DNA of 62,806 bases, filler included. It is 7 parts of 7 records of this genome, joined end to end, with 100 filler letters (N's around TTAATTAATTAA, not from the genome) between each part and the next. Parts side by side here need not be neighbours in the genome. Positions count along the whole stretch, not along the records: positions 1 to 14,924 come from SRR9188677_222; 6 more parts are not named here. One strand, given 5' to 3'. The notes beneath the pieces are model-generated. The model was not told the origin of the DNA. It saw only the letters and a program-made list of their open reading frames with translations, and made no database searches. Made by a program: the position numbers and the translations under genes. Shown in pieces: positions 1-62,806 of the stretch (the first letter of the stretch is position 1; every line of letters begins with the position of its first letter).

Positions 1-99
1 TCCGCAAATTTCTTAACGCCTTTTTTCAAATGCCGGATAAAGACCTTGAGAAATGAACTTTGAGCTTGTTCTACCTAATTCGATATTGGGTGTTTGTTG

Positions 100-168
100 T
101 TCTATGTTCTATATTCTATGTTGTTTTACTTCCTTCGACATTCGACATTCCCTTTTCGATATTCGATA
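100..168. repeat. Degenerate 7-bp tandem repeats (TTCTATR x3; TTCGAYA x4 plus one degenerate unit)
   Basis: ttctatg-ttctata-ttctatg at 100-120; ttcgaca-ttcgaca-ttccctt-ttcgata-ttcgata at 134-168. Confidence 0.75.
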
Positions 169-230
169 TTTCCCGCCCATGCAGGGTTCGATCTTCGATC
201 TCTTTATTCCTGTGACATTGTCGGAGATTG

Positions 231-2426
231 TCAGAGCTTAATGCTAAGGGTAGCCGTCAGATTCCTGCCCTCTGATGGCCATATACCCGGACCCGGGTAA
301 AACATAGGCCGTTTGGTAAAGTAAGAAAGGTTAGTAAGATTATTGATTGTCATCTTCAGACCCAGTGATCCGGAAAAACGGAATCCTGTAGTCAGATCCC
401 ATATAGCATAAGCAGGCACCAACCCTACGGCCCCTGTGGCTGCGGGTGGTTCTACTGTATTCAGCGCATCGGCATAGGTAGCAGCAGTATAACTGTACAG
501 CAGCGCTATGCTGAATTTGCGATAATAGAGGGTTGCTCCATTTCTGCTGGTGAGTGCCGGTGCACTTTCCACTTTGTTACCTGCTATATTAACATTGGCA
601 TTCCCCTGTTTTACCATAGCTTCTGTATAACGGGCATCTAACCAGGAAGTGGAAGTAAAGACCGTCAGGTTTGTTCTTTTACCAAGTAACCAGTTAGCCT
701 GAATAAAAATTTCGGCACCCTTACTGGTAGAATTACCAATATTGGTACGGTAGAGGTACAGTGTTCCTGTATTATCGGTTTGTGCAAGTGTACCAAACCG
801 ATTGTTATCGCGAAGCAGAAAAGCCGTAATATCCCATTTCAAAAAACGCCAGTTGCCCTTTACACCCATCTCTGCATTGTAACCGGATGCATCGCGGATA
901 TTGGGATCTACCTTATCATACAAAGATGCCGGTACCAGGTCTTTAAAAATCATGGGGCGGTAGGCCTGCGACCATCCACCATACAACTGCAGATTTTCAG
1001 AAACTTTGTACGCTGCAGTAACTGCATACAGGGGAAATTGATGGTGGATAGATACAGGTATCTTATGATCGGGGTAGTAGTTAATGATACCGCTGAGATC
1101 TGTATGCCCGCTTTCTATGCGCGTACCCATGGTAACAGCCAGTTCGCTTGTAAGCTGCCATTTGTTTTCTGCAAAGAATGCAATGTTTTTTGTTTTAAAA
1201 TGCAGGTCTCTGCCCCATCCGGGTGTAACCAATGTCAGGTCAAAATCGTTACCGGTACTGCCAACCCCCAATTGTGTTCTGTGCAGGTCGTTATTCATGT
1301 ATTGTACCCCTGTTACCAATATACTGGTCTGTTTTCCTGTTCGGTACTGATGCAATAAGCGCAGTTCTGTGGTATAACTGTTAAAGCGGTCTATATCAAC
1401 CTGCCGGTTATTGTATTGTAAAGTAGAGAGGTTAAGTGTATCCTGTATATTGGTGGGTTTATCAAACATGACACTATTGCGTTTTCCCAAAACTGCAGAC
1501 AAGCTCCATTTCAGTTGTGTTAGCCGGCTCAGTTGCCAGTCTGCCGTAAGAGAAGGTACATGAATATTCGGATTAAAATAATTCCTGCTTCTGGTGGCCA
1601 GACGGGGATCTGTTTGAAATTGCCTGTCTGTTAGTGCCCCCGACATACGGTATACATATCCCGATCTTGACCATTCTGCACGAAGGCTAAAACGGTGCGA
1701 GGCCTGATAAGTTAGTACCATGGATTCTGCACCTGCATCGGTATGTTCATTTGCACGGTAGCCATTTCTTGTTTTCCTGTTTACATACCCGTAATAAGAA
1801 AATTTTCCTGTGCGTCCACCTACAGCTAGATATTGGTTTAACAAGCCATAGGATCCCACTGTAGTAATAGCTTCTACGCCGATGGATCTGGAGGAGTCGG
1901 CAGTTTTACCGATATAGTTAAGCATTCCACCAAACTGCGCCCCATATTGCAGAGAGCCTGTTCCTCTTACCAATTCAATTCTTTCAATGCTTTCCAGTGG
2001 CATATTAAAATGACTGGCCGGGTATCCATACATATCTGAATTAGTAATGATCCCATCTTTCCTGATATTGAATTCCCATCCGCGATGTGGATCCAGCCCA
2101 CGCAACGCTATATTTATCTGGTTGCCCGCTCCATCCATATCATATACAAATACGCCCGGAATTTTAGCAAATACCTGGCGGCCTACTTTATTGGTCATAT
2201 CTGCATCTGTGTGCAACAGGTTCAGTTTTTCTGTTTTTTTGCCCGCAAAGAGATAGGTTCCCTGTACATCCGGCAAATAAGATTTCTGTGCGGAAAAAAC
2301 ATAGGCATTGACCACCACACTATCCAGCAAGGAAAACCGGATAGAATCTTTTGCATTTTGTGCCTGTGCAAAAAGTGCAGGACAAAGAATCCATTGCAGG
2401 CCGATAAACCAGATTAACTTTTTCAT
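231..2426 (-). CDS. TonB-dependent outer-membrane receptor (FecA-like, no SusD partner)
   Basis: Signal peptide; plug motifs ALRGLDP and IERIELVRGTGSLQYG; C-terminal NNLTNLSY box; 731 aa beta-rich. Confidence 0.92.
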   Translation of the reverse strand: MKKLIWFIGLQWILCPALFAQAQNAKDSIRFSLLDSVVVNAYVFSAQKSYLPDVQGTYLFAGKKTEKLNLLHTDADMTNKVGRQVFAKIPGVFVYDMDGAGNQINIALRGLDPHRGWEFNIRKDGIITNSDMYGYPASHFNMPLESIERIELVRGTGSLQYGAQFGGMLNYIGKTADSSRSIGVEAITTVGSYGLLNQYLAVGGRTGKFSYYGYVNRKTRNGYRANEHTDAGAESMVLTYQASHRFSLRAEWSRSGYVYRMSGALTDRQFQTDPRLATRSRNYFNPNIHVPSLTADWQLSRLTQLKWSLSAVLGKRNSVMFDKPTNIQDTLNLSTLQYNNRQVDIDRFNSYTTELRLLHQYRTGKQTSILVTGVQYMNNDLHRTQLGVGSTGNDFDLTLVTPGWGRDLHFKTKNIAFFAENKWQLTSELAVTMGTRIESGHTDLSGIINYYPDHKIPVSIHHQFPLYAVTAAYKVSENLQLYGGWSQAYRPMIFKDLVPASLYDKVDPNIRDASGYNAEMGVKGNWRFLKWDITAFLLRDNNRFGTLAQTDNTGTLYLYRTNIGNSTSKGAEIFIQANWLLGKRTNLTVFTSTSWLDARYTEAMVKQGNANVNIAGNKVESAPALTSRNGATLYYRKFSIALLYSYTAATYADALNTVEPPAATGAVGLVPAYAIWDLTTGFRFSGSLGLKMTINNLTNLSYFTKRPMFYPGPGIWPSEGRNLTATLSIKL

Positions 2427-2521
2427 ACTTCTTGCATTAACAAATAAGTTCCCCGGTAAACACCAGGGAACGTTTCAATAAACTACCATTGATTGATCCT
2501 TTAACGGGATACCTATTATTT

Positions 2522-4075
2522 TTATTCTGCACCATCTGCTTTGGCTTTGGCAATCGCATAGGCACCTACTTTTTGTCCGGTCAGTAATCCTACTTCACAA
2601 TCGCTTCTGTAATGGATACCCCCGTACATTCTTGATACAGAAGCTTCTCTCGCCATCTCATTATACAGGTTCAGTTTTTCAGGCAAGAGATGACCAAGTA
2701 TGGTTGCTGCGGCCCCGCTAAACGTGGAATGCCCTGAAATATATGCCGGAAAATTAGGGATACCTGTCAACGTTTTGATGGCCGGGTTCAGTTGGGTAGG
2801 CCTGGCATTGTAATAATAATACTTAGTGTCCCAGCATACAATGGCTGCATCCATCATTGCCATATTCAGCAGAGCCAGATTCCTGGCCCACCTTACTTCA
2901 CTCAGATTTTTTGCGATAAAGTCTTCCGCAGCAATAGCATTCCAATGTCCGGGTGGTGTATAAGTACCTACCCCATCCGCCCAAACATGCACAATACGGA
3001 TACGATCGCGTGTGGGATTATCAATCAAGTCTTTGATCTCTGCTGTTTCTTTTTTCATCTGATCACCCGTTGTGGCGGGTGGGGGTCCGGGACGTAATGC
3101 CACCGTGGTATTTACATCAAACAGGAAGGGCGTAACTTTTCCAAACAAGGGTAACATGGGCGGTCTTTTTGGCGCATCCAGACTGATCCAGGGTACTTCG
3201 CCTCGGGCAGTAGTAGTCGTTTCCAATGCTGCCCAATCGGTTGGTGTTCCAATAGCGGCACCAGCTTTATCGGTTCTGGCACGGGCCGTAAATTTTTGCG
3301 CCACCAATCTGCCCAATGCCTCGCCCGCTTCAATATCGCTACGGGTAGCGGTACCGGAAGCAATAGCAGCCAGTTCATGCTCTTCCAGTTTCTGCTGAAT
3401 AGCGGCGATCTCACCCGGAAATAACAGCTTCATCATCTCAGCAGTTACTCCGGCCAACACAGCCGCTTCTGAGGGATAGGAAGGCAGGTCAGTCTGAGAC
3501 CATTTTGCGGTTACAGCCGCATCTGTTTTATAAGGTGCAGCGCGGTTATATAGTTTCTTATAATACCAGGCAGCCACCAATGCATCATATTGTGCTGCAC
3601 TGATATAGGCATAGGCCCTTGCCGCATACGGCGGATTGGCAAAAGGAAACAAAGGATACGCAAAAGGATTGGCCGCACTGGGTGCGGGATAGGTACCATC
3701 GGCATTCTGGTAAGGCGGCAGGTTGTATTTGGCCACCAGCTCGCGCATGATCTCGTTCCAGCGGAGTACCCCACCGGCACCCCAATAAGCCATTTTCTTT
3801 TCCTGATCTGCAGAAAGATTTTTCTGTAATGCTTTGATCTCGTTCAACTCAGCTACATAAGCCGGCGTAGTTATAGCTACTGGTACCGCCACTGCAAATT
3901 CAGTAGGTGCCGTTAACAAAATGGGCTTCCAGTTTCCGGCATTGATATCTGTTTGTACCGGTGTCAGAACTGCCATATCATCTGTGCGGCCTGTAGCCAT
4001 TTTTTTACAGGAGACCTGCAGGCTAACTAAAAGTATTGCGCCGAAAAGTATTGTTAATAAGGTTATCTTTTTCAT
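2522..4075 (-). CDS. Tandem-domain PAP2/vanadium-haloperoxidase-family lipoprotein
   Basis: Lipobox LQVSC; C-terminal domain has K-x6-RP (KYYYYNARP), ISGH and SRMYGGIHY; N-terminal copy degenerate; start reassigned to MKKITLL at 4075. Confidence 0.85.
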   Translation of the reverse strand: MKKITLLTILFGAILLVSLQVSCKKMATGRTDDMAVLTPVQTDINAGNWKPILLTAPTEFAVAVPVAITTPAYVAELNEIKALQKNLSADQEKKMAYWGAGGVLRWNEIMRELVAKYNLPPYQNADGTYPAPSAANPFAYPLFPFANPPYAARAYAYISAAQYDALVAAWYYKKLYNRAAPYKTDAAVTAKWSQTDLPSYPSEAAVLAGVTAEMMKLLFPGEIAAIQQKLEEHELAAIASGTATRSDIEAGEALGRLVAQKFTARARTDKAGAAIGTPTDWAALETTTTARGEVPWISLDAPKRPPMLPLFGKVTPFLFDVNTTVALRPGPPPATTGDQMKKETAEIKDLIDNPTRDRIRIVHVWADGVGTYTPPGHWNAIAAEDFIAKNLSEVRWARNLALLNMAMMDAAIVCWDTKYYYYNARPTQLNPAIKTLTGIPNFPAYISGHSTFSGAAATILGHLLPEKLNLYNEMAREASVSRMYGGIHYRSDCEVGLLTGQKVGAYAIAKAKADGAE

Positions 4076-4076
4076 T

Positions 4077-5042
4077 TCAATTTTGTTTTGAGGGTGAAGT
4101 GGTTTCTTTGGCTTTCTTCGAAAAATCAAGAATGTAAAAAATGCCCCCGTTAATACTACTGGTCTGCCCCATATTACGGCCGGCCAGTGTAATACTTCCT
4201 CCCCCGATCAATGAAAGACCCTCCACTTTTTTCACTTCGTATTTGATATTAACCCCGGCCGTGCTGGCATTCATTTTATTGCTGGGAAAAGGCATGTTGT
4301 TGCGCGTAATATCAAAACCACCCAGTGTGTTAGACTGGTTAAGAATCAGCTCTGCGATGAGCTTACTGCTGCGCCAGCCGGTTCTTACCTGGTAATTACT
4401 CATATCCGGCATAGATACTTTATTGGTATTATGCAGCTCAGTTGTATAATAAGCAGTCCTGTCGATGGTAATATTATTCCTCACTATATAAGTACCCGAT
4501 ACCGTAGCAAAAAAGTTACCGATCTGGTAATCCAGCATGGCGCGAAATGATAGATTCGTGCTATGCAAACCGATAGACAAAGGCAAAAAATCAGGTGTAT
4601 AATTAGTGGTAGGGAAAGAGATGCCTCCCAGACCATATACCGAGATCGTTCCTTTTCCCCATTGGGTTTCAACAGGCATCCATTTGGCCCATACAGAAAG
4701 GTCCTGAAGACCTTGTAACCCATGCAGGGTTCCGGCAGATGCTTTGGTTTGTACATAAGGAAGTCCGAATAACAGGTTCAGCTTATCCGATACCCCATAG
4801 TTTCCCATTACCGCATACATATTGGCAGATACGGTTCCAAGGTTATCATTGTTTCTTTTCAGAGTTCCTTCCCAGTAATTTGTCCATTGACTGTGGCTGT
4901 ACATTAATCCGGTACAGAAATTATTTTTCGACATCATGATGGCATCCATATCTGTTTGCGCAGACAGCTGCGTGCAAAACAATACGATACCTATAAAGTG
5001 CAGACTGATATATTGGTACCAGCCCTTTATTGATCTTTTCAT
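4077..5042 (-). CDS. Putative outer-membrane beta-barrel protein (transporter/porin-like)
   Basis: Signal peptide ending QLSA; alternating amphipathic strands; terminal strand GIFYILDF; start probably MKRSIK at 5042. Confidence 0.6.
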   Translation of the reverse strand: MKRSIKGWYQYISLHFIGIVLFCTQLSAQTDMDAIMMSKNNFCTGLMYSHSQWTNYWEGTLKRNNDNLGTVSANMYAVMGNYGVSDKLNLLFGLPYVQTKASAGTLHGLQGLQDLSVWAKWMPVETQWGKGTISVYGLGGISFPTTNYTPDFLPLSIGLHSTNLSFRAMLDYQIGNFFATVSGTYIVRNNITIDRTAYYTTELHNTNKVSMPDMSNYQVRTGWRSSKLIAELILNQSNTLGGFDITRNNMPFPSNKMNASTAGVNIKYEVKKVEGLSLIGGGSITLAGRNMGQTSSINGGIFYILDFSKKAKETTSPSKQN

Positions 5043-5119
5043 AAGAGCAGATTTAGGGTATGACACAACAGGGCACGGCTATACCATACACCCATTGTAC
5101 AAATTGTTTTAGTGGTTAC

Positions 5120-6199
5120 TTAGAACCTTAGTGAGAGACCCAGGTTAAGCGCATAATCTGCAAAAGCAGCATCGCCCTTGGTATACTTTCCGGTATTGGC
5201 TGAGGTGATCTTATCAGCCATGCTCTGTGTTCGGTTACGGGTAATGGCAATCGGTACAAAAGCGTATACATTGAATTTCTTGAAAGCATAGGTAACACCG
5301 GGTTCGGCCGAAAGAATATAACCGGGTCTTCTGAAACCCAGACTGCCACCAATCAGATCATGTACCGGAATACACTCATTGCGCAAACCCAATGAAAAAG
5401 TGTACCGGTTCACCATGATGTTGGCACCGCCCCGCAGCATCATCTGATCAGGAACACTCATTACATCGCTGCCATTGGCAATAGCTGTGGCCGATGGTGT
5501 TCCGCCTCGGGCAGTAGAAACACCGTTCTGTTCTCTCGGGTTCATGAGATAATAGAAATTACCATATAAACTGATAGCATGGGTTAGGCTGTAATAGGCA
5601 TTGATCTCTGTAGTAATACCTGTTCCGCCATCACCCAGTTGTATCGACTGGTCTACCGGACCAATCTGTGTTACCCCTGCCACCGCTGTATAAAAACGAT
5701 CGGTGTAACGGTATTCGCCGGTGGGTAATTTCAAACCCAATCCTATCTGTACATTACCTTTTGTGTGTTTCATCGGGTTCAGCAGCCAGTAAGAAGCGGA
5801 TACGCGGATATCTCCCAAACCGAAAGAAGCGGTAGTATGTCTTTCCTTACCGCCATGCTCATACAGCGAAGAACGGGTATTGGAAATAATGGGTACATCG
5901 GCCGAAACAGACCAGCGGTGATTCAGGATCCGGGTAACGGCTACATCCATGGTATAGGCATGGTTGATTACCTGGGTACCGGCATCCACCCTATGTTTCT
6001 GTTCTACATCACCCACAAAATGTTTATAGGAGTTGAAATAGCGGTTATTGATATTGAGTAACCATTTTTGTTGGGAAGAATCGTTGCCGTGATCCATGGT
6101 ACCTAAACCACCCACACTTCTGATGGCAACGCAACCCTGGGCATTGGCCCGCGACGAAAGTGCAAGCAATAATATAATTACAATGAAATTTGATTTCAT
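5120..6199 (-). CDS. Putative outer-membrane beta-barrel with N-terminal Cys (QGCVAIR)
   Basis: Signal peptide ANA-Q; GLGD and GLKLPTG motifs typical of small OM barrels; C-terminal Phe (LSLRF). Confidence 0.65.
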   Translation of the reverse strand: MKSNFIVIILLLALSSRANAQGCVAIRSVGGLGTMDHGNDSSQQKWLLNINNRYFNSYKHFVGDVEQKHRVDAGTQVINHAYTMDVAVTRILNHRWSVSADVPIISNTRSSLYEHGGKERHTTASFGLGDIRVSASYWLLNPMKHTKGNVQIGLGLKLPTGEYRYTDRFYTAVAGVTQIGPVDQSIQLGDGGTGITTEINAYYSLTHAISLYGNFYYLMNPREQNGVSTARGGTPSATAIANGSDVMSVPDQMMLRGGANIMVNRYTFSLGLRNECIPVHDLIGGSLGFRRPGYILSAEPGVTYAFKKFNVYAFVPIAITRNRTQSMADKITSANTGKYTKGDAAFADYALNLGLSLRF

Positions 6200-6240
6200 A
6201 CAGTTTTTTTAAGCGATGAGTAATGGTTGTGAAAAAGAAC

Positions 6241-7569
6241 CTATTTCTTTTTCATCTTCAAACGGCTGGCCACCAGCTGGCCAACTTTGGCTCCTATATC
6301 GGTACTGATGATACAGGAATTGTGAAAGTGCAAACCACCATAAAAGCGCGCCCAGTTATTCTCTAGGGCAGCATCACGGAACGATTTGAAGGACCGGCTT
6401 TTGATACCGAATTCCAGTTCCGTAGAGTCTGTATAGGAGAAATTGTCGCCAAAAACACTGGTCAGTGCTTCAGCGGCAGCAGAAGAAATGGTTGAGTGCC
6501 CGCAGGTATATTCCGGAAACGCGGGGGTTTGCAGGTAAGGGCGCCAATTGGGATCAATGAATTTATTGATCACCGTTTCGGGCCTTACCGTATTATACTT
6601 GTATTTCACATACCAGCATTGAATGAATGAATCAAACAAAGCAATACTGGTTTTAGCGAATGCGTACACAGTTTCGGGGTAGCTGTATTTAGCCTGCTTG
6701 GCGGCTATTCCTATCACACTCATCCAGTGGCCTGATGGTGAGAATTTTTTACTACCGTACATCACATGACCGGTAACATTCATTTTAAATGGATTATCAT
6801 CCCAGAATTCAGCAATATGTTTTTGTTCGTCAGTCAGACTGTCAACGGCATTTTTGATCGCCATCACTTCCTTATAATATTTGCTGTTTTTATCAGTGAT
6901 ATTATAATCCGGTGGTGGTGGTGGTGCAAAAACAGACGCACTGTCAATCACCATCGGACGGATCTCCATCCAATGTGGTTCAGCTGCGGATGCGTATAAA
7001 GGTGGCGTAGGTACCCAGCGGCCCGGTTCGTCTTTTACGGTATATTTTTCAGCGCCGCGTGTTTGCAGGTAATTATCGCCCTTACTCCAGCGGATGATAG
7101 AAGCCGACACACTATCTGCCAATAGCTGTGATGCTTCTTCTACATCGCCCGGCAGGCCCTTATCGCGGGCCAGCTGTAAGATGCTGTCTTTATAGATCTG
7201 CAAACTTCCTTCGGGAAAAGTAACCGATTCGCCCACTTTCATGTAGGCCAGCAAAGCAGCCAATTCTATATCTGCCTTGGGATCCGCGGAAGGAAATGAT
7301 ACCTGGGTTAACCCTTTTACCTGACCCGCCAATGACTGGTACTCATCGGGATGGGCAAATGCCATTACTTCATAGGCAGCAACGGCTGCATATACATAAT
7401 TACGTGCTGCCACCATGGGTGGGAAATTGTTTCCCATTACTACGGTGTTCAACTCATGAACTGTCTGACTGAATAATTCCGGATTGTGCAGGTAGGTTTT
7501 GTATTCATCGTTCTGACGGCATGCATACAGACCTAACACAACACAAAGACCCATGATGAGTCTTTTCAT
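6241..7569 (-). CDS. Vanadium-dependent haloperoxidase-family lipoprotein
   Basis: Lipobox LYAC; KYKYNTVRP, EYTCGH, ARFYGGLHF motifs; FWDDNP; size typical of bacterial V-HPO-like proteins. Confidence 0.88.
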   Translation of the reverse strand: MKRLIMGLCVVLGLYACRQNDEYKTYLHNPELFSQTVHELNTVVMGNNFPPMVAARNYVYAAVAAYEVMAFAHPDEYQSLAGQVKGLTQVSFPSADPKADIELAALLAYMKVGESVTFPEGSLQIYKDSILQLARDKGLPGDVEEASQLLADSVSASIIRWSKGDNYLQTRGAEKYTVKDEPGRWVPTPPLYASAAEPHWMEIRPMVIDSASVFAPPPPPDYNITDKNSKYYKEVMAIKNAVDSLTDEQKHIAEFWDDNPFKMNVTGHVMYGSKKFSPSGHWMSVIGIAAKQAKYSYPETVYAFAKTSIALFDSFIQCWYVKYKYNTVRPETVINKFIDPNWRPYLQTPAFPEYTCGHSTISSAAAEALTSVFGDNFSYTDSTELEFGIKSRSFKSFRDAALENNWARFYGGLHFHNSCIISTDIGAKVGQLVASRLKMKKK

Positions 7570-7619
7570 ATGCTAAAAATTAAGGAAAATAAAATGAGGT
7601 GATGCTTAATGAACCAACG

Positions 7620-8180
7620 CTAGACTTGTGGTGGCTTATCCAGACGGCTGAGATACACAGACTTCAGATCGGCAAAAACCGTCGAGTTCCAGGTTCCAGA
7701 CAGATCAGCGTTCCTAAACTGCCAAGAAAAGAATTCGTGATCATTCGTGAAATCCTGTACTGAGAATTTCGCCGCGTGATGCTGGTGTGAAGGTGCCTTT
7801 TTGGATGTATTATTGGTTACAAAATCGTTGGCTAAACTGGCGAACTGGTCGCGCGCATTTTTGATCCCTGTTTTTACCATATTGGGGATACAGAGCAATT
7901 CCAGTGAATCCTGGTAAAAACGGCGTTTTACATAGGTATACGTAACGCCTTTGATCTCTACACTACCTTCTACTCTTTCAAATTTTTCGGAACTGCTACC
8001 ATAGGGCAAACTGGCGGGCACTTTAATGCGTAAGAGATCAGCTTCGTTGTACTGGTCAAGATCCAGTGCAGCCTGTAATTGCAGGTCGGCACGGTCTTCG
8101 AAATAATTGGTCAACAGCCGGTAACCTCCCCAGTTAAAGAGAAGGATTCCCAATAGCAGTATGGACACAATCTTTTTCAA
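7620..8180 (-). CDS. Hypothetical protein with N-terminal membrane anchor and His-rich patch
   Basis: Likely TTG start (LKKIVSILLLGILLFNWGGY) 19 nt after the GH65 stop; SHQHH patch. Confidence 0.7.
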   Translation of the reverse strand: MKKIVSILLLGILLFNWGGYRLLTNYFEDRADLQLQAALDLDQYNEADLLRIKVPASLPYGSSSEKFERVEGSVEIKGVTYTYVKRRFYQDSLELLCIPNMVKTGIKNARDQFASLANDFVTNNTSKKAPSHQHHAAKFSVQDFTNDHEFFSWQFRNADLSGTWNSTVFADLKSVYLSRLDKPPQV

Positions 8181-8199
8181 GCCGTGTGAAAATAACACA

Positions 8200-10233
8200 T
8201 TATTTTTTAACCGAAAATATTTTCTTTTCCACGCCAACCCCAGTGATAGTAAGGCTCTTCCACTGTTTGGGCAGGGTAGATTTTACCTGGGTAATGCCCT
8301 GCGGCGTGATCTCCAATCCGCCAAAACCCATTAACACGCTCTGTATCAATCCTCCCGCGCCGGTGGCAAAATAGGGGTTGGTACCACCCTTACCCTCGGC
8401 TATTACCCGGAAAGGCGGGTTCAGGTTGGGTATATATCCATCCTTGAAAAAATGCAGGGCTTTTTCTCCATCGCCCAAACGGGCATATAATAAAGAAAAA
8501 ATGGCCTGTGTCATAGAAGGGGTTCCCTCATTGGGCACCCGTGTTTCATAATATTCGAGGTCTTTGCGGATCTGTTTGGGATCGCTTACTTCTTTAAGCG
8601 GGTAAGACAACAGGTTTACATCTGCCTGTTTAATACCCTCGCCATTGTAAGTAGCATGTTCTCTGGTAACCCCGTTCTCCATTTTCAGGATGGGGATATT
8701 ATTGGCCACCTGCATCCAGTCGGGGTCTGCCGTAATGCCCAACAGTTTTGCCGCAGCCGTTGCATTTTGTAAAACGGCTTTCGCAGCTGCATTGGTCCAA
8801 GCGTTGTTATCTACATTCTCGGCCCACTCATCGGCAGCCACTACATTTTTGATCTCATATTTACCCGGTCCATTCCGCTCTACCCGGCTGCTCCAGAAAT
8901 CGGCTGTTTCTTTCAGAATGGGCCAGCCTTTTTCTTTCAGCCATTCTTTGTCCTGTGTAACACAATAATAGTTCCAGGCGGCAATACCCACGCAGGCGGT
9001 GATATGGTGTTCGAAGGGACCACTCAATGCCCATACCGGTGTTTCTTCTACACCCGTTGCCGCACTCTCCCAGGGAAACATGGCGCCTTTGTATCCGTGA
9101 TTAAATGCATTTCTTTTGGCTGCCGCCAGACGGTTAAATCGGTATTCTACCAGGCTTTTCGCCATTTCGGGATGCAGTACCAGGATGGAGGGATACATCC
9201 ATAATTCGGTATCCCAGAACACATGGCCATTATACCCAAGGCCACTTAGGCCCATGGGCGATGGACTCATATCCGTTCCTTCGCGAACAAATGAATAGAG
9301 ATGGTAGAGCATACTGTGAATATCCTGCTGCGACTGGTCATCGCCCTCTACGGTAATATCGCTCTCCCATAATTTGTCCCAGGCTTTGTTGTGGAAGTTG
9401 ATCAGTCTTTCCCTGCCTTCCAGTTTGGCAAAAATGGTCATACGTTCCGCTTCGTTCAAAGGATCATCGTGGTGTGCGGATGTGATAGAAGATCCCGCAA
9501 TAGAATACCGGTACGATTCACCTGCTTTGATCTTGCGGGTAAATTTCATCAGGTGCATATTGTTGTCCCACATTTCATGGATCACACGGGGTTCCTGTCC
9601 GTACGGTTCACTGAAGAGAAAGGTATTAGACGCGCTCATCAGTAATTTACCGGTAGGACTTTTGGCGGAAGAAGTCAGCAAGCTGATCACCACATGTGGC
9701 CGGTCTATCTCGTTATAATAATTCTGTACATCTTTTAATGCATCCGGTGCTTCCATTACACTGCCGCTATTGATGGTTATATCTTTTTTGGCGGTGATGT
9801 TTACATCCATCAATACGGTGAAAGGAAGTTGCCGTAAAGAGTAGTAGGTATAGGAAACGGTTGCTTTATCACCATAGTCGAAAGAAGTGGTAAAACTGGC
9901 GTGTTTCATATCCAGTTCCTGTTTCATGTGCGAAACATCGGCGCTGCCAATCCTTCTGCCATCAATATCGAGCTGCATATTCAGCAGGTTAAAACTGCGG
10001 AGAAAATTGCTGACTCTTCCACGACCGTAGAGATCGTATGCACCGGCCAATACCACATCTTTGATCTTAAAAGGCTCGGGCGAAGAAACGATACCGATCA
10101 TTCCGTTAGCCACGGTGATGCCGTAGTAAGCCGCAGGATTGATCTGATCTGCGCTGATTTTCCAGGCATCTATTTTCTGTGCAGCAGCAGACAGGCTGAT
10201 GACGGTAACTAAGAGGAATAGCAGCTTTTTCAT
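8200..10233 (-). CDS. Glycoside hydrolase family 65 (secreted; alpha-1,2-glucosidase/PGGHG-like hydrolase type)
   Basis: YNGHVFWDTE, AADE (catalytic acid region) and KQADV motifs; signal peptide. Confidence 0.9.
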   Translation of the reverse strand: MKKLLFLLVTVISLSAAAQKIDAWKISADQINPAAYYGITVANGMIGIVSSPEPFKIKDVVLAGAYDLYGRGRVSNFLRSFNLLNMQLDIDGRRIGSADVSHMKQELDMKHASFTTSFDYGDKATVSYTYYSLRQLPFTVLMDVNITAKKDITINSGSVMEAPDALKDVQNYYNEIDRPHVVISLLTSSAKSPTGKLLMSASNTFLFSEPYGQEPRVIHEMWDNNMHLMKFTRKIKAGESYRYSIAGSSITSAHHDDPLNEAERMTIFAKLEGRERLINFHNKAWDKLWESDITVEGDDQSQQDIHSMLYHLYSFVREGTDMSPSPMGLSGLGYNGHVFWDTELWMYPSILVLHPEMAKSLVEYRFNRLAAAKRNAFNHGYKGAMFPWESAATGVEETPVWALSGPFEHHITACVGIAAWNYYCVTQDKEWLKEKGWPILKETADFWSSRVERNGPGKYEIKNVVAADEWAENVDNNAWTNAAAKAVLQNATAAAKLLGITADPDWMQVANNIPILKMENGVTREHATYNGEGIKQADVNLLSYPLKEVSDPKQIRKDLEYYETRVPNEGTPSMTQAIFSLLYARLGDGEKALHFFKDGYIPNLNPPFRVIAEGKGGTNPYFATGAGGLIQSVLMGFGGLEITPQGITQVKSTLPKQWKSLTITGVGVEKKIFSVKK

Positions 10234-10320
10234 ATCGAAGGATTTGTGGTAAAAATAAGGTTTATCGAAAAGTGTAACCCGGGTTCTGTATGAGTGGTTA
10301 ATGAAGTATGCTGAAATCTT

Positions 10321-13300
10321 TTATTGCTTTTTGCGAAACAGGTATAACTTGTCGTTGTTCATGCCTACCAGCACATAACTTCCCCCATTGGCCGCATTCA
10401 CCACAGCCGTTGCCCTGGCTTCGCCATTGATGAAGAGACCGCTTTGTTTGGGTTTTACGTACGTAAATTGATGTTGTCCATTATTCAGCAACGTGGTTCC
10501 GTAACTGGCATCAAAACGGCCTGTCTGTGGTTTGAGACCATAGAAATTACCTGCCAGAAAAAGATCTTTTTTACCATCACCATTCAGATCAGTAACGGTA
10601 ATACCAAACACAGGCGATAACTGCGCCATCACCGGTAATGCCTGCAGGATAAATGCTCCTGTGCCGGTATTCAGGAAAACCGCAGACTGTGATTGTTCTG
10701 CCGTTAGTACCGTAGCATGTGTTAGCTGCTCTTCACTCAGGATCTCTTCTATCGTTTTGCCCGCATAGGCTTCGTAACGGAGAAATTTCTTTTTCAATAC
10801 CGGCAACTGCGATTCCAGTTCATCTTTCAGGTAATAGGGATAGGCTTTGCCATCAGGCTTGTAGTAAACAGGAATACATTCTGTTTGCCCATTCTTGTCA
10901 AAATCATCTACGTATAATTTAGCGGGATGTTGTGGATCGGCTTTGATATTGCTGTTCATGCCCATATTACCCGCCGCCAGATCCTGCGTACCATTGCCAT
11001 CGATATCTGCCACTGTGATACAGTTCCACCAGCCGGAAGAATTAGGAATGGTTGTTTTCTTTTTGAGTTGTTTATTCTCGTAGGCATAGATGGTGATTGG
11101 CATCCACTCGCCAGCCAGTACCAATTCTTTTTTCCCCTTACCACTCACATCTGCCCAGGCTGCATCGGTTACCATACCTGCTTTCTGCAGTTCCGGTGCC
11201 ATGGTGGCCGTAACATCCGTAAAAATTCCTTCACCTTCATTATGCAGCAACACACTCGCCGGCGATACACCATAACTACCCGGTATACTTCTCGCACCTA
11301 TGAACAGATCGGGTTTTCCATCTGCATCAAAATCGCCCGCGGTTACACAAGATGCATTCACCGAAACAGCCGGCCATCCTTTGGCAGAAGAACTGAATTC
11401 GCCCTTGCCGTTATTGAGATACAAACGGGTGTAGAGATACGGAGATCCCACCTTGGCTTCGTTTCCGCCGGATGCGGCTACCAGGTCCTGGTCGCCATCG
11501 CCATCTGCATCAAAAAAAACGGCTGCCGTTGTTTCATAATAACTATCAGCCGTGAATATTTTCTGTGCACGGTTTTCAAACTTGCCGTCTTTGCGCTGGA
11601 TAAACAGTTTATCTGCATCGCCCGCGGCTGCGCCTACAAAAAAATCTTCCAGTCCATCGCCGTTCACATCTGCCACCGCTATACCTGGTCCTTCTGTTGA
11701 CAATAATTTAGGAATCAGTCTCTCCACATCAAAATCCACATAATCGTTCTCCTTATGCAAAGTGTTGCCCAACAGGTTGGTAGCTGAAATATTTTCGTAA
11801 AGTGGAGGTTGTATTTTGGGTGATGGTATTGGCTGCAGGGCTTTTGGCTGATCGAGTACAAGCAGGGTATCTATTCCCGGATTTTTGATTACTTGTATTT
11901 TCCGATTGGGCCAGCTAACCAGCAGGCTATCGATTTTAGTAAACTTACCCAGGCCAAATAACAATACCGGTTCTACACTGCTTTGAAAACCACGGGTAGG
12001 TTGCTGCTCCAGCACCTGTTCCTGCCCACCAGCAAAAACCGTTACACGGGTACCATAGCCCATTGTATTGGGTGCCGTACCGTTTAATTTGATTTTGAGG
12101 TAATGATTTTTTTGTTGATCTCTACTGTGGTTGCGGTAAACAGTTGCTTCATCATTGTGGTTATTGATCACGAGGTCCAGATCGCCATCTCCATCCAGAT
12201 CGGCATAAGCGGCGCCGCTGCTGAAAGTTGGTTTCGTAAAACCCAACTGAGACGATGCATCTTTGAACTGCAGGTTCTGCTGGTTCAAAAAAGCGAAATT
12301 GGGAATGGGAACCGAAGGCATCCTGTTCAGCAGATCCAGAAAATCAAATCCACCCTGGCGTATGCGGTTCAGGTTTTCCTGGCTGTTAAAATAAGCGAGA
12401 AAATCCTGGTTGGTCAGGTCTCTGCGGATGCCATTACAAACAAAAATATCTTTCCATCCATCATTGTCGAAATCAAAACTGAGGGTTCCCCAGCTCCATC
12501 CGGTTGCATCCACACCAGCCAATTGTGCAATTTCGCTGAAAGTGCCATCCTGGTTATTCAGTTGCAGTGTGTTGGCAGTGAACTGGTGATGCAGGTCCAG
12601 TTTATTCCTTGCATTCTGCACATCATAGCCATCAAATTTGATGGTGGTCTTTAAGCGGAAATCATTTTCAGGCAACATTTCTGCGGTAAACAGATCCAGG
12701 TAACCATCGTTATTGATATCAGCCATATCCGTACCCATGGCACCATTACTCATATGCCCCATGGCTTTGGTACTCTCTTCTTTAAAAGAGCCGTTACGCT
12801 GGTTGATATAGAGATAATCATGTTCAAAAAAATCATTGGCTACATACAGGTCTTCCCAGCCATCATTGTTCAGATCGCCTACGGTAACACCCAGTCCGAA
12901 TGCAATCTCTGAACCATAGATCCCGGCCTGCTCACTCACTTCGGTAAATTTACCGCCCTCATTTCTGTACAGATGATCTCCATCTACCGGGTCACGGATA
13001 TAACGGATATCACTTTTATATCCAAAGTTGTCGATAGATTTGGGGCTGTTATTCAGCACAAAACAATCCAGATCGCCATCATGATCATAATCAAAAAAGA
13101 TGGCCTGGGTAGAAGCGCCTTTATCATCCAGTCCGTAAGCCTTTGCCTCTTCTGTAAAGGTTCCGTTTTTTTGGTTGATGTATAATTCATTGGCGCGGTC
13201 ATCTCCCGGCAGGATCCCGGCATTACAAACATAGATATCCAGCCAGCCATCTGCATTGATATCTACCATGGATACACCGGTATGCCATTTGTGCTGACTG

Positions 13301-13653
13301 GTAATGTTAGCCTTGGCCGTAATATCTTCGAAAGAAAAATTGCCTTTATTCAGGTATAAAGTATTGGCGCCCTGGTTGGAGGTGAAAAAAACATCGGGTC
13401 TTCCGTCGTTATTGATATCACCCATAGCCACCCCGCCCCCATTGTAAAAATTATGGTAGTTCAGGATATTCATTTCTTTGGTATCGGTTACCTTATTGGC
13501 AAACGAGATCCCGGTTTGTGAGGCGGGCAGTAATTCAAAAAGGCTGTTTTTGGCCGATGCCTGCTCTGACCGGGAGCAGGAAGCCAGCATACAAAGGCAA
13601 AACCCGGCACAGATAAATACAACAAGGGAACGATGGAACATAGGTTTCTGCAT
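10321..13653 (-). CDS. FG-GAP/VCBS-repeat, ASPIC/UnbV (CRTAC1-like) lipoprotein
   Basis: Many DxNxDGxxD repeats; ASPIC-like RGFQSS..LLFGLG segment; lipobox LASC; start 13653 or 13641. Confidence 0.9.
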   Translation of the reverse strand: MQKPMFHRSLVVFICAGFCLCMLASCSRSEQASAKNSLFELLPASQTGISFANKVTDTKEMNILNYHNFYNGGGVAMGDINNDGRPDVFFTSNQGANTLYLNKGNFSFEDITAKANITSQHKWHTGVSMVDINADGWLDIYVCNAGILPGDDRANELYINQKNGTFTEEAKAYGLDDKGASTQAIFFDYDHDGDLDCFVLNNSPKSIDNFGYKSDIRYIRDPVDGDHLYRNEGGKFTEVSEQAGIYGSEIAFGLGVTVGDLNNDGWEDLYVANDFFEHDYLYINQRNGSFKEESTKAMGHMSNGAMGTDMADINNDGYLDLFTAEMLPENDFRLKTTIKFDGYDVQNARNKLDLHHQFTANTLQLNNQDGTFSEIAQLAGVDATGWSWGTLSFDFDNDGWKDIFVCNGIRRDLTNQDFLAYFNSQENLNRIRQGGFDFLDLLNRMPSVPIPNFAFLNQQNLQFKDASSQLGFTKPTFSSGAAYADLDGDGDLDLVINNHNDEATVYRNHSRDQQKNHYLKIKLNGTAPNTMGYGTRVTVFAGGQEQVLEQQPTRGFQSSVEPVLLFGLGKFTKIDSLLVSWPNRKIQVIKNPGIDTLLVLDQPKALQPIPSPKIQPPLYENISATNLLGNTLHKENDYVDFDVERLIPKLLSTEGPGIAVADVNGDGLEDFFVGAAAGDADKLFIQRKDGKFENRAQKIFTADSYYETTAAVFFDADGDGDQDLVAASGGNEAKVGSPYLYTRLYLNNGKGEFSSSAKGWPAVSVNASCVTAGDFDADGKPDLFIGARSIPGSYGVSPASVLLHNEGEGIFTDVTATMAPELQKAGMVTDAAWADVSGKGKKELVLAGEWMPITIYAYENKQLKKKTTIPNSSGWWNCITVADIDGNGTQDLAAGNMGMNSNIKADPQHPAKLYVDDFDKNGQTECIPVYYKPDGKAYPYYLKDELESQLPVLKKKFLRYEAYAGKTIEEILSEEQLTHATVLTAEQSQSAVFLNTGTGAFILQALPVMAQLSPVFGITVTDLNGDGKKDLFLAGNFYGLKPQTGRFDASYGTTLLNNGQHQFTYVKPKQSGLFINGEARATAVVNAANGGSYVLVGMNNDKLYLFRKKQ

Positions 13654-13832
13654 CAATGACAATAGACTAAAATAACACAGCAAATTACCCCTTTTATGAT
13701 CGCAGTCAAAAAGAGAATATGACCGGCGGTATTGTCGATTTTAGCAAATCGTTAATAGGAGGAAACCTTATCAATCGGCGGTTTCTGGCGCAGATTCCCT
13801 TATTTTGCAGTGCTTTAAATTAGCTGCTGTAT

Positions 13833-14774
13833 ATGAAGAAACTGTTGCTTATTCTATTAGTCGTTCTGGCCCTTTTTACTTCATCCCTTTACCTGTTGAT
13901 TCCCGGCAAAATCAGTATCGAGCGTTCCGTAGCTGTTAAAACAACAGATGTGGGTACCGAGCGGTTTCTGATAGACGAGACCAAATGGCCGCTCTGGTGG
14001 AATAGCGGTACAAACGGGGACCAGCAGACCGGTCCTGTATTTACCCACAATGGTTATTCTTTTCAGCAAACAGGCAAGTTTTACAAATCAGTGGATATTG
14101 CTATCAGCAAAGGTGAACGAAGCCTGCTTTCCAAATTGCTGATCATTTCCCTGGCAGTAGATTCTACCAGCCTGCAATGGAAAGCCGAGTTAATCACCAG
14201 CCGCAATCCCATTACCCGTATAGCAGATTATCTGGAAGCCAAACAGATCAAAAGAGATATGGATGAGATATTGGGTCGTCTTACAAATTTTCTGTCTGAT
14301 ACCTATAATATCTATGGCATTCAAATTGAGCGAAACCGTTTACGGGATACCTTGTATGTGAGCTCCAAACAGATGCTGCCCAAGAACCCTACGGTAAAAG
14401 AAATCTATCAACTGATTGATAAGATCAAAGGTTATATCAAACAGAATGGGATTGAACCCAGTGGAAGTCCGATCTACAATGCCACCCGCATGGACGAAAA
14501 CCGCTACCAGTTAATGGCGGCAGTGCCCGTAAACAAACATCTCCCCGAAACCGCCGGTTTCTCCATGAAATATATGGTGAAAGGTAGTTTTATGATTACC
14601 GAAGTGGCGGGCGGAGACAGTACTATCAACAAGGCCTCGAAAAATATGCAGCAATACTTCCAGGATTACCGGAAAACATCCATGGCCATGAACTTTACTA
14701 TGCTCGTTACCGACCGCATCCTGCAACCCGATAGCAGCAAGTGGGTTACGAAGTTGTGTATGCCGGTGTACTAG
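13833..14774 (+). CDS. Membrane-anchored protein, SRPBCC-like plus GyrI-like effector-binding domain
   Basis: N-terminal TM; IERSV..WPLWW start; C-terminal DSSKWVTKLCMPV typical of GyrI-like domains. Confidence 0.6.
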   Translation: MKKLLLILLVVLALFTSSLYLLIPGKISIERSVAVKTTDVGTERFLIDETKWPLWWNSGTNGDQQTGPVFTHNGYSFQQTGKFYKSVDIAISKGERSLLSKLLIISLAVDSTSLQWKAELITSRNPITRIADYLEAKQIKRDMDEILGRLTNFLSDTYNIYGIQIERNRLRDTLYVSSKQMLPKNPTVKEIYQLIDKIKGYIKQNGIEPSGSPIYNATRMDENRYQLMAAVPVNKHLPETAGFSMKYMVKGSFMITEVAGGDSTINKASKNMQQYFQDYRKTSMAMNFTMLVTDRILQPDSSKWVTKLCMPVY

Positions 14775-14776
14775 GG

Positions 14777-14924
14777 GTGAGTCGTGAATCGTCAGTCGTG
14801 AGTGGTGAGTAGTGAGTTTTGATTGGTGGGTATTATACTATTGCTGTTTCAAAATCGATAACTTGCTTAACACAGATTATTTTTACTTTTGACTTCTCAC
14901 GACTGACGACTGACGACTGACGAC
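14777..14924. repeat. Inverted pair of 7-bp tandem arrays (GTSAGTC-like x6 and GACTGAC x3+), running into the contig end
   Basis: gtgagtc-gtgaatc-gtcagtc-gtgagtg-gtgagta-gtgagtt at 14777-14818; gactgac x3 at 14901-14921 is the reverse complement of gtcagtc. Confidence 0.8.
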
Positions 14925-15024
14925 NNNNNNNNNNNNNNNNNNNNNNNNNNNNNNNNNNNNNNNNNNNNTTAATTAATTAANNNNNNNNNNNNNNNNNNNN
15001 NNNNNNNNNNNNNNNNNNNNNNNN
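14925..15024. other. Artificial contig spacer
   Basis: 44 N + TTAATTAATTAA (stops in all six frames) + 44 N; abrupt GC change across it. Confidence 0.99.
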
Positions 15025-15114
15025 ATCGGCCGTCAGGCCGAGACGGGTGAGGGGGCGGCCACCGATCGATCTCACGGGCCCTCCCGCTTCACTGCACGAT
15101 CAACCACCAAAGTA

Positions 15115-15148
15115 TTGACATGGTATCTGCCAACCTATTTAACAGGTT
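15115..15148 (+). promoter_or_regulatory. Putative sigma70 promoter with overlapping inverted repeat (candidate GntR/FadR operator)
   Basis: TTGACA at 15115-15120; AACCT-N7-AGGTT at 15132-15148 over the -10 region. Confidence 0.5.
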
Positions 15149-15227
15149 TGGCGAGTCCGGTTAGATCACTGGCGCATGACGCGCCATCGCCGTTGACCGC
15201 CGACAACGCATTCCGGGGAGGATCCGC

Positions 15228-16496
15228 ATGTCATCACTGTCGAAATTCCGTCTTGCCGTGAGCACATCGGCAGCTGTGCTGCTGCTGGCGTCTGCCGCCT
15301 ATGCGCAGGAGGTGGTCAACTGGGTGCATATCGAGCAGAACCCGGACACCGTCCGCGTGTTCGAGGAGATCGCCGCCGGCTACGAGGCGCTGCACCCGGA
15401 CGTCGATATCAGGATGCAGTATCTCGAGAACGAGGCCTACAAGGCGCGCCTGCCGACGATGCTGCAGTCGAACGACGCACCCGACATCTTCTACAGCTGG
15501 GGCGGCGGTGTGCTGGCCGAGCAGGTGAAAGGCGGCGTGCTGCGCGACATCAGTGCTTCGGTCGACGACGCGTGGAAGACCTCGATCGCGCCGTCCGCAT
15601 TCGGTGCCTTCACCGTTGACGGCAAGGTCTACGGTGTGCCGGTGCGCACCTCGCTGGTCGGCTTCTTCTACAACAAGAAACTGTTTGCCGATGCGGGTAT
15701 CGACGAGACGACGCTGGGCACCTGGTCGGGCCTGCTCGCCGCGGTCGACAAGCTCGAGGCCGCCGGCATCACACCGATGGCGCTGGGTGGCCAGGAGGGC
15801 TGGCCGCAGCACTTCTATTTCTCCTATCTCGCCATCCGCACTGCCGGCCACGAAAAGCTGAACGCCGCGTTGGCCGGCGAGGGCGAGGGGTTCCGCGATC
15901 CCGCCTTCGTCCAGGCCTTCCAGCTGCTGGCCGATCTGTCCGCCAAGAACCCCTGGCAGGAAGGCTGGCAGGCCGCCACCACCGGCGATTCCTATGCCAG
16001 GTTCGGCAATGGCGAAGCCGCCATGCTGCTGCAGGGCGACTGGGCCAAGGGGCTGACCGCGGCCGAGAGTGCTTCGGGCCAGGGGCTTGGCGACGATCTG
16101 GGCTGGTTCGCCTTCCCGCAGGTTGAAGCCGGCATCGCCGACAGCAAGGAAACCTTCGGCGGCGTCAACGGCTGGATCTTCTTCAAGGATGCGTCGGACG
16201 CCGCGGTCAATTTCGTGCGCTACTACTCGAGCCGGGAGAACCTGATCAAACTGGCCAATGAGGGCCACCAGATCGCTCCGATGCCCGGCATGGCTGCCGA
16301 GTTGCAGGATCCCTGGCAGAAGATGGTGGCTCAAACCATCGAAGGCTCGGCGTTCCACCAGAACTTCTACAACGTGATGTTTTCCGAGGAAGTGAACCGC
16401 GAGCTGCTCGATATCGTCACCAGCGTGGTGACCGGCGATCGGACGGCCGAACAGGCCGCCGACGCCCTGCAGACCGCCTGGGAATTCAGCCACTAA
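15228..16496 (+). CDS. Carbohydrate ABC transporter substrate-binding protein (CUT1)
   Basis: Signal peptide AYA; APDIFYSWGG, DGKVYGVP, FYNKKLF motifs; GGAGG RBS. Confidence 0.92.
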   Translation: MSSLSKFRLAVSTSAAVLLLASAAYAQEVVNWVHIEQNPDTVRVFEEIAAGYEALHPDVDIRMQYLENEAYKARLPTMLQSNDAPDIFYSWGGGVLAEQVKGGVLRDISASVDDAWKTSIAPSAFGAFTVDGKVYGVPVRTSLVGFFYNKKLFADAGIDETTLGTWSGLLAAVDKLEAAGITPMALGGQEGWPQHFYFSYLAIRTAGHEKLNAALAGEGEGFRDPAFVQAFQLLADLSAKNPWQEGWQAATTGDSYARFGNGEAAMLLQGDWAKGLTAAESASGQGLGDDLGWFAFPQVEAGIADSKETFGGVNGWIFFKDASDAAVNFVRYYSSRENLIKLANEGHQIAPMPGMAAELQDPWQKMVAQTIEGSAFHQNFYNVMFSEEVNRELLDIVTSVVTGDRTAEQAADALQTAWEFSH

Positions 16497-16562
16497 CGAC
16501 AAGGGGATGCCGCATCGCCTCTCGGGGCGATGGGACGTTCGCCGCCGAACACGGAGCACGGC

Positions 16563-17486
16563 ATGGCCACGGCAATCGCGCAGAAGATCGGCGCCCTCTA
16601 CGCGCGGGCAAACAAGCCGCTACGCCTCAGTCCAGGTCTCACCACCGCGGTGATCTTCCTCTTGCCGGCGCTGCTGCTGTTCACCACCCTGGTGATCCTG
16701 CCGATGGCAGAAGCCGCGAGCTTCAGCTTCTATGAATGGGGCGGCTACGGCGATGTCGGGCAGTTCGTCGGGCTCAAGAACTACCAGCGGATGTTCTCGC
16801 ATCCGGTGTTCTCCGGTGCGCTGTTCAACAATTTCCTGATCATCGTCGTTTCGATCTGCGTCTCGCTGCCGCTGGCCTTCCTCCTGGCGGTGCTGGTGGC
16901 CGACAAGTTCAAGGGCGTGTCGTTCTTCCGCGCCATCTTCTTCATTCCCTACATCCTTGCCGATGTCGCCGCAGGCCTGATCTGGCGCTTTCTCTATGAC
17001 GGCCAATACGGCATCGTGCAGTTCGTCGCTGGGCTGTTCGGCCTTACCGCGCCGTACCTGCTCGCCGATCGCGACCTCGCCATGTACGCGGTGCTGCTGG
17101 TGGTGGTGTGGAAGTACTTCGGCCTCCACATGATCATCTATATCGCCGGCCTGCAGTCGATCCCGCGCGAGGTGCTGGAGGCCGCCCGCATCGACGGCGC
17201 CTCCTGGTGGGATACACTCATCCGCGTGATCGTGCCGATGATGGGCCCGACCATCCGGCTGACGGTGTTCTTCTCGATCATCGGTTCTTTGCAGTTCTTC
17301 GACCTGATCATGCCGCTGACCGGCGGCGGTCCGCAGAACTCGACCCAGACGCTGGTGAGCTACCTCTACAATTTCGGCATCGTCCGGCTGAACATCGGCT
17401 TCGGCAGCGCGGTGGGGGTGTTCCTGTTCCTCGTCTGCGTGCTGTTCGCCTTCTCCTACCGCCGCCTGCTCATGGCCAAGGACTGA
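16563..17486 (+). CDS. Carbohydrate ABC transporter permease (MalF/UgpA-like)
   Basis: EAARIDGA loop; multiple TM helices; GGAG RBS before ATG 16563. Confidence 0.92.
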   Translation: MATAIAQKIGALYARANKPLRLSPGLTTAVIFLLPALLLFTTLVILPMAEAASFSFYEWGGYGDVGQFVGLKNYQRMFSHPVFSGALFNNFLIIVVSICVSLPLAFLLAVLVADKFKGVSFFRAIFFIPYILADVAAGLIWRFLYDGQYGIVQFVAGLFGLTAPYLLADRDLAMYAVLLVVVWKYFGLHMIIYIAGLQSIPREVLEAARIDGASWWDTLIRVIVPMMGPTIRLTVFFSIIGSLQFFDLIMPLTGGGPQNSTQTLVSYLYNFGIVRLNIGFGSAVGVFLFLVCVLFAFSYRRLLMAKD

Positions 17487-17490
17487 CCTC

Positions 17491-18315
17491 ATGCGCGTGC
17501 CAGCCTTCACCATTATTCGCTACGCGGTGCTGATCCTCGCAGCCCTGCTGGTGGCAACGCCATTCGTCACCACGCTGCTCGGCGGCTTCAAGTCGCTGGG
17601 CGAGCTGCGGGTCAACCCCCTCGGGCTGCCGCAGAGCTGGGAGCTCGGCAACTATGCCTCGATCCTCGGCGGTCCGCGGCTGTGGCAATATCTCACCAAC
17701 TCGCTGACGATTGCAGGGCTCACCGTGGCGTTGACCCTGGTGGTCAGCTCGATGGCCGCCTTCGCCTTCGCCCAGATCAGGTTCTTCGGCAGCGGCTGGC
17801 TGCTCAACTACCTGCTGCTCGGTCTGCTGTTTCCAGTGGCCACCGGCATCCTGCCGCTGTTCATCAAGCTGCGCGATCTGGGGCTGCTCGATACCTACTG
17901 GGGCGTGGTGCTGCCGCAGGTGGCGTTCGGGCTCGGCTTCGCCATCCTGCTGATGCGACAGGCCTTCCTCGCCCTGCCGGGGGAGCTGTGGGAATCGGCG
18001 CAGGTCGATGGCTGCTCGTATCTCAGGTTCTTCCTGCAGGTGACCCTGCCGCTGTCGCTGCCGATCCTCTCGACCGTCGGCGTCATCACGCTGATCAACA
18101 GCTGGAACAACTACCTGTTGCCGCTGGTGGTGATCAACTCGGATGCCAACTACCCCTGGCCGCTCGGCATCATGCAGTACCGCGGCGAGTACGGCACCGA
18201 ATGGAGCCTGATTCTCGCCTTCGTCACGCTGACCATCGTGCCGGCCGTGCTGCTCTATGTGTTTGCGCAGAAGTACATCATCGCGGGGCTGACCGGCGGC
18301 GCGGTAAAGGGCTGA
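17491..18315 (+). CDS. Carbohydrate ABC transporter permease (MalG-like)
   Basis: ESAQVDGC loop; C-terminal GLTGGAVKG. Confidence 0.92.
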   Translation: MRVPAFTIIRYAVLILAALLVATPFVTTLLGGFKSLGELRVNPLGLPQSWELGNYASILGGPRLWQYLTNSLTIAGLTVALTLVVSSMAAFAFAQIRFFGSGWLLNYLLLGLLFPVATGILPLFIKLRDLGLLDTYWGVVLPQVAFGLGFAILLMRQAFLALPGELWESAQVDGCSYLRFFLQVTLPLSLPILSTVGVITLINSWNNYLLPLVVINSDANYPWPLGIMQYRGEYGTEWSLILAFVTLTIVPAVLLYVFAQKYIIAGLTGGAVKG

Positions 18316-18320
18316 ATCGG

Positions 18321-19094
18321 ATGGGGCAGATGGTTGCGCAAGGGCGGCAGATCGGCTCAATGTCGGCCATGGACCCAAGAGGATCGCAGCCTGTGACGGA
18401 CGCTCGTAAGGGCTCGCTCTCTGAGACGGTTTCCCGAGAGGTGCTCAGCCACATCCAGACCAACCGGCTGCAGACCGGCGCCGTGCTGCCCAGCGAGAAC
18501 CAGCTGGCCGAGCAACTCGGCATCAGCCGTGGTATCGTGCGCGAAGCGGTGCGTGGGCTGGCCAATCTGGGCATCATCGAAGTCGGCAACGGCCGCCGCC
18601 CGCGGGTCGGGCGACTCGATGGCGATGTGCTGGCGCTGCTCACCGACTATGCGGTGCAGACCGAACAGGTGACGGTGCAGCAGACGCTCGACGTGCGGCG
18701 CGTCCTCGAGGTTCGGGCCGTGCACCTTGCGGCCCTGCACCGGTCGGATATCGAGGCGCGCGCCATCACTGCCGCCGCCGACGCGCTGCGGGCGAGCATG
18801 GGCGATTACAGCCTGATGACCCGCCATGACATCGAGTTTCACATTCTCGTCGCCGCTGCCTCGCGCAACCCGCTGCTGCGCCTGCAGGTCGAATCTTTCC
18901 GCTACGTGATCGAGCGAACCGGGCCGATCGGCTGGAAGAGTCGCCCCGACGAAGAGGCGGTACGGGCCCAGGTCGAAATCCACGGCGAAATCGCCGCCGC
19001 GATCACCGCCCATGATCCGCAGCTGGCGGCGCGGCTGATGACCAAGCACTTCACCGATACCGTTTCCGTGCTGTCGCAGGCGGGCTTCAACTAG
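18321..19094 (+). CDS. GntR/FadR-family transcriptional regulator
   Basis: LPSENQLAEQLGISRGIVREA HTH; FCD motifs DIEFH, SRNPLL, H..I; true start may be slightly downstream. Confidence 0.9.
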   Translation: MGQMVAQGRQIGSMSAMDPRGSQPVTDARKGSLSETVSREVLSHIQTNRLQTGAVLPSENQLAEQLGISRGIVREAVRGLANLGIIEVGNGRRPRVGRLDGDVLALLTDYAVQTEQVTVQQTLDVRRVLEVRAVHLAALHRSDIEARAITAAADALRASMGDYSLMTRHDIEFHILVAAASRNPLLRLQVESFRYVIERTGPIGWKSRPDEEAVRAQVEIHGEIAAAITAHDPQLAARLMTKHFTDTVSVLSQAGFN

Positions 19095-19279
19095 CGCTGC
19101 CGCGCCTGTCAGGGCGGCGGCGGTCTGCGCCCCGGCTCTCTCCACGCGACGTTCTGTCGGCGTCCCACCATGCCGGGCATGGGGCTGCGCACCGCGAGGC
19201 AGTGGGATAAAACCAACTGGCTATTGAAGTGCTGTGCTGCCCTTATCGGTCAAAGGGCTCCGCAGTGACGGAGGAGGAA

Positions 19280-19322
19280 TGGTGGAGCCAATCGGAATCG
19301 AACCGACGACCTCTTGCATGCC
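19280..19322 (-). tRNA. tRNA-Ala(GGC), 3' part (truncated by contig end)
   Basis: Reverse complement GGCATGCAAGAGGTCGTCGGTTCGATTCCGATTGGCTCCACCA: anticodon GGC, T-loop GTTCGA, ACCA end. Confidence 0.85.
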
Positions 19323-19422
19323 NNNNNNNNNNNNNNNNNNNNNNNNNNNNNNNNNNNNNNNNNNNNTTAATTAATTAANNNNNNNNNNNNNNNNNNNNNN
19401 NNNNNNNNNNNNNNNNNNNNNN
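19323..19422. other. Artificial contig spacer
   Basis: N44-TTAATTAATTAA-N44. Confidence 0.99.
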
Positions 19423-19437
19423 CTAACTATACAAAAC

Positions 19438-20214
19438 ATGAATATCCCTGAATCGCTGATTGTTGAACAGCAAGATGAAATACTTTTAGTAAAAATCAAT
19501 CGCCCTAAAAAGCGAAATGCCATTAATGACGAACTCATTTTGGGTTTGGAAACAGTTTTTTCTGCCATTCCCAAAGGCGTGAAATGTGCAGTGCTTTATG
19601 GCGAAGGACAACATTTTAGTGCTGGTTTAGACCTTTCGGAATTGCGTGAAAGAGACATTGTAGAGGGTTTACAACATTCACGAATGTGGCATCGTGCTTT
19701 AGAAAAAATTCAATTTGGTACTGTGCCAGTGGTAGCGGTAATTCATGGTGCTTGCGTAGGTGGAGGTTTGGAAATTGCTTCGGCTTGTCATATTCGAGTG
19801 GCTGAACAAAGTACTTTTTACGCCTTGCCCGAAGGTCAAAGAGGAATTTTTGTCGGCGGTGGTGCGTCGGTGCGTTTACCCAAATTGATTGGTGCGGCTC
19901 GCATGGCTGATATGATGTTTACGGGAAGAGTAATTTCTGCCGAAGAAGGAATTTTGATGGGTTTTTCACAATACTTGGTTTCAGAAAACAAAGGTTTAGA
20001 AAAGGGAATAGAATTGGCAAAAAAGATTTCTTTGAATGCCGAAATGACCAATTATGCTTTGATGCACGTGTTGCCAAGAATTGTGGATTCTGGTGCTTCG
20101 GAGGGTTTAATGATGGAATCTTTGATTTCGACGATTGCCGCTTCATCGCCAGAAGCCAAAAAACGTTTGGGCGATTTTCTGGAAGGAAGAGCGAAAAAAG
20201 TAGGTGAAGATTAG
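19438..20214 (+). CDS. Enoyl-CoA hydratase/crotonase (hydroxycinnamoyl-CoA hydratase candidate)
   Basis: INRPKKRNA, FSAGLDL, GGGLE, LPE motifs; adjacent to feruloyl-CoA ligase. Confidence 0.88.
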   Translation: MNIPESLIVEQQDEILLVKINRPKKRNAINDELILGLETVFSAIPKGVKCAVLYGEGQHFSAGLDLSELRERDIVEGLQHSRMWHRALEKIQFGTVPVVAVIHGACVGGGLEIASACHIRVAEQSTFYALPEGQRGIFVGGGASVRLPKLIGAARMADMMFTGRVISAEEGILMGFSQYLVSENKGLEKGIELAKKISLNAEMTNYALMHVLPRIVDSGASEGLMMESLISTIAASSPEAKKRLGDFLEGRAKKVGED

Positions 20215-20251
20215 ATATGAAATTTGAATTATTTGATGTGTTAAGTTCCTC

Positions 20252-20283
20252 AGATTAGACAAATTTAAAAAGTTGTCTAATCT
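20252..20283. repeat. Intergenic inverted repeat related to the 22151 palindrome
   Basis: agattagacaa...ttgtctaatct; shares GACAA.TTT..AAAAGTTGTC core. Confidence 0.6.
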
Positions 20284-20362
20284 ATCAAATCATCTTTGAT
20301 TCACAATTCATCAATCTAAAAACAGCTCATAATTACTAATTCAAAATTCATATCTAATTACA

Positions 20363-22150
20363 ATGTTTAAAAACATCCATTTTGGACCAACAGCGACAAA
20401 AAAGACGATTCGGGAAGATGGTTCTATTCTGCTGAATTTGGAACAAGCATTAGAGGAATTTCCAGAAAAAATTACTCAAAAATTAGTGCATTGGGCTGAA
20501 AATAAACCTAATGAAGTTTTTATCGCAAGAAGAAACGCACAAAATGAGTGGGTAAAACTAACATATTCGGCTACGCTGAACCAAGTAAAATCTATTGCTC
20601 AATACTTGTTGAAGCTCAATTTTTCAGCAGATGAAACCATTGTGATTTTATCTGAAAACAGTATTGAACACGCTTTATTAGCTTTGGCTGCCATGCACAT
20701 TGGCATTCCTTACACGCCAATTTCTCCTGCATACTCTTTGGTTTCAAACGATTTAGGCAAATTACAACATTGCCTAGAACTGATGAATCCTAGACTGGTT
20801 TTTGCACAAAATGGAAAAACTTTTGAAAAAGCTTTAGCCTTATCAAAAAACTTATTTCCCAATACTCAGCTCGTTTCGGTAGAAGCAAGTTCTGAAATTG
20901 AATTTTCTGAATTAATCAACACACCTGCAAGTGATGAAGTAGATTTGGCTTTTGAGCAAGTACACAAAGATTCAGTTGCCAAAATATTGTTTACTTCTGG
21001 TTCAACAGGTTTGCCCAAAGGCGTAATCAACACGCAACAAATGCTTTGTGCGAATTTGCAGCAAATCACACAAGCTTTTCCTTTTTTTCAAGAAGAAGCC
21101 CCTGTTTTTATCGACTGGCTACCGTGGAATCATACTTTTGGAAGTAATCATAATTTTGGTTTAATCCTCTACAATGGCGGTACGCTTTATATAGACGACG
21201 GCAAACCAACACCAAAAGGTATAGAAATTACCGTACAAAATTTGCGAGAAATTTCTCCAACGGCTTACTTCAACGTTCCCAAAGGTTTTGAAATGTTGAT
21301 TCCTTATTTTGAAAAAGAGCCAGCATTAAGAAGTACTTTCTTTCAAAAATTAAATATTTGTTTTTATGCAGGAGCAAGTTTGGCTCAACCTGTTTGGAAC
21401 AAAATGGAAGAATTATCTATAGAGACGCTTGGTGAAAAAATACCGATTATTACGGGTTTGGGTTGTACTGAATCGGGTCCTTCTGCTCTTTTCGCTAATT
21501 GGGGCGGTAGTTATTCGGGTTTATTGGGTGTTCCGATTGCAGGTTTATCAGTAAAATTGGTAGCCGATGGCGATAAAATGGAAGTACGTTACAAAGCACC
21601 CAACGTAACAAAAGGTTATTGGAGAAATCCAGAAGCGACCCAAAAAGCATTTGACGAAGAAGGGTTTTATAAAACTGGTGACGCTGTAAAATTTGTAGAT
21701 GAAAATTGCCCTGAAAAAGGTTTGATTTTCGATGGCAGAATTGCCGAAGATTTTAAACTTTCAACGGGTACTTGGGTAAATGTGGGCGTTTTGAAATCGA
21801 AAATAGTTTCAACGGGCTCGCCTGTGGTGCAAGATGTGGTAATTGCAGGTTTGGACAAAGAGTATATCGGCATCATTTTATTTCTAAATGCAGATGTTTG
21901 TGGAAGCTTGATTGGCGAAGAGTTAAGCAACGAAGAAGCTTTTCAACATGAAAAAATAAAAGAATTTGTTGATGAATTGTTAATCAAACTCAACAAAACA
22001 GCTACAGGAAGTTCTACTCGTATCGAAAAAGCTGTGGTAGCCATCGAAGCACCGTCAATAGAAGTAGGCGAAATTACCGACAAAGGTTCGCTAAACCAAA
22101 GAGCAGTTTTGAAGCATCGGGCTGAAATTGTGGAGCGTTTGTTTGAATGA
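20363..22150 (+). CDS. fcs: Feruloyl/hydroxycinnamoyl-CoA synthetase
   Basis: [15 protein letters not shown] motif; [43 protein letters not shown] characteristic of Fcs. Confidence 0.88.
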
Positions 22151-22187
22151 TGAGTTTTGACAACTTTTCAAAAGTTGTCAAAACTCA
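22151..22187. repeat. 37-bp palindrome (REP-like or operator)
   Basis: TGAGTTTTGACAACTTTT-C-AAAAGTTGTCAAAACTCA, perfect 18-bp arms. Confidence 0.8.
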
Positions 22188-22206
22188 AAAAACTAATTCT
22201 AAGAAA

Positions 22207-22974
22207 ATGAACATACAAAATAAAACTTTCATCATTACAGGCGGAGCTTCTGGCTTAGGCTTGGCTACGGCAAAAATGGTGATTGACAATGGCGGAAATG
22301 CCGTTTTGCTCGACATCAATGCCAAAGCTGGTGAAGAGGCTGAAAATACTTTAGGAAAAAATGCTCGTTTTGTTCAAGCAGATGTGGCTGACGAAGCGAG
22401 TGTGCAAAATGTTATCGACACTGCCATTAGTACTTTTGGTTCTTTGCATGGTGCTATTTCTTGTGCAGGCATCGGGCCGGGCGAAAGAGTAATTGGCAAA
22501 AGTGGGCCACATTCTTTAGCCAATTTCACGAGAACAATTACGATAAATCTTATCGGTACTTTCAATGTCATTCGATTAGTTTCGGCTGTTTTGCAAAATA
22601 ATCCGACCGAAGAAAGTGGCGAAAGAGGTATCATTATTTCAACGGCTTCTGTAGCAGCTTTTGATGGACAAATTGGTCAGGCTGGATATGCTGCTTCAAA
22701 AGGTGGCATTGTAGCCATGACTTTACCGATTGCCCGTGAGTTAGCTCGCTTTGGTATCAGAGTAATGACGATTGCACCTGGTACTTTTGAAACGCCTTTG
22801 TTGGCTGGTTTACCAGAAGATATTCGTACTTCTTTGGGGCAACAAGTTCCTTTTCCTTCAAGATTAGGCAGACCCGAAGAATTTGCGTCTCTGGCGAAAC
22901 ATATTATTGAAAATCAAATGCTAAACGGTGAAGTCATCCGATTGGATGGTGCAATTCGTATGGCGGCGAAATAG
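22207..22974 (+). CDS. 3-hydroxyacyl-CoA dehydrogenase (HSD10-like SDR)
   Basis: [41 protein letters not shown]; start reassigned to MNIQNK. Confidence 0.9.
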
Positions 22975-22980
22975 ATGTGT

Positions 22981-23183
22981 AGCTATGAGCCGTGAGCTTT
23001 GAGCTTTAAAACTGAAATGAATACTTATGGCTACTAAAACTAAAAAACTTAGGCTCATGGCTTACAGTCAAAAATCTCATTACTGAAAATCTAAAACCAG
23101 AAGCTCAAGGCTCATTGCTCACAGCTCATAGCTAAAAATAAATCTCAAATCTCATTGCTCACAGCTTAAAGCTCAAAGCTAAA
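22981..23183. repeat. GAGCTTT/AAAGCTC-type heptamer arrays in inverted orientation
   Basis: agctatgagccgtgagctttgagcttt followed by gctcaaggctcattgctcacagctcatagct and gctcacagcttaaagctcaaagct. Confidence 0.75.
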
Positions 23184-23188
23184 ATAAC

Positions 23189-24304
23189 ATGAAAAAAATA
23201 CTCTTTCTTCTCTTCATTGCTCATTTTGCAATGGCACAAAATATCGCCAAAATTGATTCTGGTGTGGTGAATCAGGCGAAGTATCGCATTCTTTTTCCTC
23301 AGAATTGGAAAGGCAAATTGGTCATGTACGCTCATGGCTACGAATTTATGGGGACACGACCTTTCCAGAGTCAGAATCCAGAGTTTTTAACTCGCATGCA
23401 GCCTTTTTTAGAAAGAGGTTTTGCCGTAGCTGCTTCCGACTATCAGTATCAAGGTTTTGCGTTACCGCAAGGTGTTGATGATACAGAAGCTCTTCGTCAG
23501 TATTTTATTTCAAAATATGGTCAACCAGATTCAACTTTTATGGTCGGTCATTCGATGGGCGGAGGCATTACTTTGGCTACCATTGAAAATCTTGGTAAAA
23601 ATTATAATGGAGCATTGCCACTTTGTCCGCTGTCAAGTCGCCCGTACTTACAGTGTAGAAAAGAATATGATATGTACGCTACTTTCAACGGTTTGTTCCC
23701 GAATGTAGTGACTTCCCTTTCTGAAATTTTCGATCTTTCAAAACCCTATCAGGCTCAAGCTCCGAACCGAATGATGGCTAAAGTTATGGGTATCAAAAAG
23801 GCAATTATTGCAAAAGACTCGGCTTTGGCGGTGGCTTTTGCTAAACGCTTTGATTTGAAATTAGACGATTTACCTTTCTCTTTATTTTTCAATGAAAATG
23901 TGCTGAGAGATGTCGCACAAAAAGCACAAGGGAATCCATTTGATAATACGAATACTTTGTACAGCGGTTTTCCAGATAATTTATTGGTTAATCAAAAAGC
24001 AGAACGTTTGCCAGCAACGGCAAATCCTGATGTGATTTTTTCAAAATACGACCGCTCAGGAAATATTAATGTTCCAACGGTTTTGATGCACACCGTTTAC
24101 GACCAATTGATTCCGGCGACTTATGGCGTTGTGAATTTTGAAAACATGGTTCATCAACAACATAAAGACCAATACTTTACGGTAAAATACACCAACGGAC
24201 AAGGACATTGCAACTTTACACCAAAACAAACTGGAAAAGCTTTCGACGAATTACGTACTTGGGTAAAAACAGGAAATAAAGCGAAATCAGGGTTTGTGGA
24301 GTAG
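23189..24304 (+). CDS. Secreted alpha/beta-fold serine hydrolase (candidate aromatic esterase)
   Basis: Signal peptide AMA-Q; HGY oxyanion region; GHSMGG nucleophile elbow; D..IP and GHCNF. Confidence 0.75.
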   Translation: MKKILFLLFIAHFAMAQNIAKIDSGVVNQAKYRILFPQNWKGKLVMYAHGYEFMGTRPFQSQNPEFLTRMQPFLERGFAVAASDYQYQGFALPQGVDDTEALRQYFISKYGQPDSTFMVGHSMGGGITLATIENLGKNYNGALPLCPLSSRPYLQCRKEYDMYATFNGLFPNVVTSLSEIFDLSKPYQAQAPNRMMAKVMGIKKAIIAKDSALAVAFAKRFDLKLDDLPFSLFFNENVLRDVAQKAQGNPFDNTNTLYSGFPDNLLVNQKAERLPATANPDVIFSKYDRSGNINVPTVLMHTVYDQLIPATYGVVNFENMVHQQHKDQYFTVKYTNGQGHCNFTPKQTGKAFDELRTWVKTGNKAKSGFVE

Positions 24305-24396
24305 GAGGCATTAGGCTGTAAGCTTTTAAGTTTTGCGTACTTGCCTAAAGCCTATAGCCTAAAAAAGCATTCATTAACCAATTTAATTTTATCAAA

Positions 24397-25458
24397 ATGC
24401 AGTCATTTACCATCAATGAATCTTTTCCTATGAATGCGTGGTATGCCGCCGCATGGGATTTTGAAGTAAAAAATACCTTATTGCATCGTAAAGTATGTAA
24501 TAAGCCTATTTTATTATACAGGAAAAAAGATGGAACTCCCGTTGCTTTAGAAGATGCTTGTTGGCATAGACTATTGCCATTATCAAAAGGAAAACTGAAA
24601 AATGATACTGTCATTTGTGGCTATCATGGTTTGGAATACAATAGCGATGGGCGTTGCACACACATGCCTTCGCAAGAAACGATTAATCCTTCTGCTTGCC
24701 TAAGAGCTTATCCCGTAGTTCAAAAATATAGATACGTTTGGGTATGGATGGGCAATCCTGCACTTGCTGATGTCGCTAAAATTCCTGATTTGCATTGGAA
24801 CGACGACCCAGATTGGGCGGGCGATGGCAAAATGATTGAAGTAAAATGTAACTACCGTTTGGTGGTTGATAACTTGATGGATTTAACGCACGAAACCTTT
24901 GTGCATTCAGAAAGTATTGGTGACGAACATGTAACGGAAGCTCCCTTTGATGTTTTTCACGATGAAAATACGGCTACAGTTTCAAGATGGATGCTTGGCA
25001 TTGACCCGCCACCATTTTGGAAAAGTCAGCTTAACAAGAAAATCAAAACAGATGAAAAAGTAGATAGATGGCAAATTATCAATTTTCAAGCTCCTTGTAC
25101 AGTTACTATAGATGTTGGCGTCGCTCTTGCGGGTACAGGTGCTCCTGAAGGTGACCGTTCGCAAGGAGTAAATGGCTATGTGTTGAATACTATTACGCCA
25201 ATGACCAGCCAAACTTGTATGTATTTTTGGGCTTTTAGCAGAAATTATAATGTAAAAGACCAAAGTAATACTACTGAGTTGAGAGATGGTGTTTCGAGAA
25301 TCTTTTTTCAAGATGAACTCATACTTGAAGCACAACAAATTGCCATTAATGAAAACCCCAATCGTGAATTTTATAATTTGAATATTGATGCTGGAGCGAT
25401 GTGGTCAAGGAGAATCACTGACAAAATGGTAGAAGCTGAACAACAAAAAAATCAATAA
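24397..25458 (+). CDS. vanA: Rieske vanillate O-demethylase oxygenase subunit
   Basis: CWH...CGYH Rieske motif; DNLMDLTHETFVH iron site; GDRSQGVNGYVLNTITP and YNLNIDAG VanA-type segments. Confidence 0.88.
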   Translation: MQSFTINESFPMNAWYAAAWDFEVKNTLLHRKVCNKPILLYRKKDGTPVALEDACWHRLLPLSKGKLKNDTVICGYHGLEYNSDGRCTHMPSQETINPSACLRAYPVVQKYRYVWVWMGNPALADVAKIPDLHWNDDPDWAGDGKMIEVKCNYRLVVDNLMDLTHETFVHSESIGDEHVTEAPFDVFHDENTATVSRWMLGIDPPPFWKSQLNKKIKTDEKVDRWQIINFQAPCTVTIDVGVALAGTGAPEGDRSQGVNGYVLNTITPMTSQTCMYFWAFSRNYNVKDQSNTTELRDGVSRIFFQDELILEAQQIAINENPNREFYNLNIDAGAMWSRRITDKMVEAEQQKNQ

Positions 25459-25463
25459 ATTCG

Positions 25464-26447
25464 ATGAGGTTTAGAAATAACTGGATAGATGCTAAAGTGT
25501 CAGCTATTGAAGATAAAGCGAACAATGTAAGGCAAATTACCTTGAAACCCATTGATGGTGCATTATCGTTTACGGTGGGTTCACACATTGATGTTTCTGT
25601 CATTATCAACGATAAACCCGAAATAAGAAGTTATTCACTTATTGGAACACAACCGACCGATGGTGCTTATACCATAGCCGTAAAAAGATTGGAAGCCAGT
25701 AGAGGAGGTTCAAAATATATGTGGACTTTGGAAGTGGATAACCAAATTAAAATCTCACAACCTTCCAATCATTTTGAATTGAGCTATGGAGTAAGCGACT
25801 ATTTATTAATTGCAGGAGGCATCGGAATTACGCCACTCGTAGGAATGGCAGAAGAAATTAAAAAGAAAAATCAGGCGACGGTGAATATGATTTATGTAGG
25901 AGTAAATCCAGCCGAAATGCCTTATATAGACAGATTAAAAGCAGTTTTAGGGAATAATTTGCATCTTCATTTTAGCGATACTGATGGATTGTATGATGTA
26001 AATAGAATCTTTGAACTAACCAATAAAAATACGGGCGTGTACTTATGTGGACCTTTGGGATTCATGAATGCGATTCGAAAATTATGGGAAAGCAGTCCTT
26101 TTGAAAATACTAATTTGAGGTACGAAACTTTTGGTGCATCGGGGCTTTTTGCTCCTCAAGCATTCAAAGTAAAGTTGCCACGCTTTAATCGTGAAATTGA
26201 AGTAGCAGAAAATCAAAGTATGCTAAAAGCACTCGAAGAAGCTGGTATTGATGTTATGTATGATTGCCAAAAAGGAGAATGCGGTTTATGCCAAGTAAAT
26301 ATCTTGGAATGTACAGGTGCTATTGACCATCGAGATTTCTTTTTTAGCGAAAAACAAAAACAGCAAAACAAAAAAATGTGTGCTTGTGTAAGTAGAGTCG
26401 CCAATGGGGACTTAGTGATTGATACTTCTTACAGAGGTAAAGTCTAA
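25464..26447 (+). CDS. vanB: PDR/VanB oxidoreductase (FMN/NAD/2Fe-2S)
   Basis: RSYSL, SRGGS, AGGIGITP, CGP, CQKGECGLC...C ferredoxin. Confidence 0.88.
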   Translation: MRFRNNWIDAKVSAIEDKANNVRQITLKPIDGALSFTVGSHIDVSVIINDKPEIRSYSLIGTQPTDGAYTIAVKRLEASRGGSKYMWTLEVDNQIKISQPSNHFELSYGVSDYLLIAGGIGITPLVGMAEEIKKKNQATVNMIYVGVNPAEMPYIDRLKAVLGNNLHLHFSDTDGLYDVNRIFELTNKNTGVYLCGPLGFMNAIRKLWESSPFENTNLRYETFGASGLFAPQAFKVKLPRFNREIEVAENQSMLKALEEAGIDVMYDCQKGECGLCQVNILECTGAIDHRDFFFSEKQKQQNKKMCACVSRVANGDLVIDTSYRGKV

Positions 26448-26485
26448 ATGGAATTTTGTGATAAAAATGATAATACGCTGAAAAT

Positions 26486-27352
26486 ATGATAGATATAAAT
26501 AAAGTAATTGCCATAGATGTACATACTCATGCAGAAGTATCTTGTTGTCAACCGCACGACGATTATCGTTCGGAGTTTGACGAGGCTTTTGCGAAGTACT
26601 TCAAATCAAGTAAACGTCCGACAATTCAGGAAACTGCCGATTATTATCGAGAGCATAATATGGCATTGGTCATGTTTACGATAGATGCTGAATTTGAAGT
26701 AGGGAAAAAACGCATTCCGAACATTGAGGTAGCTGAAGGAGCACTGAAAAACGATGATGTGATGATTGCTTTCGCCAGTATCGACCCACACAAAGGACGA
26801 ATGGGAGCAAGAGAAGCCCGTGATTTGATAGAAAACTATGGTGTGAAAGGCTTTAAATTTCACCCAACGGTTCAAGGTTTTTATCCGCAAGATAAAATGG
26901 CGTATCATTTATACGAAGTAATTGCTGAGTATAAATTACCTATGCTTTTTCATTCAGGACATTCGGGTTTTGGCAGTGGCGTGCGTGGTGGTGGTGGACT
27001 TCGTTTGGAGTATTCAAACCCGATACACTTGGATGACGTAGCGATTGATTTTCCAGATTGTCCTATCATTATTGCTCATCCAAGTTGGCCTTGGCAAGAC
27101 GAAGCCCTTTCGGTAGCCATGCACAAACCCAATGTGTATATTGATTTAAGTGGCTGGTCGCCGAAGTATTTTCCAAAGCAACTGATTCAATATGCCAACA
27201 CGATGCTGAAAAATAGAATACTTTTTGGAACGGATTTCCCTTTGATTACTCCAGAAAGATGGATGAAAGATTTCGAAGATGCAGGTTTTAAAGAAGAAGT
27301 AAAGCCTTTGATTTTGAAAGAAAATGCGATTAAAATGTTGGGCTTACGCTGA
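26486..27352 (+). CDS. Amidohydrolase-2 family; hydroxyphenyl-beta-ketoacyl-CoA hydrolase (CouO-like)
   Basis: IDVHTHAE, FKFHP, FHSGH, AHPSWPWQDEA, DLSGWSPKYF, FGTDFP; pathway context. Confidence 0.8.
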   Translation: MIDINKVIAIDVHTHAEVSCCQPHDDYRSEFDEAFAKYFKSSKRPTIQETADYYREHNMALVMFTIDAEFEVGKKRIPNIEVAEGALKNDDVMIAFASIDPHKGRMGAREARDLIENYGVKGFKFHPTVQGFYPQDKMAYHLYEVIAEYKLPMLFHSGHSGFGSGVRGGGGLRLEYSNPIHLDDVAIDFPDCPIIIAHPSWPWQDEALSVAMHKPNVYIDLSGWSPKYFPKQLIQYANTMLKNRILFGTDFPLITPERWMKDFEDAGFKEEVKPLILKENAIKMLGLR

Positions 27353-27483
27353 GATACAAGATGCAAGAGACAAGACTAAATAAAGCCTGAAAGTAAAAAA
27401 GCTAAAATTTGAAAGCCGAAATCCGACATCCCAAAGCTCACGGCTCAAAGCTCACAGCATATCAACCTTAATAACTATGAAAA

Positions 27484-28776
27484 ATGACGCTTGAAAATAT
27501 AATTAATCGAAATTCCATGACGGGCTTGCAGTACGCTACCATTGTCATTTGCTTTGTAATGAATATGCTTGATGGCATGGACGTAATGGTGATTTCATAC
27601 ACCGCACCCGCCATCGCCAAAGCTTGGGATACAAGTCCACAAGCATTAGGCATTGTATTTAGTTCTGGATTAGTCGGGATGACCTTCGGGGCGATACTTT
27701 TAGCTCCTTATGCAGATAAAATCGGTAGAAAATCCATGATTTTATTGAGTGCAATTTTAATGGGAAGTACCATTTTTCTTACTTCTTTTGCTACTTCAAT
27801 TTCCTATTTATTACTTTTTAGATTCATCAGCGGCTTAGGAATTGGAAGTATGTTGGCAAGTACAGCATCGCTCACAGCAGAATATACGCCTAACAAAACC
27901 AAAGATTTTTGGGTGAGTTTAGTCATTTCGGGTTATCCAGTTGGAGCAGTTTTGTCAGGTTTAGTAGCTGCCAAAATCATTCCTTTGCACGGTTGGCAAA
28001 GCATGTTTCAGGTCGCAGGTTATGCTACTTTGGTAGCGATTCCCCTTATTTACTTCTTTTTATCTGAATCATTATCTTTTTATTTAAAAGCACAGCCAGC
28101 GTCCGCTTTAGATAAAATCAATCAGATTTTAAAGAAAATGAGTATTGAAACACTGACAGAATTGCCCAACAAAGCCAGCGAACAACACAGTAAATCTCTG
28201 CGTTCGTTGATGACGCCTACTTATAAAATTCCTACCATTCAATTATGGGTAGCTTTGTTTTTGGCTTTTGCTACTTTGTATTTTTTGACAAGTTGGATTC
28301 CAAAACTAGCCACCAACGCAGGACTTTCGATTGAATTAGCGATTTACTCAGGAACGGTTTTCAACGTTGGAGCATTCATTGGCATCGTTACACAAGGTTA
28401 TTTTTCAAGTAAATTTGGTTTGAAAAAAACCATTGGCACATTCCTGATACTTACCGCTGTATTGATGGCAGTTTTCCAATTCTTTATTGGTTCAGATGCG
28501 ATTCTATTTATTTTGGGCTTATTGGGTTTTGGGATTCAAGGAGGTTTTGTTGGACTTTATGCCGTTGCCGCAAGAATGTATCCAACAGAATTCAGAACAA
28601 CTGGTGTGGGTTGGTCAATCGGGATTGGTCGTTTGGGAGGAATCATTGGTCCAGCTTTAGGCGGAATCCTAATCGGCATGGGGCTTTCTATGAGTGCAAA
28701 CTTTTTGATTTACGCCATTCCAACAGTTTTTGCAGGTATTATGACTTTGTATCTTTCTTCTAAAGAGATTAGTTAA
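27484..28776 (+). CDS. MFS aromatic acid:H+ symporter (AAHS; VanK/PcaK-like)
   Basis: LDGMD in TM1; ADKIGRK; YPTEFRTTGVGW..GRLG. Confidence 0.87.
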   Translation: MTLENIINRNSMTGLQYATIVICFVMNMLDGMDVMVISYTAPAIAKAWDTSPQALGIVFSSGLVGMTFGAILLAPYADKIGRKSMILLSAILMGSTIFLTSFATSISYLLLFRFISGLGIGSMLASTASLTAEYTPNKTKDFWVSLVISGYPVGAVLSGLVAAKIIPLHGWQSMFQVAGYATLVAIPLIYFFLSESLSFYLKAQPASALDKINQILKKMSIETLTELPNKASEQHSKSLRSLMTPTYKIPTIQLWVALFLAFATLYFLTSWIPKLATNAGLSIELAIYSGTVFNVGAFIGIVTQGYFSSKFGLKKTIGTFLILTAVLMAVFQFFIGSDAILFILGLLGFGIQGGFVGLYAVAARMYPTEFRTTGVGWSIGIGRLGGIIGPALGGILIGMGLSMSANFLIYAIPTVFAGIMTLYLSSKEIS

Positions 28777-28815
28777 TGGCTGTTAGTTATCAGCTTTGAG
28801 CCATCAGCTTTTTTA

Positions 28816-28861
28816 TTAAAATTAATAGGGAGGGAATTAATTCTCTCCCTATTAATTTTAA
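28816..28861. terminator. Long hairpin between convergent MFS and galT
   Basis: ttaaaattaatagggagggaattaattctctccctattaattttaa, near-perfect palindrome. Confidence 0.65.
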
Positions 28862-28967
28862 GTGCTTTATACCCAAAATCCCTAAACGATTTGCAAATCG
28901 CAAATCATGAATTATTTGACAAACAAAAAAGCTGTTCTAAATTTTCATTCGGAACAGCTTTCTTTGT

Positions 28968-30011
28968 TTACTTGGTTTTATAATGTACTTCTGATAAGGC
29001 TCGCAGTACTGCTGCACTTTTTTCAGCCGTGATGTCTCTTTGTGGATTGGCTAACATTTCGTAACCGACCATAAATTTCTTGACAGTTGCCGAACGTAAT
29101 AATGGCGGATAAAACACAAAATGCCAATGCCATTCGTCATGTGCTTCGCCGTCGGTTGGGGCTTGGTGAACGCCAGCAGAGTAGGGGAAAGAAGTTTCAA
29201 AAAGATTGTCATAACGAACAGTCAATCTTTTATAAGCATTGGCGAAAGCATCTTTTTCAGCATCAGTCATGTCCGAAATTCTTGCCATTTTTCGCTTCGG
29301 AACAATCATCGTTTCAAATGGCCAAACTGCCCAATAAGGAACTAAGGCTACAAAATGCTCATTTTCAAAGAGTACTCTTTCTTGCTTGATTAATTCTTTT
29401 TCTACATAATCAGCCAATAAAGAGCGTTGATTTTTTTGCCAATACTTCAATTGTGAAATTTGCTTTTTCATTGGTTCGTCTGGGATTGACGACGAAGCCC
29501 AAATCTGTCCATGGGGATGTGGATTCGAACAACCCATTACAAAACCTTTGTTCTCGAAAATCTGTACGTAATTGATAAAGTCTTTTCCGCCAAGCGTCAA
29601 ATACTCATCAACCCAAGCATCCACTACTTTTCTAATGGCAGTTTCTTCCATTTCTGGAACGGTCAAATCGTGGCGAGGCGAGAAACAAATTACTCTTCCC
29701 AAACCTCTTTCGGTTGCTGCTTTGAAAAGTTCGTCTTCTTCAAAACTGTGTGGAGGAGTATCTTCCAACAAGGCAGCAAAATCGTTATTGAAAATATAAA
29801 CGTCTTGGTAATCTGGATTTACTTCACCATTCATGCGAGTGTTGGTCGGGCATAAATAACAAGTTTCGTCATAAGCGGGACGGTCGTCGCCAGCTACTTT
29901 TTCTACTTGTCCTTGCCACGGACGTTTCGCACGATGTGGCGAAACTAATACCCAGCTGTCTGTCAGTGGGTTATATCTTTTGTGAGGGTGCTCTTCAAAA
30001 ATTGAGTTCAT
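28968..30011 (-). CDS. galT: Galactose-1-phosphate uridylyltransferase
   Basis: SPHRAKRPWQG, MGCSNPHPHGQ, LLRSATVKKFMVGYE. Confidence 0.97.
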   Translation of the reverse strand: MNSIFEEHPHKRYNPLTDSWVLVSPHRAKRPWQGQVEKVAGDDRPAYDETCYLCPTNTRMNGEVNPDYQDVYIFNNDFAALLEDTPPHSFEEDELFKAATERGLGRVICFSPRHDLTVPEMEETAIRKVVDAWVDEYLTLGGKDFINYVQIFENKGFVMGCSNPHPHGQIWASSSIPDEPMKKQISQLKYWQKNQRSLLADYVEKELIKQERVLFENEHFVALVPYWAVWPFETMIVPKRKMARISDMTDAEKDAFANAYKRLTVRYDNLFETSFPYSAGVHQAPTDGEAHDEWHWHFVFYPPLLRSATVKKFMVGYEMLANPQRDITAEKSAAVLRALSEVHYKTK

Positions 30012-30017
30012 TGTTTT

Positions 30018-30098
30018 TGGCTGTAAGCTTTGAGCTTTGAGCTTTGAGCTTTGAGTTTTCTACTCTAAAAGCTTATAGCTCATAGCTCAAGGCTAAAA
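30018..30098. repeat. Heptamer arrays (GAGCTTT)n and inverted (AGCTYAW)n between galK and galT
   Basis: aagctttgagctttgagctttgagctttgag ... aaagcttatagctcatagctcaaggct. Confidence 0.8.
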
Positions 30099-30399
30099 TT
30101 AAACTATTTCTGTTCCGTTCGTTAATGCTACTGTGTAAGTAACTAAATCTTTTTGATATTTTGCTTGATATGCTTTTTTGATTCTGTTCAGAAAAGCTTC
30201 TGCTTTACTTTTTTCAACAATGTTGATAGAACAGCCTCCGAAACCACCGCCCATCATTCTTGAACCAACGACTGCATCATCTTCACGGGTTTCATCTACC
30301 AAAAAGTCTAATTCTTCACAAGAAACCGCATAATTATGTTGAAGTCCATCGTGAGTTTCGTACATTTTTTTACCGAAAGTCGCCAAGTCATTTCGCTCA
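30099..30399 (-). CDS. galK: Galactokinase, C-terminal fragment (truncated by contig end)
   Basis: YAVSCEELD and GSRMMGGGFGGC GHMP motif; adjacent to galT. Confidence 0.93.
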
Positions 30400-30499
30400 N
30401 NNNNNNNNNNNNNNNNNNNNNNNNNNNNNNNNNNNNNNNNNNNTTAATTAATTAANNNNNNNNNNNNNNNNNNNNNNNNNNNNNNNNNNNNNNNNNNNN
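30400..30499. other. Artificial contig spacer
   Basis: N44-TTAATTAATTAA-N44. Confidence 0.99.
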
Positions 30500-30528
30500 G
30501 GTCGCAGGTTCGAATCCTGTCTTCCCGA
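30500..30528 (+). tRNA. tRNA 3' fragment, probably tRNA-Pro, CCA not encoded
   Basis: GGTCGCAGGTTCGAATCCTGTCTTCCCGA: T-arm plus acceptor ending CCG-A typical of tRNA-Pro; anticodon not visible. Confidence 0.72.
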
Positions 30529-30540
30529 CTTAAAAAGAGA

Positions 30541-30574
30541 AAGCTCAACAGCAATGTTGAGCTTTTCTATTTTA
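30541..30574 (+). terminator. Intrinsic terminator after the tRNA
   Basis: AAGCTCAACA-GCAA-TGTTGAGCTT followed by T-rich run. Confidence 0.75.
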
Positions 30575-30628
30575 TACTTATTCTATCAGGAGATTAGCTT
30601 CTCCATATTATACCCAAACAGTCTTGTC

Positions 30629-32317
30629 CTAAAAATCTTCCTGCACTAAAAAATGCACTCGTTTGTTTGTGGCAGGATGTACAAATTCAATTTCTGCAGC
30701 ATGCAGAAACAATCGTGTATCAGATGTACCATAAAGGTCGTCGCCTATGATAGGTGCATTAAGACCATCGGCATGAGCTGAGTGTACACGCAACTGATGC
30801 GTGCGGCCGGTATGCGGCCAGAAATGGACTTTTGTTTTGCCGTTAACCCTTTCGAACACTTTCCATTTGGTAATGCTCTTCTTACCTGTTTCAAAACAAA
30901 CTATTTGCAGCGGCCTGTTGTAAATATCTGCAATGAGCGGAAGTCTTATCTCACCTTCATCACCATCTATCAATCGGGAAAGCAATGCTGTATATCGTTT
31001 GCTCACTGTACGGTTTAGAAACTGACGTTGAAGATGCTTTTGCACTTCTCGGGTTTTAGCAACTACCAGTAGCCCACTGGTACCCATATCCAGCCTGTGA
31101 ACAATAAGCGGCTCGGCATTTACCAATCTTGCTTTCAATCTGCTATACACAGAATCCTGAATATCTATACCGGGAACAGATAGCAAGCCTGATGGCTTAT
31201 TAACTACAAGGAAGCTATCGTCTTCATAAACTATTTCCAGACTGAGGTCTTCTTTTGCCGGTTGCAAGAACGGGTTATCATCCATCGGTATCCCTTCCAG
31301 CATGTGCGCCAGTATCGGCTTGCATTTGCCGGTACATGCAGGATAGTATTGTTTGTGTTGTCTTATCTCGGACTTTGGCGAAGCACCCCACCAAAACTCG
31401 GCCATAGCAAGCGGCTTGTAGCCATTTGCAAATGCATACTGCAACAGTTTGGGTGTAGCGCACTCCCCTGCGGCAGACGGCGGCTTACCAAAAGCCGTCA
31501 ACTTGAAAATATCATACAGACTTTTGTTCTGTCCATCTTTATTCAGAAACACATACTGATCGAAAAGCTGTTGCTGCAAAGCATTAGACCTTTCTTTACG
31601 CTCTTCCTTCAGTGCTTCTATGCGTTCCTCAAAGGGTGCAAGCTTAGCTTGCATCTCTGCTAATGTATTAGTCCAATTATCTGTAAGCTGTTTCAGCAAA
31701 TGCTTATCATACAGGCTCTGCTTTACCATCTCTGCCTCAAACAATGCATACGCTTCGGCATTCAATATGCCTTTCTGCTCATCTCTCAGCTTTCTTCTGT
31801 TTTCTTTGTTGTCCTTCAGCTGATTTTTTAATGCCGCTATTTCTGCAGCAGACTGCAGTGATAGTTTCTCAAAATCCTGTTTGGGTATGCTGTAGCTTTC
31901 ATCAGCCAGCATATCGTCTACCTGTCTGTTGATTGCATCGATGGTTTCTTTCTCTTTGACAAAAAAACTATTCTCTGAAAGCATGTCGAAAACAGGAGGC
32001 ACAAACCTGGGATGGTCGTTAGTACCTGCAAGCTTGCCGGAAAATGCAGAGAGATAGCCAACCCTTCCCGCAGCATCCTCAATAATCAATACACCAAACA
32101 TCTTACCTATCGCAAATTCATCTGTATCTGCAGATAGTCCGAAATTGTGATTCAGGTCTGTCTGTGCCTCGATGTATTGCTGCAGTTCTTCTGCTGCGAT
32201 TACTGTCAAAGGGTGTGGTTCGTAGTAAAAAGGGAACGTGAACCGTTCGGGCAGACCGACACTTTTGACTACACTGTCAGAGAACCATGAAACTTTATTG
32301 TGATCGATGCCGCCCAA
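30629..32317 (-). CDS. Long-form RluA-family pseudouridine synthase with N-terminal extension and coiled coil
   Basis: VNKPSGLLS, HRLDMGTSG (catalytic Asp), TGRTHQLRVH, LHA; start approximate. Confidence 0.9.
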   Translation of the reverse strand: MGGIDHNKVSWFSDSVVKSVGLPERFTFPFYYEPHPLTVIAAEELQQYIEAQTDLNHNFGLSADTDEFAIGKMFGVLIIEDAAGRVGYLSAFSGKLAGTNDHPRFVPPVFDMLSENSFFVKEKETIDAINRQVDDMLADESYSIPKQDFEKLSLQSAAEIAALKNQLKDNKENRRKLRDEQKGILNAEAYALFEAEMVKQSLYDKHLLKQLTDNWTNTLAEMQAKLAPFEERIEALKEERKERSNALQQQLFDQYVFLNKDGQNKSLYDIFKLTAFGKPPSAAGECATPKLLQYAFANGYKPLAMAEFWWGASPKSEIRQHKQYYPACTGKCKPILAHMLEGIPMDDNPFLQPAKEDLSLEIVYEDDSFLVVNKPSGLLSVPGIDIQDSVYSRLKARLVNAEPLIVHRLDMGTSGLLVVAKTREVQKHLQRQFLNRTVSKRYTALLSRLIDGDEGEIRLPLIADIYNRPLQIVCFETGKKSITKWKVFERVNGKTKVHFWPHTGRTHQLRVHSAHADGLNAPIIGDDLYGTSDTRLFLHAAEIEFVHPATNKRVHFLVQEDF

Positions 32318-32408
32318 GAAACCCGATGTATTGTTGAGGCTGCAAATTTAAGGTATCTACCTGAAGGGTAATGAAAAAAGCTACCCTGTTGAGTAGCTTT
32401 CAGTATGA

Positions 32409-32759
32409 TTAAAATACGCCTTGCCCGAAAGTCAGGAGGTTATTATCAGGGTCCAGCAAGGAGAATTCCCGCTGCATCCAAGGTTTATGTTCCAGCGGGC
32501 TGCACGCTACATCTTTCTTCTTTAGCTCCTGATACAATGCATCAATATCGTTGGTACGGATGTATACCTGCCCGTAATTTTCTTTCGGGTCAAGATCGGT
32601 AAATTCAAAGAAATGTATTTGAATACTATCCTTTCCTACCATCAGGTAACCATCAAAATCTGCACTACCAAATTCTTTGAAGCCCAGCTGACTGATATAA
32701 AAACTGCGAGTCTTTGCCTTATCCCTCATTGGTAGCTTAGGGTGAATATCTGTAAGCAT
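32409..32759 (-). CDS. VOC/glyoxalase (bleomycin-resistance-protein-like)
   Basis: PKLPMRD..FY..LGF; KPWMQREFSLLDPDNNLLTFG; start reassigned to MLTDIH. Confidence 0.85.
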   Translation of the reverse strand: MLTDIHPKLPMRDKAKTRSFYISQLGFKEFGSADFDGYLMVGKDSIQIHFFEFTDLDPKENYGQVYIRTNDIDALYQELKKKDVACSPLEHKPWMQREFSLLDPDNNLLTFGQGVF

Positions 32760-32788
32760 AGTTTTATTATTTAAAACGAAGTTAAGGA

Positions 32789-32815
32789 AATTAACTTGCA
32801 AAAAGCAAGTTAATT
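32789..32815. promoter_or_regulatory. Perfect inverted repeat; candidate HxlR operator
   Basis: AATTAACTTGC-AAAAA-GCAAGTTAATT between the divergent VOC and hxlR genes. Confidence 0.7.
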
Positions 32816-32830
32816 CTATATCATTGCAAT

Positions 32831-33247
32831 GTGAAACAATTGAAACAACGTTCAGACTGCCCCATCAGCAGTGCATTAGATATTGTCGGCGATAAATGGT
32901 CGCTGCTGATAGTGCGTGATATTATGATGAACGGAAAGAACACCTATAACGAGTTTCTGAAATCGGCAGAAAAGATTGCCACCAATGTGTTAGCTGACAG
33001 ACTGGTAATGCTTGAATCAACTGGTATCATCACCAAAGAAGAGCACCCTGATAGCAAAGCCAAGATATATTATAAACTAACTGAAAAAGGCGTAGACCTG
33101 CTGCCGATACTAATTGAACTGACACTGTGGGCCGATGAATACCTGCCGGTATCTAAAGCTGCAATCACGTATGGCAGAGTACTGAAGAAAGACAAGGCTG
33201 CGATTACCAAACAAATGATGGCTTCGTTAAAGAAGATAAATAAATAA
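32831..33247 (+). CDS. HxlR/DUF24 winged-helix regulator
   Basis: RSDCPISSALDIVGDKWSLLIVRD with N-terminal Cys; YKLTEKG; GTG start. Confidence 0.92.
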   Translation: MKQLKQRSDCPISSALDIVGDKWSLLIVRDIMMNGKNTYNEFLKSAEKIATNVLADRLVMLESTGIITKEEHPDSKAKIYYKLTEKGVDLLPILIELTLWADEYLPVSKAAITYGRVLKKDKAAITKQMMASLKKINK

Positions 33248-33249
33248 AA

Positions 33250-33271
33250 AAGCGCTGCAATTGCAGCGCTT
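33250..33271. terminator. Palindromic terminator between convergent genes
   Basis: AAGCGCTGCAATTGCAGCGCTT, A-run on the left. Confidence 0.7.
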
Positions 33272-33281
33272 CGGGTGATTA

Positions 33282-33800
33282 CTATTTCAAGATAATGTTG
33301 ATGGGCAATTGCCTTGCCCGCATATTCCTTTCTTTTTCTTTTACACGTTCTGCTTCTTCATCATAAAAAGAAAGGTTTTTGCCAGATGCGCTATGCATCT
33401 TAGCATTTGCCAGACTTTTTACTGCATTGTCATAGCTACCGCTCATCTCGTACATCAGTGCCTCTTTGTACAGGATGGCAGCTTTATCTATACCTGATTG
33501 CTTCAATGCTTTTGTTACCAGCCTTGCCATCAACGGATAGTCTTCCACCGTTAATGCAAAATCGAGATAAGCATAGTAGGTATCTGTAAACGAAGCATCG
33601 TAGTATAATGCCAGTTCAAAACATTCTTTTGCAGCATCAAACCTTTTCAGGTCTGTATAATATATGCGGCCTTTGAGTGTCAGCAGCCCTGCGTGTTCGT
33701 CATCGCAAGACAGGCCGTACTCCAGCGCTTCCAATGCCTCTTCGTAATCGTATGGATAGTAATCCCTTGCTTTTAGGTAATATTTGTCTGCAGCTGTCAT
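33282..33800 (-). CDS. Tetratricopeptide-repeat protein
   Basis: Tyr/Ala-rich TPR-like helices (LKGRIY..AKECFELAL); start MTAADKYY. Confidence 0.75.
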   Translation of the reverse strand: MTAADKYYLKARDYYPYDYEEALEALEYGLSCDDEHAGLLTLKGRIYYTDLKRFDAAKECFELALYYDASFTDTYYAYLDFALTVEDYPLMARLVTKALKQSGIDKAAILYKEALMYEMSGSYDNAVKSLANAKMHSASGKNLSFYDEEAERVKEKERNMRARQLPINIILK

Positions 33801-33887
33801 AGCTGTAATAATTTGATTGTGATAAATAGTTTGGTAAGGCAATAATGATTGCCGATGTAGGGGAAAACTGTAATTATGCTACGGAAG

Positions 33888-33965
33888 CTAATGGAAGGTA
33901 AGCACAGCCTGCCCTGCTGCCACAATAAGGCAGTGTAGAGACTTGTATGATTTGAGCAGGCGCAT
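33888..33965 (-). CDS. Putative 25-aa leader peptide MRLLKSYKSLHCLIVAAGQAVLTFH
   Basis: ATG...TAG ORF 20 nt downstream of a TAAATTTG (-7) promoter box at 33993-33986 and 87 nt upstream of the TPR gene. Confidence 0.45.
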   Translation of the reverse strand: MRLLKSYKSLHCLIVAAGQAVLTFH

Positions 33966-34076
33966 AACTTAAAATATTAGTGTTGCAAATTTACGCATAA
34001 TATGCAAATACTATGCCAAAAGATAATGGCGCAGCAAAAATGCTACGCCATTAATAATAAAAATCTGCAGGCACTG

Positions 34077-34796
34077 CTATTTGTTTGCCTGTACCTGTGC
34101 TTGTGGTTCGGATCGTTTGTGTAGGGCCGTAAGTGTAAACTGCATACCCAATACGCCTATCAGTATTATACTGGTTACAATAGTATTGGTCTTAGCCTCA
34201 GGCTTGCGAATACCATTGAAGAAATACAATGGTAACAACACAAAAGCTGTAAGCCCCAATGTAGAAAACCAGATAATACGTGCACCTGGCCAATGCATAA
34301 TCTGAAACAGCATGGATATGCCATACAGTATACCAGCCAATGTTGCCGCGCCAAGTATAATACTATCGCGTGTTGAACCTGACTCTTTTGTCTTGAGTAG
34401 GAACAGCAGTGGCAGAAACAACAGACAGAATACCAGGAAAGCAAGGCCTAATATTGCACCTGCCCCGGGCCAATGCATTACTTTAAAAAACGAACCAACT
34501 ACGAATGCAAATGCAGAAAATGCACCGCATCCCATCATCAGTTTTTTCATACCGTAATAGTTTTTGAATGTTAACAATCGGATGGTTTCCTCTTCTATCT
34601 CTGACAATTGCTGTTTGTAAAAAGCTGCAACAGTTTGCTGATAGTAAGCCTCAAAGTCTCCACCCTCTTCGAGGTTTTGCTCAATGATGCAACAAATATG
34701 ATCCAGGAGGTTATACTGCAGATCCTCCATCTCAACGCCACGACGTCTTATGTCGTCGAGAATAAAATCAACTTGTTGGTCAGTGATGCGGTACAT
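34077..34796 (-). CDS. Membrane protein with two GldL-N-like FxxMHWPGA repeats
   Basis: LLDHICC N-terminal domain; FKVMHWPGA and FQIMHWPGA; start overlaps the padR stop (TAATG). Confidence 0.7.
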   Translation of the reverse strand: MYRITDQQVDFILDDIRRRGVEMEDLQYNLLDHICCIIEQNLEEGGDFEAYYQQTVAAFYKQQLSEIEEETIRLLTFKNYYGMKKLMMGCGAFSAFAFVVGSFFKVMHWPGAGAILGLAFLVFCLLFLPLLFLLKTKESGSTRDSIILGAATLAGILYGISMLFQIMHWPGARIIWFSTLGLTAFVLLPLYFFNGIRKPEAKTNTIVTSIILIGVLGMQFTLTALHKRSEPQAQVQANK

Positions 34797-35137
34797 TATG
34801 CCAATCTTGGTTTAATGTCTAACAATGACTGCATGGTCTCTACAAACTCTGTAAACTCGTTCACGCGTTCTTTTGCTTTGCTCTTGCCCTTTGGGCTAAG
34901 GCTGTAGTACTTGCGCACTCGCTTACCAATGTATTCCGTTTCGGTAGTAAGAAGTCCATCTGCCTCCAATGCATGCAGTGTAGGATACAGCGCGCCTTCG
35001 GTAAGCTGTATCCTGTCTTTGGTAAGTTCCTTAACTGTTTGTGTTATCTCATAGCCGTACATCTTTTTGTTGTCGGCCAGCAGTTTCAGCACAATTGTTT
35101 TCAATGTGCCTTTTATCAACTCTGATGAAAATATCAT
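34796..35137 (-). CDS. PadR-family transcriptional regulator
   Basis: MYGYEI, EGALYPTLH.LE, RKYYSLSPKG. Confidence 0.93.
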   Translation of the reverse strand: MIFSSELIKGTLKTIVLKLLADNKKMYGYEITQTVKELTKDRIQLTEGALYPTLHALEADGLLTTETEYIGKRVRKYYSLSPKGKSKAKERVNEFTEFVETMQSLLDIKPRLA

Positions 35138-35163
35138 TTCAATCTCCGTTTACTGAAACGAAG

Positions 35164-35199
35164 ATACATAAGTTTTCAATACATCAAACTCTTAGGTAT
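35164..35199. promoter_or_regulatory. Candidate PadR operator (ATAC(A/C)TAAG half-sites)
   Basis: atacataag (35164), atacatcaa (35179), inverted cttaggtat (35191-35199) upstream of padR. Confidence 0.45.
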
Positions 35200-35227
35200 T
35201 ATTTTTTTTATTGAACAAGCTTGGAAA

Positions 35228-36193
35228 CTATTTGATATTATGTTCCTTCTTGTATGCTGCTACATCCCATTTCAGATTCCATTGCAGCAGATAATCAGCA
35301 AGCGGACCAAGACCAACAGATGCTCTGCGCTTGTCTACATTATCAGGGTCTTCCAGTTCATCCAGATAGTAAGTACCATCCTGCTTCATACCCAATTGTG
35401 TACCGTACAATTGCCTTTTACCATTGCGCACTGCTATGCGATCTTCGAGCAGGGCAAACGATGACGCTCTTACATCTCCTGCTTTTACAGCATCCCGAAC
35501 CATAGGCAAATACTTTTCCTGTATAGCGATATCCGCATGTTGTATAACCATGAATACGGCGTTCGCCCCTTCATCGCCAACTTCTTGCCTGTGTGGCCAA
35601 CCATGTGTGTCAAGTATTCTTGTTACCCTAAGCACATTAATGGAATCGTGCCTATTCATGGCTGTTATTAAGTCTCTGAATTCTTTTGAGTTAGTGCCGT
35701 ATTTCTCCTGCGTGCTTTCAAATCGCATACGCACTCGCTGATCGTCCTGCATAACTGTATCAAGTTGATACAACAGGCCTATATTAGCAGCAGACAGACT
35801 AATGAAACGATTTTCATTTACCTTCTTAACGATAGCCTCCCAACGTGCATCTTTATGCAATGCATCCAAATCAGGATCTAAAACCAGGTGGTTGTAACTT
35901 GTATATCTGCCGTTGGCAACTGCTTGCAAATATGCTATGGCACTATCCGTATTGCCGGCCAAAGACCAGGCACAGGCCGCATTATATCTATCCTGCAACA
36001 TGCTTTTACCACCTGCATCGGCAAAAGCTTTGCTATATGCCATGCCTGACGCTTGAAACTCTTTAGTGTCATACAGCCTTTGCGCACTCTTTGTTGCTTC
36101 AAAATAGCTGTCGTCAAACACCTTTTGCTGATACACTTGTGCAGATAAAGTGTTGACATAAAAGATAGCAACAAAAAAGAGTGCTTTTTTCAT
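35228..36193 (-). CDS. Secreted TPR plus DUF6624-like protein
   Basis: Signal peptide; YNAACAWSLAG; DQRVR, GWP, IQHAD, ALLEDR..QLYGTQ. Confidence 0.7.
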   Translation of the reverse strand: MKKALFFVAIFYVNTLSAQVYQQKVFDDSYFEATKSAQRLYDTKEFQASGMAYSKAFADAGGKSMLQDRYNAACAWSLAGNTDSAIAYLQAVANGRYTSYNHLVLDPDLDALHKDARWEAIVKKVNENRFISLSAANIGLLYQLDTVMQDDQRVRMRFESTQEKYGTNSKEFRDLITAMNRHDSINVLRVTRILDTHGWPHRQEVGDEGANAVFMVIQHADIAIQEKYLPMVRDAVKAGDVRASSFALLEDRIAVRNGKRQLYGTQLGMKQDGTYYLDELEDPDNVDKRRASVGLGPLADYLLQWNLKWDVAAYKKEHNIK

Positions 36194-36330
36194 ACTTCGG
36201 CGGTTTCACTAAATATACTACCCCATATTGCGACAAAAATGTTAATTAACAGCCCCCAACGGATGTAATACAAAATTATTGCCCATATAATATCAAAACA
36301 TTGTCAGCGTTCTTGCTGAAAACCTCCTTT

Positions 36331-36996
36331 ATGAAATATCGTATTAGCGTGATTGCTTTTGCAACCCTCAGTTTATTTTCCTGTAAAAAGGATAAAACAG
36401 AACAACCCATCAACCCCATGACTAACGTCAAAGCATATGAGGACTATACTGCAGTAAAACCGGGGAACTATTGGATATACCAGCACTATACACTCGATAG
36501 CATCAACGGTGCCGAACATGCTGAAAGCGGTTTTGACAGTTGCTACGTGGTAGCCGATACTATGATCAATGGAAAAACTTACCATCACACTATCACAAAA
36601 GATATTTCTCAAAGCTCATCGACAAGTGTGTTACATAATATTTTCAGGGACTCGCTGAGCTACGTGGTGAATCACAAAGGTGAAATACAGTTTTCGTCTG
36701 AAGACTTCTATACAGTATTCAGGTCATACACATACGGACCCAACCAAGCTACACCTGATACTATGCAGGTAACAGAAGTAATGGGCTTCAAAAACATACC
36801 TCTTACCGTACCTGCGGGCACATTTAGAACATCAAGCTTCAGGCAGATATTCAGTTATAAAAAAATAGATAAAACACAGCTCGAAAACCGCTACAGCTAT
36901 GCAAAACATATAGGTTTAGTACGCTACACCAGGGGTATATACATTTATTCCAAAGTGGTGCTTGAAAACAGACTTGCTCGGTACCGTGTGCAATAG
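36331..36996 (+). CDS. Hypothetical lipoprotein
   Basis: Lipobox LFSC-KKD; GNYWIY and TVPAGTF motifs; start at ATG 36331. Confidence 0.75.
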   Translation: MKYRISVIAFATLSLFSCKKDKTEQPINPMTNVKAYEDYTAVKPGNYWIYQHYTLDSINGAEHAESGFDSCYVVADTMINGKTYHHTITKDISQSSSTSVLHNIFRDSLSYVVNHKGEIQFSSEDFYTVFRSYTYGPNQATPDTMQVTEVMGFKNIPLTVPAGTFRTSSFRQIFSYKKIDKTQLENRYSYAKHIGLVRYTRGIYIYSKVVLENRLARYRVQ

Positions 36997-37018
36997 GCAT
37001 TAGACCGAATAAAGAACG

Positions 37019-37026
37019 TACCTTTG
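37019..37026 (+). promoter_or_regulatory. Bacteroidota -7 promoter box TAnnTTTG (also at 41776 and 43076)
   Basis: TACCTTTG 5 nt before the dbpA ATG; TAACTTTG at 41776; TACCTTTG at 43076. Confidence 0.6.
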
Positions 37027-37031
37027 CGGCG

Positions 37032-38357
37032 ATGCAAAATTTCTCTGTAGACACAATATTGTCCAACATGAAGATTGACAAGCTGAATGAAATGCAGCTT
37101 GCAGCCATGGATGCCGGACAAAAAGATAACGATATGGTACTGCTTTCTGCCACAGGCAGCGGTAAGACCATTGCATTCCTGATGCCTATTGTGGCACAGT
37201 TGGATAATAGCAATAAAAATACGCAAGCTATCATTGTTGTTCCATCTCGCGAGTTGGCGCAACAGATAGAATTGGTTTTCAAAAGCATGGGCACAGGCTA
37301 TAAATCAACCTGTTGCTATGGCGGACACAAACGTGAGATAGAAGAAAACAACCTGATAGAACCACCTGCTGTGCTTATAGGTACACCCGGCAGGTTGTGC
37401 GACCATATACGCAGAGAAAGCATCACAACAGACTCTATTACAACTATAGTACTTGACGAGTTTGATAAATCATTAGAATTAGGCTTTCAGGAAGAGATAT
37501 CATTTATCATTGAATCTCTGCCAAATATCAACAAGCGCATACTTACTTCTGCAACAGAGGCTGTAGAGATTCCTGATTTTCTGCAACTTGAAAATCCGGT
37601 AAGGCTGAACTATATAACTGAGAAGCTGACAGAATCGCTGGGTCTTGAGGTGAAAACACTTCACTCTGCAGATAAAGACAAACTGGAAGCATTGCTGGAG
37701 CTGATATGCCAGATAGGTAACCGTTCTGCAATCATCTTCTGCAACCACAGAGAATCTGTAGAGCGTACCAGCAACTGGCTTACAGATCAAGGTGTAGTGA
37801 ATGAATTTTATCATGGTGCGATGGAACAAAAGGATAGGGATAGTGCGCTGTTCAAATTCCGTAGTGGTGCTGTAGACTTTTTAGTAACAACAGATATTGC
37901 ATCACGTGGATTGGACATACCTAACATACGTTATATAGTTCACTACCACCTGCCACATACAGAAGATATATTTACCCACCGCAACGGACGTACTGCACGT
38001 ATGGACGCAAGTGGCACAGCGGTATTAATTCTATCTGAAGAAGAGAAACTGCCTTCATATCTGGATGCTGACACTGTAACAGAAATAGAAATACAAGAAG
38101 GCAACCACCTGCCTGAAAAACCAAAATGGACTGCATTGTTTATAGCAGCAGGCAAGAAGGATAAGGTGAATAAGATAGATATTGTTGGCTTCCTTTCTCA
38201 ACAGGCAGAACTAAAGAAGGAAGACATTGGCCTGATAGAAGTAAAAGATTTCTTCTCTTTTGTATCTATCAAAAAGATAAAGGCCAGCCATGCGCTGCAC
38301 CTTATAAAGGACAAGAAGATTAAGAACAAGAAAGTAAAGATTGCAATAGCAAAATAA
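37032..38357 (+). CDS. dbpA: DEAD-box RNA helicase with DbpA C-terminal domain
   Basis: ATGSGKT, DEFD, SAT, HRNGRTAR; C-terminal GKKDKVNKIDIVG. Confidence 0.85.
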   Translation: MQNFSVDTILSNMKIDKLNEMQLAAMDAGQKDNDMVLLSATGSGKTIAFLMPIVAQLDNSNKNTQAIIVVPSRELAQQIELVFKSMGTGYKSTCCYGGHKREIEENNLIEPPAVLIGTPGRLCDHIRRESITTDSITTIVLDEFDKSLELGFQEEISFIIESLPNINKRILTSATEAVEIPDFLQLENPVRLNYITEKLTESLGLEVKTLHSADKDKLEALLELICQIGNRSAIIFCNHRESVERTSNWLTDQGVVNEFYHGAMEQKDRDSALFKFRSGAVDFLVTTDIASRGLDIPNIRYIVHYHLPHTEDIFTHRNGRTARMDASGTAVLILSEEEKLPSYLDADTVTEIEIQEGNHLPEKPKWTALFIAAGKKDKVNKIDIVGFLSQQAELKKEDIGLIEVKDFFSFVSIKKIKASHALHLIKDKKIKNKKVKIAIAK

Positions 38358-38387
38358 AATAAGAGCCACCCGCGGGTGGCTCTTATT
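38358..38387. terminator. Bidirectional terminator (perfect 30-bp palindrome)
   Basis: AATAAGAGCCACCCGCGGGTGGCTCTTATT between convergent dbpA and dinB. Confidence 0.8.
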
Positions 38388-38397
38388 ATTTATGTTC

Positions 38398-38907
38398 TTA
38401 TTCAGGTTTGTATTCCCCCATTTCATCAGCACTCGGGCCATAGCTACCTGGTATAGGAATATCCAACAGGCGCAGATACACACCCAATTGCGCACGATGG
38501 TGTACCGTTTGGCAAAAGCAATGACGGATATTTTCACCAATAGGATGCTCGCTGAAAACAATATCCCCCTGGCGTATCGTCCATATACGATCAAAATCAG
38601 CTTCAGTAGCTTTTGCCAATTGGTCGTAACCTTTTTTAATGCTCTTATCCAACAGTGCAATCAGGTCTGCAGAAGAACTTACAGGCGTAGGCTTATATGG
38701 CGTAGCTGCGAAATCTATACCTTCTGTAGTTAATACCATTTCTATCCATTCAGGTATTTCAGCAATATGTGTAGCCAGCTCTTTCAATGGCATACTTTTA
38801 GGATGTGGTTTGTAATCAAATTTATCCGCAGGTACGATAGACAGGAATTTTCTTGTTGTTTCTGCTTCGTGCAGCATTTCTTTCAGCATTGATTGAATCT
38901 GTGTCAT
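38398..38907 (-). CDS. DinB/YfiT-superfamily protein
   Basis: KPHPKSM..ELATHIA; HHRAQLGVYLRLLDIPIPGSYGPSAD. Confidence 0.9.
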   Translation of the reverse strand: MTQIQSMLKEMLHEAETTRKFLSIVPADKFDYKPHPKSMPLKELATHIAEIPEWIEMVLTTEGIDFAATPYKPTPVSSSADLIALLDKSIKKGYDQLAKATEADFDRIWTIRQGDIVFSEHPIGENIRHCFCQTVHHRAQLGVYLRLLDIPIPGSYGPSADEMGEYKPE

Positions 38908-38953
38908 AGTATGTATGTGTTTTTGTTTATGATGCAAAGCAACAACCGGGTAG

Positions 38954-38969
38954 TGACAGCCCTATGTCA
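38954..38969. promoter_or_regulatory. Putative WYL-regulator operator, copy 1
   Basis: TGACA-GCCCTA-TGTCA upstream of dinB. Confidence 0.8.
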
Positions 38970-39020
38970 ACAGCTTTCAGAAATTTTTAAAAATATTTTT
39001 CGGGCTATCTTTACCGCATC

Positions 39021-39965
39021 ATGAACCGCCTCGACAGGATAACCGCCATACTCATTCAACTACAATCTAAAAAGGTTGTAAAAGCACAGGAAATAGCCGA
39101 CCGCTTCGGCATCAGCCTGCGTACGGTGTACAGAGATGTGGGATCGCTGGAAGAGGCAGGCGTGCCTATTATAGGCGAGGCCGGCGTTGGCTATAGCATT
39201 ATGGATGGCTACAGATTGCCCCCTGTTATGTTTACAAAAGAAGAGGCCATCACTTTTGTAACGGCAGAAAAGTTCATTGATAAAATGACCGACAAAGCCA
39301 CTGCCGAACAATACAAAGCTGCACTCTATAAAATAAAAGCTGTATTGCGTAGCACAGAAAAAGGCATACTGGAGGATATTGAAGGTGCCATTCATGTCTT
39401 CAAACGCAATAGTGGCCCATCGGCAGGTACGGGCAATCATATCATAGATATACTGCACAGCATCAGCCAGAAGAAGGCAGTGCGCATTATATATTATACC
39501 AATCACTCTGAAGAAGTAAATGAACGCCTGATAGAACCGGTGGGTATATATTTTGTAAACAATTACTGGCATCTGGTAGCATGGTGCCACCTGCGCAATG
39601 GCTATCGCAACTTCAGGCTCGACAGGATACAACAACTGCACAAAACTGATACATCTTTTACCATCGCTACCCCTACACTGGCAGAATACCTGAAAGAGTT
39701 CCGCGCTAAGCATAACATGACAGAAGTCTGCGTGGCTTTTGACAACAGTGAGGTGCGTTATATAAAAGAGCAGCGCCTGTACTATGGCTATGTAAGCGAA
39801 GAGAAAAAGAAAGATGTAACGGAAATGAAGTTTATGGTTGCCTATCCCGAATATCTGGGCAGCTGGCTGCTTACCTTCAAGAACAAGGCCAAGGTTCTGT
39901 ACCCGGATAGCATCAAAGACATGATGAAAAACTGGGTTAAAGAACTGAGCGAGCATTATTCTTAA
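39021..39965 (+). CDS. YafY-like HTH-WYL-WCX transcriptional regulator
   Basis: MNRLDR..ADRFGISLRTVYRD; GYRLPPVMFT; WHLVAWCHLRNGYRNFRLDRI. Confidence 0.93.
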   Translation: MNRLDRITAILIQLQSKKVVKAQEIADRFGISLRTVYRDVGSLEEAGVPIIGEAGVGYSIMDGYRLPPVMFTKEEAITFVTAEKFIDKMTDKATAEQYKAALYKIKAVLRSTEKGILEDIEGAIHVFKRNSGPSAGTGNHIIDILHSISQKKAVRIIYYTNHSEEVNERLIEPVGIYFVNNYWHLVAWCHLRNGYRNFRLDRIQQLHKTDTSFTIATPTLAEYLKEFRAKHNMTEVCVAFDNSEVRYIKEQRLYYGYVSEEKKKDVTEMKFMVAYPEYLGSWLLTFKNKAKVLYPDSIKDMMKNWVKELSEHYS

Positions 39966-39982
39966 AATTTATTTCCTGCTAC

Positions 39983-39998
39983 TGACATAAGGCTGTCA
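39983..39998. promoter_or_regulatory. Putative WYL-regulator operator, copy 2
   Basis: TGACA-TAAGGC-TGTCA upstream of the GyrI-like gene. Confidence 0.8.
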
Positions 39999-40037
39999 CT
40001 ACCCCATCGTTGTTTTGCACCATAAACAAAGAGACTT

Positions 40038-40493
40038 ATGGAAATCAAAACACAAACACCGGTAAAAGTACTATCAGCCACCATTCAGACATCTTTAAAC
40101 GGCATTCAGAAAGATACTGGCACTATACCAGAGCAGTTGTACGAAGTAGCAGGAAAAGCCGGCTTGATACCCGCAGGCGGGCAGATATGGCGCTATCTGG
40201 GTGCAGATGGCAACAAGGACAAAATCTTTACGCTCGAAATGGGATTGCCTGTAAACGGCATGCCAGTTGGCAGCACAAATGGTTATACCATTAGCGAAAC
40301 ACCCGCGTTCAAATATATTTCAACCATCCATAAAGGCACTTGGGAAAACCTGTACGAAACATATGGCCGTGTAATAGGAGAACTGCGTGCTGCCGGTCAT
40401 AACATGACGCAGGAGTGCAGAGAAGTATATACTGTAGTGGATATGGAGAACCCTACAAACAACGTAACAGAAGTGCAGATAGGTGTACAGTAA
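40038..40493 (+). CDS. GyrI-like small-molecule-binding protein
   Basis: STIHKGTWENLYETY; CREVY; NVTEVQIG. Confidence 0.85.
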   Translation: MEIKTQTPVKVLSATIQTSLNGIQKDTGTIPEQLYEVAGKAGLIPAGGQIWRYLGADGNKDKIFTLEMGLPVNGMPVGSTNGYTISETPAFKYISTIHKGTWENLYETYGRVIGELRAAGHNMTQECREVYTVVDMENPTNNVTEVQIGVQ

Positions 40494-40636
40494 AAAAAAT
40501 TCATGAAAACTATGCGTTGCAAAACCATACGGATGATATGCCGTGGTAGTTTCTGCTGGCTATTCTGTACAGTAGGCTACTTTATTGGCGGGATATACAG
40601 GCAATAGCTTGTATACTTTAAGCCCGTTTTTTGTTT

Positions 40637-40666
40637 ATGCCCCGACAATAGTTATTGCCGGGGCAT
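40637..40666. terminator. Hairpin terminator between convergent genes
   Basis: ATGCCCCGACAATA-GT-TATTGCCGGGGCAT followed by TTTA. Confidence 0.65.
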
Positions 40667-40682
40667 TTTATTATTCAGCTTG

Positions 40683-41678
40683 TTATTGTTTTACGATGCG
40701 CTGTTGCATAGTACCATCATTGTTTTTGCATTGCAGCATGTAAACACCTGCAGGTAGTGCACTCATATCTATATTGTTAGTGCCTTGCTGTAGTGTACCG
40801 CGCACGTTCACATTAGCGCCGTTCATCGCGGTAACTGTATATGCAGTGTTTGCAGCATTTTTGCTTATCACCCTTATATAGTCTGTACAAACTGTATTCA
40901 GCACTTTAATGCCGTCCAGCTCTTTAGCATAGTTACCAATACTTGTGCCCGGAGGCGTGAAACGATATACAGTACCGTTTGCAGGGTACGACACAAGCCC
41001 TCCTGATATGGAGAACAGACTGCTTGTACTATCAAGTACCGGCGAAGACGAGCTGCCATCCAAATAGTACAACTTGTCTATTGAACCGTTTGAAGGGTCT
41101 ATATTTTTCATAAAACCAATAATTGGCCCGCTACCTATATAAAAATAGTCCGTAGCGTGTGAAATATTTGACGGCCCGAAACGAAGCTCTACGATGTTTG
41201 ATGTTTCGTAATACCATATCTGAAAATTCACAGAGTCGTTGTTTGTTGCATATACGTCCCATTCATCCCAAAAGCCTGCATTCGCAATTTCCATTTTGAA
41301 AATTCTGCTACCTGCACTACCACTTGTAGTATAACGTATAGGCGATTGAGAGGACGAACCACCTGCATTACCACGGTCGTGCAGATCAGCATCACAAGTA
41401 AAGAAGCCTGATACCACTGTACCATCTGTATCGCTTGCAGCAAAAGAACCCGAAACCAGACTGAAATGTGAAATAGTATAGGAACCTAATTTGAAGTTGA
41501 AACCAAGCGGAACTTTGTAGTTCTCTTCATCCCACATGGTAGTACCGTTTACAGAGGTGCCACCAGTCAGCGGGGTGTAGGTATCTGTAGTTACAGACAA
41601 ATTGTACCCGAGTTGTGCTTTAGCACTTTGGGTAAATAGCGTGCCGAGAAAAGTAAGGGCGAATAAAAACTTTGTCAT
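40683..41678 (-). CDS. T9SS type-A sorting-domain protein of unknown function
   Basis: Signal peptide; C-terminal IDMSALPAGVYMLQ...RIVKQ. Confidence 0.8.
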   Translation of the reverse strand: MTKFLFALTFLGTLFTQSAKAQLGYNLSVTTDTYTPLTGGTSVNGTTMWDEENYKVPLGFNFKLGSYTISHFSLVSGSFAASDTDGTVVSGFFTCDADLHDRGNAGGSSSQSPIRYTTSGSAGSRIFKMEIANAGFWDEWDVYATNNDSVNFQIWYYETSNIVELRFGPSNISHATDYFYIGSGPIIGFMKNIDPSNGSIDKLYYLDGSSSSPVLDSTSSLFSISGGLVSYPANGTVYRFTPPGTSIGNYAKELDGIKVLNTVCTDYIRVISKNAANTAYTVTAMNGANVNVRGTLQQGTNNIDMSALPAGVYMLQCKNNDGTMQQRIVKQ

Positions 41679-41831
41679 ATTGAGGTTTTGAGTGGAACGT
41701 GCAAGATGAGGTTTATGTTACACACCATACGTTAAAGAACCCTTAAAATGGCATCTTCTTCTGATATGTTTAGACTAACTTTGGCAATTACAATACTGTT
41801 GTTTAGCCAACAGTTAAAAAAAACTAACAAA

Positions 41832-43052
41832 TTGAATTTTACGGATTTTAGATTTGATGATGATTTGATGGATGGCATTGAGTCGATGGGATATAAAACT
41901 GCTACGCCTGTGCAGGCTGCAGTAATACCGCATATACTTGATGGCAAGGACATAATAGCCGCTGCGCAAACAGGCACAGGTAAAACTGCAGCCTTTCTGC
42001 TTCCGTTGATACAAAATATACTCTGGCATACTAACAATGACAATCAGGTGAATGCGATGGTAATAGTACCAACGCGCGAACTAGCGGTGCAGATAGTACA
42101 GATATTAGAAGGTGTTTCTTACTACACACCCATCAGCTGTATAGCAGTATATGGTGGTGGTAGCGGAGATTCTTTCGCTATAGAAAAGAAAGCCCTGTCT
42201 CATGGTGTAGACGTAGTGGTATGCACACCCGGGCGTATGATATCTCACCTGAACATGGGATATGTAAAAATGCAATCACTGAAATATCTGGTACTTGACG
42301 AGGCAGACCGCATGCTGGATATGGGCTTTTACGAAGACATCGTGAAGATTATATCGCACGCACCAAAGGAAAGGCAAAACCTGATGTTCTCTGCGACGAT
42401 GCCACCTGCTATACGCAAACTGGCAAATACTATCCTGAAAAACCCGGAAGAGATAAACATTGCCATCTCTCGCCCGCCCGATAAGATGAAACAAGGTGTT
42501 TTCCTTGTGCATGATGAGCAGAAGATACCACTGGTAAAACACATACTGAAAGAGAATGAGTATAACAGTGTACTGATATTCTGCAGCAGTAAGCAAAACG
42601 TAAAGCAACTGACCAAAGACCTGCGCAAGCAGAAACTACCGGCCAATGAAATCCACTCTGACCTGGAACAGGATCAACGAGAGCAGGTATTAATAGACTT
42701 CCGTAGTAAACAGCTGAAGATACTTGTAGCTACAGATATACTAAGCCGTGGTATAGATATTGAGGATATAGATCTGGTTATTAACTACGACGTACCGCAC
42801 GAAGGTGAAGATTACATACACCGGATCGGGCGCACGGCACGTGCTGCATCTACAGGCACTGCCTATACCTTTATCAATGACAAAGAGCAATTCAAATTTC
42901 ATAAAATAGAGGAACTGCTGGGGCGCCCTGTAGAGAGATTGCCTGTTCCTGCTGAACTGGGGCCAACACCTGAGCCCAAACAAGACTTCCGCAAGCCGGG
43001 CGGAAACAGGAACAAGAAACGTTATGACAAGTTTAAGCGAAAACCGAGCTAA
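41832..43052 (+). CDS. DEAD-box RNA helicase (RhlE-like)
   Basis: [28 protein letters not shown]; probable TTG start at 41832. Confidence 0.93.
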   Translation: MNFTDFRFDDDLMDGIESMGYKTATPVQAAVIPHILDGKDIIAAAQTGTGKTAAFLLPLIQNILWHTNNDNQVNAMVIVPTRELAVQIVQILEGVSYYTPISCIAVYGGGSGDSFAIEKKALSHGVDVVVCTPGRMISHLNMGYVKMQSLKYLVLDEADRMLDMGFYEDIVKIISHAPKERQNLMFSATMPPAIRKLANTILKNPEEINIAISRPPDKMKQGVFLVHDEQKIPLVKHILKENEYNSVLIFCSSKQNVKQLTKDLRKQKLPANEIHSDLEQDQREQVLIDFRSKQLKILVATDILSRGIDIEDIDLVINYDVPHEGEDYIHRIGRTARAASTGTAYTFINDKEQFKFHKIEELLGRPVERLPVPAELGPTPEPKQDFRKPGGNRNKKRYDKFKRKPS

Positions 43053-43153
43053 AAACCCATTAAATATATAAACCCTACCTTTGCACCATATTTAATCGCT
43101 GACTTCCTGCCTTATTATTTTTAATCAGTACGTAGCCGGCTACAATTTTTACA

Positions 43154-44443
43154 ATGACATTTAAAGAATTACATCTGATAGCGCCCTTGTTGGACGCATT
43201 GGAATCTGAGGGTTATACCCATCCAACACCGATACAGGAACAATCTATCCCAATAGTATTACAGAAGAAAGACCTGCTTGGCTGTGCACAAACAGGTACC
43301 GGCAAAACAGCCGCATTCGCGTTGCCTATTCTGCAACTGATGAGCGAACCGCCGATAGACAATAGCCATAAAGTAATCAAAACACTGATACTTACCCCTA
43401 CCCGCGAACTGGCAATACAGATTGGCGAAAGCTTTGCTGCATATGGCAAACACCTGCGACTGAAACATCTGGTAATATTTGGCGGTGTACCACAGGGAGC
43501 ACAAGTAAAAGCATTGCGTGCAGGTGTTGACATATTGATTGCAACACCGGGCAGATTGCTGGATCTGATAGACCAGAAATTTATAAGCCTCAGCCATATC
43601 AAAATATTTGTGCTGGACGAAGCAGACCGCATGCTGGATATGGGCTTTATACATGACGTCAAGAAAACGGTGGCTAAGCTGCCTGCTAAACGTCAATCGC
43701 TGTTCTTCTCTGCTACTATGCCGCCGGAAATACAGACGCTGGCAAATACCATACTGGTAAGCCCGGAGAAGGTAGAAGTAACACCAGTATCGAGCACTGC
43801 AGAAAAAATAGACCAGTATATACTTTATGTAGACAAGAAAGATAAGCGCAAGCTGCTTTCGTTCATCATAAAGAACGATAAGAATATTGACAGAGTATTG
43901 GTCTTTACCCGTACCAAACATGGTGCAGACAAAGTGGTGAAGGAGCTGTATAAAGACGGCATACACGCAGAAGCGATACACGGCAACAAATCGCAAAATG
44001 CAAGACAACGTGCACTGAACAATTTTAAAACGGGCGAAATAAAAGTACTGCTTGCTACAGATATTGCAGCGCGTGGTATTGATATTGATTTACTGTCTCA
44101 CGTTATCAACTACGATCTGCCAGAGGTTGCAGAAACGTATGTACACCGCATAGGCCGCACCGGCCGTGCAGGTGCAGCAGGTATAGCATTTTCTTTCTGC
44201 GATGATGAAGAGAAAGATGATTTGAAAGCTATTCAGAAACTGATTGGCAAACAAATACCTGTTATTGAAAATCACCCGTTCCCTGCCAGCACTTCAAATG
44301 TTGTGAAGATTAATCTGCCTAAGAACAAAGACGTTGTTAAACGTCCGAATGCTATTCAGAATAACACACCAAATAAGAAGCGTTTCGGCAAAAGCAACAA
44401 CAACAAAGCCAATACCAACAAACCAAAGCAAGACCGCTGGTAG
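43154..44443 (+). CDS. DEAD-box RNA helicase (RhlE-like)
   Basis: [29 protein letters not shown]. Confidence 0.95.
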
Positions 44444-44445
44444 TA

Positions 44446-45465
44446 CTATAGCTCTTTCATAATAGCTGTGAAGCCATCAATATCTTGTTTGGTAGTATCG
44501 AAACTGCACATAAGGCGCGACTCATTAGTCGCGTCTTTCCATATATAGAAAGGATACGCATCCTGCAGTGGTTTATTCCATTCTCGTGGTAGCTCTGCAA
44601 ATACAGCATTTGCCTGTACAGGTTTTGTAACACGCACTTGCGGGAATGCAGATAATGATGCAGATAGATACTGTGCCATAGCATTGGCATGCAATGCATG
44701 TTTGCGCCACGTTTCACCTTGCAGCATAGCTTCGAACTGAGCAGCTATAAAGCGTGTTTTGGATGCAAGCTGCATGCTTTGTTTGTGCTTGTAGGCTATG
44801 TACTTTTTTAGCTCGGCATTAAATACCACAACCGCCTCGCCAAACATCATACCTGCTTTGGTACCACCTAATGAAAGTATATCTATACCTGTATCGGTCA
44901 CTACATCTTTAAAACCACAACCCAATGATGCAGTAGCATTGAAGAAGCGTGAACCATCTACATGCACAAACAAATCATTATCATGTGCCAATGTTGCAAG
45001 TGCTTTTATTTCATCAATAGCATATACCGTACCGTATTCTGTAGACTGTGTGAGCGATAGCAGTTTTGTTTGCGCATAGTGTATGTCACCTTTGCGTATC
45101 AGGCGCTGTTGTATTACCTCTGGTGTCAGTTTACCATTTTCGTTTGATGCCAGTGGAAAGAAACGACAACCTGTAAAAGTTTCAGGAGCTGCAGACTCAT
45201 CGTTGTAGATATGCGATATATCGGCACACAATACAGAATTATACGACTGTGTAGCACTACTGATGCTCAGTACATTTGCACCTGTACCATTGAAGACAAA
45301 ATAGACATCTACATCTGCACCAAACACATCGCAAAACAATTTGCGGGTGCGTGCTGTAATATCATCGGCACCGTACGAACGTGCATGTTCGTTATTGGCA
45401 AGTTGCAATGCTTCCATCACTTCGGGCAGTACACCCGCATAATTATCGCTGGCAAAAGATTTCAT
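44446..45465 (-). CDS. ltaE: Low-specificity L-threonine aldolase family PLP enzyme
   Basis: FASDN, FNGTGAN, HVDGSR, GGTK (PLP Lys), QLASK.RF. Confidence 0.88.
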   Translation of the reverse strand: MKSFASDNYAGVLPEVMEALQLANNEHARSYGADDITARTRKLFCDVFGADVDVYFVFNGTGANVLSISSATQSYNSVLCADISHIYNDESAAPETFTGCRFFPLASNENGKLTPEVIQQRLIRKGDIHYAQTKLLSLTQSTEYGTVYAIDEIKALATLAHDNDLFVHVDGSRFFNATASLGCGFKDVVTDTGIDILSLGGTKAGMMFGEAVVVFNAELKKYIAYKHKQSMQLASKTRFIAAQFEAMLQGETWRKHALHANAMAQYLSASLSAFPQVRVTKPVQANAVFAELPREWNKPLQDAYPFYIWKDATNESRLMCSFDTTKQDIDGFTAIMKEL

Positions 45466-45528
45466 CTGATAAATGCTAAGAGCGTTAAAGATAACCCGTA
45501 ATCAGAAAAACTTCTATTTTGCATTGTC

Positions 45529-46179
45529 ATGAAACGCCTGATAACTGCCTACACTTCCTTCAACCGTACCGAGCGTATGGGTATAGTAGCATTATTGGCT
45601 ATTATCCTGATACTTATTATCACCAAAACCACCATGCACCTGTGGGTGAAGCCCGATGTAAATGAGGCCGAACAAAAAGCGCTATTAGCTAAGTGGGAAA
45701 CCCATCAACAAACTACAACCACAACAAAACAAGAAGCCTACACGTCGGTCAATAACTATCGGGATACATCAACAACATTCACACCCAAACTATTTCCTTT
45801 CGACCCGAATACGGTTACCGAACATCAACTAATAGAACTCGGGCTGCAACCCAAAACTATTTCCATCTTCCTCAACTGGCGCAGCAAGGGCAAGCATTTC
45901 TACAAAAAAGAAGATTTCAAGCCGCTCTATACCCTCAGCGAGGCTGAATATGAACGGCTGGCACCCTACATTACCATAAAAGTGACACGACTGAACCTCA
46001 ATACGGCAGATTCAGCATCGCTGGTGGCACTGCCGGGCATAGGCGCAAAACTGGCCCACAAGATATTAGAGTACAGAAAAGAGATTGGTAGCTATACCAG
46101 CGTAGAGCAACTGAGAGACGTTTACCACTTCCCCGATAGTACAATTAAGCTGCTGAAAGAACAGCTGACGGTCAATTAA
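45529..46179 (+). CDS. ComEA-like helix-hairpin-helix DNA-binding protein
   Basis: N-terminal TM; FDPNT; LNLNTAD..LPGIG..A.KI..YR. Confidence 0.85.
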   Translation: MKRLITAYTSFNRTERMGIVALLAIILILIITKTTMHLWVKPDVNEAEQKALLAKWETHQQTTTTTKQEAYTSVNNYRDTSTTFTPKLFPFDPNTVTEHQLIELGLQPKTISIFLNWRSKGKHFYKKEDFKPLYTLSEAEYERLAPYITIKVTRLNLNTADSASLVALPGIGAKLAHKILEYRKEIGSYTSVEQLRDVYHFPDSTIKLLKEQLTVN

Positions 46180-46308
46180 ATATAAAATATATCTATTTGT
46201 ATAATTCTTTTTGTAGAATAGTTGCGAAATACCCTACAAACCTGCATGTTCGAATTGATGATTGGCGAAAAAAGTCGTAAAATTGCGCTTCGATTTACCG
46301 AGTAATAT

Positions 46309-47451
46309 ATGGATTTCAACTATACAGATACCCAGATGCAAATCGCTGAAATGGTTCGCGATTTCGGCAACAAGAACATCCGCCCCCACATGATGGACTG
46401 GGATGAAACACAAAAATTCCCTGTTGAGCTGTTTCACAAAATGGGAGAGCTGGGCCTGATGGGCGTACTGGTACCTGCAGAATATGGCGGTAGCGGACTG
46501 GGCTATTTTGAATATGTAACCGTAGTTAGCGAGGTAGCTAAGATATGCAGCTCTATAGGTCTTTCTGTAGCAGCGCACAACTCGCTTTGCACAGGGCACA
46601 TCCTGTACTTTGGTAACGAAGAACAAAAGAAGAAATACCTGCCTAAACTGGCAAGCGGTGAATGGATAGGCGCTTGGGGACTTACAGAAGCTAATACAGG
46701 TAGCGATGCGGGCAATATGCGTTGCGTAGCTACACGCGATGGCAACGACTGGATACTGAACGGCACAAAGAACTGGATTACACACGGTATTAGCGGCAAT
46801 GTAGCTGTGGTACTGGCTCGTACAGGCGAACCGCGTGCTAAGAACAACGTGACTGCATTTGTGGTAGAACGTGGCACTCCGGGCTTCAGCGCAGGTAAGA
46901 AAGAAAACAAACTGGGCATGCGTGCTTCAGAAACCGCAGAGTTGATTTTTGACAACTGCCGTATATCTGATGCACAGCGTCTGGGTGAAGTAGGTGATGG
47001 CTTCAAACAAGCTATGAAAGTACTGGACGGTGGCCGTATATCTATAGCTGCGTTGTCTCTGGGTATTGCAAAAGGTGCTTACGAAGCTGCTTTGAAGTAT
47101 TCTAAAGAGCGTCAGCAGTTCGATCAACCGATATCTAACTTCCAGGCAATTGCCTTCAAACTGGCAGATATGGCTACTAAAATTGAAGTAGCTGAAATGC
47201 TGATATACCAGGCAGCAGACATGAAAAACCGTGGTGTAAAAATGACCAAGGAATCTGCAATGGCTAAATACTATGCTTCTGAAATATGCGTACAGATATC
47301 TACAGATGCTGTACAGGTATTCGGCGGTTATGGTTACACAAAAGACTTCCCTGTAGAGAAATTCTACCGCGACAGTAAGCTGTGTACTATCGGCGAGGGT
47401 ACATCAGAAATTCAGAAACTGGTTATCTCGAGAGATATTCTTACTCAATAA
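46309..47451 (+). CDS. Acyl-CoA dehydrogenase
   Basis: LTEANTGSD, NGTKNWIT, R.QFDQPI, FGGYGY, IGEGTSEIQ. Confidence 0.96.
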   Translation: MDFNYTDTQMQIAEMVRDFGNKNIRPHMMDWDETQKFPVELFHKMGELGLMGVLVPAEYGGSGLGYFEYVTVVSEVAKICSSIGLSVAAHNSLCTGHILYFGNEEQKKKYLPKLASGEWIGAWGLTEANTGSDAGNMRCVATRDGNDWILNGTKNWITHGISGNVAVVLARTGEPRAKNNVTAFVVERGTPGFSAGKKENKLGMRASETAELIFDNCRISDAQRLGEVGDGFKQAMKVLDGGRISIAALSLGIAKGAYEAALKYSKERQQFDQPISNFQAIAFKLADMATKIEVAEMLIYQAADMKNRGVKMTKESAMAKYYASEICVQISTDAVQVFGGYGYTKDFPVEKFYRDSKLCTIGEGTSEIQKLVISRDILTQ

Positions 47452-47471
47452 CACGACATATCATTCTTAGT

Positions 47472-47507
47472 AAAATTAACCCCGCATTAAAGCGGGGTTA
47501 ATTTTTT
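47472..47507 (+). terminator. Intrinsic terminator
   Basis: AAAATTAACCCCGC-ATTAAA-GCGGGGTTAATTTT plus T run. Confidence 0.8.
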
Positions 47508-47597
47508 ATATTATATTTCTTTATATCAATGTTTGTTGTTAAATTAGATTAATCACCATATTAATCACCGCTTTTATCACCTCTAAATATCAACAAC

Positions 47598-49802
47598 ATG
47601 AAACTAACAACAGCCCTCTTTGGCGGCCTTCGGTCGTACACCCAAAACCTCAGACACTACACTACCGCAACAATCACACTCTTATTGACGCTCCTTTCTG
47701 TTACTACATTTGGCCAGGTTATCCGGAATTACATGCAGAATAACAATGTAAAAAACTATGCTATAGAAGAACGCCCCGGTACATCAGGGAACCAGTTTGT
47801 TATGGCGGGTACTATTTTCGATAATAATATTCCTTCAGATCCTAATGCAGCAGTGGGCCGAGGCATCCACTTTATGCGGGTTGACGGACAAGGCAAGACA
47901 ATGTTGTATGCCGGCACTCCATCATACGCTGTAACCATGAGATACAACTTCAATGCTTATGCAGATGTAAGATGCGTAGATATTGTACCTAATACCAATA
48001 AACAGTCCATCATTATTGCACAAGCCAGACATGTTGTTGACCCATCAAATTTTCTGGCAAATAAAGATGTTGTGCTGGTGCTGAGGGTAGATAATGAATC
48101 AGGTACCCTATTGACAACAACTGAACTTTCATATCCCGGGGGTTCGTGGATGTATGACAATATATATGCAACCCATGGTATAGTACACAGAGACAATAAC
48201 AATTCTCAAAACTACCTGTATATCTGCGGATATGATGCCATTGAAACATCTTATCCCAACTACCCGGAATATACCCCTCACGCAGGCCCTTCCTGCTTCG
48301 ACAAACGTATATTGGTTATGAAGTACGACCTCGCAACCAATGCTGTTGTGTGTAGCAGAACCTGGGATTATCCATGGCCTACTTGCTCTATTAATCCACC
48401 TTCATTCCCATACATCTGGGACTTTGACATAGCTATGCGATTGATACCAATGAGTGATGGTACCGGGGATATTTATGTAACCGGTAGTACCAATTCTGAC
48501 TATGCATACGACTACAGATACCCACCTGTATCAATGATGATTCCTGCATCAGGTGCAGCCACACTATCACTGAGGATAGATGAAACAAATACAGGCGCAA
48601 ATGGACTGAATACTGTGGCTGTAAGGCCATTTATTGAACATATCTATCCTAACCTTGGCGACCACTACGAAACATATGAACATGGCTTTGGTGCCTTCGA
48701 AGACAATGCCGGCAGTGGCTTGTATGTTTTTAGTAACAGATTTGCACCAGGGTCTGCAAACGGATATGGCATGACCAACTATGGTCCAACCATCAAAATG
48801 ACCTATATAGACAAAGCTACACTAGGTTTTAATCCTTACCCTGACATGCACAGAATGATGTGGGGGGCTATAGACTATGACTGGGGTACACAAGTAATAC
48901 CTAGCGCAAACGGTGGCAACAAATTATACCTTACAGGCTTACAATTTGGCTGGGACGGAACTGCATGCGGTTCGCCAACATCGCCAAGCCTTACACCAAA
49001 CTGGTTAAATAACACCAATCCATTCTATGCAGAACTTGAACCTTCATGGACGCCTGGTTCGCCTAGCACAATTGGGCTTACTAGCACTAATTTCTGGAAG
49101 GTATTCTTCACCATGAATGGCACGGGTTATTTCAACACACTTGGTGGCGGGTTCTCAAACCCTTATTGGGCTACAGAATTTGCAGCAAATAGCGCTACAA
49201 CAACGGGGCCTGTATTTACATCGCCTTCATGGAATCCTAACGCAAACGTAAGTGGTGGTTTAAATCATAAATTCAATCGTACCGATGCCAATGGTAATCT
49301 ACCGATTACGAGCACGCAATGTGATAACGCATACATGAACTGTGCGCACACATATGTAACACCTATTGACATTACCGATGCATGGGTATTCAATACGCAC
49401 GTGGAAGATCAACCGAATGTAAATACAATTGCGATTGCCAAAGAGGAAATTTTCTATCCGATCTCTTACGATCCGTATTGTAATGAACCAGGATTTACTC
49501 CGATGTACAAGACTACCGGTGTCACGTCTGCCAACAATTCGGATTTCCATTTTGATGTTTATCCCAATCCTGCAAAAGACAATGTATTTGTAACCCTTAA
49601 CGGCACAATTGCAGACGAGAACATAAAAATCGAGCTAACAAACATCCTGGGCCAGCAAGTAGCCGAATTATATAATGGTAAAGCTTCTGCACTAAATGCA
49701 AATCAGAAATTATCATTAGGCAATACAGCTAAGGGCACATATATCTTGAAGATAAGCGCAAAAGGAAAATCGCTCTACGCAAATAAATTGATTGTACAAT
49801 AA
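47598..49802 (+). CDS. Large T9SS-secreted protein of unknown function
   Basis: C-terminal VYPNPAKD...GTYILKI...KLIVQ; hydrophobic N-terminal signal region. Confidence 0.82.
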   Translation: MKLTTALFGGLRSYTQNLRHYTTATITLLLTLLSVTTFGQVIRNYMQNNNVKNYAIEERPGTSGNQFVMAGTIFDNNIPSDPNAAVGRGIHFMRVDGQGKTMLYAGTPSYAVTMRYNFNAYADVRCVDIVPNTNKQSIIIAQARHVVDPSNFLANKDVVLVLRVDNESGTLLTTTELSYPGGSWMYDNIYATHGIVHRDNNNSQNYLYICGYDAIETSYPNYPEYTPHAGPSCFDKRILVMKYDLATNAVVCSRTWDYPWPTCSINPPSFPYIWDFDIAMRLIPMSDGTGDIYVTGSTNSDYAYDYRYPPVSMMIPASGAATLSLRIDETNTGANGLNTVAVRPFIEHIYPNLGDHYETYEHGFGAFEDNAGSGLYVFSNRFAPGSANGYGMTNYGPTIKMTYIDKATLGFNPYPDMHRMMWGAIDYDWGTQVIPSANGGNKLYLTGLQFGWDGTACGSPTSPSLTPNWLNNTNPFYAELEPSWTPGSPSTIGLTSTNFWKVFFTMNGTGYFNTLGGGFSNPYWATEFAANSATTTGPVFTSPSWNPNANVSGGLNHKFNRTDANGNLPITSTQCDNAYMNCAHTYVTPIDITDAWVFNTHVEDQPNVNTIAIAKEEIFYPISYDPYCNEPGFTPMYKTTGVTSANNSDFHFDVYPNPAKDNVFVTLNGTIADENIKIELTNILGQQVAELYNGKASALNANQKLSLGNTAKGTYILKISAKGKSLYANKLIVQ

Positions 49803-49818
49803 GCGTGCTATCAATTGA

Positions 49819-49859
49819 AATTAAAGAAAAGCCCCGCAATGCGGGGCTTTTCTTTAATT
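49819..49859. terminator. Bidirectional terminator
   Basis: AATTAAAGAAAAGCCCCGCA-A-TGCGGGGCTTTTCTTTAATT. Confidence 0.85.
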
Positions 49860-49871
49860 GTTTTGTAGTTA

Positions 49872-50256
49872 TTAATAATCCCCAATTGTTGATGGCAACT
49901 GTGCCAGAGCAGCTTCCAACTGAGCATCGTTTGGCGCAATACCGTGCCATTCGTGTGTGCCTTCCATGAAGTCTACACCTTTACCCATTGCAGTATGCAT
50001 CAGTATGCAAACAGGCTTGCCATTACCACATGCAGCTTTTGCAGCTTCCAGTGTATTGATAACCTGCTGCATATCATTACCTTCTTTCAGCTCTATTACA
50101 TGCCATCCGAATGCTTCGAATTTTGCCTGCAGAGAACCTAAGTTCATTACTTTATCTGTAGGGCCGTCAATCTGCTGACCATTGTAATCTATTGTTGCAA
50201 TCAGGTTGTCTACTTTGTGGTGAGCAGCAAACATGATAGCTTCCCAGTTCTGGCCT
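49872..50256 (-). CDS. Transketolase N-terminal (TPP-binding) subunit, 3' fragment
   Basis: GQNWEA.MFAAH..DNL, NGQQIDG, GKGVDFME..WHG. Confidence 0.9.
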
Positions 50257-50356
50257 NNNNNNNNNNNNNNNNNNNNNNNNNNNNNNNNNNNNNNNNNNNN
50301 TTAATTAATTAANNNNNNNNNNNNNNNNNNNNNNNNNNNNNNNNNNNNNNNNNNNN
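50257..50356. other. Artificial contig spacer
   Basis: N44-TTAATTAATTAA-N44. Confidence 0.99.
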
Positions 50357-50488
50357 GGTGGACTTGCCGCAGCCGGAGGGGCCGAGCAGCACGACGAACT
50401 CGCCGTCGGCGATCTCGACGCTCAGCTCGTCGATGACCTTGAGCTCGCCATAGGCGATGTCGAGACTGCGGACCGAAACACTGGCCAT
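50357..50488 (-). CDS. Sugar ABC transporter ATPase (MalK-like), 5' fragment
   Basis: [16 protein letters not shown] Walker A. Confidence 0.9.
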
Positions 50489-50492
50489 TTTG

Positions 50493-51398
50493 CTAACCCT
50501 TGACCGCGCCGGCCGCGATACCGCGGACAAACCAGCGTCCTGAGAGGAAGTAGACCGCCAGCGGCAGCAGCGCGGTGATCATGGTCGCCGCCATGTTCAC
50601 GTTGTACTCCTTCTCGCCGAGGGTTGAATTGACGACGTTGTTGAGCTGCACGGTCATCGGCAGGTTGTCCGGACCGGCGAACACCTGGCCGAACAGGAAG
50701 TCGTTCCAGACGCTGGTCGCCTGCATGATCACCGACACCACGATGATCGGCACCGCCAGCGGCAGCATGACGAAGATGAAGATCTGCGCGAAATTGGCGC
50801 CGTCGATGCGCGCCGCCTTCACCAGGTCGATCGGCAGCCCGATGAAGAAGTTGCGGAACATCAGGGTGAGGATCGGCAGCCCGAAAATGGTGTGCACGAG
50901 AACGATCCCCGGCAGCGTGCCGAACAGCCCGACGCTCGAAAACGCCCGCACCATTGGGTAGAGGAACACTTGGTAGGGGATGAAGGCCCCGACCAGCAGG
51001 ATGCCGAAGATCAGCTCGGCGCCCCGTGCCTTCCAGAACGACAGCGCGTAGCCAGTCCAGGCGGCGAGCGCGATCGGCAGCACGACGCTGGGGATCAGAA
51101 TACGCACCGAGTTCCAGAACCCGACGCTGATGCCGTCGCAGTTGAGCCCGGTGCAGGCGCTGGACCAGGCCTTGCTCCAGGCATCGAGACTGGGCGCCTG
51201 CGGCAAAGCGAAGATGTTGCCGACGCGGATCTCGGGCATCCCCTTCAGCGAGGTGATGATCATCACGTAGAGCGGCAGGGCGAAAAACAGCCCGGCGCCG
51301 ATCAGGAACACATAGAGCCCGACACGGCCGATGCCGCGGCGTGCCGGCGCCGGGCCGCTCGGCCCCTCCCCCATCGGCATGGTGGCTGGCTCGCTCAT
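50493..51398 (-). CDS. Carbohydrate ABC permease (MalG-like)
   Basis: KAARIDGA loop; GIAAGAVKG end; start MSEPAT overlaps the upstream stop. Confidence 0.92.
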
Positions 51399-52327
51399 GC
51401 CCCGGCTCTCCGTTTGGGCTTGCGGAAATACTGCACGTAGACATAGGGCACGACGATCGCACTGACGGTGATCAGCAGCACCGTCGCGGCGCTCATCGCC
51501 AGCCCGACATTGGCGCGGCGGAACAGGTATTCCATGATATACTTGGTCGGCACCTCGGTCGCCATGCCGGGGCCGCCATTGGTCATGGCGATGACCAGCT
51601 CGTAGACCTTCACCCCGGCGAGAGTGAGCAGGATCGTCGCGGTGATCAGCATCGGCTTCAGCTGCGGCAGGACGATGTGGAAATAGTAGCGCCAGCGCGG
51701 CACGCCCTCGAGCTGCGCCGCGCTCCAGAGCTGCGGATCGATGCCGCGCAACCCGGCCAGCAGCAGCGCCATCACCAGCCCCGAGGCCTGCCAGGTGCCG
51801 GCCATCACCAGCACCAGGATGGCGAGATCGGGGTCGATGATCCAGTCGAGCCGCAGCCCGGCAAAGCCGAGGTCGATCGCTACCCGCTGCAACCCCAGCG
51901 TCGGGTTCATGATCCACTGCCAGACGAGGCCGGTGACGATAAACGACATGCCCTGCGGATAGAGGAACAGCGTGCGGAACGCTCCCTCCGCCTTCACCCG
52001 CTGGTCGAGCGCCACGGCGAGCAAGAATCCCAGCACCAGGCTGACGACGATGAAGATCGAGCAGTAGAAGAACAGGTTGGAGATCGAGATCTGCCACTTC
52101 GCATCGGCGAACAGCCGCTGGTACTGCATGGTGCCAGCAAAGCTGTTGGTCGGCACGAGCTTGGACGAGGTGAACGACATCCACACCGTCCAGATGACGG
52201 TGCCGACATAGGCGAGAATGGCGATCAGTGCCGCCGGCAGCAGCGCCGCGTAGACCGCCCAGTTACGCAGCTCGGGTAACCGCCTTCGGCGCTGTTCCAG
52301 TGTGCCCTCCATCGCCTGCTGCGCCAT
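51395..52327 (-). CDS. Carbohydrate ABC permease (MalF-like)
   Basis: AGLRGID..AAQLEG; TNGGPG. Confidence 0.92.
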   Translation of the reverse strand: MAQQAMEGTLEQRRRRLPELRNWAVYAALLPAALIAILAYVGTVIWTVWMSFTSSKLVPTNSFAGTMQYQRLFADAKWQISISNLFFYCSIFIVVSLVLGFLLAVALDQRVKAEGAFRTLFLYPQGMSFIVTGLVWQWIMNPTLGLQRVAIDLGFAGLRLDWIIDPDLAILVLVMAGTWQASGLVMALLLAGLRGIDPQLWSAAQLEGVPRWRYYFHIVLPQLKPMLITATILLTLAGVKVYELVIAMTNGGPGMATEVPTKYIMEYLFRRANVGLAMSAATVLLITVSAIVVPYVYVQYFRKPKRRAGA

Positions 52328-52329
52328 CG

Positions 52330-52797
52330 TCAGAGCCGCGGCAGCAAGCCAGCATAGACGCCGGGTTTGGAGTTAGGAATCTCGATGGCGTCGAGGCGTT
52401 TGGTGTAGAACGCCACCGGGCCAGGATCGCCGATAATGGCGTAGCCGTAGCCGGCCTCGCGCATGCCCCATAGCGTGCTCATCAGCAGCGCATCGCCGAT
52501 GCCCTTGCCACGCTCCTCGGGATCGACCCCGGTTGGTCCAAAGAAGCCCTTGGCAGTGCCATCATGGCAGGCGAAACCTAGAAGCTTATTGTCGCGCACC
52601 GCGATCCAACAGCTTACCGGCTGGCCACCGAATGCCATCTCGCACTCGCTGGCCCAGTGGGTGTTGAAGGTGTGCGCGATCCAGGCGCTGACCAGGCCTT
52701 TCTCTGGCCCGAGGGCGCGGCGAATACTGGTGCCGTCGGCCAGCTCGGTCGGAGGGCGTGGAGGCAGGGCATAAAGCCGCACGAGCAGGTCGGACAT
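52330..52797 (-). CDS. GNAT-family N-acetyltransferase
   Basis: FGPTGVDPEERGKGIG acetyl-CoA motif; start MSDLLVRLY. Confidence 0.88.
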   Translation of the reverse strand: MSDLLVRLYALPPRPPTELADGTSIRRALGPEKGLVSAWIAHTFNTHWASECEMAFGGQPVSCWIAVRDNKLLGFACHDGTAKGFFGPTGVDPEERGKGIGDALLMSTLWGMREAGYGYAIIGDPGPVAFYTKRLDAIEIPNSKPGVYAGLLPRL

Positions 52798-52833
52798 TGA
52801 GGGGAACCCAGATTGACGTTCGCCAAGCTGTAA

Positions 52834-52850
52834 TATCTTATTATAAGATA
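52834..52850. promoter_or_regulatory. AT-rich palindromic operator candidate in a divergent promoter
   Basis: TATCTTAT-T-ATAAGATA; TTGACG at 52813. Confidence 0.6.
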
Positions 52851-52867
52851 ATTGCAACTGCGGCGGA

Positions 52868-53623
52868 GTGCCTTGCGTGTCCCTGAATGTCCTTTTCGTT
52901 GGCGAGACCAACATCGTCTACCTGACCGAGCATAAGGGGCTCGATAGCTTCACCCAGACCCGCTACACCGAATACGCCTCGGTGTTCGGCAGGACGCTGA
53001 CCGCGGCCGGACACCGCTTCACCCACATCCCCTGCCACCTCGTCCAGACCGATTTCCCGCGGACGATCGAGGCGCTGCAGGCCTACGACGTGGTGATCCT
53101 CAGCGATGTCGGCGCCAACACCATGCTGCAGCGCCCGGACTCGTTCGCGCCCTCGAGCAACAACCTGAAGCTGATCCGGGATTTTGTCGCCGTGGGCGGC
53201 GGCTGCATCATGATCGGCGGCTATCTCAGCTTTGCCGGCATCGAGGGCAAGGCGCGCTACCACCTGACGCCGATCGAGGACATCCTGCCGGTGGAGATTG
53301 AGCCCTACGACGACCGGGTCGAAGACCCCGAAGGCATCGCCGTGGAACTGAGCCCTGCCCCGCACCCAGTGATCACCGGCCTGCCCGACGCGGTGCCGCA
53401 CGTCTTCGGCTACAACCGCGTCGCGCTCAAATCCGGCGCCGAAATGCTGGCCCAGACCGCATTGGGCGATCCGCTGATCGTGCTCGGCGGGTATGGGGGC
53501 GGCAGAGCCATCGCCTACACCACCGACTGCGTGCAGGACTGGGCATCACCGGAATTGCTGGCGTGGAGCCACTACGGACAACTGTGGGACAGGCTAGTGC
53601 AGTGGGTGGCGGGGCGGTTATAG
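52868..53623 (+). CDS. Class I glutamine-amidotransferase-like protein (DUF1355 type)
   Basis: VLFVGE, KG.DSF, YDVVILSDVGANT, IGGYLSFAGIEGKARY, DDRVE.PEG. Confidence 0.82.
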   Translation: MPCVSLNVLFVGETNIVYLTEHKGLDSFTQTRYTEYASVFGRTLTAAGHRFTHIPCHLVQTDFPRTIEALQAYDVVILSDVGANTMLQRPDSFAPSSNNLKLIRDFVAVGGGCIMIGGYLSFAGIEGKARYHLTPIEDILPVEIEPYDDRVEDPEGIAVELSPAPHPVITGLPDAVPHVFGYNRVALKSGAEMLAQTALGDPLIVLGGYGGGRAIAYTTDCVQDWASPELLAWSHYGQLWDRLVQWVAGRL

Positions 53624-53647
53624 GGGGCCGGGTGGCCGCGCGCGGTA

Positions 53648-53690
53648 CTCTCGATAATCCTCCCCGCGTGGCGAGGGAGGATTACGAGAG
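53648..53690. terminator. Hairpin between convergent genes
   Basis: ctctcg-a-taatcctccc...gggaggatta-cgagag. Confidence 0.55.
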
Positions 53691-53701
53691 GCCGGTAGCC
53701 C

Positions 53702-53996
53702 TCAGATCGCCAGATACTCCCGCCGCAGCGCCTCGTCGGCGAGCACGTCCTTGGCCAGCCCGGTGAAGGCCACCTCGCCAGTATCGAGGATCACTGCGCG
53801 ATCGGCGAGGCGCAGCGCCGCGATGGCGTTTTGCTCGACAATGATGGTGGTGATGCCTAGCGCCTTGATCTCGTTGAGGATGCGTTCGATCTCCTCGACG
53901 ATGACAGGGGCCAGCCCTTCATAGGGCTCGTCGAGCAGCAAAAGCTTCAGGTTGCGGGCCAGGGCCCGGGCGATGGCCAGCATCTGCTGCTCGCCG
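53702..53996 (-). CDS. livF: Branched-chain amino acid ABC ATPase (LivF-like), 3' fragment
   Basis: EQQMLAIARAL, LLLDEP.EGLAP, VEQN. Confidence 0.85.
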
Positions 53997-54096
53997 NNNN
54001 NNNNNNNNNNNNNNNNNNNNNNNNNNNNNNNNNNNNNNNNTTAATTAATTAANNNNNNNNNNNNNNNNNNNNNNNNNNNNNNNNNNNNNNNNNNNN
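53997..54096. other. Artificial contig spacer
   Basis: N44-TTAATTAATTAA-N44. Confidence 0.99.
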
Positions 54097-54552
54097 GAAG
54101 GTCGGCACGCAGACCCCGAGCGTGCACAGGAAGCGCACGGCATTGTCGACGATCGAATTGGGTTTCAGCGCCGCCAGGATGCCGAGCGGCAGCGCCAGCG
54201 ACAGGGCCAGGATCAGCGCGACGAAGGTCAGTTCCAGCGAGGCCGGCAGCCGGTTCTTCAGGTCGGCCAGCACCGGCTGGCCCGTCGTCATCGAGCGGCC
54301 GAGATTGCCGGTGGCGATGTCGCGCAGATAAAGCGCCAGCTGTTGCGGGATCGGCTTGTCGAGCCCCATCTGCTCGCGGATCTGCTCGATCTCCGCCTGG
54401 CCGGCATTCGGGCCGGAGGCGAAGAAGATCGCCGGATCGCCCGGCAGTACACGCATCAGCAGGAAGGTGAAGATCACCACCCCGAGGAGCGCCGGCAGCG
54501 ACGAGACGATCCGTCGCCCCGCCCGCCGCGCGATCACACCTGCAAGACCCAT
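54097..54552 (-). CDS. Peptide/nickel ABC permease (DppB-like), 5' fragment
   Basis: LPGDPA, MGLDKP, GNLGRS, RLPASLEL. Confidence 0.9.
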
Positions 54553-54560
54553 CTGCCCGC

Positions 54561-56174
54561 TCACGCCCGCTTCATGTCGCGATAATCGACCTGGCGGTGA
54601 TAGCCATAGACATAACCATCGATCGTCTTGGCCATGACCGCGTCCTGGTTCGGCTGCCACAGCATGATCATCGGCACCTCCTCGGCGAGCACGGCGATCA
54701 TCCGCTTGCACAGCTTTTCATAGGTCGCCGCATCCTGCTCGAACCGCGCCTGGGCGGTCAGCGCGTTGATCTCGGCATTGTTCCAGGACGAATAGTTCCA
54801 GCGCTGGTCGCCGGTGAAGAAATTGCGGAAGAAATAGTCGGTCGAGGGCAGCCAGGCGATCGAGGTCTCGGTCAGGAAGGGCAGCTTCTTTTCGGTGACG
54901 AGCGTCGAGATCTGGGCGTCCGGCAGCTTCTGGATGTCGACGCGGATGCCGATCTTGCCGAGCGATTCCTTGATCAGCGCGGCCATCGGCTCGCTGACCG
55001 CGGCCGAGCCGACATTGAACGAGAAGGTGGTGTCGAGCCCGTTGGGGAAGCCGGCCTCGGTCAGCAATTGCTTGGCCTTGGCAAGGTCGGTCTTCAGCGG
55101 CATGGGCTGCGGGAACACCGCCTTGTCCGGATCCCCGGTCCAGGTACCGCCGAACAGCGCCGCGCCGCGCTCGAACAGGGCGGCCTTGAAGATGTCCTGA
55201 TAGGGCATGGCGGCGGCCACCGCCTGGCGCAGCTTCACATTGTTGAACGGCGCCATCTGGGTGTTGAAGGCGACCATGGTGAAGGCGTTGAACTGCGGCG
55301 TCGAGACCACCTTGACCCGCTCGCGGGTCGCCAGCGTCGGCACGTCGCTCGCCTGCAGGTCGATGGCGATATCGGCATCGCCCTTCTCGATCAGGCTGGC
55401 GCGGGTGGCGGCCTCCGGAATGGTCTGGCAGATGACGCGCCGGAAATGCGCCGGCTTGCCGTCCTCGCCGCCCTTCCAGTTGTCGTTGCGGCGCAGCACG
55501 ACCTGCTCGCCCGGTTTGAAGCTCTCGACCATATAGGCGCCGGAACCTGCGGCATTGTCCTTCAGCCAGGCCTGGGCCCAGGGGTCCTGCGCGGTGAGAT
55601 GCGGCTTCACCAGCTTGGTGTTGATGATGATGCAATAGAGCGTGCAGAGGTTCGGCAGCGCCAGCCGGTCGGGCTTGTCGACCTTGGCCTCGACGGTGAA
55701 GGGATCGATGATCTTGAACTGTTCGGGCCTGGTCCAGGACCCGGTCTGGATCTGCGCCGCGGCCAGCGACTTGGCCGAGACGGCCCGGTCGAGCGACCAT
55801 TTCACGTCTTCCGCGGTCACCGGCGAGCCGTCATGGAACTTGGCGTCGCGGCGCAGGTGGAAGGTGAAGGTCATGCCGTCGGGGCTGGTGACCACGCGCT
55901 CGGCCAGCTCGCCGCGAATGGTGTCGGGATCGAACACCCAGCCATTGCCGAGCTTCTTCTTGCCGAAGGAGACCAGCCGGTCATAGACATTGACGCTGAT
56001 GCCGAAGGCCTCGCGGGTCGAGCCCGGCATGGTCGGATCGAGCGTATTGACCGCATTGCCGGTCACCTGGCGCAGCGTTTCGGCGCGGGTCTGGGCCAAG
56101 CTCGGCCCGCTTATGGTCGCGGCCGTGGCCAAGGCGGCCGAACCGGCAAGCACATTCCGACGCGTGATGGTCAT
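54561..56174 (-). CDS. Family-5 ABC substrate-binding protein, Tat-exported
   Basis: TRRNVL Tat signal; AKFHDGSPVTAEDVKWS; GSGAY. Confidence 0.92.
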   Translation of the reverse strand: MTITRRNVLAGSAALATAATISGPSLAQTRAETLRQVTGNAVNTLDPTMPGSTREAFGISVNVYDRLVSFGKKKLGNGWVFDPDTIRGELAERVVTSPDGMTFTFHLRRDAKFHDGSPVTAEDVKWSLDRAVSAKSLAAAQIQTGSWTRPEQFKIIDPFTVEAKVDKPDRLALPNLCTLYCIIINTKLVKPHLTAQDPWAQAWLKDNAAGSGAYMVESFKPGEQVVLRRNDNWKGGEDGKPAHFRRVICQTIPEAATRASLIEKGDADIAIDLQASDVPTLATRERVKVVSTPQFNAFTMVAFNTQMAPFNNVKLRQAVAAAMPYQDIFKAALFERGAALFGGTWTGDPDKAVFPQPMPLKTDLAKAKQLLTEAGFPNGLDTTFSFNVGSAAVSEPMAALIKESLGKIGIRVDIQKLPDAQISTLVTEKKLPFLTETSIAWLPSTDYFFRNFFTGDQRWNYSSWNNAEINALTAQARFEQDAATYEKLCKRMIAVLAEEVPMIMLWQPNQDAVMAKTIDGYVYGYHRQVDYRDMKRA

Positions 56175-56395
56175 GTCACCCTCTCGATTGCTTATTCAGC
56201 CCGCTTTTGCCCAACCTGCCGGCCGCTTCAGGTCATGGTGGCATCGAAGCAATCCACGTACCAGCATCTGCACGTAGCGAATCTTCTCTTCCGCCACGTT
56301 CGGGCGACTCATTTGTTTCAAATGTCGCCTTTGGACGCCTTGGTGTTCAGACAGGTCGTAAAACCACCCGCTGCCGGCTTTTTGTGCAGCCTGCC

Positions 56396-57157
56396 TCAGC
56401 CGGCGAGCCAGCCGCCGTCGACCGCCAGCGTGGTGCCCGTGGTGAAGGCGGCGGCATCGCTCGCCAGGAACAGGACCGCCTCGGCGGCCTCTTCCGGCAG
56501 GCCCAGGCGATTGAGCGGGTGACGCGCGCGCGACGCCTCTTCCGCGGCGCGCGGATCGGCTCTGCGGTTGAAGCTGCGTCTGAGCATCGGCGTGTCGATC
56601 GCTCCCGGCACCAGCGCATTGACCCGGATGTGGTCGCCGGCGAAATCCAAGGCCATGGTGCGGGTCAGGCTGAGAAGGGCGCCTTTCGCCGCGATATAGG
56701 CGCTGTTGCCGGCGCCGCCGGCAAGGGCCAGCTGCGACGCCGTGGTGATGATCGCGCCGCCGCCCTGGCGCTGCATGAACGGCACCACCGCGCGCGCCCA
56801 GAGCCAGGTGCCGCCGACATTGGCGCGGAACACCGCGTCCCAGTCCTCCGGGCGGGTGGTCAGGACCGTGCCGCCGACGGAAAAGCCGGCGGCGGTGAAC
56901 AGCACGTCGATCCGGCCATAGCGTTGCTGGATCGCCGCGGCATCCTCATCTGCGGTGCCGACCTCGCCGACATCGGATACCCGTACCACCGCCGCGCCGC
57001 CCGCCTCGGCGATCATTCCGGCGGTCTCGCGGACGCCGGTCTCGTCCCGGTCGACGAGCGCCAGCCGCGCGCCTTCCCGGGCGAAAACGACGGCCGTCGC
57101 CCGGCCGATGCCGGAGCCGGCTCCGGTGATGACGGCGACCTTGTCCTTCAGCCTCAC
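56396..57157 (-). CDS. Short-chain dehydrogenase/reductase
   Basis: TGAGSGIG; S..YIAAK; VDGG. Confidence 0.92.
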   Translation of the reverse strand: MRLKDKVAVITGAGSGIGRATAVVFAREGARLALVDRDETGVRETAGMIAEAGGAAVVRVSDVGEVGTADEDAAAIQQRYGRIDVLFTAAGFSVGGTVLTTRPEDWDAVFRANVGGTWLWARAVVPFMQRQGGGAIITTASQLALAGGAGNSAYIAAKGALLSLTRTMALDFAGDHIRVNALVPGAIDTPMLRRSFNRRADPRAAEEASRARHPLNRLGLPEEAAEAVLFLASDAAAFTTGTTLAVDGGWLAG

Positions 57158-57204
57158 CGGCGCATGTCCTTCTGCAGCAGGCGCGTTCCCACCCGGACCA
57201 TGGT

Positions 57205-58551
57205 TCAGGACGCCACGCGGGCAAGCGCCGCGGCAATCGACGCCTTGAGCATCTCGATCATCTGGTCGATCTCGCCGCGCGAAATGATATAGGGCGGCGC
57301 CAAAATCACGTGGTCGCCGTTATAGCCGTCGACCGTGCCCGGCGAGGGATAGCAGAGCAGGCCGCGGTTGAACGCCTCCTCCTTGACCTTGGCCTGCAGG
57401 CCGAGGGCCGGGGCGAAAGGTGCCTTGGTCTCGCGGTCCTTGACCAGTTCGAGGGCGACGAAAAAGCCGCGCCCCCTGATATCGCCGACATGCGGGTTCT
57501 GCCCGAAGGCCTCGCGCAGCGCCCCCATCAGATAGTCGCCGTCGGTCCGGCATTTTTCCACCAGCCCGTCGCGGATGATCACCTTCTGCACGGCGAGGCC
57601 GGCGGCGCAGGCGGCGGTATGGCCGGAATAGGTGTGGACGCTGGCGATGGTGCCGAAGCTGTCGGCAATGGTGCGATAGACCTCCTCGGTCATCAGCGCC
57701 GCGCCGAGCGGCGCATAACCGCCGGCCAGACCTTTCGCCGTGTACATCACGTCGGGCGCGACGCCGTCATGGGCGAGCGCCCGCCAGGTGCCGCAGCGGC
57801 CGACCCCGCACATCACCTCGTCGGCGATCAGCAGGATGCCGTAGCGGCTGCAGATCTCGCGCATCTTCCGGGCATAACCGTCGGGCGCCGGAACCGCGCC
57901 GCCCGCCGCCCCCACCACCGGCTCGAAGAACAGCGCGGCGATGCGCTCGGCGCCGACCCGGTGGATCTCGCGCTCGAACTCTGCGGCGAGATGATCGGCG
58001 AGTTCATGGGGCGCGACGCCGGCCGGCGGGCGATAGGCATTGGCCGGCGACAGATGGGTCACCGGCATGAGCGCGCCGGCATAGGGCTTGCGCCGGGCCG
58101 GATGGCCCGACAGCGCGAGCGCGCCGAACGTATAGCCGTGCCAGGACTGCCGCCGGGCGAAGAAATGGGTGCGGCCCGAATGGCCGCGCGCGACATGATA
58201 TTGCAGGGCGATCTTCATCGCGGTCTCGGTGGCTTCCGAACCGCCGGAGACGAAGCTGACCCGGCTCATGCCGCCGCCGGCCTGCTCGATGATCGTCTCG
58301 GCGAGCTGGTCGATCGGGTCGGAGGTGAAGTTGGACGAATAACCGAAGGACAGCTTGTCATATTGCGCCTTGATCGCCTCGATCACCTCGCGATGACCGT
58401 GGCCGAGGCAAAACAGCGCGGGCCCCGAGGAGCCGTCGAGATAGCGCCGGCCTGTCTCGTCGACGACATAGATGCCTTCGCCGCCGACCGCCTTGGGCAG
58501 CCTTTCGCCGACCTTGTGCTGGTTCAACCAGCGATGACCGATATCGTCCAT
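57205..58551 (-). CDS. Class III PLP aminotransferase
   Basis: YLDGSSG, GGSEA, SWHG, ADEVMCGVGR.G, AKGLAGG. Confidence 0.92.
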   Translation of the reverse strand: MDDIGHRWLNQHKVGERLPKAVGGEGIYVVDETGRRYLDGSSGPALFCLGHGHREVIEAIKAQYDKLSFGYSSNFTSDPIDQLAETIIEQAGGGMSRVSFVSGGSEATETAMKIALQYHVARGHSGRTHFFARRQSWHGYTFGALALSGHPARRKPYAGALMPVTHLSPANAYRPPAGVAPHELADHLAAEFEREIHRVGAERIAALFFEPVVGAAGGAVPAPDGYARKMREICSRYGILLIADEVMCGVGRCGTWRALAHDGVAPDVMYTAKGLAGGYAPLGAALMTEEVYRTIADSFGTIASVHTYSGHTAACAAGLAVQKVIIRDGLVEKCRTDGDYLMGALREAFGQNPHVGDIRGRGFFVALELVKDRETKAPFAPALGLQAKVKEEAFNRGLLCYPSPGTVDGYNGDHVILAPPYIISRGEIDQMIEMLKASIAAALARVAS

Positions 58552-58771
58552 GTGAAGCCCTCGCAGTGGCAGGCTAGGGGCCAGTGGAGCGAGCGGTCAA
58601 ATGCGCAATACGCATGCCGCCAAGGGGCAGGCGCGGGGTTGCGTGGCCAGGGCTTCGGTGGTTCTGTACCGTCCCCGGTGGCGCCAGAGCGGCCTTATGC
58701 CATCGGCGTGCTCAGCGGCTCGCCTGGACGTCGGTCGCCCTTCGAAATCTTGCGCGTGAACCAACCCACAA

Positions 58772-58794
58772 ACCCTCTCCCAGAGGGAGAGGGT
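58772..58794. repeat. Short palindromic repeat of alphaproteobacterial REP type at the contig end
   Basis: ACCCTCTCCC-AGA-GGGAGAGGGT. Confidence 0.6.
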
Positions 58795-58797
58795 GGC

Positions 58798-58897
58798 NNN
58801 NNNNNNNNNNNNNNNNNNNNNNNNNNNNNNNNNNNNNNNNNTTAATTAATTAANNNNNNNNNNNNNNNNNNNNNNNNNNNNNNNNNNNNNNNNNNNN
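58798..58897. other. Artificial contig spacer
   Basis: N44-TTAATTAATTAA-N44. Confidence 0.99.
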
Positions 58898-59147
58898 GCT
58901 CTATGTCGCGATGACCAGGGCCAAGGATTCGCTCCACCTGATCACGCCGCAGCGCTTCTTCACCTCCGGCCAGGCGGCGCGCGGCGACAGGCATGTCTAT
59001 GCCGCCCGCACCCGCTTCATCCCGCAGCATCTGCTGGAGCATTTCCAAGCGACGTCCTGGACCAGCCAGTCGTTCCGCCAGGACAAGGCGGCACGACCGC
59101 GCAGCTCGGTCGACATCAAGGGCAAGATGCGCTCGATGTGGAAATAA
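58898..59147 (+). CDS. UvrD/Rep-family helicase, 3' fragment
   Basis: LYVAMTRAK helicase motif VI. Confidence 0.82.
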
Positions 59148-59148
59148 C

Positions 59149-59280
59149 CGGCGCTCGGACCGGGACGCGCGTTCAGACGGGGTCGGGCGCGCAGACATGG
59201 TCACGCGCAGACAGGGTCGCAGGGTCGCCCGCGCAGACGGGGTCGCGCGCGCAGACGGGGTCGCGCGATCAGACCGGGTC
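59149..59280. repeat. About 7 copies of a degenerate 18-bp tandem repeat (GCGCGCGCAGACGGGGTC)
   Basis: Units at 59149, 59167, 59185, 59203 (16+8 nt), 59227, 59245, 59263; the last contains the SRAP stop codon. Confidence 0.8.
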
Positions 59281-59961
59281 GAGAATGTCAGGCGTGTCGT
59301 TCCTGGGCGAACCGACCTTGCGACCGATCGGCCACATCGTCATCAGCTCGGACGGGAACGGCTTCATCAGGTCGGCAGGGTCGGCCTCCGGGCCGATCCA
59401 TCTGGCATAATCGGCCGGCGCCAGGATGACCGGCATCCGGTCGTGGATCGTCGCCATCAGTTCGTTGGGCGCACAGGTGACGACGCAGAAGCTGCGCAAA
59501 AGCTCGCCGGTCTCGGGATTGCGCCAGATGTCGTAGATGCCGGCGAGCGCAAAGGGCGCGCCGTCCTTCATCGCAATGGCATAGGGCTGCTTGTCCTTGC
59601 CGGTGCCGTGGATGTCCTTCCACTCGAAATAGCCGTCGATCGGGATCAGGCAGCGCCTCATCGCATAAGCGCGCTTGAACAGGCCGTTGGTGGCGATGGT
59701 CTCCGAGCGGGCATTGACCGGCGGCGGCCGGCCGGGGGCAGCCTCTTTCTGCCACGCCGGCACCAGCCCCCATTTCGCCTGCACGAACATGGCGCTGCCC
59801 GTCTGGGCCTCGTCCTGGACGATGACAGGATAGACCAGGCTCGGCGCGCCATTGTAGCGCGGAAAGCTGTTGTCGAGCGGGCCGATGGCAGCAGGATCGG
59901 CAAAGCCGAAGCTCCGCACCATCTCGGCTAGGGTCGATTTGACAAAGACACGGCCGCACAT
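59269..59961 (-). CDS. SOS response-associated peptidase (SRAP/YedK/HMCES family)
   Basis: N-terminal MCGR (catalytic Cys2); RYNGAP, WGLVP, NARSET, GYFEW, HDRMPVIL. Confidence 0.95.
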   Translation of the reverse strand: MCGRVFVKSTLAEMVRSFGFADPAAIGPLDNSFPRYNGAPSLVYPVIVQDEAQTGSAMFVQAKWGLVPAWQKEAAPGRPPPVNARSETIATNGLFKRAYAMRRCLIPIDGYFEWKDIHGTGKDKQPYAIAMKDGAPFALAGIYDIWRNPETGELLRSFCVVTCAPNELMATIHDRMPVILAPADYARWIGPEADPADLMKPFPSELMTMWPIGRKVGSPRNDTPDILDPV

Positions 59962-60014
59962 GACCTCAAAGTGCCGCTCAAGCGGGAAAATGGCAATGGC
60001 TCTGACAAGGGGGA

Positions 60015-60060
60015 CCGAGACTTCGGGGGGCCGAGAGTTCGGGGGCCGAGACTTCGGGGA
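60015..60060. repeat. Three tandem 15/16-bp repeats CCGAGA(C/G)TTCGGGG
   Basis: ccgagacttcgggggg-ccgagagttcggggg-ccgagacttcgggga. Confidence 0.8.
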
Positions 60061-60068
60061 GATCGCCG

Positions 60069-60600
60069 ATGAATGCGAACATGACGATCGCAACGCTGAC
60101 CGCGGTCGAAGCCGAAAAGCACATGCCGGGGCTCGTCGAGATATTGAGGCAAAGCGTCGAGGATGGCGCGCTCGTCGGCTTCGTGCTGCCTTTTCCATCG
60201 ATCAGGCGCAGGCCTATTGGCACGGCGCCATTCGCTCCGACAGCGACGGCGAGCGGCTGTTGGTCTGCGCCCGGATCGAGGGCCAGCTGGTCGGCGCCGT
60301 GCAGCTCCATCTGTCGCCTGAACCAGGCGCGCCACACCGGGCCGAGGTCTGCACGCTTCTGGTTCACCGGAATTTCCAACGCCGCGGCATCGGTGCTGCA
60401 CTGACGGACAGGGTCGAGGCAGAAGCCGGTCGGCGAAATCGTTCGTTGCCGATCCTCGACACCGTCCAGGGCGGCAACGCCGAGCGGCTCTGCCGGCGAC
60501 GGGACTGGCAGGAGATCGGCATCGTGCCCAACCAGCTTGTCGATCCGGTCGGCAACTCCAGGGCCTCGGTCTATTTCATCAAGCAGCTCGTACCCGCAGC
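60069..60600 (+). pseudogene. Frameshifted GNAT acetyltransferase (Ttr-like)
   Basis: N-part ...GALVGFVLPF in one frame, C-part SIDQA..HRAEV..LLVH..QRRGIG..LDT in another; break at the T4 run 60191-60194; no stop at the expected end; end coordinate approximate. Confidence 0.75.
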
Positions 60601-60644
60601 GCGGCTTACGGCAGGCGCCGTCAAGCTGCCAATGGTCCGCGGCC

Positions 60645-61184
60645 CTAGCTGCAGCAGGGCTGGCCATCGCCTTTGGCGGGGCCGCAGCAGCTGGCCTTGG
60701 CCTGCTCGACAAGCCAGCGGTCGCGCGGCTTGCAGCTCGCCGCCCGGGGAGACAGCGCGACATGAACCTCGCCGCCCCGGACAAGCGGCATGGATGCCTT
60801 GTGGAGCTGCATCGCAGCGATGCCGTCGCTGACCTCGAAGGTCAGCCGGGCCACGGGGTCGAGAGCGAGATGTTCGCTGACCTTGCGGATGATGGCAGAG
60901 AACTTGCCCGCCGGCATGTGGGTCCGCTCATCCTCGTCGACATCCCAGAGCTGGACGAACAACTCGGTCCAGGTCTCAGGGTTTGCGCCGCAATCAAGTG
61001 CTGCAAATTCTCCCGCCTTGACCTCGGTGACATGATAGCCCGGCTTCACCAGGCGGCCGCCATAGCTGAACAGCAATGGCTTGTCCTGGTGCTCGGCGAG
61101 GACGGACAACAGCGCGCCGATCGCAATGCCGTCATCTGCGAAATCGGTCGAGCCGGCAAGATCGCGGTTGTCAGGGGTCGGCAT
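60645..61184 (-). CDS. DUF6428-like protein with C-terminal Cys pairs
   Basis: GYHVTEVK..DCG..W.E..VQLW; ends ASCK...CCG...CCS; divergent from arsR. Confidence 0.75.
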   Translation of the reverse strand: MPTPDNRDLAGSTDFADDGIAIGALLSVLAEHQDKPLLFSYGGRLVKPGYHVTEVKAGEFAALDCGANPETWTELFVQLWDVDEDERTHMPAGKFSAIIRKVSEHLALDPVARLTFEVSDGIAAMQLHKASMPLVRGGEVHVALSPRAASCKPRDRWLVEQAKASCCGPAKGDGQPCCS

Positions 61185-61206
61185 CTCGGTTATTCCTCAT
61201 TTTGAC

Positions 61207-61226
61207 ATTTCTAGGATTGTTGAAAT
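61207..61226. promoter_or_regulatory. Candidate ArsR operator
   Basis: ATTTC-N10-GAAAT directly before the arsR ATG; TTGACA at 61202. Confidence 0.5.
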
Positions 61227-61553
61227 ATGGATGAACGTCAAGCGCTGATCGCCTTCGGGGCGATGTCCCAGGAAACGCGGCTGAAGATCGTCCGGCTGCT
61301 GGTCAAGGCCGGGCCGGACGGCATGGCCGCAGGCATCATTGCGGAGGCCGCAGGGGTTACGGCATCGAATGTGTCGTTCCACCTCAAGGAGCTGGAGCGC
61401 GGCGGCCTGGTCACCGCCCGCCGGGACGCGCGCTCCATCGTCTACTCGGCCGACTACCAGGCGCTGAGTGGCCTGATCCGGTTTCTGATGGAGGACTGCT
61501 GCGCCGGCAATCCGGCCATCTGCCAGCCGGCACTCGCGCCTGCCTGCTGCTGA
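61227..61553 (+). CDS. arsR: ArsR/SmtB repressor with C-terminal CC-x5-C site
   Basis: SQETRL.I.RLLV; SFHLKEL; EDCCAGNPAIC...CC. Confidence 0.92.
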   Translation: MDERQALIAFGAMSQETRLKIVRLLVKAGPDGMAAGIIAEAAGVTASNVSFHLKELERGGLVTARRDARSIVYSADYQALSGLIRFLMEDCCAGNPAICQPALAPACC

Positions 61554-61570
61554 CATTCGGACACGCTGCA

Positions 61571-62044
61571 ATGAATTCGACAATCCAGCAGATCGAACCC
61601 GGCGATGCCGAATTCGTCGCCGCACTTGCCGCGGAGCACCTGCCTGCCGACGACCTCGCAGAAGACGGCAGGCTGTTTTTCCGGCTTCAGGACAACGGCA
61701 TGACCGTCGGCTTCGGTGGCCTGGAGGTCGTTGGAGACCATGCCCTTCTGCGCTCCATCGTCGTGCTGCCGCCGGCACGTGGCCAAGGCGCAGGAAAACG
61801 CATCACTGGGCAGTTGCTTCGGAAAGCCGAGGATCTCGGAATTTCCGAAGTCTATCTGTTGACCACCTCGGCCGCGCCCTTCTTCGAAGCCGCGGGCTTC
61901 GAGCGCGTCGGGCGAGACACGGCTCCGTCGAAAATCCTGGCCACGAGACAAGCGTCGTCGCTGTGCCCATCCAGCGCTGCCTTGCTGATGCGCCGCCTGC
62001 CTCCCCTTCGCCCATGTTCCACATCGGAGACGACTGATGACTGA
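61571..62044 (+). CDS. arsN2: Arsenic-resistance GNAT N-acetyltransferase (ArsN2-like)
   Basis: GLE..GDHALLRS.VV..RGQGAG; YLLTTSA..FF; SLCPSSA; ars context. Confidence 0.8.
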   Translation: MNSTIQQIEPGDAEFVAALAAEHLPADDLAEDGRLFFRLQDNGMTVGFGGLEVVGDHALLRSIVVLPPARGQGAGKRITGQLLRKAEDLGISEVYLLTTSAAPFFEAAGFERVGRDTAPSKILATRQASSLCPSSAALLMRRLPPLRPCSTSETTDD

Positions 62045-62564
62045 CCGCGTCTACAACGTGCTGTTTCTGTGCACGGGCAATTCGGCCCGCTCGATCCTCG
62101 CGGAGAGCATTCTGCGCAAGGAAGGCGCTGGGCGTTTCAATTCCTATTCGGCGGGCAGCCAGCCCAAGGGCGCGGTCAATCCGATGGCCCTGAAGGTGCT
62201 TGAGGCTCTCGAATATCCGACAGAGGGTTTTCGTTCGAAGTCCTGGGATGAGTTCTCCGTACACGGCGCGCCGGAAATGGATTTCATCTTCACCGTCTGC
62301 GACGACGCGGCCGGAGAAGCCTGCCCGGTCTGGATCGGTCATCCGATGTCGGCTCACTGGGGCATCGAAGACCCCTCGCACGTCGAAGGAACCGACATCG
62401 AAAAAGAGCGCGCGTTCAGCACGGCGGCGCGGTTCATGAAGAACCGGATCATGGCGTTCCTTAGCCTCCCGCTCGCCTCCATCGACCGGATGGCAGTCGA
62501 TCACCATCTCCGGGTGATCGGCCGCATGGAGGGGTCGACCTCAAGGAACACGGACGCAGCCTGA
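62037..62564 (+). CDS. arsC: Arsenate reductase, LMW-PTP fold
   Basis: LCTGNSARS; TVCD.AAGEACP.W.G.P..AHWG.EDP. Confidence 0.93.
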   Translation: MTDRVYNVLFLCTGNSARSILAESILRKEGAGRFNSYSAGSQPKGAVNPMALKVLEALEYPTEGFRSKSWDEFSVHGAPEMDFIFTVCDDAAGEACPVWIGHPMSAHWGIEDPSHVEGTDIEKERAFSTAARFMKNRIMAFLSLPLASIDRMAVDHHLRVIGRMEGSTSRNTDAA

Positions 62565-62567
62565 ATC

Positions 62568-62806
62568 ATGTCGACATTCGAACGTTACCTGACCCTCTGG
62601 GTCGCGCTGTGCATCGTCGTGGGCATCGCGCTTGGCCATCTGATGCCAGGCGTCTTCCAGGCGATCGGCGGCGCCGAGATCGCCAAGGTGAACATCCCCG
62701 TCGCCGTGCTGATCTGGCTGATGATCATCCCGATGCTGCTGAAGATCGATTTCGCCGCCATGGGCGAGGTCGGCAGGCATTGGCGCGGCATCGGCGTCAC
62801 GCTGTT
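62568..62806 (+). CDS. acr3: ACR3-family arsenite efflux transporter, 5' fragment
   Basis: MSTFERYLTLWVALCI...NIPVAVLIWLMIIPMLLKIDF, translated directly (absent from the ORF track). Confidence 0.92.
   Translation, partial: MSTFERYLTLWVALCIVVGIALGHLMPGVFQAIGGAEIAKVNIPVAVLIWLMIIPMLLKIDFAAMGEVGRHWRGIGVTL

Follow-up and report, generated by a model that had tools for sequence, protein, structure and literature searches.

The main finding is a conserved yet unstudied envelope module in which each of two lipoproteins resembling vanadium haloperoxidases (V-HPOs) lies beside its own small barrel. It was found in a window of 62,806 nucleotides, filler included, composed of seven genome parts joined end to end. 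The module is located on SRR9188677_222 (positions 1 to 14,924 of the window), and the host is a freshwater Chitinophagaceae-like bacterium. Gene order is kept across dozens of genomes, and the module is thus more than chance. Its conserved core is composed of a small anchored protein, VHPO1, bar1, and the pair bar2-VHPO2; a TonB-dependent receptor (TBDT) is a separate, facultative neighbor outside this core. A literature search found no paper on this gene layout and none describing a V-HPO-fold lipoprotein as the partner of a COG4313-type barrel. The initial annotation described six co-oriented envelope genes, and ORF calling recovered them as six minus-strand ORFs. The features of the locus are:

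231..2426, minus strand: TBDT (Pfam Plug and TonB_dep_Rec_b-barrel domains)
2448..2471, minus strand: terminator-like hairpin in the VHPO2/TBDT spacer (10-bp stem)
2522..4075, minus strand: VHPO2, lipoprotein of V-HPO/PAP2 fold (PAP2 match, full motif set)
4077..5066, minus strand: bar2, second COG4313-type barrel (AF2 model, Foldseek)
5120..6199, minus strand: bar1, COG4313/FapF-type outer-membrane barrel (AF2 model, Foldseek)
6241..7569, minus strand: VHPO1 lipoprotein (VCPO_2nd and 4CIT homology)
7620..8180, minus strand: small membrane-anchored protein of ~186 aa, encoded first in the module (ORF)
8200..10233, minus strand: GH65 kojibiose hydrolase with signal peptide (NCBIfam NF053734)
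10321..13683, minus strand: FG-GAP/ASPIC (CRTAC1-like) propeller protein (FG-GAP_3 and UnbV_ASPIC)

On inspection of the ORFs, all six proteins but the small one show a signal peptide or lipobox; the small protein instead has an N-terminal membrane helix. Its longest ORF spans 7620-8237, and 46 aligned homologs point to a likely TTG start at 8180. The helix, a YVKR...C-IPN stretch, and a C-terminal PP are conserved among these homologs. The HQHH sequence, once taken as a His patch characteristic of the protein, is not. The protein has no Pfam or NCBIfam matches and belongs to no known family, and a search at E<=0.001 gave 2150 representatives of its own family, with a length of ~185 aa in all 150 matches listed. 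It is encoded immediately upstream of VHPO1 in 53 of 76 places.

VHPO1 aligns over its full length with the Zobellia vanadium iodoperoxidase (PDB 4CIT_A; E 5.5e-110, residues 1-439 against 9-449). In Pfam, it scores 32.6 bits for VCPO_2nd (cutoff 27) and 27.0 for PAP2, just below the cutoff of 27.2. The lipobox Cys17 is invariant in aligned orthologs, and K322, R329, P330, and H358 are invariant in 57/57. R408 and H414 are present in 56/57, the remaining sequence having an X. The assignment of both lipoproteins to the V-HPO/PAP2 fold is borne out, and the K-x6-RP / (S/C)GH / R-x5-H residues are present in each.

The Zobellia enzyme, Zg-VIPO1 (4CIT, 4USZ), is reportedly the vanadium-dependent iodoperoxidase of Zobellia galactanivorans described by Fournier et al. 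in 2014. Both proteins have an N-terminal lipoprotein-type signal. VHPO1 possesses the same Lys, Arg, Gly-His, Arg, His oxyanion residues, and its Cys318 and Trp319 align with the Cys-Trp pair of Zg-VIPO1. The two differ in the SGH motif, where Ser is Cys in VHPO1, and in the residues two and five after His, which are His and Cys in VHPO1 versus Arg and Ile. VHPO1 also has a Ser where 4CIT carries Ala. Gene context differs as well, since homologs of 41-45% identity adjoin FG-GAP propellers and SusC/SusD, whereas the window's clade adjoins COG4313-type barrels.

Position 356 is Cys in 37 of the 57 VHPO1 orthologs, Ser in 19, and Ala in 1. In the window's clade, C356 replaces the vanadate-contacting Ser of the SGH motif, and it co-varies with H416 and C419 among the orthologs. 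A Cys at this position is absent from the characterized V-HPOs compared here, and a thiol next to a hypohalite-forming center is odd; both points count against halide oxidation. Cys356, His416, and Cys419 may be a clade-specific modification of the oxyanion site, perhaps a redox switch. Homology nonetheless favors vanadate-dependent oxidation of iodide or another halide as the probable chemistry of VHPO1, with a phosphatase role as a serious rival, chiefly for VHPO2.

Neither bar1 nor bar2 has a Pfam match at E 0.01, and a profile comparison of the two found no detectable kinship (probability 6.7%). Their AF2 models (pLDDT 74.0 and pTM 0.74 for bar1; 81.6 and 0.76 for bar2) and Foldseek searches identify both as outer-membrane barrels of the COG4313/FapF type, in agreement with their earlier designation as barrels. 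The best fold match of bar1 is FapF (5O67; E 4.8e-12, TMt 0.70), which is also its best sequence match by profile (E 0.0084). Bar2 matches the COG4313 channel 4RL8 (E 8e-10, TMt 0.81-0.82, rmsd 3.9-4.0). The N-terminal segment QGCVAIRS of bar1 is conserved, and the cysteine for which this barrel had been singled out, C23, is invariant in 34/34 sequences.

The COG4313/PF13557 channels include Pput2725 (4RL8), TcpY, and SphA. Bar1 and bar2 share with them a 12-stranded barrel and an N-terminal segment before the first strand (TMt to 4RL8 of 0.73 for bar1 and 0.82 for bar2). PF13557 is found in 12 of 120 bar1 homologs among the matches listed and in 3 of 25 aligned bar2 homologs (best E 2e-08). 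The P-T-G-x-Y motif of bar1 at 159-163 fits a conserved COG4313 cluster (PMC4493636). Members with a proposed function are TcpY, for trichlorophenol, and SphA, for sphingosine (PMC4493636). The TcpY barrel gene adjoins enzyme genes, as observed here, but the partner of the window's barrels is a V-HPO-fold lipoprotein.

Barrel and enzyme genes are linked across genomes. VHPO2 has bar2 as its immediate upstream neighbor in 53/53 places, and here the bar2 stop and the VHPO2 start (ATG) are 1 nt apart; the two are an obligate, translationally coupled pair. VHPO1 followed by bar1 is a looser pair, found in 56 of 77 places. Among the 80 closest loci of bar1, 70 have a VHPO gene beside it. The initial annotation made its reading depend on barrels being conserved beside V-HPO genes, and they are. 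These counts are not independent because most loci come from related families. Against a functional pairing, bar1 homologs of <=44% identity occur in unrelated contexts at 12 of 24 loci of a phylum-wide sample, where 15 VHPO1 orthologs exceed 50% identity and just 7 of them adjoin bar1.

We tentatively propose a conserved envelope module of enzyme-channel units, in which VHPO1 would carry out vanadate-dependent halide oxidation and the barrels would pass reactants or products. VHPO1 would bind vanadate at the predicted K/R/H/R/H site and, like its Zobellia relative, oxidize iodide or another halide with H2O2 at the outer membrane. The dedicated barrels would carry small reactants or products across this membrane, and the cargo could be halide, HOI/I2, or oxidized or halogenated amphipathic organics, the last of which would fit trichlorophenol and sphingosine, both known substrates of COG4313 channels. 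VHPO2 may share the chemistry of VHPO1 or act as a phosphatase. In an iodine-accumulating Flavobacteriaceae strain, whose genome has at least 5 Zg-VIPO homologs, iodine uptake was proposed to follow extracellular haloperoxidase oxidation using H2O2 (PMC5064120). Two observations count against halide oxidation with channeling of such cargo. None of the module genes encodes an H2O2 source, and a crude strand-face analysis indicates that the barrel lumen faces are polar and slightly basic with conserved Arg/Lys, not greasy.

The same lumen faces would suit a phosphate-ester module, in which PAP2-type phosphatases act on sugar or amphipathic lipid phosphates and the barrels import phosphate or the dephosphorylated moiety. 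This alternative is somewhat unlikely but draws on several observations, foremost VHPO2. The longest VHPO2 ORF spans 2522-4129, with a likely ATG at 4075 giving MKKITLL...VSC. VHPO2 matches PAP2 in Pfam (E 7.1e-14), acid phosphatase 7F17 (E 6.9e-09), and 4CIT_A (E 9.8e-19 over 326-528). Its complete KX6RP / SGH / SRX5HX3D set counts against halide oxidation, and K436, R443, P444, S465, G466, H467, S499, R500, H506, and D510 are invariant in 45/45 sequences. A tandem PAP2 arrangement had been claimed for VHPO2, but there is only one catalytic motif set; the N-terminal bundle (VCPO_2nd 18.9 bits, below cutoff) is usual for the V-HPO fold and is not a second active PAP2 unit. VHPO2 has every motif residue of the class A non-specific acid phosphatases (PAP2; PhoN, PhoC, 7F17), including His-x3-Asp, but is 2.5 times longer, has an extra N-terminal helical region, is lipid-anchored, and is nearer to Zg-VIPO1 than to any phosphatase. 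Glucose-6-phosphatase and phosphatases of lipid and sphingoid-base phosphates belong to the PAP2 enzymes.

Approximately 14 of the 57 VHPO1 orthologs also retain the full phosphatase motif, S-R...H-x3-D, a further point against halide oxidation. The window's VHPO1 lacks the Asp downstream of His and reads A-R instead of S-R, its PAP2 score is slightly below cutoff, and both enzymes have an iodoperoxidase as their nearest characterized relative. The link of SphA to sphingosine (PMC4493636) agrees with lipid phosphate substrates, but the passages considered from a Flavobacterium Pi-starvation study name no PAP2 or vanadium-type proteins (PMC8115612).

Chitinophagaceae flanks are made up of sugar genes (GH65, LacI, MFS, trehalase), which fit sugar phosphates better than halides. 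The GH65 protein scores 1216.1 bits for NF053734 (cutoff 800), and its gene is upstream of the module in 26 of 54 full-flank loci. Trehalase makes up 11 of the 63 direct neighbors scanned and occurs at 27 of 120 loci within the flanks covered. At one locus (L005), a GDPD and a metallophosphoesterase follow the TBDT, again in favor of phosphate esters over halides. Only one family has these sugar flanks, however, and Mucilaginibacter loci lack them. GH65 is a lineage-specific upstream neighbor, possibly co-transcribed with the module; RNA-library contigs of a ~90-95% identical relative span GH65 to VHPO2.

It is quite improbable that the barrels translocate or anchor the adjacent lipoprotein at the cell surface, as Slam/FapF-type secretion pores rather than substrate channels. 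FapF (5O65, 5O67), the amyloid secretion pore of Pseudomonas, exports polypeptide and is the top sequence and fold match of bar1, and the strict one-barrel-one-lipoprotein linkage of the coupled bar2-VHPO2 pair would also fit. Fap genes are absent here, though, and the match to the NCBIfam FapF model is far below cutoff (23.2 bits; cutoff 700). Bar2 matches the COG4313 channel more closely (TMt 0.82) than it does FapF (0.59-0.66). Bar1 homologs occur without a nearby lipoprotein gene, and at some loci the gene preceding bar1 encodes a DoxX-like membrane protein, not VHPO1. A 12-stranded pore would also need a 45-55 kDa helical enzyme to be exported unfolded. On the side of translocation, Bacteroidota have a lipoprotein export signal after the lipid Cys, to which the N-termini here show a resemblance on inspection, if only in part.

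The TBDT had been called FecA-like, a label its best NCBIfam model does not sustain (TIGR01783, 119.6; cutoff 223.5); all NCBIfam models stay below their cutoffs, and a solved receptor was matched by the plug alone. Its family assignments point to no substrate, with no link to vanadate, halide, or iron. Among loci with >=7 kb downstream, a TBDT ortholog is found after the module in 12/49 and 3/11, for a total of 15/60. The hairpin between VHPO2 and the TBDT has a 10-bp stem with 6 GC pairs, then TTATTTGTT. This spacer folds at z -2.88, and related spacers have a strong hairpin in 4 of 5 (z -3.2 to -4.6); the 37-nt spacer of L066 has none. A related genome, in which the module lacks a TBDT, carries TBDT paralogs of 35-51% identity at other sites. 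The initial annotation, which also made its reading depend on a conserved TBDT, therefore stands for the V-HPO/PAP2 lipoproteins, the barrels, and their neighborhood, and falls for the TBDT as a member of the unit. Its model of one six-gene system, in which TBDT and barrels supply surface haloperoxidases with imported vanadate or halide, is highly improbable on these grounds, even with the genes adjacent and co-oriented in the window and 15 related loci. Since bar2-VHPO2 linkage holds in all 53 places, a VHPO gene adjoins most of the closest bar1 loci, and the TBDT is infrequent and set off by a hairpin, enzyme-channel pairing is supported and a vanadate-importing TBDT is not.

The FG-GAP/ASPIC propeller protein upstream (FG-GAP_3 E 3e-93, UnbV_ASPIC E 1.1e-19) is of the type that usually accompanies VIPO-like genes in Bacteroidota. 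FG-GAP genes also flank more distant VHPO1 homologs (L114, L116-L120). The locus resembles the SusC/SusD, FG-GAP/ASPIC, and VIPO-like cassette of Bacteroidota in enzyme family and in its upstream FG-GAP/ASPIC gene, but SusC/SusD are missing, and the small barrels and the anchored protein take their place.

DUF417 proteins are found in or beside the module at 4 of 120 loci and DoxX-like membrane proteins at 19 of 120. E. coli RclC is a DUF417 protein, and rclC mutants are reported to be sensitive to HOSCN (PMC12096828). These neighbors are a thematic hint of halide oxidation.

The gene run under study is encoded on the minus strand and spans 13683 down to 231. The initial annotation described six genes as a candidate system for vanadate/halide uptake and surface halogenation, with a TonB-dependent receptor (TBDT) as one component; these correspond in position to the last six minus-strand genes (8180 to 231), where 8180 marks the probable TTG start codon of the small protein. 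Two outer-membrane barrel proteins (bar1 and bar2) and two haloperoxidase-fold lipoproteins (VHPO1 and VHPO2) are found between the small protein and the receptor.

Genes of the minus-strand run and the divergent gene beside it
10321-13683, minus strand, FG-GAP/ASPIC propeller protein (FG-GAP_3 E 3e-93, UnbV_ASPIC E 1.1e-19)
8200-10233, minus strand, GH65 kojibiose hydrolase with signal peptide (NF053734, 1216 bits, cutoff 800)
7620-8180, minus strand, small membrane-anchored protein (no Pfam or NCBIfam family)
6241-7569, minus strand, VHPO1 (VCPO_2nd, 32.6 bits, cutoff 27)
5120-6199, minus strand, bar1 (no Pfam family)
4077-5066, minus strand, bar2 (no Pfam family)
2522-4075, minus strand, VHPO2 (PAP2, E 7.1e-14)
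231-2426, minus strand, TonB-dependent receptor (Plug and barrel by Pfam)
13833-14774, plus strand, divergent 313-aa gene (N-terminal membrane helix, no Pfam family)

The ATG of VHPO2 lies 1 base past the TGA of bar2, in the junction TGAAATG. The closest relatives of bar1 are found in Chitinophagaceae, e.g., Sediminibacterium. For the small protein, the ESM Atlas returned only unnamed Bacteroidota clusters, and a CzcI lead from the same source was set aside at a score of 0.84, under the useful range. Look-alikes of the divergent gene, ~300-330 aa long and on the opposite strand, are located upstream of the module or of GH65 in at least 7 related loci (L001, L005, L007, L027, L050, L066, and L086).

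Conservation of the arrangement was followed in three samples. Sample (a) is composed of 80 loci, those of the closest relatives of bar1 among 571 confirmed, in a collection with a single genome for each species. Within 3.5-4.5 kb, 70 of these loci have a co-oriented VHPO gene (VHPO1 in 53, VHPO2 in 42, both in 25), and 7 of the 10 loci that have neither end at contig ends. Sample (b) covers the phylum evenly with 401 genomes, of which 24 have bar1 relatives, at 25 places. Half of the fetched loci (12/24) have a VHPO gene, and the other 12, all at <=44% identity, have unrelated contexts. Sample (c) was drawn from VHPO1 rather than bar1: a VHPO1-like match at E<=1e-30 occurs in 77 of the same 401 genomes, with 15 places above 50% identity. 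There, bar1 adjoins VHPO1 at 7 places, the set small protein-VHPO1-bar2-VHPO2 is found without bar1 at 5, the small protein alone is beside VHPO1 at 1, and neither barrel is present at 2.

Across all 120 compared loci, bar2 lies immediately upstream at 53 of 53 VHPO2 places, and the loci were selected on neither of these two genes. The next gene after VHPO1 is bar1 at 56 of 77 places; because bar1 was the anchor for most loci, this count is inflated. The small protein lies ahead of VHPO1 at 53 of 76. In Mucilaginibacter, the order is small protein, bar2, VHPO2, a DoxX-like membrane protein, and bar1, and VHPO1 is absent. The genomes are mutually related, and the locus counts are therefore not independent events. 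Each enzyme and its barrel form a unit with strong genetic linkage.

More distant VHPO1 homologs from the phylum sample, 41-45% identical, have other neighbors. Six of the 8 fetched adjoin FG-GAP/ASPIC genes (loci L114 and L116-L120), and SusC/SusD-like genes (~1010 and 520 aa) also adjoin the homologs in L116, L117, L118, and L120. The cassette of these last four loci is CAZyme-poor.

The receptor is outside the conserved core. Among loci with at least 7 kb of sequence downstream, a TBDT ortholog follows the module in only 12 of 49 from sample (a) and 3 of 11 from sample (b). The conserved core comprises the small protein, the two enzymes, and the two barrels. Between VHPO2 and the TBDT, the spacer of 95 nt contains a GC-rich hairpin with a 10-bp stem, and a T-rich run follows it; in 4 of 5 related loci, this spacer also has a hairpin, of differing sequence. 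Assignment as a FecA-like siderophore receptor is not supported: TIGR01783 reaches 119.6 bits where its cutoff is 223.5, none of the NCBIfam receptor models reaches its cutoff, and all others are far below. Pfam gives Plug and barrel alone, with no FecA-type N-terminal signaling domain. Neither SusD nor a CarboxypepD_reg domain was found at the locus, and a SusC/SusD-type pair is therefore not supported.

A related genome that has the module without the TBDT encodes TBDT paralogs of 35-51% identity elsewhere. In G001, the Sediminibacterium genome of locus L008, a TBDT paralog is surrounded by a Crp-type regulator and AcrB, and this neighborhood was uninformative as a functional clue. Past the TBDT stop, positions 98-236 contain 7-nt tandem arrays (TGTTCTA x3.6, TTCGATA x5.3, and TTCGATC x2.1), and many contigs from other runs break or diverge at 132-170. 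The 98-236 region may be a variable or repeat-bounded junction.

AlphaFold2 models built on ortholog alignments are barrels for both bar1 (pLDDT 74.0, pTM 0.74) and bar2 (pLDDT 81.6, pTM 0.76). In Foldseek searches of the PDB, bar1 matches FapF (E 4.8e-12, TMt 0.70) as well as Pput2725, a channel of the COG4313 family (4RL8; E 7.6e-08, TMt 0.73). For bar2, 4RL8 is first (E 8e-10, TMt 0.81-0.82, rmsd 3.9-4.0 Å) and FapF is next. Both models have the 12-stranded architecture of Pput2725, and on these predicted structures bar1 and bar2 are COG4313-type barrels. At the sequence level, the family is faint. PF13557 gives no Pfam hit at E<=0.01 in either window protein and is carried by 12 of 120 bar1 homologs among the matches listed and by 3 of 25 bar2 homologs. 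The bar1 profile finds FapF at E 0.0084, a sequence search of solved structures with bar2 returned no meaningful match, and profile comparison detects no homology between bar1 and bar2 (probability 6.7%).

According to the description of COG4313 channels (PMC4493636), these are 12-stranded barrels occluded by their N-terminus, with a conserved loop cluster that includes Pro-Thr-Gly-x-Tyr. The uptake of hydrophobic or amphipathic molecules is favored there, and the only members credited there with a proposed function are TcpY (trichlorophenol) and SphA (sphingosine). With positions matched by eye, residues P159-T160-G161-E162-Y163 of bar1 match this loop motif, and T160, G161, and Y163 are invariant. 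The bar2 counterpart, likewise placed by eye, is P152-x-x-N-Y156. A crude assignment of strand faces, made from DSSP ranges, suggests a polar lumen with conserved Arg/Lys, a weak hint. A complex prediction of bar1 (21-359) with VHPO1 (18-442), run without alignments, scored 0.08 against a mark of 0.34, a result that speaks neither for nor against a complex.

VHPO1 is homologous over its full length to a characterized haloperoxidase. It aligns end-to-end with the vanadium-dependent haloperoxidase 4CIT_A (PDB 4CIT/4USZ; E 5.5e-110, residues 1-439 against 9-449), the iodoperoxidase Zg-VIPO1 of Zobellia galactanivorans. The Zg-VIPO1 residues Ser358, His360, Arg410, His416, and Cys320 fit the VHPO1 alignment with an offset of 8. 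VHPO2 matches 4CIT over its C-terminal 200 residues only (326-528, E 9.8e-19), and its match to acid phosphatases is weaker than this (7F17, E 6.9e-09). Lipoprotein signal peptides are present on VHPO1, VHPO2, and their orthologs.

In a set of 57 VHPO1-type sequences collected at related loci, all have K322, R329, P330, and H358, and R408 and H414 are kept in 56, the remaining sequence having X. At the Ser position of the S-G-H motif, 37 sequences have Cys, 19 have Ser, and 1 has Ala. Of the vanadate contacts, the window protein has K322, R329, G357, H358, R408, and H414, with Cys356 in place of Ser. VHPO2 has all seven contacting residues (Lys, Arg, Ser-Gly-His, Arg, His). Judged from these residues, the V-HPO/PAP2 oxyanion site appears intact, save for this Cys in VHPO1. 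His416 and Cys419 occur together with Cys356 in a clade at >=59% identity to the window VHPO1; types outside it have S...R..D, or S...R.A as in 4CIT. Six of 8 orthologs from the independent phylum search are of the Cys type, and bar1 adjoins none of those 6. By sequence comparison, the Cys type is a property of a VHPO1 clade, independent of bar1. G001 has nine VHPO1 matches at E<=1e-5. This number suggests that V-HPO-like genes have undergone a large paralog expansion in the family of this genome.

The motifs of PAP2 acid phosphatases are KX6RP, PSGH, and SRX5HX3D. VHPO2 possesses the full set as KYYYYNARP, SGH, and SRMYGGIHYRSD, and all 45 sequences compared share the motif residues, the Asp four past the His among them. 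Against the same motifs VHPO1 is incomplete, having CGH, A-R, and Ser for Asp.

The favored reading, which we hold tentatively and at somewhat less than even confidence, is vanadate-dependent halide oxidation by VHPO1 with passage of reactants or products through the barrels. By homology, VHPO1 would oxidize iodide or another halide using H2O2 at bound vanadate, and small reactants or products would pass through bar1 and bar2. This scheme fits the model published for an iodine-accumulating Flavobacteriaceae strain, in which a haloperoxidase and H2O2 oxidize iodide extracellularly before uptake; the genome of that strain encodes at least 5 Zg-VIPO homologs (PMC5064120). In another study, DUF417 proteins of E. 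coli are linked to resistance to hypohalous-type oxidants (PMC12096828), and the occasional DUF417 genes near the module are therefore thematically consistent with halogen chemistry, as weak evidence.

A phosphatase module, somewhat unlikely in our estimate, is a serious rival to halide oxidation because VHPO2 has the full phosphatase motif, the neighbors are sugar and phosphoesterase genes, VHPO1 has exchanged Ser for Cys, and the barrel lumen appears polar. All four features run contrary to halide oxidation. That the barrels instead serve as a translocon or anchor for the lipoproteins is improbable, and the uptake model centered on the TBDT is more improbable still.

Within the halide-oxidation reading, a more specific and rather doubtful proposal is an enzyme on a channel. 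The lipoprotein with a candidate Cys-His-Cys-modified vanadate site would make hypoiodous acid, iodine, or another oxidized halogen at the mouth of a COG4313-type barrel. If true, freshwater and soil Bacteroidota would gain dedicated iodine capture, or oxidative attack on organics followed by uptake. We know of no outer-membrane halogen-handling machine of this kind.

Every part of the module belongs to a known fold. A literature search found no description of a V-HPO-fold lipoprotein combined with its own COG4313-type barrel and a small anchored protein. Bacteroidota commonly carry V-HPO-like genes, as the 77 of 401 sampled genomes illustrate, and to our knowledge only the Zobellia enzymes have been characterized among them. 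The fixed coupling of enzyme and channel genes is a concrete, testable handle on the role of these enzymes, which might lie in iodine or halogen cycling in freshwater and soil, in the processing of organic matter by oxidation, or in phosphate-ester scavenging. It also broadens the set of partners known for the COG4313 channel family. As a natural variant, the Cys-substituted oxyanion site could be informative for V-HPO mechanism and engineering.

Alpha-glucoside genes surround the module in Chitinophagaceae. GH65 is upstream in 26 of 54 loci, and LacI, MFS, trehalase, and a GH13 enzyme are found downstream. Of the direct co-oriented neighbors scanned (63 of 73), 11 are trehalase, which is also present in the fetched flanks of 27 of 120 loci. 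The alpha-glucoside flanks are absent from the Mucilaginibacter loci. No discussion of gene context was found in the kojibiose hydrolase paper. Accessory genes among the 120 loci encode a DoxX-like 270-aa membrane protein (19 loci), RidA-like (10), DUF3179 (5), and DUF417-like (4) proteins, and GDPD with a metallophosphoesterase (1). The ~270-aa polytopic protein (L009:9065-9880 and 18 further loci) is weakly DoxX-like, at 27.9 bits in L076 and 22.1 in L009. It precedes bar1 in the loci inspected, mostly where VHPO1 is absent.

RNA-library contigs from two sediment studies, derived from a relative ~90-95% identical, bridge VHPO2, the small protein, and GH65 (window 2861-10298). The contigs are 6524 and 7839 nt, with word depths of 731 and 536; those of the FG-GAP gene have depths of ~0.1-10. 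Such contigs demonstrate neither one continuous transcript nor an expression level; with this caveat, they suggest strong in situ expression of the VHPO2-GH65 region in the relative and hint at joint expression of GH65 and the module. The TBDT region 468-2335 has no RNA-contig cover in four runs, which is not evidence of silence because the relative may lack the gene. A sigma-70-like promoter scan gave 21 sites against a shuffle mean of 27 and was not above shuffles. The Bacteroidota-type promoter motif TAnnTTTG has 34 matches against 42 expected, none of them in 1-12000.

Elsewhere in the window, a plus-strand run at 19438-28776 is typical of ferulate/vanillate-type aromatic catabolism and is made up of genes for enoyl-CoA hydratase, an AMP-binding CoA ligase, SDR, a VanA-type Rieske oxygenase, ferredoxin reductase, Amidohydro_2, and MFS proteins. 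A search of 5 related genomes carrying the module gave no VanA homolog, and for this reason a vanillate/ferulate link was dropped; the cluster is probably unrelated to the module. Between the divergent gene and the aromatic cluster, at 15228-18315 on the plus strand, is a sugar-type ABC transporter composed of a solute-binding protein and two permeases.
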